From: Eledone cirrhosa
Lineage: Eukaryota
Assembly: GCA_964016885.1 (NCBI GenBank)
Contig: OZ024742.1
Span: 366,792,001-366,856,000 of the forward strand
DNA: 64,000 nt
Reading direction: 5' to 3'
Below the pieces are notes generated by a model, which was not told where the DNA came from, did not search any database, and saw only the letters and a program-made list of their open reading frames with translations. The translations under genes and the position numbers were made by a program. Numbering within the stretch: position 1 is the first letter of the stretch; each line of letters opens with the position of its first letter. Of this stretch, positions 1-64,000 are shown one piece after another.

Positions 1-325
1 TAAAGATATCTATAGATACACACACACAATGAAACGTTTAAAGAGCATGTTTTGAAATTAAGATGTATGCTCTGCTCTTTGTAAAATATGTCTAATATGG
101 ATTTAATATTGTCGTTGATATTTTAATATATTTTACGTGGCTTGATAGTCTTAAGAATTTATAATATAATTTCGTATATGGATTTAATATAGTCGTTCAT
201 ATTTGAATATTTAACGTGACTTAATATTGTCTTAAGATATGTATTTAATATTCTTTGTTTTTGAATTACAATATATACTTTATACGGTTTTAATGTCATC
301 TTTCAACATTTAATATATCTAATAT

Positions 326-497
326 GCAGTATCGGTAGAGGGTCGGACGCCATGCTTTCCAGCATAGTTACGTGCCTTTACGATCTGAGTTCAAATCCCG
401 CCGAGGTTGACTTTGCCTTTCATCCTTACGGGGTCAATAAAATAAAGTACCAGTAATGAACTGGGTAATTGCTGGCCTTGTGCCTAAAGTAGACACA
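326..497 (+). mobile_element. tRNA-derived SINE, family 1 (Meta/Sauria-like central domain)
   Basis: A-box-like GCAGTATCGGTAGAG, B-box GAGTTCAAATCCC, core TTTGCCTTTCATCCTTACGGGGTCAATAAAATAAAGTACCAG; closely similar copies at 20111, 22858, 39304, 47730. Confidence 0.75.
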
Positions 498-1230
498 TAT
501 TATTTCAAATAATAAATATTTTGTATGAATTTAATAACATTTTTCAACTTATATATTTTATATGGTCATTCACATCGTCTCTCATTTTATGAAATATATA
601 TGATATAGTTTAATATTGTGTTTCAACATATAACAGATATTTCACAAGGATGTTATATTGGTCATTCAATTTATAATATATATTTTATTATGGTTTTCAT
701 ACTATCTTTCAAGATGTAATAATATTTCGTATGATCTAAATATTGTCTTTCAAAATATAAAATATATATTATTTCAATATCGCTTTTCATCGGAAATATG
801 TTCTATGTGATTTAATATCATTTTTCAATTTATATATTTTATATGGTTCAACACACGATATATATTTTTTAATATGGTTTTAATATGGTTTTTCAACTTA
901 GGATATATTTTATTATGCTCTCTTATCGTTGTCGTGATTCCAGTTTTTAAATTTTATCTTCTTTCTTAATTCCATTTAATTCTTATTTACTTTTGTTACT
1001 GTTGGTATAGTTGTTGTTATTGTTGCTATTGTTGTTATTGTTGTTATTGTTGTTATTGTTGTTATTGTTATTGTTGCTATTCATATGGTTATTGGTATTA
1101 TTATAGTGGCTGTTATATCGATAAATTATTGATTTCTAACACACACCCGTCAAATCTCTAATGAAGCAAGTTTACGAAAAATACTGATAGATGATAGACT
1201 TGTTGCATTATCGATGTTGTTGTTGAATTA

Positions 1231-4062
1231 TGTGGTGGTGGTCGTTGTGGTGGTGTTAGTGGTAGTGGTGGTGGTCATTGTGGTGGTGTTAGTGGTAGTG
1301 GTGGTGGTGGTAGTAGTAGTGGTGGTGTTAGTGGTCGTGGTAGTAGTAGTGGTGGTGTTAGTGGTAGTGTTGGTGCTGGTGGTGGTGTTAGTAGTAGTGG
1401 TGGTGCTGGTGGTGTTAGTGGTAGTGGTGGTGGTGGTAGTGGTGGTGGTGGTGGTGGTGTTAGTGGTCGTGGTAGTAGTAGTGGTGGTGTTAGTGGTAGT
1501 GTTGGTGCTGGTGGTGGTGTTAGTAGTAGTGGTGGTGCTGGTGGTGTTAGTGGTAGTGGTGGTGGTAGTAGTGGTGGTGGTGGTGGTGGTGTTAGTGGTC
1601 GTGGTAGTAGTAGTGGTGGTGTTAGTGGTAGTGTTGGTGCTGGTGGTGGTGTTAGTAGTAGTGGTGGTGCTGGTGGTGTTAGTGGTAGTGGTGGTGGTAG
1701 TAGTGGTGGTGGTGGTGGTAGTGGTGGTGGTGGTGTTAGTGGTAGTGGTGGTAGTGGTGGTGGTGGTGGTGGTGGTGGCGGTGGTAGTAGTAGTGGTGAT
1801 GTTGGTGGTAGTAGTAGCGGTGGTGGTGGTGGTAGTAGTGGTGGTGGGTGTGGTAGTAGTAGTGTTTTTGGTTGTGGTGGTGTTAGTGGTAGCGCTGGTG
1901 CTGGTGGTGGTAGTAGTAGTGGTGGTAGTGGTGGTGGTGGTGTTAGTGGTGGTGGTAGTAGTGGTGGTGGTGGTCGTGGTGGTGGTGGTGGTAGTAGTAG
2001 TGGTGGTGGTGGTGGTAGTAGTGGTGGTGGGTGTGGTAGTAGTAGTGTTGGTGGTTGTGGTGGTATTAGTGGTAGTGCTGGTGCTAGTGGTGGTAGTAGT
2101 AGAGGTAGTAGTGGTGGTGATGGTAGTGGTGGTGGTGGTGGTAGTAGTAGTGGTGGTGGTGGTGGTGGTGTTAGTGGTAGTGGTGGTAGTAGTGGTGGTG
2201 GTGGTGGTGATGGTGGTGGTGGTGGTGGTGGTGGTGGTGGTGGTAGTAGTAGTGGTGGTGGTGGTGGTGGTGCTGGTGGTAGTGGTGGTGATGGTGGTGC
2301 TGATGGTGGTAGTGGTGGTGCTGGTAGTAGTGGTGGTGATGGTGGTAGTGGTGGTGGTGGTAGTAGTGGTGGTGCTGATTGTGGTGCTGGTAGTAGTGGT
2401 TGTGGTGGTGCTGGTGGTAGTGGTGGTGCTGGTGGTTGTGCTGGTGGTTTGTGGTGGTGCTGGTGGTAGTGGTGGTGCTGGTGGTGGTGCTGGTAGTAGT
2501 GGCTGTGGTGGTGGTGGTGGTGGTGGTGGTGGTGGTGGTGGTGGTGGTTGTGGTGGTGGTGGTGGTAGTGCTTGTGTTGGTGGTGGTGGTATTGCATGTG
2601 GTGGTGTTGGTAGTGCCTGTGGTAGTGGTGGTGGTGGTGGTGGTGGTGGTGGTGGTGGTGGTGGTGGTGGTGGTGGTGGTGGTGGTGGTGGTGGTGGTGG
2701 TGGTGGTGGTGCTTGTGGTGGTGGTGGTGGTGGTGGTCCTTGTAGTGGTGGTGGTGGTGCTTGTGGTGGTGGTAGTGCTTGTGGTGGTGTTGGTAGTGCT
2801 TGTGGTGGTGGTGGTGGTGGTGGTCCTTGTAGTGGTGGTGGTGGTGCTTGTGGTGGTGGTGGTGGTAGTGCTTGTGGTGGTGTTGGTAGTGCTTGTGGTG
2901 GTGGTGGTGCTTGTGGTGGTGGTGGTTGTGGTGCTTGTAGTGGTGGTGGTGGTGGTTGTGGTGGTGGTGGTGGTGGTGGTGGTGGTGGTAGTGCTTGTAG
3001 TGGTGGTGGTGGTGGTTGTGGTGCTTGTAGTGGTGGTGGTGGTGGTTGTGGTGCTTGTAGAGGTGGTGGTGGTGGTAGTGCTTGTGGTGGTGGTGGTGGT
3101 GGTAGTGCTTGTGGTGGTGGTGGTGGTGCTTGTGGTGGTGGTGGTGGTGGTAGTGCTTGTGGCGGTGGTGGTAGTGCTTGTGGTGGTGGTGGTGGTGCTT
3201 GTGGTGGTGATGGTGGTAGTGCTTGTGGTGGTGGTGGTGGTAGTGCTTGTGGTGGTGGTGGTGGTGCTTGTGGTGGTGATGGTGGTAGTGCTTGTGGTGG
3301 TGGTGGTGGTAGTGATTGTGGTGGTGTTGGTAGTGGTGGTAGTGCTTGTGGTGGTGCTGCTGCTGCTTGTGGTGGTGGTGGTGGTAGTGCTTGTGGTGCT
3401 GGTGGTGGTAGTGCTTGTGGTGCTGGTGGTGGTAGTGATGGTGGTGGTGGTGGTGGTAGTGATGGTGGTGCTGGTGGTGGTGGTGCTTGTGGTGGTGATG
3501 GTGGTGGTGGTGCTTGTGGTGGTCGTCGTGGTAGTGCTTGTGTTGGTGGTGGTTGTGGTGGTGATGGCGGTAGTGATGGTGGTGGTGGTGGTGGTGCTTG
3601 TGGTGGGGGTGGTGGTGGTGGTGGTGCTTGTGGTGGTGGTGGTGGTAGTGCTTGTGGTGGTGTTGGTAGTGCTTGTGGTGGTGGTGCTTGTGGTGGTGGT
3701 GGTGGTAGTGCTTGTGGTGGTGTTGGTAGTGCTTGTGGTGGTGGTGGTGGTGTTTGTGGTGGTGGTGGTGTTGGTAGTGCTTGTGGTGGTGGTGGTGGTG
3801 GTGCTTGTGGTGGTGGTGGTGTTGGTAGTGCTTGTGGTGGTGGTGGTGGTGCTTGTGGTGGTGGTGGTGTTGGTAGTGCTTGTGGTGGTGGTGGTGGTGC
3901 TTGTGGTGGTGATGGTGGTAGTGATGGTGGTGGTGTTGGTAGTGCTTTTGGTGGTGGTGGTGGTGGTGCTTGTGGTGATGGTAGTGCTTGTGGTGGTTGT
4001 GGTGGTGGTGGTGGTGGTGCTTGTGTTGGTGGTGGTGGTGGTGCTTGTGTTGGTGGTGCTTG
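1231..4062. repeat. degenerate (GGT)n trinucleotide array
   Basis: GGT/AGT/GCT/TGT triplets with internal block duplications; several frames open (poly-V/G/T/P). Confidence 0.9.
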
Positions 4063-4521
4063 TTGAAACCACTAATGGTTTGTTGTTATTTTACTGTGAC
4101 CTTTACTATTTCTAAAAGCTACATTACATTGTATTGTTGTTGCTGTTGTTGTTGTTACTGTTATTGTTGTTGCAGTTGTTGTTGCTGTTATTGTTGTTGT
4201 TGTTGTTGCCATAGTTAATGGTGTTTGATTTGGATCTGTGTTCTTCTATCTGGCTTTCTGATCTTGGAAGCAAATGAGCGCATGTGATTGCGGGCAATCG
4301 TGCATACGTACATGTGTACGTGTGTCTATATCTGTATATACGCCTGGCTTTATATGTGTGTGTCTGTGTGATCGTGTGTGGATATCTGAGCTCTGTGTAT
4401 GTGTTAGAGAACGTGTGTGTGAACGTGTGGAAGTGCGTGTAGGTTTACATGTGAGCGTACATGTGCCTAGCTGTACATCTGTGTGTGAGTGTTTGTGTGT
4501 GTGTGTGTGGGGGGTGTCTCT

Positions 4522-4596
<75 letters not shown>

Positions 4597-4654
4597 TGTG
4601 TGTGTGTATTTGTGTGTGCGTGTGTGTATGTGTGGGTGTGTTTGTGTGGGTGTG

Positions 4655-4685
<31 letters not shown>

Positions 4686-4695
4686 ATGTATGTAT

Positions 4696-4727
<32 letters not shown>

Positions 4728-4914
4728 TTATGCGCAAACTCTATGAAGAATTTAACTGATTTTCTATTTTATCGTTGTAATTGTAAAAAAAAATCTAAAT
4801 TTTTTAAAATGTTTAATAGAAAATAAGACAAGTCATCGATTTATTTCCAGTGGTAGAAGTTCACAAATTTATAATGGAAAGAGGATATGGTTTCGTATTA
4901 TGTAATGGTAGACA

Positions 4915-5330
4915 GTGATTGGTAGAATTATTAGGGCGTCTGATTGAAAATGCTTCAGTATTTATCCGGTTCACTGCACTCTGAGTTCAAATCCAAACAA
5001 GGTCAATTTTTGTGAAGGCACATGGCTTAGTGGTTAGAGCATTGGGCTTGCAATCAAAAGGTTGTGAGTTCAATTTTCGGACCGGTTGATGTGTTGTTTC
5101 CTTGAGCAAGACACTTTATTTCACGTTGCTCCAGTTTACTCTGCTGTAGAAATAGGATGATAGGACTGGGTCCCTATCATTAAATCACTCAAGACACCTT
5201 CAACGAGATATACTTTGGAGAAGGCCAGCTAAACCTGCGTAGCTGTGAGCTGTCACACACTCTCCAAAGTCAATTTTACCATTCATCATTTCAAGTTTGA
5301 TTAATAAAGTACCAGCTTAATACTGGGGTG
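4915..5330 (+). mobile_element. old family-1 SINE interrupted by a family-2 SINE (about 5015-5155)
   Basis: GAGTTCAAATCC head at 4983; ...ATAAAGTACCAG tail at about 5305; inserted TGGCTTAGTGGTTAGAGC...CCTTGAGCAAGACACTT. Confidence 0.55.
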
Positions 5331-5595
5331 GATTCTTCCTTTCTCTTTCTCCCCCGATATATGTATGTATATTGGAGGCCGGCTGTACCAGCCATAGAAT
5401 GATCAAATAAGATGTATCTTTCACCATAATCCCTCGAAATAAACAATACCATTCTTAAGAGTTGAAATATTATTCGTGCAAGGTTCTATAGTCAGTCTAC
5501 GAACTTTTCAGTTGATCCTCCTCCTCATCTCTATTTCCCTCTCCCTCTCTTCACACACACACACATATATATCTCTATCTCCCTCTCCCTCTCTC

Positions 5596-5633
<38 letters not shown>

Positions 5634-5751
5634 CATATGAAATACCAATGATGGTTGGAAAATCACTGACGAAGGACTATTTTTATCATATGCAACCTAT
5701 GTGCAACCACGCAGTTTTCTTCTTCCTTCTCATGTTTATATATATATATAC

Positions 5752-5809
<58 letters not shown>

Positions 5810-5866
5810 TGTAGTTAGTAAATGAAACAAACAAAACACAGGAGGCAATTTTTACGCGGTTATATT

Positions 5867-5933
<67 letters not shown>

Positions 5934-5935
5934 CT

Positions 5936-5967
<32 letters not shown>

Positions 5968-5969
<2 letters not shown>

Positions 5970-6100
5970 CGAAGGAAATGTGGTAAGGAACCAGGTGGAC
6001 CATAACGCACCAAAGTACTCAATACTTAGGGTAGTAGAGTGGGTAGTAGGAACGAGTTGGACCCCAACGGCTGAGCTCAAGCCGTTTCGACGGCTAATTC
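5968..6100 (-). mobile_element. pLTR-like fragment carrying the 3' half of a hammerhead (GAAAC-GGC...GCC-GTY)
   Basis: Same sequence inverted at 45775-45910; partial copies at 36352, 40520, 45703. Confidence 0.55.
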
Positions 6101-6159
6101 TGTCTACGCCATCTTTATTTAGTCTGTTTATATCAGACTAAATAAAGATGGCGTAGACA
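6101..6159. repeat. perfect 26-bp inverted repeat with 7-nt loop
   Basis: TGTCTACGCCATCTTTATTTAGTCTG-tttatat-CAGACTAAATAAAGATGGCGTAGACA. Confidence 0.95.
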
Positions 6160-6426
6160 TACAATGTAACGGGAGGAAACAATAACACCACTGACGATGT
6201 TGCAGATGTGCAGCGAAAGAACTTTGATAAACTATATATATGTGTTTGTGTCTATATTGTATCTGTATTATTTTTGACCGTTGGTCAGTCAATGGCAACA
6301 TTGAGGACCGAATAAATTAGATTACCGATATAAAAGACACAGAAGCGAAAAGCGAAAACCAACCAAACAGTGAGTGTGTTCTGTTATTAATTCTGGCAAT
6401 ATTACACAAATATGACCCTCCCCAAG

Positions 6427-6583
<157 letters not shown>

Positions 6584-6812
6584 GCATGGGTTCGATTCCT
6601 GCACTTTGTTGTGTGTTGCGGTCTTGAGCAGAACACTTCATTTCAGAAAATGTGTACCTGCAATAGCTGGGGGCTAACCCTGCGATTGTCTGATATCCAG
6701 GGATGGGGGGAGTCTTGTACTCTAAGTCACTTTCTACCATTGAAAAGAGTACTCAATACCGAACTACCTTTAATATTCATTTTATTAAAATTAAATCTAT
6801 TTAGCTTCAGGA

Positions 6813-6845
<33 letters not shown>

Positions 6846-6942
6846 TGTATGTATGTATGTATGTATGTATGTATGTATGTATGTATGTATGTATGCATAT
6901 ATATATATATATAGTTATGTAATAAACAACATAAGGCAATTA

Positions 6943-7002
6943 TTCCATTTACCAGTGGTTTCTTAAAAGCAAAAGATTTTGCTTTCAATCCTCAGAATGA
7001 AA
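6943..7002 (-). ncRNA. type I hammerhead ribozyme (outer-element pLTR family), intact core
   Basis: TTTCATT CTGAGGA TTGAAAGCAAAA-TC-TTTTGCTTTTAA GAAA CCACTGG TA AATGGAA; stems I, II and III all pair, GUA cleavage triplet. Confidence 0.85.
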
Positions 7003-7158
7003 AAATCCTGGTCTGTTTATTGAATTTGGATTTTAAAAACAAAAATGCAATCTACATGAAAGTGAGGCTGGAGAAGGAAGAAGGAAAGGAAAAATAAAAT
7101 AAAACTACACATGCAAACACACACAAAAACACGCACACACACACACAAAAGCATACAT

Positions 7159-7189
<31 letters not shown>

Positions 7190-7369
7190 CATACACTCAT
7201 ACATACACACACCCACACACATATATACACACATATATGTGTATATAAATACACACATACACATACATATACACATATATACATACGCACATAAAAATCA
7301 ACACATCCATACATACACATACATATATACAACCACACACACATATATACACACATACATATAAATATC

Positions 7370-9085
7370 AATTAACTAATAATAATACCTACAATACTAT
7401 CAATAAAGAAGCTAAAGAACTAGCTAGTTCTTTAAAAATAGATAACCAGATTGAAAGCCTAGCTAAGCGTAAAGAATAAATTACCCTTAAAGACCATAAA
7501 TTGGACTTTACTAATCGACCTAGTTGTAGACTAATTAACCTGGCTAAATCCGAGGTTGGCCTTGCAAGTAAAAAAATTTAAGAAACATAATTCTCCAAAT
7601 TAGAACTAACACTGACCTATCACAGTGGCTAAATACTTCCTCTGTTATTTCTTGGTTTAATAATATACAAGGTAAAAATAAATGTAGATTTACCCAATTT
7701 GATATTGTCAATTTTTACCCATCTATTACTGTTTCCTTATTAACTAATGCCTTAGATTTTGCAAGACCCTTCATTAATATTTCTAAATTAGAAGAAGACA
7801 TTATCTTTCATGCTAGAAAAACTTTACTCTTTACTAATGATAATATTTGTGTTAAAAAGTGAAACCCTGAAAACTCTTTAGATGTTGCAATGGGTTCATA
7901 TGAGAGTGCGGATGTGTGTGACTTAGTAGGATTATTCCTTTTCCACACCCTCAAAGAGAAATTTCCGTCCCATAATATCGGTTTATACCGTGATGACGGA
8001 TTAGCAGTTTCTCATACCACCAACGGCCATAACCTTGATAAATTCCGTAAAGATTTAATCAATACTTTTGCTAATCTTAACCTTAAAATCACTATAGATA
8101 CAAACCTTACTAATGCTAACTTTCTTGATATTAATCTTGATCTACTTACCGCCTCTTTTAAACCCTATCATAAACCTAATGAAAATCTTACGTATATACA
8201 CAAAGAGTCTTGCCATCCCCCTATAGTTTTTAATAATCTTATTCCTAACATTAGCCGTAGGATTTCTACCTTATCTTCGTCTATAGACATTTTTAATAAA
8301 GCCGCCCCTTATTATAATAAAGCCCTTAAGAACAGCGGTTTTACAGAAAACAATTCTTATTTACCTACTCCCACCCCCCCTAAAACTAACCACAATAACC
8401 GGAAAAGGAAGATTATTTGGTTCACACCCACCTTCTCTATAACTGTCAAAACTAATGTAGGAAGGAAATTCCTTGAACTATTAGACAAACATGTTCCTCC
8501 TAATCATAGATATTATAAGATATTTAATAGGAACGTAGTTAAGATCAGCTACTCTTGTTGCCCATCTATGAAGTCCAAAATCACCAGTTAAAACCATACG
8601 AGAACAAATCCAGGATGCAGTTGCAGGAAGCCGGATGAATGCCCATTGCAGGGTAAATGTAACACCAAATCTGTTGATTATGAGGCTAAGATAACACCAG
8701 TAATCAACAACCAGCCATCCAGGAGTGAGCGATATGTCAGTATGACCCAGGACAGGTTTAAAAACAGATTTTACTCACATGTCGCTTCTTTTAAGCACTC
8801 CGATAAACGAACATCAACGGCCCTCGCAAGTAAGGTGTGGGAACTCAAGGATAGTAACATCCCGTACTCTATTGATTGGTCTATATTAGACCATTCGAGG
8901 GAGTACCAAAGGGGCACAAAGAATTGTTCTTTGTGCACCACAGAAAAATATAGGATTTTGCTAAACTCGAGAGCCACTTCCGCTTGCCTTAACTCAAAGA
9001 CTGAGATTTCAGATGCTGTCCTCATCTAAAATCGCACCTGATCTGTAACTGGATTGACACTCCTATGATAAATCAACCGCCTTGA
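7370..9085 (+). pseudogene. Penelope/Naiad RT + GIY-YIG endonuclease pseudogene
   Basis: ITLKDHK, FDIVNFYPSI, MGSYESADVCDLVG, GLYRDDGL, CSCRKPDECPLQGKC, FKNRFYSH, CSLCTTEK; several stops and frameshifts. Confidence 0.9.
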
Positions 9086-9300
9086 ACTCCTTCTCTGCTC
9101 TTTACTTCTGCTACGGTTTATTATTTTGCTGAATCTACGTTCTGTACTCTTGTATATATATATTTTTCTCCCTTACCTCCCCTTATATTTCACCTTTTCC
9201 TATGTTTCTCCCCCCCCCATATATTCTTTTTGCCTTACCCTTCACATACCTATGTGTATGTGTATGTATATTTATGTGTATATATATATGTATATATATA

Positions 9301-9344
<44 letters not shown>

Positions 9345-9470
9345 AAGTTTTATTTAAATTGTTGGGTTACAACGAGTAAATATTTATAACTGATATAAAA
9401 GCACTCAACAAGTATTTGGAGTATATTTACGATATTAAATAAATGGAAACTATATTTATAAAACCATATT

Positions 9471-9536
9471 TATTTCATTATATATATTTCAGGGATATCA
9501 TATTAAAAATATGGTATGCCTTCTTCAGACAAAATA
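9471..9536 (-). ncRNA. minimal type I hammerhead ribozyme in 3' pLTR
   Basis: TATTTTGT CTGAAGA AGGCATACCATATT-TTT-AATATGATATCCCT GAAA TATATA TA ATGAAATA; palindromic TATATA in place of stem III. Confidence 0.8.
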
Positions 9537-9771
9537 CAATATAAACAGTCTTATAAATAGATAGATTTGACATACCTTAAACTTCCATTTAAAAAGTTGA
9601 TTTGGTAGTGAAAAATGTTAGGGACAGTTATAAAAAGAAAGAAAGAAAAAAAGCGAAGAAAAAGAAGAAATGCATGCAACTAAATAGAGAGAGATAGATA
9701 GAGAGAAGAAATTCATGTAAAGAAACAGAGAGAGATAGATAGAGAGAGAAAAAACACAGAGGGAGATAGAT

Positions 9772-9803
<32 letters not shown>

Positions 9804-10955
9804 AAAAATAGAGAGAGATAGATATAGATAGAGATAGAGAGAAAGAAAATAGGTAGTTGGGCACCAGTTGAATGACGTATCAATGATATATTTATTTATT
9901 TATTTATTTATTTAGTTCTAGTATTAAGGTAGAGAGAGATATATGTGGTTAGGAGAGAAAACAGCCGTTACATAGAGAGAAAAGAAAAATATCCAGACAT
10001 AAACGAGGCAGATTTAAAACATTATGTTTCATCAATGTAAAAATATTAATTCGTATTAATTAGGTATTATAATGTAAATATCAGTATTCATGAATGAGAC
10101 ACGTATCAATAATGTGTGAAAAATAATGATCACATGTCTAGTTTAAAATTCCTAGGTTTATATCAGAGTTGAGTTAAAAAACTGAGATAAAAAAAAAATG
10201 AGATAAAAAAAAACTGAGATAAAAAACTGAGATAAAAAACTGAGATAAGAAAACTTTAAAAAAAATTGAAATACATAAGTATATATGCACTTTCATGAAA
10301 AAAAAAAAAAAAAAAAAAAAAAAGAAAGAAGAAAAAGAAAAAGAAAATAGAAGGTTATCCCAGATTCGATACTATAGACTTCCATGTGAATTTACGTGAT
10401 CAACTCTGCAAATTCCTATTTCACATGAAAACATTCTCATTGTGCTATAAAAATTCTAGTATACATATATGTGTACATACACACAAATATATATAGAATC
10501 TACATTAATTTTAACAATACCATTCTTGTCTTTACTCTACATGATTATCGTTCAAGCATAAATAGACAACAGATACCAATATATGAATAAAAATATCAAA
10601 AAATTAAAAAATATTAAAAATAAAACAGTATGCCCCGCAAATCAACCACAGAGATCAACCCTTCAAAAATTAATTGACAATATATTGCCAATCAGAATCA
10701 AAAGCAAACAAAACCAAAATTATTTACCAAATCCTGTCTAGCAGAAATCATTCCAAAAGTTTAGGATACCCATTTGATCTACAGATGGTCTTATATTTAT
10801 TATAGAAGTTTATCTAGTGTAAAATTTATTCGATATATTTGGAGCATCAGCTTTTAGGGTAGTTTAATTAATTCATGAAGAATGTTTAAAAAAAAAAAGA
10901 AATCGAAAGATTTATCGGCGAGTTTCATAAATAATTATAAATCAAAGTAAATATA

Positions 10956-13184
10956 CTACATTTTAAATTTATATTTATATTTAAAAGTTGAGTTCAATCT
11001 ATGTCTGCAGCAACTGAATACATTTGTCCGTAAATTAAGGGAATTTTTAGATTTTAGTATAAAGAATATCTCCTCCGCGCAGAGGTCACATGTCTCAGAG
11101 GATGAATTAAAAGGAATCCCTCTTGAGACTATATTCCAAGCCGTCGAATATCCAACGTTATCATGCTTAAGTTGCCAGAGTAAGCCTGATAGTGATGTTG
11201 AAGATTTTTTGCTTGGATCTGTGAAAGAATACTTGTGGTTATTATAGCGAAGTTTAAATTCTGTCGAGGTGGAACCAACATAGTTAAAAGAATTTAAGTC
11301 CGTTTTAACATTACAGTTGTATATTATATTTTTAACTAAGCAATTGTTATTTAACGGACATTTAGATCTATCTCTACAGTTACATTTGTTTACTTGGATA
11401 TTATTTATGCTATTATCGCTATTTTGGCTAGGTTTTAAATTCCTATTATTTATTCTATTAATATTTTGTGCTAAATTTTTGGTGGATGAGTAAGTTAATT
11501 TTATAGTATGTCTATTGAAAATTGAGTGATACCTATGTGTTCTAGGGAAGCGATTATCAAGAGCATTAAAAAATAGTTTAGCGATGTGGGTTTTAATGTT
11601 TAGTGAGAAAGGGGGGGGGGGGGCAAACCATATTATATTCCTAGTTCTATTTCTTTTTTGGCTTTTGGAATTATTGTAATGCTTTCTATTATAGTTGTTA
11701 AAGTTGTTGCCGTAATTAAAATTGTTGTTATTTTGGTTAGTTTGTCTATTATTATCTATGTACATAATTTTATCACTATATCCTGCTCTAGCTAACGCTT
11801 CATTGTAATACTGGGCCTTTTCGTCGAAAATCTTTTTATTAGATGAGATTCTAGAGATACGTTTTTGAACAGAGTTCACTATAGTATTTTTAACAGATCT
11901 GGAGTGGTTAGAGTTAAAACTGACATAGTTTAAGTTTTCATTCAACTTGTGAAATGGATAGTGAAGACATGTGTTGAGATTTAATGTTACATCTAGGAAA
12001 TAGACTATTCTATGGTTATTCTCAATTTCTATTTTTAGATTAAAGTAATTAAAAAATTGTGTAATTTGTTTTCTTTTTCTATTTAGTTCAGAGTTATTAT
12101 TTTCAATAAGTAAAAGCATGTCATCTCTATATAAACCTCCGGTAGCACCGGGTATTTTCCTATGCAGCGAATTGATTATAAATAGGCCCACAAGGTCAGT
12201 TACCTGAGCTGAGTCGGATGATCCCATAGTAATGTCGAAATTGTTATCTCTATCTGCTCTGGTCCATAGTTGGTCATTAAATTCTATCAATGTTCTCCTA
12301 GCCGATAATATAATGTGCATTTCATTGCTAGTTAGGTCTGTATGTTTGAATGCGTAATTTAGTGCCTTATTTAGTAGATTAGGGGTAATAGATGAATAAT
12401 AGTTAGCAATATCTAGTTGAATAAATTTATTATTATTGTTATATTTAATTTCTTTAAACCACTCAATAACCTCTCCAGTTCCCTTCCACAAGCTCAAGTT
12501 AGGCAAACAATTCAAGGTTTTAATTTGCTGTATCACCCTGTCTAGAATGTTTTTGCTTAGTTTACCCAGGTCAGATTTTGATGGTGCAATCAATCTAACT
12601 GGCAGGTCATTTTCAAAATTTCTTTTGTGATCTTTCATATTGATCTTCGGTTTCCTGGGCACGAAAGGTTGTGTTCTGTTCTCAATTTCCAACTCATGCA
12701 TTATACAAGATGCCTCAACATTCATTTTCTCAAGCTCGGCCTTATCTGCTACCTTGTACTTTTTTCTCAGTTCTTTCAGTATGAGGCCATCATACATATC
12801 TTTTTGCACTCCATAGAGGTTGTTGGTCTTGTCAGATTTCACCAAGATCTTCTCAGTTTTCTCTAAGCTCTCAATATTATCCTTAATGCCTTTCAGATAT
12901 TCCTGGCCTTTGAAGTTTCTCTTGAATTTGACTCCTTGTATGATAGAAATTATATCGTTTTCAAAGTCAAATAAAAGTTTGTTGGGGGGTGGATTTTTTT
13001 TAGATTTGAAAACTTTGTCTAAGTCCGAGACATTTTCATTTATATTAGATTTATCAAAGTGGAATGCACGCCACCTGATTCTCCTTATAAAAGAGTTCGA
13101 TTTATCTATTAATTGTTTAATAAAGTCTTTGTTTCTAGGTAGAGGTATGTCTTTTAAAGAGGAAGAAATCTTAAAGAATTCCAT
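10956..13184 (-). CDS. Penelope-like (Naiad-type) reverse transcriptase + GIY-YIG endonuclease, 742 aa, uninterrupted
   Basis: SLKDIP N-terminus, SDKTNN (DKG-like), LDIANYYSSI, MGSSDSAQVTDLVG, LYRDD, CNCx5Cx5C linker, IIY...YVG, FKLRYNNH, CDLC...CRH. Confidence 0.95.
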   Translation of the reverse strand: MEFFKISSSLKDIPLPRNKDFIKQLIDKSNSFIRRIRWRAFHFDKSNINENVSDLDKVFKSKKNPPPNKLLFDFENDIISIIQGVKFKRNFKGQEYLKGIKDNIESLEKTEKILVKSDKTNNLYGVQKDMYDGLILKELRKKYKVADKAELEKMNVEASCIMHELEIENRTQPFVPRKPKINMKDHKRNFENDLPVRLIAPSKSDLGKLSKNILDRVIQQIKTLNCLPNLSLWKGTGEVIEWFKEIKYNNNNKFIQLDIANYYSSITPNLLNKALNYAFKHTDLTSNEMHIILSARRTLIEFNDQLWTRADRDNNFDITMGSSDSAQVTDLVGLFIINSLHRKIPGATGGLYRDDMLLLIENNNSELNRKRKQITQFFNYFNLKIEIENNHRIVYFLDVTLNLNTCLHYPFHKLNENLNYVSFNSNHSRSVKNTIVNSVQKRISRISSNKKIFDEKAQYYNEALARAGYSDKIMYIDNNRQTNQNNNNFNYGNNFNNYNRKHYNNSKSQKRNRTRNIIWFAPPPPFSLNIKTHIAKLFFNALDNRFPRTHRYHSIFNRHTIKLTYSSTKNLAQNINRINNRNLKPSQNSDNSINNIQVNKCNCRDRSKCPLNNNCLVKNIIYNCNVKTDLNSFNYVGSTSTEFKLRYNNHKYSFTDPSKKSSTSLSGLLWQLKHDNVGYSTAWNIVSRGIPFNSSSETCDLCAEEIFFILKSKNSLNLRTNVFSCCRHRLNSTFKYKYKFKM

Positions 13185-13362
13185 TTTTTCAGTTATAATT
13201 TAAAGCGCTCAACAGTATTGGAGCAAGATATATGCAAAGTTTTATTTAAATTGTTGGGTTACAACGAGTAAATATTTATAACTGATATAAAAGCACTCAA
13301 CAAGTATTTGGAGTATATTTACGATATTAAATAAATGGAAACTATATTTATAAAACCATATT

Positions 13363-13428
13363 TATTTCATTATATATATTTCAGGGATATCATATTAAAA
13401 ATATGGTATGCCTTCTTCAGACAAAATA
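13363..13428 (-). ncRNA. minimal hammerhead ribozyme in upstream pLTR
   Basis: Identical to 9471-9536. Confidence 0.8.
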
Positions 13429-42674: not shown

Positions 42675-43120
42675 CACAGACACATACACACACACACTGC
42701 CGCACACACATACACACACACACTGCCGCACACACATACGCACACACACTGCCGCACACACACACGCATTGCCGCACACAAACACACACACACATACACA
42801 GACACACATACACACACACACACCGCCGCACACATACACACACTGCCGCACACATACACACACACACACTGCCGCAAACACATACGCACACACACTGCCG
42901 CACACACACACGCACTGCCGCAAACAAACACACACACACACATACACAGACACACGTACACACACACACACCGCCGCACACATACACACACTGCCGCACA
43001 CATACACACACACACACTGCCGCACACACATACACACACACACACCGCCGCACACATACACACACACACTGCCGCACACATACACACACACACTGCCGCA
43101 CACATACACACACTGTCGCA
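42675..43120. repeat. CTGCCGCACA(CA)n minisatellite
   Basis: Direct inspection. Confidence 0.85.
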
Positions 43121-43615
43121 CACGTAACACACACACAGACGCACACATACACACACAGACACCAACACATACACATACTGACGCACAACACTGATGCACA
43201 CACACTTGAACAATTGTACACGCACAGACACACACAGACACACACAGATACCCACGCATACACGCACTGACGCACACACACTTGCACCATTGTACACGCA
43301 CAGACACACACACACAAACACATACATAGACAGCCACACATACGCCCACACACTGACGCCCACACACTTGCACACACACACTTGCACACACACACGCACA
43401 GACACACTCACTCACACACACACACATCCACACACACACACACCTCCACACAAATGTACAAATATCTAACTCTATATTAGGACCTGTAAATGCCGTATTA
43501 TGTAAAACATTCATATATTAACTGATTGAGTACTCAATACCTGTGTAGAGTATAGAGTTACATTTTCTAAATAGAAAAGGGGCTGTAAGTTCTAAGTATT
43601 TACGTGTATGTGTGA

Positions 43616-43713
<98 letters not shown>

Positions 43714-43810
43714 CTATGTGTATGTATGTATGTATTTATCTATATGTGTATATATGTATGTATGTATCTATATGTGTATATGTATCTATATGTGTATATA
43801 TCTATGTGTG

Positions 43811-43845
<35 letters not shown>

Positions 43846-44027
43846 ATCTATCTTACTTTTCTTCTTCTCCTTTCCCTCCCAAATGTATTTTCTCTCTCCC
43901 TCTCTCTCTTTCTCTCTCTCTCTCACGATGAAGAATAATCGTCCTAAACGTTAAAACTGTCTTCCATCTACATCCTTCATTGACCTAATATATCTATTAT
44001 TGTATCCCTGTGGTATTTTTCTTTGCT

Positions 44028-44091
<64 letters not shown>

Positions 44092-44383
44092 GCTGATATG
44101 CAAATCCGGCGGATCAGTGGTATGCCAATATGCAACTCAGGCCGATCAATCACTCTATATTCCAGAAAATATAAAATATTTTCACTAAATCTAACAGTTG
44201 TCAAGTAAACAATCTACGGTACTAATGAAGGGTAATCACCCAGAAACGTTAGTGTCTGCCGTTCTGGTTACATGCTAACACAAGAACAAGAATGTCGGCG
44301 TCATTCTACTCACATGGCTTAAAGAGGCTGTTTGCATATTTGCAAACGAATCAAATATTATTATTGATATTCGAAAAATTCAG

Positions 44384-44440
<57 letters not shown>

Positions 44441-45702
44441 AAAACAAGATGGCGTAGGACAGAACAAAGGAGAGGCACAAAAACAAAGAAATGAATCCCC
44501 AGTCATTGAGGAGGTCACAGAATGTGTGACGAAAGAACTTTGACAATATATAAACAATCATCTGGTTGTGGAACCAACCAACCGGAAATTTATAAATTCC
44601 TAAATTTATAAATTTATTATAATAAATTGAAGTGAAGCAACTGGTGCGTGTGTTTCTTATTGGCAACATGACCCTACCAAAGTATAACAATATATATATA
44701 TATATATATTCGCTATAGGCTGAATAGTATCGCAATTGTCCTGGCTGGTTTCAAATCTATTTAGAACTTCGTCTTAAACAAGTTCCTTCATGTTCTGCTC
44801 GGGGCGCCATTGATAACATCGTATTTATAACACGAACCAATCAGCAATCAGCTAAACTGACCAACTAAATTTACATAACCAATCATTTGCAAGAAACATG
44901 ATTAATTAATTGATAACACACAAGCCATCGAATACACTCCGTTGTAATTAATATATATATGTGTGTGTGTGTGTGTGTGTTTCTATATATATATGTATAT
45001 ATATATACACATGCCGTTCTATCATATATATGTGTGTGTGTGTTTGTGTGTATTTCTATATATATGTATATATATATTCACATGCCGTTCTATCATATAT
45101 ATGTGTGTGTGTGTTTGTGTGTATTTCTATATATATGTATATATATATTCACATGCCGTTCTATCATATATATGTGTGTGTGTGTTTGTGTGTGTGTATT
45201 TCTATATATGTATATACACACATGACGTTCTATCATATATGTGTGTGTGTATGTGTGTGTGTGTAGGTTTATATATATATATTTAGAGGCAGTGACTAAG
45301 GAGTAATATATGGATAGATATCAATGAATATCTATATTCTCCCCACCTCTCTAGTGCCAAGTAGTAGGAAGACTGTTCTCTGTCCAATTAGTTTCTGTAC
45401 ACCTTCTAATACCATTGGGTGTGTATTTGTGTATGTATATATGTCTGTAAGTCGTTGAAGGCTGAGAGAAAAGAGTACTCAATAATTTAAATATTCGTCA
45501 TATTTTCCCCTCCTTTTCTCAGTCTCTAACCTCTTATTTTCTCTTATATTTCTCACTCAATCTCCTGATGAAGGGATAGTGTCCGACACGTTAATACTCT
45601 TCCTACTATATCAAACGTTAAACTATTATATTTCTTCTTGGACTGCTTTATTTTATTTGGTTACCTCTGTTTACCTTTTGCATATATATATTTATATATA
45701 TA

Positions 45703-45907
45703 TAGGAACAAGTATGACCCCGACGGCAGAGCTCAAGCCGTTTCGACGGCTATTTCTGGAATAAAATAGCCGTCCAGAAATAGCCGTCTAAATGGCTTGA
45801 GCTCTGTCGTCGAGGTCATACCTTTTCCTATTACCCGCTCTACTACCCTAAGTATTTAGTACTCTGGTGCGTTATGGTCCATCTGGTTCCTTACCACAAT
45901 TCCTTCG

Positions 45908-45910
<3 letters not shown>
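45703..45910. mobile_element. fold-back pLTR-like fragment (same family as 5968-6100)
   Basis: 45703-45760 inverted relative to 45773-45830. Confidence 0.65.
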
Positions 45911-45966
<56 letters not shown>

Positions 45967-45989
45967 TGTATGTATGTATGTATATATAC

Positions 45990-46990
45990 AAATCACCGGG
46001 AGATGACCCCTTAGCCTTTGTCAAGGCAGAATTCTAGGAGAAGGAAAACTCTGATATAACACCTGCAACCCTGATGGTATCCAATGATATTGACTTGTTC
46101 TTCTTTTTGGTAAATATCATCTTGGTTAAGAGAGTGGGACTGGCTTTGTGCAGTGCCTTTGCTCACTATAAAAGCTTCACGGCACAGGCATTGCTTTGTA
46201 TCTGGAGATCTCTCTGCACTTGTCGTCACATGGTACCATGGGCCTAGCACTGTGTCAATAATTGTCACAAGTGTAGTGTTTGTACCAGAGTTTTCAAGTC
46301 GCTGGCTGGACTAAAAAGTCACACTCGTTCAGCGCATCGGTATGGGTTCTCCTACATGGATATAAAGTAGTGGCCGTACTCGAAAACGAGTTGGCAGCCA
46401 CCATGTATATATATACATGTAACATGTATCCCAGTACAACCTGTCTCATGGTCGGGCCGTTGGCAACTAAACTGGCAACCCCACAAAGGTTTCTTGGTGA
46501 GGAGAGTGTCTTTGGACATCCTGCCTGACTAAAAACAAAACCTGTCAAAGGACAAAGGAGCTCTTAAGAGTCAATGGCCATCCAAAATCACCGGGAGAGA
46601 TGACCCCTTAGCCTTTGTCAAGGCAGAATTCTAGGAGAAGGAAAACTCTGATATAACACCTGCAACCCTGATGGTATCCAATGATGTTGACTTGTTCTTC
46701 TTTTTGGTAAATATCATCTTGGTTAAGAGAGTGGGACTGGCTTTGTGCAGTGCCTTTGCTCACTATAAAAGCTTCACGGCACATGCATTGCTTTATATCT
46801 GGAATCTCTCTGCACATGTCATCACATGGTACTATGTGTCAATAATTGTCACAAGTGTAGTGTTTGTACCAGAGTTTTCAAGTCGCTGGCTGGACTGAAA
46901 AGTTACACTCTTTCAGCGCATCGGTAGGCGTTATCCTGCATGGATATAAAGTAGTGGCCGTACTCGAAAACGAGTTGGCAGCCACCATAT
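45990..46990. repeat. about 410-bp direct duplication (45990-46405 / 46586-46990)
   Basis: Both start AAATCACCGGGAGA..TGACCCCTTAGCC and end GAGTTGGCAGCCACCAT followed by TA repeats. Confidence 0.85.
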
Positions 46991-47729
46991 ATGTATATAT
47001 ATATATATATACATCCTTTGGGTATCTTACCTACGAAATATGAGGTTTAAGGTGTTTACTATCAGTATAAACCGCATCACATATGTAGTGTTTCCTGTTA
47101 ATATAATCCTGTGACAAATTGTCACTTCCTGTAAATATCTTAAGGATGATCAGTGGTCGTAACCTCGTATGGTCCTCAGTAATCTCCACCGAACATTTGT
47201 CTAAGGAGCAGGATTGAATCTTTTTTCCTGAACAAATCAAATTCTGTTTCTATAATCAGTCATATTTCCGTAATTGGTGCTGCCACACTTTGTGTTGCCA
47301 TTCATGTCATATAATCATGTCTTCCTCATAGTATTTCAGGGGTCTTTATAAGTACTAGTCAGTGCCCCTCTACTCTCTAAGTGCCCTAACTGTAGCCTGT
47401 CAGTAAAGGCTAAACTTAGACACTAACCATGTCGAGGCCGGGTATCAAATCAATCTCTATATACAGACACCTGGTTTTGTATTAATATTTATTTAAATCG
47501 TAGATAACTTTATGTCCAGTATTGCAATAATGTTTCTTCGATGCACTTCACTTTATTTTCAAAGATAACCGGATATCCAGTATTGGAATAACGATTCTTT
47601 ATATCGTTTCCCTCTACTTTGAAACCGAAAGTATATGTCGTTCCGGACGGTTTTGAAATAACGTTTTTTTACATCGTTTGACTTTACTTTAAACGAGACA
47701 GTATATGTCGTTCCGTACGGTTTAGAAAT

Positions 47730-47850
47730 AATTGTTTCTACTTTTGGCACAAGGCCAGCAATTATCCCAGTGCATTACTGGTACTTTATTTTACCGACCC
47801 TGTAAGGACGAAAGGCAAATCTCGGCGGGATTTGAACTCAGATCATAAGG
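47730..47850 (-). mobile_element. family-1 SINE inside a local tandem repeat (GACAGTATATGTCGTTCCGTACGGTTTTGAAATA, 47620-48000)
   Basis: Reverse complement of the SINE 3' two-thirds. Confidence 0.75.
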
Positions 47851-48521
47851 GAGCCGTTTGACTTTACCTTAAAAGAGACAGTATATATCGTTCCGTACGG
47901 TTTTGATATAACATTTCTTTATATCGTTTGACTCTCCTGTAAAGGAGACAGTATATGTCGTTCCGTACGGTTTTGAAATAATTCGTCTTTATATCCTGTA
48001 CGACAAATGTTGAAATATATTTTCGTCAAAGGCGTTGAAATAAGTTTGATGTGTGTAGGTTATAATGTCGGTAGATAGGTATGTTGTGGCCAACAGTAAC
48101 TTTACCAACCAGCCAATAAAATATTGTTACTATCTATGTTCTGCCTCTCTGACGTGCAGAACTTCGGGTGGATGTAGTCTCATTGATACAACAGACAGAA
48201 TTGAAAATGCAGATAAAATAAATACTTCTAGCTTTCATTTAACCACACTACCATTTGATTAAACTCAATTTCTTGACTGCAGATTTTTCCCCAGTAAGAA
48301 GCCATATTTTCCTCATTGGAAGGAAGCCTCTATGATTTTTATTGATCACGCCCACCCTATTATTTATCTGAAGATTTGTGATCGATTGCGGCTGAATTTC
48401 TTATTGTTCCTTTAACAGTTCTCGTTTGGTGACTATCTCTGACAGTCTTTAAGACTTTTGCTGTTGAAAGATTTATATGAACTTCTTATTTTTTACTGCA
48501 TTTTTCGACATTCTCTTACAG

Positions 48522-48574
48522 GCTTCTTGTCGGTATGGCATATGCACAATAATAAGAGAGGAAGATGGAGATTG
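48522..48574 (+). other. candidate 53-nt internal exon of an unidentified host gene
   Basis: Pyrimidine tract + TTCTCTTACAG| acceptor and TTG|GTGAGC donor in unique sequence; two of three frames open. Confidence 0.3.
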
Positions 48575-48883
48575 GTGAGCCAGACTACGGCATCATTTGT
48601 ATGTTTTTGCTCGTGAAAAATTTAGAGAGCACTTTGTCTATATTTCAACGATATCACCTCATAACTAATAGATTTTTCGCAGATCAGTTATATTTTTTAA
48701 TCGATTCTTCAAATCTACGATGGTATTTTCGATAGCTTTGAAAGTAGAAAAATAAAATCTACTGCCCAAACTTGTGCAGATTTGGCTGGCGTCCTAGAAG
48801 GTTGCATTTCAAAGATTTCTCCGGTTTGAAAGATGGGGGCATCAGTCTTACAATGAAAAGCAACGTGTAATAAAGAATCTTGT

Positions 48884-51738
48884 TCAGGAACCCACAACCA
48901 ACCATCAAGCCCAGAAACGCACCACCTACCATCCAGCCCAGGAACCCACAACTTACCATCCAGCCCAGAAACGCACCACCTACCATCCAACCCAGAAACC
49001 CACCACCTACCATCCAACCCAGAAACCCACCACCTACCGTCCACCCCAGAAACCCACCACCTACCATCCAGCCCAGAAACCCACCACCTACCGTCCAACC
49101 GAGAAACCCACCACCTACCGTCCAACCCAGAAACCCACCACCTACCGTCCACCCCAGAAACCCACCACCTACCGTCCACCCCAGGAACCCACCACCTACC
49201 TTCCAACCCACAAACACACCACCTACCGTCCAACCCAGAAACCCACCACCTACCTTCCAACCCAGAAACCCACCACCTACCATCCAACCCAGAAACCCAC
49301 CACCTACCTTCCACCCCAGAAACCCACCACCTACCGTCCAACCCAGGAACCCACCACCTACAGTCCAACCCAGGAACCCACCACCTACCTTCCACCCCAG
49401 AAACCCACCACCTACCGTCCAACCCAGGAACCCACCACCTACAGTCCAACCCAGAAACCCACCACCTACCTTCCAACCCAGAAACCCACCACCTACCTTC
49501 CACCCCAGAAACCCACCACCTATCTTCCAACCCACAAACACACCACCTACCGTCCAACCCAGAAACCCACCACCTACAATCCAACCCAGGAACCCACCAC
49601 CTACCGTCCAACCCAGGAACCCACCACCTACCATCCAACCCAGAAACCCACCACCTACCTTCCAACCCAGAAACCCACCACCTACCTTCCAACCCAGAAA
49701 CCCACCACCTACCATCCAACCCAGAAACCCACCACCTACCTTCCACCCCAGAAACCCACCACCTACCGTCCAACCCAGGAACCCACCACCTACCGTCCAA
49801 CCCAGGAACCCACCACCTACAGTCCAACCCAGGAACCCACCACCTACCTTCCACCCCAGAAACCCACCACCTACCATCCAACCCAGGAACCCACCACCTA
49901 CCTTCCACCCCAGAAACCCACCACCTACCGTCCAACCCAGGAACCCACCACCTACAGTCCAACCCAGAAACCCACCACCTACCTTCCAACCCAGAAACCC
50001 ACCACCTACCTTCCAACCCACAAACACACCACCTACCGTCCAACCCAGAAACCCACCACCTACCGTCCAACCCAGGAACCCACCACCTACCGTCCAACCC
50101 AGAAACCCACCACCTACCATCCAGCCCAGAAACCCACCACCTACCTTCCAACCCAGAAACCCACCACCTACCGTCCAACCCAGGAACCCACCACCTACCT
50201 TCCAACCCAGAAACACACCACCTACCGTCCAACCCAGGAACCCACCACCTACCGTCCACCCCAGAAACCCACCACCTACCTTCCAACCCAGAAACCCACC
50301 ACCTACCGTCCAACCCAGGAACCCACCACCTACCATCCAGCCCAGAAACCCACCACCTACCGTCCACCCCAGAAACCCACCACCTACCGTCCAACCCAGA
50401 AACCCACCACCTACCGTCCAACCCAGGAACCCACCACCTACCGTCCAGCCCAGGAACCCACCACCTACCGTCCAACCCAGAAACCCACCACCTACCTTCC
50501 AACCCAGGAACCCACCACCTACCTTCCAACCCAGAAACCCACCACCTACCGTCCAACCCAGGAACCCACCACCTACCATCCAACCCAGAAACCCACCACC
50601 TACCGTCCAACCCAGGAACCCACCACCTACCTTCCAACCCAGAAACCCACCACCTACCGTCCAACCCAGGAACCCACCACCTACCATCCACCCCAGAAAC
50701 CCACCACCTACCGTCCAACCCAGGAACCCACCACCTACCATCCAACCCAGAAACCCACCACCTACCGTCTAACCCAGGAACCCACCACCTACCATCCAGC
50801 CCAGGAACCCACCACCCTACCATCCAACCCAGAAACCCACCACCTACCGTCCAGCCCAGGAACCCACCACCTACCGTCCACCCCAGAAACCCACCACCTA
50901 CCGTCCAGCCCAGGAACCCACCACCTACCGTCCACCCCAGAAACCCACCACCTACCGTCCAACCCAGGAACCCACCACCTACCATCCACCCCAGAAACCC
51001 ACCACCTACCGTCCAACCCAGGAACCCACCACCTACCATCCACCCCAGAAACCCACCACCTACCATCCAACCCAGGAACCCACCACCTACCGTCCAGCCC
51101 AGGAACCCACCACCTACCTTCCAACCCAGGAACCCACCACCTACCATCCACCCCAGAAACCCACCACCTACCATCCAACCCAGGAACCCACCACCTACCG
51201 TCCAGCCCAGGAACCCACCACCTACCGTCCAACCCAGGAACCCACCACCTACCGTCCAGCCCAGGAACCCACCACCCTACCGTCCAGCCCAGGAACCCAC
51301 CACCTACCGTCCAGCCCAGGAACCCACCACCTACCATCCACCCCAGGAACCCACCACCCTACCGTCCAGCCCAGGAACCCACCACCTACCGTCCAGCCCA
51401 GGAACCCACCACCTACCGTCCACCCCAGGAACCCACCACCCTACCGTCCAGCCCAGGAACCCACCACCTACCGTCCAGCCCAGGAACCCACCACCTACCA
51501 TCCACCCCAGGAACCCACCACCCTAGCGTCCAGCCCAGGAACCCACCACCTACCATCCAGCCCAGAAACCCACACCCTACCGTCCAGCCCAGGAACCCAC
51601 CACCTACCGTCCAACCCAGGAACCCACCACCTACCGTCCAACCCAGGAACCCACCACCCTACCGTCCAACCCAGGAACCCACCACCTACCATCCAGCCCA
51701 GAAACCCACACCCTACCGTCCAGCCCAGGAACCCACCA
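48884..51738. repeat. 27-bp minisatellite, roughly 100 units
   Basis: CCCAGAAACCCACCACCTACCGTCCAA; 28-bp indel variants beyond 50800. Confidence 0.95.
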
Positions 51739-52426
51739 TCATGTCATAGTCCAACATTCTAAACACTTGGCAACGGTTTTACTTTTTGATTGCTTTGCTT
51801 CTAAGAGTGTGTATACATGTGCGTGTACATGTTTGTATACATGAGTGTATACATGTGTGTATACATGAGTGTATACATGAGTGTATACATGTGTGTATAC
51901 ATGAGTGTATACATGTGTGTATACATGAGTGTATACATGAGTGTATACATGTGCGTATATACATGTGTGAATATACGTGAGTTCTCAAGTGCATCCATGT
52001 ACATGTGGGTGTGTGTGAAGGTGAGAGAGTATGTGGTTGTATGCGCTTCTGTTTGAAAACGTGTGTACATCCAAATGTGTATGTATGCGTGTGTTTGCAA
52101 ATGTGTGAATGTACCTTGATCGCATGTGTGTGTGTGTGGAAGCTTCTATGGATGTACGTGTGTTGCATGTATATCAACATATGTCCATATACAGACCAAA
52201 TTCTCTGCTACTCTCAAAGAAATTGATCTCGTGTTCTAATCGCTAGAAATTGTTTTAGCCAGTCAACTCATTTTGTCGTCTGCTTTCAACCTTTTCGTTG
52301 CTAATAACCTTAACATGAATAAGCCTACCTTCACAGGATATTTCTCCAGACAACTACTACACATAAGACCGTTTTAAATCTTTTAATAAATTCCATCTCA
52401 CGGTATTTTCACAGCACATACATGAT

Positions 52427-52465
<39 letters not shown>

Positions 52466-55400
52466 TATTTCTTTTATTTGCCACTAGGGCATCAAAAGTG
52501 GGACAAGTACAAAGGGGGGAGTTTACACAAAAAGGCGTCCTCAATAAGGAGGAGGCAATAACAAAATATAAAAATAAAATAAGATATAACAAAAAATAAA
52601 ATTTTTAACAAAATCCTCAATAGAGAGGAGGCGCCTTGGGGGGTCGCACACACCCCCGAAAAAAGTGTGCAACCCTTCTCCTCAGGAGCACAGAGAAGGG
52701 GTGCTCCCTTGGTCTTTCATCTTCCTCACCTATAGTCTGATGTAGAGTGAAGGCCCATTCACACGGGCCATTCTCGCCACTTTCACCCATCTTTCATAGA
52801 AACGGCTGGGGTGCAGCACCTCTCTCTCCATCCTGATCCTTCTTCCGAAATGATATCGGAAGAAACGGACCAGTTGTTGGCCAGAGAGAAAGGTGCCCGA
52901 CCTCAGTCCTTTCAGACGCGTCCACCATACAACCTCTTTCGCCATGGCTATTACGCACAGAAACACCGCCTCTGCTTCATCTTTGAAGGGGGGAGGCGGC
53001 TTGATCATTACAATAGACTCGGTGGTCAACCGGATCGGTCCCACCCTTGACAGCAGTTGTTCGACATAGCCCCACAGATCGGCTACGCCCGAGCAGTGTA
53101 CTAATGCGTGTGCAACGGTTTCCTCGTCGCACACGCATCTGGGACAGATCTTTTTGGCGGGGTCCCTACCCGGGCGCCCGTGTCTGTAGAGCCTTTCTCG
53201 AACGGGTAAAGCCCCTCGGTAGCACTGCCAGGCCAGGGACTTCTGGAAGTTGTCCATAGGTCCCGGGCTGAATGTCCTACCGAACAGGCTGGCCAGTTCG
53301 TCCTCCTCCATGTCTAGGGCTTCTCCGAGGGCGTCGTCGCACCTGCTGCGTACCAGCCCTCTATAGAATGTTGCGGTGGAGTCTCCACTGATAACCGGAT
53401 CCGCCTGCCAGAGGGTGGTGAGCGCCTGGGCACACTCAGTGTGCCAGGCGCCCAGTTTTCTCGGTCTTTGCTTGACCCAGGATTGCAGCTCGGTGAGTGA
53501 GACGAGTCTGGGAAAGGTTCGTCTCACAAACGAGGCCCACACCGGTTGTCCGGTGAGGAATACGTAGAGGTGCCGTAGCCTTAATGCGTGTTTACGCATC
53601 ATTAGCCACGGCATCCCCAGCCCTCCTTTCGAAGGGTGTTGACAGCAGATGGATCTCCTCACCATAGGAGCCCGCCTCTTCCAAAGGAATTGGAAGAGCG
53701 CGCGCTCCATCTTGGTGAGGGTTTCCCTTGGGCAGGGCACTACGGTCAGGCGGTAGTAGATGACGGACGCTATGTAGGTGTTCGCCACCTCCGCCCGGCC
53801 TTTCAGGGATAGTTTGCAACTGGCCCACTTCTGGGTCAGTGCAAACACCCTGTTCGTAACCTCCGCCCAGTTTTTCTCCACCTGGAGGTCCGGTCCGAAC
53901 CAGACCCCGAGCAACTTCACCGGGCCCTCCGTCCAGCGTCCGACGACGCTATCGGAGGGCATCGGTCTGCCCCTCCACGTGCCGAGTTGCAAACCGATCG
54001 ACTTGTCCCGGTTCAGCTTAGCCCCTGTGAACTTTTCGTACTCCTCCAGTAAGGTGCCGACCGCCTCGATTTCGGAGGCCGTCGACACCATTACTGTCAC
54101 GTCATCGGCGTAGGCCGACACCGCTTTCCGCAATCCCGGTTCCAAAGGGATGCCCTGCAACAACTCCAACTTCCGCAGTAGTGGCTCGAGAGTCAACACA
54201 TACAGAAGGGAGGAGAGAGGGCACCCTTGTCGGATGGACCGCGCGATTTTGAACGGCTCCGAGAGGTAGCCGTTCACCTTGACCCTAGAGCAGATGCGGC
54301 TGCTGTGCATAGCAGTGATCCAGCCCCTGAAAACGGGTCCGAAGCCTGCCGCCGCTAGCACCGCATCCAGGTAACCATGGTCGACCCTATCGAACGCCTT
54401 AGATTGATCCAAGTTGATCAGAGCCCCACCAAAGCCGGGTTCGTTCCCAACCCTCTCTATGATGTATCGCATGAGGTGGAGGTTGTCATGGATGGACCTG
54501 GACGGGATAGCGCATGTCTGCGCATCTCCCACCAGGTTGCCCACGACAAGCGCCAACCTCTTTGCTAGCACCTTGGCCAAAATCTGTAACTCTGTATTTA
54601 GCAGTGTTATGGGCCTGAAGTTACTTATTTCGTCCCCCTTGTTCTCGTCCTTCCTCACTAGCGTGACTACGCCCTTGGTCACAGTACAGGGAATTCTCCC
54701 GTTCTGTTGCCAGTTGCAGTAGACCGCCTCGAGGAGATCGGGGAACAAGTCCGGCATAGCTAGATATAATTCGTAAGGAAGACCATCGAGACCCGGGGAT
54801 TTGCGTTTGCCGCATTGGCTCAGCACGTCCTCTATCTCAGCGGCCGAAATCGGCTCTTCGCAGGACTTCGCCTCCCTGTCCGAGAGGCGCGGCAGGCCGT
54901 CGAGGTATGGACCGAAGTCCACGTTCCCAACCGGCTCCCCGCCCCTCCCGAACAGTCGGGCAAAGTGCCTTTGAAAGGCCTCACACATCTGCTTAGGCTC
55001 AAGAATCGCCCGTCCATCCAGGTCTCGCAAAGACCGGATGGTGGATTTAGTTCCACTGTTGGCCTCTGTCACGCGGGCCCAGCTAACAGCTTTGGTCCCC
55101 TCGTTCCCTAGAGCACGTATTTTACTTCGGACAACGCAGCCTTCGTGCTTCGCGTCGAAAAACTGGCTCAAAGCCGTTCTCGACGCTAGCACTCTGGCCA
55201 CGTCGCCGCTTCTAATTGCCTCTTCTACTCTATCTATTAGCTCCCTTTCCTTCCTATTCCTATCCGCAGCTAGAACCTTACTAAATTCTATCGAGACTAC
55301 TCTAATCTCTCTCTTTAGAGATACCCACCACCTGCTGTTGACGATCGCTCCAGTCAACCGTTCCTTAACTAACGTACTAATCCGATTCCTGTAGGCTCTA

Positions 55401-56654
55401 CTTGCCGGCAAGGACAAGTTGAGCTTCCAGTAACCGGGGCCCTGTCTATGAGTTCTGTCAAGGTTGACCATGCAGGTCACTAATTTGTGGTCTGAATAGC
55501 CAACAATGCGCATTTTTGGACAACTTAAAAAGTCCTTATCCTTAATTCTAACTAAGAACCTATCTAGGTACGACCTAGATGATCCGCTACGATTTGCCCA
55601 AGTCCAGGTTGGCGCAGTCGGAAAATCTAGTCGATATCTATCGGCCAGGTCAAATCGACCGATTAACCCTTTGAGGCTATTACACCCCTCTCTATCGGGG
55701 CAGGCCCCTACGTAGTCCCAGCGTGCATCTAGGATACCATTCCAGTCCCCCACTAATAGCAAGGAGCGGGACGTCCCTAGAAAAGTCTCCAGACGATGGA
55801 AGAAGTCCGGCCGCATTGACCCGAAAGGGCCGTAGGCGGCTACCAACCTAAACGCTCCGCCTTTACCACTGCCAAGGTCCAGAACCACTAGTCGACCCTC
55901 CGGGTCCAAATGTACCATCTGTGTTGCGAGACCCAGATGTTTTTGCAGCAGAACGACAACTCCACCCCCACCTCCGGGCTGACAGAGAGATGCGTGCATC
56001 TCAAAGTCATCAAAGGTGGGGGCCAGCTGTCGCACGTTGCTGATCCGGGCCTCGCAAATAACCATCACATCTATACGTTGTGACCTGAGGTCATTTAGAA
56101 GCATTGCTTGCTTCCAAGTTGAGCCCAGGCCACGCGCATTTAAACAGCCTACTCTTAGCATAGCCATGTTGGTGGTGAAGAGAAAAGGCACTTACCTCTC
56201 TGCGTCCCGGGTATCGGGCTGCACAATTTCCATTAGGGTGGGGGATGGGTTGTTGGGTGGGGTGGTGGTTTGTGGAAGTGTGGGGGCATCAGTGTGTTGT
56301 GTGGTTGGGGAGCTTGGAGTTGTGAGGGTGTTTGGGGAGGGGGTGGGATAGTTTTTTAGGAGGACGCGGTTAATGGGCCCGACGCAGGGGGGACCCACGT
56401 CCTCTTTAAAATTGTTTTTTAAAGTTTTATAGGTGTCCTGTGGGGCCTTAATCATTTTGAGGTGGGGGAAATCCCCTGCCTGGGTGAAGTTAGGCCCTTG
56501 TGTTTTTATTAGATTGTTGTTGTACACAATGTTTAACAGTTTTTTGTTTCTTGTATTTATGTATGTGTATGCATGTTTTTGTTTTTGTGTGGTGTTTTTT
56601 GTTTGCTGTTGTGAGCTCTTTTGTGTTGGTGTCAGTATTATGTTTTGGGGAGGG
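52466..56654 (-). mobile_element. Tx1/L1-clade LINE B, 5'-truncated within ORF1
   Basis: ORF1 remnant 56192-56654, intact ORF2, about 260-nt 3' UTR with AATAAA; (GATA)n on both sides (52428-52465, 56655-56680). Confidence 0.92.
52730..56167 (-). CDS. LINE ORF2: APE endonuclease + reverse transcriptase + C-terminal zinc finger (1145 aa from ATG 56167)
   Basis: LNARG, GDWN, YLDRF, SDH, WKLN, SPGLDG, FRPITLLN, DQSKAFDRV, QGCPLS, YADD, CPRC...ETVAHALVHC. Confidence 0.95.
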   Translation of the reverse strand: MAMLRVGCLNARGLGSTWKQAMLLNDLRSQRIDVMVICEARISNVRQLAPTFDDFEMHASLCQPGGGGGVVVLLQKHLGLATQMVHLDPEGRLVVLDLGSGKGGAFRLVAAYGPFGSMRPDFFHRLETFLGTSRSLLLVGDWNGILDARWDYVGACPDREGCNSLKGLIGRFDLADRYRLDFPTAPTWTWANRSGSSRSYLDRFLVRIKDKDFLSCPKMRIVGYSDHKLVTCMVNLDRTHRQGPGYWKLNLSLPASRAYRNRISTLVKERLTGAIVNSRWWVSLKREIRVVSIEFSKVLAADRNRKERELIDRVEEAIRSGDVARVLASRTALSQFFDAKHEGCVVRSKIRALGNEGTKAVSWARVTEANSGTKSTIRSLRDLDGRAILEPKQMCEAFQRHFARLFGRGGEPVGNVDFGPYLDGLPRLSDREAKSCEEPISAAEIEDVLSQCGKRKSPGLDGLPYELYLAMPDLFPDLLEAVYCNWQQNGRIPCTVTKGVVTLVRKDENKGDEISNFRPITLLNTELQILAKVLAKRLALVVGNLVGDAQTCAIPSRSIHDNLHLMRYIIERVGNEPGFGGALINLDQSKAFDRVDHGYLDAVLAAAGFGPVFRGWITAMHSSRICSRVKVNGYLSEPFKIARSIRQGCPLSSLLYVLTLEPLLRKLELLQGIPLEPGLRKAVSAYADDVTVMVSTASEIEAVGTLLEEYEKFTGAKLNRDKSIGLQLGTWRGRPMPSDSVVGRWTEGPVKLLGVWFGPDLQVEKNWAEVTNRVFALTQKWASCKLSLKGRAEVANTYIASVIYYRLTVVPCPRETLTKMERALFQFLWKRRAPMVRRSICCQHPSKGGLGMPWLMMRKHALRLRHLYVFLTGQPVWASFVRRTFPRLVSLTELQSWVKQRPRKLGAWHTECAQALTTLWQADPVISGDSTATFYRGLVRSRCDDALGEALDMEEDELASLFGRTFSPGPMDNFQKSLAWQCYRGALPVRERLYRHGRPGRDPAKKICPRCVCDEETVAHALVHCSGVADLWGYVEQLLSRVGPIRLTTESIVMIKPPPPFKDEAEAVFLCVIAMAKEVVWWTRLKGLRSGTFLSGQQLVRFFRYHFGRRIRMEREVLHPSRFYERWVKVARMARVNGPSLYIRL

Positions 56655-56912
56655 TAGATAGATAGATAGATAGATAGATAAATTTCTATTTATTTGCCAC
56701 GAGGGCACAAAAGAAGGGGACATTTACACAGTGGGGGAGTTTACATAAATCGAGTAAAGAAAAAAGGAATAACAATAATAATATAACAATAAAAAGTCCT
56801 CAAAAGGGAGGGGGCGTGTTGGGGATTGCACATACCCCCGAAAAGTGTGCAACTCTTTTCGCGGGGGAAGCCCAGAGAGGAGGCGCTCCCCCTTTCCTCT
56901 TCACTTCTTCAC

Positions 56913-59900
56913 CTACAGAACAATGTAGAGAGAAGGCCCATTTACACGGGCCATTCTCGCTTCTTTCACCCACCTTTCATAAAACTGTCTGGGACCAAGC
57001 ACTTCTCTCTCCATCCTGATTCTTCTTCCGAAGTGGTATCGGAAGAAGTAAACCAGGTGATGGCCGGAGAGAAAGTCACCCGACCTTAGACCTTTCAGGC
57101 GCGTCCACCAAACAACCTCTTTCATCATGGCTATTACGCACAGAAAGACCGCCTCTGCTTCATTTCTGAAGGGAGGAGGCGGCTTGATGTTCACCACAGA
57201 CTCGGCGGTTAATCGAATCGGCGCCACACGCGACAGCAGTCGTTCGACGTAGCCCCACAGATCGGCAACGCCCGGGCAGTGTACCAGTGCATGCGCAACG
57301 GTTTCCTCGTCGCGCACGCATCTGGGACAGATCTTTTTCGCGGGATCCCTGCCCGGGCGCCCGTGTCTGTAGAGCTTTTCTCGAACGGGCAGAGCCCCCC
57401 GGTAACACTGCCAGGCTAGGGACCTCTGGAAGTTGTCCATGGGTCCCGGGCCGAAAGTTCTACCGAACAGGCTGGCCAGTTCGTCTTCCTCCATGCCTAG
57501 CGACTCTCCAAGGGTGTCGTCGCCCCTGCTAGCCACCAACCCTCTATAGAATGTCGAGGTGGATTCTCCACTGACAGTCGGGTCCGCTTGCCAGATAGCC
57601 GTGAGCGCCTGGGCACACTCGGTGTGCCAGTTGCCCAGTTTTCTCGGTCTTTGCTTCACCCAGGATTGCAGTTCGGTGAGCGAGACGAGCTGTGGGAAGG
57701 CTCGCCTCACAAACGGGGCCTACACCGGCTGACCGTTGAGGAATACCTGTAGATGCCGTAGCCTCAATGCGTGCCTACGCATCAACAGCCACGGCATACC
57801 CAGCCCTCCTTTCGAAGGGTGCTGGCAGCAGATGGATCTCCTCACCATGGGAGGCCGCTTCTTCCAGAGGAACTGGAAGAGCATGCGTTCCATGATGGTG
57901 AGCTTTTCCTTGGGGCAAGGCACGACGGTCAGGCGGTAGTAGATGACGGACGCTATGTAAGCGTTCGTCACCTCCGCCCGACCTTTCAGTGATAGTTTGC
58001 ACTTGGCCCACTTCTGGGTCAGCGCAAACACCCTGCTCGTCACCTCGCCCCAATTCTTCTCCACCTGGAGGTCCGGTCCGAACCAGACCCCGAGCAGCTT
58101 CACCGGGCCCTCCGTCCACCGCCCGACGACACCGTCTAACGGCATCGGTTTGCCCCTCCACGTTCCGAGTTGCAAACCGACTGACTTGTCCTGGTTCAGC
58201 TTAGCCCCCGTCAGCCTTTCGTATTCCTCCAGTAGGGTGGCGGTCGCCCCGATTTCCGAGGCGTCCGCCACCATTACTGTTACGTCGTCGGCATAGGCCG
58301 AGACCGCTTTGTGCAATCCCGGTTCCAGGGGTATGCCCCGCAGCAACTCCAACTTCCGCAGCAGTGGCTCGAGAGTCAATACGTACAGAAGGGAGGAGAG
58401 GGGGCACCCCTGTCTGATGGATCGGGTGATTTGAAACGGCTCCGAGAGGTAGCCGTTTACTTTAATCCTAGAGTAGATGTTGCCACTGTGCATGGCAGAA
58501 ATCCAGCCCCTGAAAACGGGTCCGAAGCCCGCCGCCGCTAGCACCGCATCCAGGTAACCATGGTCGACCCTATCGAACGCCTTAGATTGATCCAAGTTGA
58601 TCAGGGCCCCACCAAAGCCGGGTTCGTAGCCAACCCTCTCTATGATGTATCGCATGAGGTGGAGGTTGTCGTGAATGGACCTGGACGGGATAGCGCATGT
58701 CTGCGCGTCTCCCACCAAACCACCCACCACAAGCGCCAACCTCTTCGCCAACACCTTGGCCAAAATCTGTAACTCTGCATTCAGCAGAGTTATGGGCCTA
58801 AAGTTACTTAAGTCGTCCCCCTTGCTCTCGTCCTTCCTCACTAGCGTGACCACGCCCTTGGTCACAGAACAGGGAATTCTCCCGTTCTGTTGCCAGTTGC
58901 AATAGACAGCCTCGAGGAGTTCGGAGAACAAGACCGGCATAGCTAAATAAAGTTCGTATGGTAGACCATCGAGACCCGGGGATTTGCGTCTGCTGCATTG
59001 GCTGAACGCTTCCCCGATTTCAGTGGCTGTGATTGGCCTTTCGCAGCACTCCGCTTCGCCGCTCGAAAGACGCGGTAGACCGTCGAGGTATGGACCGAAG
59101 TCCACATCCCCGTCCGGCCCCCCGCCACCTCCGAACAGTCGAGCAAAGTGCCTTTGAAAGGTCTCGCACATTCGCTCAGGTTCAAGGATCACCCGTCCAT
59201 CCTGGTCTCGCAAAGACCGAATGGTGGATTTAATCCCACTCTTGGCTTCTGTCACGCGGGCCCAGCTAACAGCTTTGGTCCCCTCGTTTCCTAAAGCACG
59301 TATTTTACTTCGGACAACGCAGCCTTCGTGCTTCGCGTCAAAGAACTGGCTCAATGCCGTTCTCATCGCTAACACTCTGGCTACGTCTCCGCTCCTAATC
59401 GCCTCTTCTAGTTTATCTGTTAACTCCCTTTCCCTCCTATTTCTATTCGCCGCTAGTTCCTTACTGTAACCTATCGAACTTACTCTAATCTCTCTCTTTA
59501 GAGATATCCACCACCTACTGTTGACGATCGCTCCCGTCAACCGCATCTTAACTAAGCTACTAATCCGGTTTCTGTAATCTTTCTTTGTCGGTAAGGACAA
59601 GTTCATCTTCCAGTAACCGGGGCCCTGTCTATGCGTTCTATCAAGGTTGACCACGCAGGTCACTAATTTGTGATCTGAATAGCCAACCATGATCAGTTCT
59701 GGACAACTAAATACGTCCCTATCCTTACTCCTAACCAAAAACCTATCTAGGTACGATCTAGATTGTCCACTGCGGTTTGCCCAGGTCCAGGTTGGCGCAG
59801 TTGGACAATCTAGTCGAAATCTATCGACCAGGTCGAATCGATCGAGTAACCCCTTGAGGCTGCTACACCCCCCTCTATCGGGACATGCCCCTGCATAGTC

Positions 59901-60354
59901 CCAACGCGCATCTAGGATTCCATTCCAGTCCCCCACTAAAAGCAGGGAACGTGACGTTCCTAGAAAAGTCTCCAGACGCTGGAAGAAGTCGGCTCTTTCC
60001 GCCCCGAAGGGAGCATAAAGACCGACCAGTCTGAAAGCCCCGCCTTCACCGCCTCCGACGTCCAGCACCAGTAATCGACCCCCCGGGTCCGAGTGAACAA
60101 TCTGTACGTCGAGAGTCAGACGTTTATCCAGCAGTACGGCAACTCCCCCCCCCCCCGCCTCCGGGTTGACAGAGAGATGCGTGCATCTCAAAGTCATCGA
60201 AGGCGGGCGCCAGCTGTCTCACGCTGCTGATCCGACTCTCGCAAACAACCATCACATCTATACTTTGTGACCTGAGGTCACTTAGAAGCTTTGCTTGCTT
60301 CCAAGCTGAGCCCAGGCCACGCGCGTTCAAACAGCCAACTCTCAATTGATCTAT
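56913..60354 (-). pseudogene. ORF2 of LINE A, disrupted
   Basis: Colinear with ORF2 of LINE B; frameshift in the C-run at about 60145-60156, TAG at 57720 where B has Trp, ATA where B has ATG. Confidence 0.9.
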
Positions 60355-62186
60355 TTTGGTGTTGAAAGTGAAGAAAGAAAAGCACTTACCTCTCCGGGTT
60401 GCGTAATTTCCATGGCATCAGGTGTGTTGGGTGGAGGGATGTTTTGTGGTGGTGTGGGGGTACACGTGTGTGGTGGGGTTGGGGTATTTGGAGTTGTGTC
60501 AGGGAGAGGGGCGGTTATGGGGAAATCTTTCAAGAGGACGCGATTCAACGGTTTTAAACAGGGGGGGCTCACGTCCCGTCTAAATTGTTCTTTTAAGGAA
60601 CGATAAAGGTCCAGAGGGACCTTTATCATTTTTAAATGGGTGAAGTTCTCTGTTGAGATAAAGTTTGGCCCTTCGGTCTGCACCATAGGGTTATTGTTTA
60701 TTAATTTAACCAGTTTTTTGTTTTCTTTATTTATATATGTGTATTGCAACGTCTTTTTTTGTGATGCTGTCAATGTTTCGGAGAGGGGAGGCGCAGATTT
60801 ATTTTTGTTTGTTGAGGGTGGGGTGTTTTTGATTGGAGTTGGTGTTTGTGTGTGGGTTATTTGTGGTGTGCTGGGTGTGTGTTTTCTTTTTTTTCTTTTA
60901 ACTTGTCTGAAGGCTTCTCCTCCTTCTTCTTCAGAAGTTGGGGGAAACTCTTCAGCGCTAGGTGGGAGGGACGTGTTGTGTGGTTGTTTTTTTTTTGCGG
61001 GAGGGGTAGATTTGTTACTGTTTTTTTTATTATTTGTTTGGAATGGGTTTTGTGGTGGTGGTGGTGGTAATGTTTGTGTCGTGCTTGTGGTTGGTGATGG
61101 TGGTGGTGATGTTTGTGTTGTGGTTGGTGGTGGTGATTTTTGTGTCGTGCTTGTGTTTGGTGCTGGTGGTGGTGATGTTTGTGTTGTGTTTGTGGTTGGT
61201 GGTGTCTGTATTTTGTTTGCTGTGTGTGGTATTAGTGTATTTTTGGAGGTGGGTGGTGCTGGTGTACTGTTTGTGGTGGGTGTGGGCAATAGTCCTTTTT
61301 GGGGGATACGTTTCGGGCAGTTAGCCTTAACGTGTCCCCTTTCCATGCATAAATAGCATGCTGGTCTTCTCCCCTCTACAATTATGTCTATTGGGGTAAG
61401 GTCATCCAGCCAGATGCGATCCGGGATTTGTGCTATTCTTTCGGGCCTCATTTGGACTAGTATGTCGAGGCCCATTCCCAGGAACGCATCTCCAGTTGCC
61501 TTCCCCATTGACAGCATAGTGTCTTCGCCCATATCAATGAAGCCAGCAATAGCCCACCAGAAGTCCATTGTGGGCAGCATTGTTTTTACTTTTACTCTCT
61601 GTGTTCTTCTACCCATGTAGGAGGGATAGAAGCTATATGTTGTCGACGAGAGTGGGCTTAGGGAAAGCTTCTCCGCCGTTTCTTTGTCTCTTGTTAGGAC
61701 CGAAATGCTGCCATAGAGTCGGTCCTTTCGTATGAAGAGAATATTCTTCATATAGTCTTTTAGAACTAACTCTATTTCCATTTGGCTGGGCTGTGCTGGC
61801 TTTCTTGTCTGGTTCAGTATAGTTCTGTATAGAACTGTGTTTTCTGCTCTGGCTTTCTTGAATTCTGGGGGGGAGTTAATGGAAAACATTCCGTTCTCCC
61901 CCAAAACAATATGTTTCTTTGCTTCGGCCAGTTTTTCTCTGGCGGCAGTTAGGTCAATTGGTGTGTATGTAATGGATTGTTTTGTTTTCTGGGCGAAAGT
62001 TGCCCTGTCGTTATTTGTATTATTTTCTGTTTGTTTGTTTTCTGTTTGCTCATTTTCCTTAACATTTGTTTTTTCATTTTGTTTGTTTGTTTCAATGTCT
62101 AATTTTGTTGTAATTATTTTTTGTTCTTCAGACTTGGGGGGCGTGGCAGAGCTAATGGCAGACATGTCTGCCATCTTTTCCGCCAT
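60351..62186 (-). CDS. LINE ORF1 gag-like protein with CCHC zinc knuckle and Pro/Thr-rich region (611 aa from ATG 62186)
   Basis: EGRRPACYLCMERGHVKANC (CX2CX4HX4C); C-terminus homologous to the ORF1 remnant at 56192-56527. Confidence 0.9.
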   Translation of the reverse strand: MAEKMADMSAISSATPPKSEEQKIITTKLDIETNKQNEKTNVKENEQTENKQTENNTNNDRATFAQKTKQSITYTPIDLTAAREKLAEAKKHIVLGENGMFSINSPPEFKKARAENTVLYRTILNQTRKPAQPSQMEIELVLKDYMKNILFIRKDRLYGSISVLTRDKETAEKLSLSPLSSTTYSFYPSYMGRRTQRVKVKTMLPTMDFWWAIAGFIDMGEDTMLSMGKATGDAFLGMGLDILVQMRPERIAQIPDRIWLDDLTPIDIIVEGRRPACYLCMERGHVKANCPKRIPQKGLLPTPTTNSTPAPPTSKNTLIPHTANKIQTPPTTNTTQTSPPPAPNTSTTQKSPPPTTTQTSPPPSPTTSTTQTLPPPPPQNPFQTNNKKNSNKSTPPAKKKQPHNTSLPPSAEEFPPTSEEEGGEAFRQVKRKKRKHTPSTPQITHTQTPTPIKNTPPSTNKNKSAPPLSETLTASQKKTLQYTYINKENKKLVKLINNNPMVQTEGPNFISTENFTHLKMIKVPLDLYRSLKEQFRRDVSPPCLKPLNRVLLKDFPITAPLPDTTPNTPTPPHTCTPTPPQNIPPPNTPDAMEITQPGEVSAFLSSLSTPK

Positions 62187-62387
62187 GCTGCCAAGAAAGA
62201 AATTTTTCGGCAAAAATAGATATTTATTTTACCCCCTAAAAAGGGGGTAAATGCAAAAATGTTTCCCTAAATAACAGGGGTTAGTGTTCCAAATGTGTTG
62301 CACTAAAAGATTTATCCGGTACTTACAATAGTAAGGGTAAATCCCGATGGAATAGCGGAGCCGATGCGAAGCGTGTCTTACTCTATC

Positions 62388-62422
<35 letters not shown>

Positions 62423-62915
62423 GTAATAGAGATAAATATTGGGTAGATAGATTGATAAAAAAACATAGATAGGTAAGAAGGTAATAGATTGATAAAAACA
62501 TAGATAAAAAGGTAATAGATAGGTAGATAATATAAATAGATGCCAACACCGAATTTGAGAATTCAATTGGTGAAGCATCGATCCACCGAAGACATTTCTA
62601 CAAGGTGTCATTAATCAAATACACAGCTACTGAACCTACTTAGAATATCAAAGCAGGAAATAATATAAAGGTTGTGAACTGTTTTTGTTTTCGTTTTACT
62701 TCATTTTGTTATTGTTTTAGTTGTGTTTGTTGTTTAGTGTTGTTTTCAAGGTGTGTTGTCTAAATAATACATTATTGATTAAGATAGCTGCCTGGACAAC
62801 CCTCCTCTTCTTATACACATGTATTTACAGAATTAATAAAAAAACTTATTCCCGTTTTTTTTTTAATAATGATTTAGTTCTATACACATCAAAATACACA
62901 CTTATATAGCAGTCT

Positions 62916-62994
<79 letters not shown>

Positions 62995-63089
62995 AAGGTA
63001 GAATTATACAAATAATTCTCAAACGAAAGCAGAGAATTAAAATGATAGTATGTAATATATATAAAAGTCTAAGGTCTGTCTTTTAAGCC

Positions 63090-63334
63090 AGAAGGCTCAT
63101 TTGGCCGGTGCTTATCCCGGTTTCATGGCGTGAAGCGACTGAGAGTACAAGACTCCCCCCTGGACAGGACGCCAGTCCATCGCAGGATTAAACCTCCAGA
63201 TATTGTTGGTACTCATTTTCAGCTGAGTATACTGGAGCAACGTGAAATGAAGTGTTTTGCTCAAGAACACAACACGCAACCCAGGAATCGAACCCACGAC
63301 ATTATGATCTTAAGTCCACTAGGCCACGTGCCTC
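63090..63334 (-). mobile_element. family-2 tRNA-derived SINE with V-SINE-like core
   Basis: TGGCCTAGTGG A-box, GGTTCGATTCC B-box, CTTGAGCAAAACACTT, CCTGCGATGGACTGGCGTCCTGTCCAGGGG; partial copy at 6583-6740. Confidence 0.7.
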
Positions 63335-63341
63335 CACACAC

Positions 63342-63391
<50 letters not shown>

Positions 63392-63792
63392 AATAGAATG
63401 AAACGAAATTTCATTTCTCACTCTTAGTACGGCACTTACTTAAATGTAAGTATGTATGTATGTATACGTACATACATATATGTATACAGACATACAGTAG
63501 TATGTATATATATACATGCATGCACACATATATATATGTACGTATCGGTTTACCGAACATTTATTATAATGCTCGGTTTGTTTGTTTGTAAACAAACAAA
63601 CAGCCTGAATTACGCCGTACAGTGTTTAGGCAACCACATCACCTTTTTGTTCAACACTGACACAGGAACGATGTATTAGTTTCAAGCTTATTAGCTATGT
63701 GTGCATGTAAGTATATATATACATACTACTGTACGTATGTATACATATATGTGTGTACGTATAAATACATACATACTTACATTTATATATAT

Positions 63793-64000
63793 AAATGAAG
63801 TAATTCCGTCGGAAATGTCCAGGAAAAAAGAGTGCTCTATGTAGGTAACAGAGCTTAACAGTTATGTAATAAACAACACAAGGCAATTATTCCATTTACC
63901 AGTGGTTTCTTAAAAGCAAAAAATTTTGCTTTCAATCCTGAGAATGAAAAAATCCTGGTCTGTTTATTGAATTTGGATTTTTCCAAATTCAATAAACAGA
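63793..64000 (-). mobile_element. pLTR of the outer Naiad family with mutated hammerhead (63890-63949) and fold-back at 63959-64000
   Basis: Matches 6913-7030 and 16140-16321; core reads CTCAGGA; palindrome runs off the window end. Confidence 0.8.

Follow-up and report, generated by a model that had tools for sequence, protein, structure and literature searches.

Two L1/Tx1-group LINEs stacked in one (TATC)n microsatellite of Eledone cirrhosa suggest targeted insertion

Two distinct LINEs, here called A and B, lie together in one (TATC)n microsatellite array of Eledone cirrhosa, within a stretch of 64,000 nt that was analysed as a whole (the window; contig OZ024742.1). Because two distinct young LINEs share one rare array, active (GATA)n targeting is likely. 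We put a probability of about 0.6 on A and B having come together by such targeting, in which the element endonuclease would probably nick the GATA strand, followed by priming on AUCU read-through.

Organization of the locus

Read along the minus strand, the locus consists of a decayed tract, an array, A, an array, B and a last array, with A and B arranged head to tail (Table 1). A preliminary description had placed (ATCT)n at the 5' end of A, between A and B and after B. This is confirmed in the form of three perfect AGAT/ATCT arrays at the element junctions (33, 26 and 39 bp, respectively) and a degenerate tract reaching to about 62541. The two elements had also been called different LINEs in one orientation. 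Indeed, both are on the minus strand and, with a nucleotide identity of 82.8% over 4152 nt (dS 0.42, dN/dS 0.21), they are young and separate subfamilies within a single L1/Tx1-group lineage of LINEs.

Table 1. Features of the LINE-containing microsatellite locus, ordered along the minus strand.
Feature	Position	Strand	Remarks
Degenerate ATCT-rich tract	62422..62541	-	internal duplication of 35 bp
Perfect (ATCT)8.25	62389..62421	-	adjoins 5' end of A
Element A	56681..62388	-	L1/Tx1-group LINE, full layout, ORF2 broken; 5' end putative
A 5' UTR	62187..62388	-	about 200 nt
A ORF1	60351..62186	-	611 aa; one CCHC knuckle, long Pro/Thr-rich C-terminus
A ORF2	56913..60354	-	APE endonuclease, RT, CCHC; three lesions
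A 3' UTR	56681..56912	-	AATAAA 56694-56689, 8 nt ahead of repeat; no poly(A)
Perfect (ATCT)6.5	56655..56680	-	separates A 3' end from truncated B 5' end
Element B	52466..56654	-	5'-truncated LINE, second subfamily
B ORF1 remnant (C-terminal)	56192..56654	-	52% identity to A ORF1 over 87 aa
B ORF2	52730..56167	-	intact, 1145 aa, APE-RT-CCHC
B 3' UTR	52466..52729	-	AATAAA 52478-52473, 7 nt ahead of repeat; no poly(A)
Perfect (ATCT)9.75	52427..52465	-	3' of B; then non-repeat host sequence

The degenerate tract has an ATCT-word density of 0.299, which tops all 2681 other 120-bp windows (the runner-up is near, at 0.291), and has only the repeat itself in common with the 3' UTRs of A and B. It probably represents a host microsatellite that is older than both insertions. 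The earlier view that the ATCT upstream of A is not an element-encoded tail holds, as a 3' tail does not explain a 5' flank and the upstream tract contains no element 3' end. A third upstream element supplying the 5' array as its tail was set aside because 3'-UTR similarity is absent.

Both BLASTN and TBLASTN revealed no further copies of A or B in the window, and two scans of the GTDB bacterial and archaeal genomes, for host-derived contigs, retrieved no relatives. Since (ATCT)n contains no stop codon in any sense frame, flanks were also sought by translation. This low-power test found an ATCT-flank-encoded peptide in 0 of 308 relatives' proteins. A host transposon as the true target (cf. Tx1L, Tx1-Mar) is unsupported, both immediate flanks being unique in the window and without a shared ORF.

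Structure of the elements

Element A is 5.7 kb long and consists of a 5' UTR, ORF1, ORF2 and a 3' UTR, its putative 5' boundary being drawn from the one full-layout copy in the window. It had been described as full-length, which is correct for the layout and not for intactness, since ORF2 carries three lesions: ATA at 60354, where B reads ATG; four extra nt within a 12-nt G run (60145-60156), which may be a sequencing error in a homopolymer; and, at 57722, TAG in place of the TGG of B. The 5' UTR contains a 10-bp hairpin (62228-62251), and no 5' ribozyme or other RNA family was retrieved from it at the Rfam gathering score, with weak chance matches at E 0.2-4.7. Folding of six UTR segments gave z values from +0.1 to -2.6, by which conserved structure is not established.

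In ORF1 of A, the Pfam zf-CCHC profile scores below the Pfam cut-off (E 0.006-0.019). Atlas look-alikes that score 0.90-0.92, and are no more than a lead, carry zf-CCHC, RRM and ZCCHC3 RNA-binding domains; an RRM-like RNA-binding region is likely present. ORF1 proteins of the Tx1 type have an RNA-binding domain and a CCHC knuckle and are not of the L1 coiled-coil type; the CCHC and the RRM/ZCCHC3 look-alikes of A would fit this feature and lend weak support to it.

The ORF2 of B contains the APE residues N10, E39, Y112, D141, N143, D202, D226 and H227, whose putative match to the L1 endonuclease numbering is based in part on alignment, as well as YADD at 686 and CCHC at 1008. The catalytic residues of the endonuclease are intact. 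The predicted structure of this ORF2 resembles L1 ORF2p (pLDDT 84; Foldseek E 1e-52).

Just upstream of ORF2, a splice-donor-like AG/GTAAGT is found at 60384-60391 in A and at 56197-56190 in B (minus strand). Counting both strands, the window contains two copies of this 8-mer, one in each element, and the ORF1 stop of B falls inside the copy in B. At the ORF2 stop codon, a pyrimidine tract with YAG/G is present, so that splice-like motifs frame ORF2 in both elements.

Phylogenetic position

Based on their ORF2, which matches PF03372, PF00078 and PF13966 and consists of an N-terminal APE endonuclease, an RT and a C-terminal CCHC without RNase H, A and B are non-LTR retrotransposons of the L1 group (L1 plus Tx1). 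The best PDB matches, by profile as well as by fold, are L1 ORF2p, and among named proteins those of Argonauta and Octopus are the closest. A FastTree of 90 sequences joined A/B with a TX1-named clade at 0.896, its members being so named by annotation transfer only, and set them apart from L1-like sequences at 0.966. In an IQ-TREE of 29 sequences, A/B are apart from plant L1, a Phallusia protein and one protein which we presume to be fish-L1-like (UFBoot 70-93), and their link to the TX1-named clade has a UFBoot of only 35-51. A 51-sequence IQ-TREE topology, which carries no support values, places A/B beside the TX1-named clade, a position unsupported in the 29-sequence tree.

A/B fall outside the clade of Betta and Alligator TX1-named proteins (1.0; UFBoot 98), and share 33-37% identity with the vertebrate TX1-named clade in the RT region; Kibi, Koshi, Keno and Dewa are unlabelled among the matches. 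Since their branch does not lie within the vertebrate TX1-named group, specificity is not inferable from kinship. In the RT trees, A and B form a clade of their own, which may belong loosely to Tx1. Of the Tx1 assignment proposed at first, the L1/Tx1 group thus stands by domains and PDB matches, and the Tx1 clade only in this loose sense.

Rarity of the repeat

Among the 203 perfect microsatellites of at least 16 bp in the window (5398 bp), only four are of the ATCT class (117 bp), and three of these are element junctions. The commoner (AT)n (2271 bp), (AC/GT)n (777 bp) and (CT/AG)n (532 bp) arrays contain neither A nor B. The fourth ATCT array (36415-36433) is empty, with host repeats around and no LINE, indicating that ATCT arrays exist without an element. 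With 117 bp of ATCT array and 2 x 54,075 positions on the host strands, the chance of an ATCT 5' flank is about 1e-3 per event, a figure that is post hoc because a single locus was chosen for its oddness. In PMC4494074, families with more than 20% of their copies flanked by the target were considered target-specific; in the window, 2 of 2 copies of A/B are flanked by ATCT. Repeat-only matches of 20-26 bp on both sides of each element are compatible with TSDs and indistinguishable from array sequence, and no TSD of unique sequence was found at the A/B junctions.

It is very improbable that no targeting took place and that the ATCT is a mere 3' tail, either the elements' own or that of an unrecognised upstream element, with adjacency by chance or by passive retention in neutral DNA. 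The genome is very rich in microsatellites, the post hoc choice of the locus speaks for this reading as well, and Waldo-A/B have been suggested to accumulate passively near repeats (PMC3812793). However, a chance of about 1e-3 has to be assumed twice, once for the 5' flank of A and once for the landing of B in a tail some dozens of bases long; the upstream tract lacks the element 3' end that this reading calls for, and passive retention leaves the choice of the 2% ATCT class unexplained.

Age of the insertions

The CpG observed/expected ratio is 0.90 and 0.86 in the two elements versus 0.46 in the host. No age gap between A and B was detected from private changes at conserved columns (11 versus 11 of 521, and 0 versus 1 of 180); therefore, two independent events are not proven. 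A single event is quite improbable nonetheless. Reverse transcription would have started on B RNA in an ATCT array and jumped to an AUCU-ended A RNA, producing a chimera like U6/L1 or Alu/L1, which would halve the evidence for targeting and still require one insertion into an ATCT array. The young look of both copies agrees with this, as does the layout of a complete upstream partner and a 5'-truncated downstream LINE on one strand, which is that of L1 chimeras in the portion of bioRxiv 10.1101/2025.02.02.635956 considered here. On the other hand, the partners described in the portions of the literature covered are mostly short RNAs and not of 5.7 kb, and Tx1-mobilised SINEU-3 offers a documented case of copies inserting in tandem, one after the other, as the target is recreated. 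The ORF2 lesions (three in A versus none in B) also point away from a single event, a difference that is not significant and includes the possible sequencing error.

Proposed mechanism

The 3' ends of A and B are identical in register, with AGAAAT followed by one base and then TATC repeats (chance 1 in 4), and both meet the repeat 7-8 nt past AATAAA without poly(A). In the targeting that we favour, the host array would have existed before both insertions, because it runs on into the decayed tract. Next, the transcript would be cut inside the flanking repeat, leaving a few UAUC units on the RNA; with AATAAA 7-8 nt from the repeat, cleavage at the textbook spacing of 10-30 nt downstream would land within it. 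ORF2p would then nick the purine-rich (GATA)n strand, whose free 3' end would anneal to the UAUC units, and reverse transcription would begin at these paired units, bypassing poly(A). Finally, repeat units would be duplicated by a second, staggered cut; every insertion would thereby recreate the target, and later copies would stack. The simplest order would be A first, and B later into the array on the 3' side of A.

The fixed 3' register and the missing poly(A) would fit equally well with endonuclease specificity and with read-through AUCU RNA that pairs with the nicked strand. According to the portion of PMC6007223 considered, RNA-target pairing helps priming in several LINEs. The predicted hairpin loop of the endonuclease differs at one residue between A and B, and in L1 this loop influences the nicking preference (PMC1950540). 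For the repeat-targeting LINE SART1Bm, accurate priming occurs from a long poly(A) tail and not from read-through repeat in the part of PMC7265360 covered; the AUCU-pairing step is therefore not general.

An unlikely alternative is that the RNA directs the insertion: the endonuclease would be relaxed and the (AUCU)n tail of the element, comparable to microsatellite tails known from RTE, CR1 and L2 LINEs, would select nicked (GATA)n by pairing. The shared register without poly(A) is as expected from this, RTE 3' microsatellite tails correlate with insertion sites (PMC6007223, same portion), and the predicted hairpin loop has nine residues between its anchors, as in L1, and not 11 as in the fish TX1-like group. 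However, the tail overlaps reported in the portions covered are of one to a few bases, making perfect arrays of 26-39 bp on both sides hard to obtain, and known Tx1-clade targeting is ascribed mainly to the endonuclease.

Comparison with known elements

According to PMC4494074, Tx1-clade elements target (TC)n, (TTC)n, (TTTC)n and (TTCC)n, the latter two being targets of the crocodilian Tx1-1_Crp group. Like Kibi (TC)n, Koshi (TTC)n and Tx1-1_Crp, A and B are two-ORF APE-type LINEs with a pyrimidine-rich microsatellite on both flanks, and the unit also ends in TC, assuming that published targets are given in element sense. Unlike Kibi and Koshi, all three junctions are (TATC)n, despite the 532 bp of (CT/AG)n in the window; moreover, the host is a cephalopod and not a teleost or crocodilian. 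The B ORF2 of 1145 aa compares with about 1280-1330 aa in fish relatives. The repeat had been presented as a new target for Tx1: GATA was indeed not found as a Tx1 target in the literature searched, whereas targeting of tetranucleotides is already known from crocodilian Tx1 (PMC4494074), and (TATC)n differs from (TTTC)n by one substitution, so the novelty is smaller than first thought.

Other microsatellite-targeting non-LTR elements are Waldo (ACAY)n and Mino (AC)n of the R1 clade, Dong (TAA)n and Togen (TG)n (PMC3812793, PMC4640811). Like Waldo, A and B would target a tetranucleotide. They are of another clade, and on another repeat, than Waldo and Mino (R1), Togen (NeSL-related) and Dong, an R4 element with a restriction-like endonuclease. 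L1 carries a poly(A) tail, prefers TT/AAAA weakly and encodes an ORF1 of the coiled-coil type. A and B lack poly(A) and the ORF1 of A has a CCHC knuckle; domain order, fold and the number of hairpin-loop residues are as in the human L1 structures of ORF2p and the endonuclease (PDB 8uw3, 1vyb, 2v0r), at 17-19% identity.

In Octopus vulgaris, a likely related host, 80 L1-Tx1 consensus families are reported, 13 of them recently active with 421 insertions, in the portion of PMC13282606 considered. A and B may belong among these families; GATA, TATC and microsatellites are absent from the entries of the supplement, and the portion of the main text covered contains no target analysis.

Significance

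A and B define no new element class. If targeting is true, they would extend the short list of sequence-specific APE-type LINEs by a further repeat target and a further host phylum, and possibly represent an independent origin of microsatellite targeting. It is distinctly unlikely, taken as a whole, that they form a cephalopod lineage separate from Kibi/Koshi with independently evolved (GATA)n specificity, tandem stacks by target recreation and an ORF2 that is a spliceable intron, toggling between an ORF1-only message and a mobile full-length RNA. Microsatellite recognition by APE-type elements has been called poorly understood (PMC3812793), and the intact ORF2 of B is a ready reagent for asking whether it works by endonuclease, RNA pairing or both. 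Targeting would also account for LINE clustering at GATA arrays and for the cross-locus flank similarity of cephalopod GATA markers.

Structure of the locus

In the preliminary description, two LINEs were said to be stacked in one (ATCT)n repeat, which is (GATA)n on the other strand. This arrangement is real, with the minus strand reading array, element A, array, element B, array.

Coordinates of the features in the window
Feature	Position	Strand	Remark
Degenerate ATCT-rich tract	62541-62422	minus	
Perfect (ATCT)n before A	62421-62389	minus	
Element A	62388-56681	minus	
(ATCT)n between A and B	56680-56655	minus	
Element B	56654-52466	minus	
(ATCT)n after B	52465-52427	minus	followed by host sequence
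AG|GTAAGT just before ORF2	A 60391-60384; B 56197-56190	minus	
Acceptor-like pyrimidine-tract YAG|G at ORF2 stop codon	A 56915-56912; B 52732-52729	minus	
MITE-like repeat copies	63712-64000, 6911-7367, 14890-15021, 15770-16402, 34567-34781, 35028-35627		
SINE-like repeat copies	63133-63389, 6490-6732, 5023-5146, 32478-32607, 26538-26631		

Element A opens with a 5' UTR of roughly 200 nt, followed by an ORF1 of 611 aa with one CCHC knuckle, an ORF2 and a 3' UTR of 232 nt. Relative to B, its ORF2 carries three lesions, namely ATA in place of ATG at 60354, a 12-nt G run with four additional bases, and TAG in place of TGG at 57722. Both point lesions (minus strand) are sense-strand G-to-A changes, in a start codon and a Trp codon respectively. 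A-to-I editing is heavy in cephalopods; with only two sites, these changes are most likely ordinary mutation. B starts inside ORF1, and its open ORF2 (1145 aa) has endonuclease, RT and zinc-binding domains with intact APE and YADD residues. The predicted model of this protein (pLDDT 84) has L1 ORF2p as its best structural match.

A and B are 82.8% identical. Over 1144 codons of ORF2, amino-acid identity is 85%, with a dS of 0.42 and a dN/dS of 0.21, indicating two subfamilies that diverged under selection and ruling out local duplication as their origin. From the CpG observed/expected ratio (around 0.9 in both, versus 0.46 in host DNA), both elements look young. Private changes at conserved columns are alike in number (11 in A versus 11 in B of 521; 0 versus 1 of 180), which leaves some room for a single template-jump event joining B and A. 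The layout resembles that of L1 chimeras (bioRxiv 10.1101/2025.02.02.635956), but we regard this origin as improbable.

Relatives and phylogeny

Among named proteins, Argonauta hians (63%) and Octopus sinensis (44%) supply the closest matches, which makes an octopod host likely; other relatives reach 62-79% identity. Trees were built from RT-region segments, using 204 of 255, then 90, then 29 (the last with ultrafast bootstrap), and omitted short fragments and near-duplicates, the Takifugu TX1-named protein among them. One fully supported clade unites A and B with close relatives and with a group that is about 40% identical. The 'transposon TX1 149 kDa protein' names fall in a separate vertebrate clade (support 1.0; UFBoot 98). 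One tree joins these two clades only weakly (0.896), and in the other the join has a poor support of 35-51. Of the Tx1 identity given earlier, the part that holds, judged from sequence, is that A and B are L1-group elements of Tx1-like type, while in the RT trees they lie outside the TX1-named vertebrate clade. These trees do not by themselves place them in the branch of Kibi and Koshi, the teleost Tx1-clade LINEs. They are probably what the Octopus vulgaris annotation terms L1-Tx1, with 80 families (PMC13282606). Fish relatives have a longer ORF2 and 11 residues in the hairpin loop between anchors, whereas A and B have 9.

One ORF2 fragment (P0105, 62% identical) carries the label of a metagenome-assembled bacterial genome, but it is more likely contaminating host DNA than a gene of that bacterium. 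Stray host contigs with A/B relatives were absent from bacterial and archaeal genomes in two scans.

Association with the ATCT repeat

Perfect microsatellite arrays of at least 16 bp number 203 in the window (5398 bp in total). Only four, 117 bp together, are of the ATCT class, and three of these are the A/B junctions. (AT)n, (AC)n and (CT)n arrays are far commoner, yet A and B do not use them. The chance of a random 5' junction abutting an ATCT array is 117/(2 x 54,075), or about 1e-3, an estimate resting on one locus selected for looking odd. The array after each element can be explained as a 3' tail. The array before A, and the placement of B directly past A's array, cannot, in line with the earlier claim that the repeat upstream of A is not an element-encoded tail. 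Chance adjacency, with the repeat as a tail only, is very improbable. The fourth array (36415-36433) adjoins no LINE and the array before A grades into a decayed tract, showing that the host forms ATCT arrays without an element. The ATCT-flank peptide occurred in none of 308 fetched proteins, a weak test. A small palindrome at the 5' junction of A (62383-62396) consists of 6 repeat bases, TT and the reverse complement opening A; it may reflect snap-back synthesis, a target-pairing 5' end or chance.

Overall, active targeting of ATCT by one route or another has a probability of about 0.8. Both elements end in AATAAA, 7-8 nt and then the repeat from TATC, with no poly(A). The register of the repeat is shared: AGAAAT and a single further base precede it in each element. 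Cleavage at the textbook spacing from AATAAA would cut inside the flanking repeat, leaving a few UAUC units on the RNA. The endonuclease would then nick the (GATA)n strand, and the 3' end released in this way would pair with the UAUC units; reverse transcription would begin there, leaving out poly(A). A staggered second cut would duplicate repeat units, and every insertion would leave a new target on both sides, which would explain the stacking. We favour this route, with some reserve. Alternatively, a relaxed endonuclease may act at sites chosen by tail pairing, as proposed for RTE elements (PMC6007223); this seems rather unlikely. SART1Bm, a repeat-targeting LINE, can depend on a long poly(A) tail instead (PMC7265360).

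Splice-like frame of ORF2

The perfect splice-donor consensus AG|GTAAGT occurs exactly twice in the window, counting both strands, each time just before an ORF2, within a 13-nt block identical in A and B; the preceding ORF1 sequence is 60-68% alike. By a crude pyrimidine count, the acceptor-like site of A shares first place among 34 candidates, and that of B is one of three tied for first among 34. Splicing at these predicted sites would remove ORF2 exactly, ending ORF1 within a few codons and giving an ORF1-only RNA. The motifs of A and B are homologous and hence not independent. Among the literature matches listed, human L1 and TART splicing were present, and no Tx1 case.

Other repeats in the window

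A 747-aa ORF (13199-10956, minus) with YRDD and, by eye, a GIY-YIG-like C-terminus had no Pfam match. Inverted repeats of 1.3 kb bracket it at 9422-10691 and 13504-14847; the two arms match at 91% over their whole length and at 98-99% within blocks. A 273-bp direct repeat is also present, and 9422-14847 is likely a young Penelope-like element. By eye, a second Penelope-like RT fragment lies at 7863-8591 (plus). Two copies of an 830-bp repeat (8539-9340 and 36584-37399) are 81% identical. The MITE-like dispersed repeat has internal inverted segments and at least six copies (79-98%), often adjoining (TA)n; the SINE-like repeat is older, with a B-box-like motif and copies 68-79% alike. Long minisatellites, with units of 27, 44 and 28 bp, occupy 48885-51738, 28887-30179, 23178-23931 and 1232-4058 together with an array of (GGT)n type, and their long open frames are artefacts of repetition.

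Comparison with known microsatellite-targeting LINEs

Microsatellite-targeting LINEs are an established kind. Targets are recorded for Kibi (TC)n, Koshi (TTC)n and crocodilian Tx1 (TTTC)n/(TTCC)n (PMC4494074), for Waldo (ACAY)n, Mino (AC)n and Dong (TAA)n (PMC3812793), and for Togen (TG)n (PMC4640811). Full-text literature searches found no GATA/TATC-targeting non-LTR element; figure 3 or the supplements of PMC4494074, Repbase, Dfam, Kojima and Fujiwara 2004, or Fujiwara 2015 may record one. Two LINE subfamilies most likely came to lie in a rare (TATC)n array through active targeting. On the basis of this one locus, the target and the host group are probably new, and perhaps the lineage as well.

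What the first reader, a model, noticed from the sequence alone, without database searches (positions are those of the whole stretch)
52730..60389. ORF2 of both Tx1-like LINEs is framed like an intron: GTAAGT donor at ORF1 end, acceptor at the ORF2 stop codon
Seen: on the sense (minus) strand both diverged elements keep GAG|GTAAGTGC at the end of ORF1 (A 60389, B 56195), although the surrounding ORF1 tail and frame differ. Both ORF2s end at an acceptor-like site: A CCTTCTCTCTACATTGTTCTGTAG|G (56913) and B CCTTCACTCTACATCAGACTATAG|G (52730, alternative CAG 7 nt upstream). Purine-rich, enhancer-like sequence follows (GTGAAGAAGTGAAGAGG / GTGAGGAAGATGAAAG). Splicing would remove 3477 nt (A) or 3466 nt (B), and ORF1 would then stop within 1-3 codons (..PGE-VKK*; ..AE-R*). 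Known: copia-type LTR elements make a spliced gag subgenomic RNA. Inference: a non-LTR element makes an ORF1-only mRNA that keeps the 3' UTR, tuning ORF1p:ORF2p ratio and possibly spawning ORF2-less non-autonomous copies. I do not recall this being described for Tx1/L1.
Basis: partly seen in the sequence, partly recalled or inferred. Interest (0 to 1): 0.85.

Follow-up and report, generated by a model that had tools for sequence, protein, structure and literature searches.

The report
Conserved splice donor at LINE ORF1-stop
A family of microsatellite-targeting LINE retrotransposons keeps a textbook splice-donor motif at the end of its first gene in all 13 lineages examined, likely to recruit the U1 splicing particle and protect the full-length RNA, whereas removal of the second gene as an intron left no spliced copy in the four subfamilies searched and is untested at the RNA level.

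Summary
The coordinates and motifs are as reported. The donor is real. G|GTAAGT, G|GTAGGT or G|GTGAGT lies at the ORF1 end in all 13 lineages sampled, in three reading phases, while only 4 of 26 neighbouring four-fold sites are invariant.

The acceptor half is weaker. It is the best-scoring AG of 261 in A, rank 16 of 263 in B, poor in deeper lineages, and absent where ORF2 ends in TAA. No ORF2-less processed copy was found: 0 against 813 B and 376 A ORF1 tails, and against 2,792 B and 4,711 E unspliced 3' ends. No RNA reads were examined.

Best reading (0.45): a U1-binding site that guards the unspliced bicistronic RNA, like the Arabidopsis Copia element EVD's donor. ORF2-as-intron stays a live rival (0.3), mainly in the (ATCT)n-targeting group. 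Novelty: new variant of a known kind.

The parts
56681..62389 (-). LINE copy A, full length, flanked by (ATCT)n; ORF2 inactivated in this copy
   Evidence: at least 376 copies carry its ORF1 tail
62321..62326 (-). 5'-UTR donor hexamer GTAAGT of A, about 63 nt from the 5' end
   Evidence: sequence; such a hexamer lies in the first 100 nt of 9 of 11 elements, 0.93 expected
62188..62250 (-). Acceptor-like sites in A's 5' UTR (TAG ending 62236; CAG ending 62188, just before the ORF1 AUG)
   Evidence: sequence; best 5'-UTR AG ranks 1 of 372 in copy L136; no genomic copy joins the 5' donor to the ORF1 AUG
60351..62186 (-). ORF1 of A, 611 aa, CCHC knuckle, A-rich
   Evidence: no Pfam hit; knuckle read from the translation
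60384..60389 (-). ORF1-end donor of A (phase 0, 12 codons before the stop)
60355..60383 (-). Pyrimidine-rich tract after the donor
   Evidence: pyrimidine fraction 0.75-0.90 in 12 of 12 elements against 0.45-0.46 in ORF2
60351..60354 (-). ATA in place of the ORF2 AUG, overlapping ORF1's TAG
   Evidence: no AUG in 30 of 30 A loci
56913..60354 (-). ORF2 of A (endonuclease-RT-zinc finger), frameshift near 60150 and stop at 57720 in this copy
   Evidence: intact in copy L136
56913..56936 (-). Acceptor-like site ending in ORF2's TAG in A
   Evidence: rank 1 of 261 AGs
56681..56912 (-). 3' UTR of A with AATAAA at 56689-56694
56655..56680 (-). (ATCT)n target repeat between A and B
52468..56654 (-). 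LINE copy B, 5'-truncated in ORF1, ORF2 intact
   Evidence: 813 copies carry its ORF1 tail
56190..56195 (-). ORF1-end donor of B (phase 2, contains ORF1's TAA)
52730..56167 (-). ORF2 of B, 1145 aa: Exo_endo_phos, RVT_1, zf-RVT
52730..52753 (-). Acceptor-like sites at B's ORF2 stop (TAG ending 52730; CAG ending 52737)
   Evidence: ranks 16 and 5 of 263 AGs
52468..52729 (-). 3' UTR of B with AATAAA at 52473-52478
   Evidence: 40 of 40 scored genomic hits are identical over 421 nt

Best explanation
The ORF1-end motif is a conserved splice-donor sequence that likely binds U1 snRNP on the full-length bicistronic RNA mostly without being spliced, and is predicted to suppress premature cleavage at the AATAAA hexamers of the A-rich ORF1 and to stabilise this intronless RNA so that ORF2 is transcribed.

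Shown: the motif's conservation independent of reading frame; a second such motif near most 5' ends; scarcity of the motif inside both ORFs; and the absence of spliced copies in four subfamilies.

Inferred: U1 binding; the effect on 3'-end formation; and that the site sits on the ORF1 stop because the short inter-ORF spacer is the only coding-free place and the donor hexamers contain stop codons. A minor ORF2-removing splice in some lineages is compatible with this.
For: Donor in 13 of 13 lineages; phases 0 (A), 1 (three lineages) and 2 (nine); variants are only GTAAGT, GTAGGT and GTGAGT. Neutral yardstick: 4 of 26 four-fold sites invariant, third-position identity 42-92%. The hexamer lies in the first 100 nt of 9 of 11 elements, 0.93 expected, in about 5 groups of unalignable 5' UTRs. 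In ORF bodies it is rare: 1 against 4.3 expected in ORF1 and 9 against 32.7 in ORF2 (the expectation ignores the frame that stop codons forbid). A poly(A)-signal hexamer lies within 350 nt upstream of the donor in 9 of 10 elements, none within 600 nt downstream. The donor outlives the acceptor: TAA-ending elements keep the donor. No processed copies. Precedent: the conserved U1 site of Arabidopsis Copia EVD represses premature termination (PMC5580714, passages).
Against: No RNA data were examined, so neither U1 binding nor lack of splicing is shown. The poly(A) hexamers lie upstream of the ORF1-end donor, whereas U1 usually protects downstream sites (the upstream case is known from HIV-1; recalled, not checked). 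They may also be by-products of Asn/Lys codons. Two of 11 elements lack the 5' hexamer. In A the best AG of 372 lies in the 5' UTR and the second best at the ORF2 stop, as a spliced mRNA would need. Missing processed copies are also expected if ORF2-less RNA is poorly mobilised in trans (cis preference, PMC5860796 passages). EVD's U1 site does splice as well.
Confidence: 0.45

Rival explanations
1. One reading: the donor splices to an AG at or near the ORF2 stop and yields an ORF1-only mRNA with the 3' UTR, possibly also losing a 5'-UTR intron. The product is translated but seldom retrotransposed because it lacks ORF2p in cis.
For: The stop-region AG ranks 1-9 of about 260 in 8 of 9 (ATCT)n-group lineages (A, B, C, F127, F128, F131, E1, E2; F132 ranks 16). 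A stop follows within 3 codons in the donor's own phase in 8 of 11 lineages, including all three phase-shifted ones tested. The advance prediction that the family whose 3' UTR begins GTTGA has a phase-1 donor held for its young subfamily E1 (4 loci). TAA-ending elements have their top-ranked AG inside the 3' UTR, 3 of 3.
Against: 0 spliced copies against 2,792 B and 4,711 E unspliced 3' ends, although a spliced copy needs only about 270 nt of reverse transcription; also 0 for A and C. The stop-phase match is not significant (13 of 33 cells have a near stop; permutation p=0.11, ignoring phylogeny). The older subfamily E2 has a phase-2 donor and would read 32 codons through. Acceptor scores are low, and Pro-Ser-Leu-Tyr codons and U-rich UTRs give such sites anyway. 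Ranks are 17-31 in the (ATT)n lineages that keep TAG. ORF1-plus-3'-end derivatives can be mobilised well in trans in another L1-type element (TRE5-A.2, PMC3159450 passages).
Confidence: 0.3
2. The motif has nothing to do with U1. It is a stop-codon context or reinitiation signal (G-stop-GT, pyrimidine tract, Kozak AUG) for ORF2 translation, and the 5' hexamer is a promoter element.
For: In 9 of 13 lineages the hexamer contains ORF1's stop, and its three variants are the three stop codons. ORF2's stop usually sits in the same hexamer, GTAGGT. A pyrimidine tract follows in 12 of 12 elements. Termination-reinitiation is described for L1 and SART1 (PMC5972666 passages).
Against: In 4 lineages the stop has moved off the motif and the motif is intact. 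Within A it has switched between GTAAGT and GTAGGT out of stop frame.
Confidence: 0.12
3. The 39-61-nt spacer is a mini-intron whose removal fuses ORF1 to ORF2.
For: In phase-2 lineages the first AG after the tract is also phase 2 and would restore an Arg codon in frame.
Against: No in-frame AG among the first three in A. The lengths are very short for a spliceosomal intron (general knowledge). RNA that makes ORF2p should be copied in cis, yet no such copy exists in A, B or C (designed to catch this junction).
Confidence: 0.05
4. Shared ancestry and chance: the motif is inherited and not selected.
For: A and B alone share several equally long identical blocks near the donor. A 7-mer of this kind is expected about once per element.
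Against: Invariance across lineages with 42-56% third-position identity and three frame shifts.
Confidence: 0.05

Closest known systems
Arabidopsis Ty1/Copia EVD shGAG system (PMC5580714; passages read)
   Same: A conserved U1 site at the end of the structural-protein region that both represses premature termination and allows a subgenomic mRNA for the structural protein.
   Different: EVD is an LTR element with one GAG-POL frame and a short intron whose splicing is coupled to early termination. Here the element is a bicistronic non-LTR element, splicing is unproven, and the proposed intron would be all of ORF2.
Human L1 splice sites and SpIREs (PMC5860796; passages read)
   Same: An L1-type element with donors and premature poly(A) signals in its RNA.
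   Different: L1's spliced forms retrotranspose (SpIRE97/622 is about 1.8% of full-length insertions) and are judged detrimental. The passages seen name intra-5'UTR and 5'UTR/ORF1 events, not a donor at the ORF1 stop. No spliced copy was found here.
ORF2-less non-autonomous LINE derivatives: TRE5-A.2 (PMC3159450 passages) and HAL1 (seen only as cited in PMC4494074, and in a search listing)
   Different: They are described as internal-deletion derivatives, and no such derivative was found for A, B, C or E.
HIV-1 donors acting through U1 without splicing (recalled from memory; not checked in any call)
   Same: A donor that blocks an upstream poly(A) site or stabilises the RNA in front of a downstream cistron.
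   Different: A retrovirus with Rev-dependent export; nothing comparable was tested here.
Tx1-clade target-specific LINEs (label recalled; L1-Tx1 families are listed as recently active in Octopus vulgaris, PMC13282606 passages)
   Same: Two ORFs, CCHC ORF1, endonuclease-RT-zinc-finger ORF2, insertion into repeats.
   Different: Clade placement was not tested by a tree, and no splice signal is mentioned in the passages read.

Membership tests
L1/Tx1-type non-LTR retrotransposon | ORF2 with N-terminal APE-type endonuclease, RT and C-terminal zinc finger | tested here: met
   PF03372, PF00078, and PF13966 just below its curated cut-off; Atlas neighbours have the same set
L1/Tx1-type non-LTR retrotransposon | Separate ORF1, no LTRs, 5'-truncated copies | tested here: met
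Tx1 clade | Insertion into a specific repeat target | tested here: met
   (ATCT)n or (ATT)n flanks by lineage
Tx1 clade | RT phylogeny groups with named Tx1 elements | not testable with these tools
   No named Tx1 reference came from any call; only 2 homologs were returned, one named, from Argonauta hians
Copia-type subgenomic spliced mRNA system | Conserved U1-type donor at the end of the structural ORF | tested here: met
   13 of 13 lineages
Copia-type subgenomic spliced mRNA system | Conserved acceptor | tested here: not met
   Absent at the stop in TAA-ending lineages and weak in others
Copia-type subgenomic spliced mRNA system | Stop codon shortly after the junction | tested here: inconclusive
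   8 of 11 lineages, permutation p=0.11
Copia-type subgenomic spliced mRNA system | Spliced RNA observed | not tested
   No reads were examined
SpIRE / HAL1-like ORF2-less copies | Genomic copies that join ORF1 to the 3' UTR | tested here: not met
   0 in A, B, C and E; the two (ATT)n-flanked groups were not searched

The most novel reading that the evidence does not exclude
These LINEs are built like a three-exon host gene (leader, ORF1, 3' UTR with AATAAA) with the whole of ORF2 as its intron. They make a spliced ORF1-only mRNA beside the unspliced genomic RNA, the first non-LTR counterpart of Copia's subgenomic gag mRNA, and strict cis preference keeps the spliced form out of the genome.
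Probability: 0.3. Interest if true: 0.78.

Novelty: new variant of a known kind. Interest (0 to 1): 0.52.

Why it matters
LINE RNA must stay unspliced and full length to be copied, so splice signals in it are usually treated as liabilities. A donor kept through three frame shifts, and again near mostly unrelated 5' UTRs, points to selection for the motif. Either the element uses U1 to get through its own A-rich ORF1, or it sets the ORF1p:ORF2p ratio by splicing. Both bear on how LINEs produce full-length RNA and an excess of ORF1p, and one RT-PCR or long-read experiment separates them. Family A, with hundreds of copies and no ORF2 AUG, is also a natural case of AUG-independent ORF2 initiation.

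Tried and rejected
No RNA holder listed among public runs for this stretch; no reads were laid on it, so splicing was not tested at the RNA level.

Protein searches with A's ORF1 C-terminal part, meant to find database proteins with a spliced C-terminus, returned nothing at E<=0.001 (116 and 8 candidates).

Processed-copy searches were negative for A, B, C and E and for loss of A's 5'-UTR segment. They are exact-match patterns, so diverged copies are missed. catch the named junctions fully but only about half of arbitrary junctions. The 3 hits are small deletions after an intact donor. Copy numbers for C and for A's 5' end were not counted, and the two (ATT)n-flanked groups were not searched.

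Two internal ORF2 deletions inspected (L187, L190) have short microhomology and not GT-AG ends. No acceptor column scores high in all 14 aligned elements.

An 'Arg-stop' protein constraint as sole cause of the donor was rejected: four lineages are out of that frame. The AG-GT at the ORF2 stop as a conserved donor was rejected: positions +3 to +6 vary freely.

Two look-ups of earlier scan findings returned nothing. Supplementary files of the papers were not consulted; they could hold relevant splice-site lists.
Full report
What is there. On the minus strand the window holds two tandem LINE copies in an (ATCT)n repeat. A (62389-56681) is full length, with a 611-aa ORF1 and an ORF2 broken by a frameshift and an internal stop. 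B (56654-52468) is 5'-truncated, with an intact 1145-aa ORF2 carrying endonuclease, RT and zinc-finger domains. The only named homolog is from Argonauta hians, 57% identical over the C-terminal 296 aa, so the host is likely an octopod (inference). The Tx1 label rests on anatomy and repeat targeting; no tree with named references was made. The group is large and young: 4,007 ORF2 N-termini match one pattern, 813 and 376 copies carry the exact ORF1 tails of B and A, and 40 of 40 scored hits to B's 3' end are identical.

Observation. All coordinates, motifs and span lengths are as stated.

The donor is under selection. In 11 subfamily representatives the ORF1 end carries G|GTAAGT or G|GTAGGT, while third-position identity in the adjacent endonuclease region is 42-92% and 4 of 26 four-fold sites are invariant. 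Two further lineages, E1 and E2, carry G|GTGAGT. Of 101 element records with both ORF2 ends, 99 have the motif and 2 are single-base mutants. That sample is skewed by 60 best-hit loci; tandem loci can count twice; and 3 records were dropped from the table because no stop pattern was found. The motif lies in phase 2 (Arg-stop) in nine lineages, phase 1 in three and phase 0 in A, so no single codon constraint explains it. A pyrimidine tract follows it in 12 of 12 elements.

The same hexamers occur 22-83 nt from the 5' end in 9 of 11 elements, 0.93 expected from composition. These UTRs are not all independent: blastn links L125/L184, L132/L138 and L121/L128/L139, leaving about five groups with the motif and two elements without it. 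Inside ORF1 and ORF2 the hexamers are rare (1 against 4.3 and 9 against 32.7; the expectation is inflated because stop codons forbid one frame). In A the 5' UTR looks like a short intron, and its best AG ranks 1 of 372 in the element, but no genomic copy joins the 5' donor to the ORF1 AUG.

The acceptor is weaker. Scores use an approximate acceptor matrix recalled from memory. The AG of the ORF2 stop ranks 1 of 261 in A and 16 of 263 in B (5 for the CAG 7 nt upstream). The better of the two sites ranks 1-9 in 8 of 9 (ATCT)n-group lineages and 16 in F132. In (ATT)n-flanked lineages that keep TAG it ranks 17-31. In 64 of the 96 tabulated records (skewed sample) ORF2 ends in TAA with no AG, yet the donor is intact; in 3 of 3 of these inspected the top-ranked AG lies 158-177 nt into the U-rich 3' UTR. 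The last ORF2 codons (Pro-Ser-Leu-Tyr) are pyrimidine-rich by nature, and a poly-Pro-Phe stretch 200-280 nt earlier gives an AG ranked 1-4 in 13 of 15 elements, so high ranks arise from coding sequence too.

Does a splice restore ORF1's stop? In 8 of 11 lineages with an AG at the stop, a stop follows within 3 codons in the donor's own phase, including the three phase-shifted ones tested. But 13 of 33 cells have a near stop, and shuffling phases gives p=0.11 without regard to phylogeny. I predicted beforehand (note) that the family whose UTR begins GTTGA would have a phase-1 donor. This held for young E1 (4 loci) and failed for older E2 (2 loci, one with a mutated donor). F132 and one rare, probably recombinant type would also read through. 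The result is suggestive only.

No processed copies. Patterns joining the ORF1 tail to the 3' UTR gave 0 for B, A and E. Patterns for any departure from the native spacer gave 3 small deletions with intact donor for B, and 0 for A and C. Unspliced 3' ends number 2,792 for B and 4,711 for E, so for B the spliced share of insertions is below about 0.1% (3/2792 rule). Human spliced L1 copies reach about 1.8% for one class that still encodes both proteins (PMC5860796, passages), and an ORF1-plus-3'-end derivative of Dictyostelium TRE5-A is mobilised well in trans (PMC3159450, passages). Strict cis preference could still hide an ORF2-less RNA. The two (ATT)n-flanked groups were not searched, and no RNA reads were examined.

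Mechanism. Shown: a frame-independent donor motif at the ORF1 end and near most 5' ends, scarce elsewhere, outliving the acceptor, with no spliced copies in four subfamilies. Inferred (0.45): U1 binds these sites on RNA that stays unspliced and suppresses cleavage at poly(A) hexamers of the A-rich ORF1; 9 of 10 elements have one within 350 nt upstream of the donor. The motif would sit on the stop because the spacer is the only coding-free stretch and each donor hexamer contains a stop codon. Rivals are the ORF1-only spliced mRNA (0.3, not exclusive of the first), a translation signal (0.12), a fusion mini-intron (0.05) and chance (0.05).

Comparison. It works most like the U1 site of Arabidopsis Copia EVD, which both blocks premature termination and yields a subgenomic gag mRNA (PMC5580714, passages). 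It is not shown to be such a system, because the acceptor is not conserved and no spliced RNA was seen. Splice and poly(A) signals are known in human L1. U1-dependent protection in HIV-1 and splice sites in zebrafish LINEs are recalled, not checked (one search found no paper for the latter). Literature searches for a conserved ORF1-end donor in a non-LTR element (one search returned 0 papers; listings and abstract openings only) showed no such report. The library lacks most subscription papers and Repbase reports, and supplements were not read. The Octopus vulgaris repeat paper lists active L1-Tx1 families and has no occurrence of 'splic' (PMC13282606, passages).

Verdict. The feature is real and better than chance at the donor, and unproven as an ORF2 intron. 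New variant of a known kind; interest 0.52.

Noticed in passing
window 60351-60354 (-); loci L061-L090: Family A has no ORF2 AUG: ATA sits in the Kozak position and overlaps ORF1's TAG (no AUG in 30 of 30 loci). ORF2 is intact in copy L136, with 216 synonymous and 173 non-synonymous codon differences from B. Likely AUG-independent termination-reinitiation (cf. PMC5972666 passages).
   Followed up: partly
window 62321-62326 and 62188-62250 (-); 5' ends of L121-L185: Donor hexamer near the 5' end of mostly unrelated 5' UTRs, followed by U-rich sequence; intron-like 5' UTR in A.
   Followed up: partly
L124, L125, L174-L185 against L126-L139: Two target groups in one lineage, (ATT)n-flanked and (ATCT)n-flanked, forming mixed tandem arrays; several elements look recombinant between 5' and 3' types (L123, L174, L177).
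   Followed up: no
L121:200-700, L122: Family C is preceded by a tandem repeat of about 69 nt instead of a microsatellite; it may be a target or a 5' monomer array.
   Followed up: no
window about 60143-60157 (-); L061-L090: A long G run near the start of A's ORF2; in about half of 30 loci the ORF2 match breaks at this point, from slippage or assembly error.
   Followed up: no
window 52473-52478 and 56689-56694 (-): A canonical AATAAA lies about 5-10 nt before the 3' end, with no poly(A) tail; the element ends in target repeats.
   Followed up: no
window 10956-13199 (-) and 7863-8591 (+): RT-like ORFs whose C-terminal motif looks like a GIY-YIG nuclease, probably Penelope-like elements (read from the translation; not tested).
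   Followed up: no
window 1133-4115, 23109-24160, 48715-51762: Large minisatellite and simple-repeat arrays that give spurious long ORFs.
   Followed up: no
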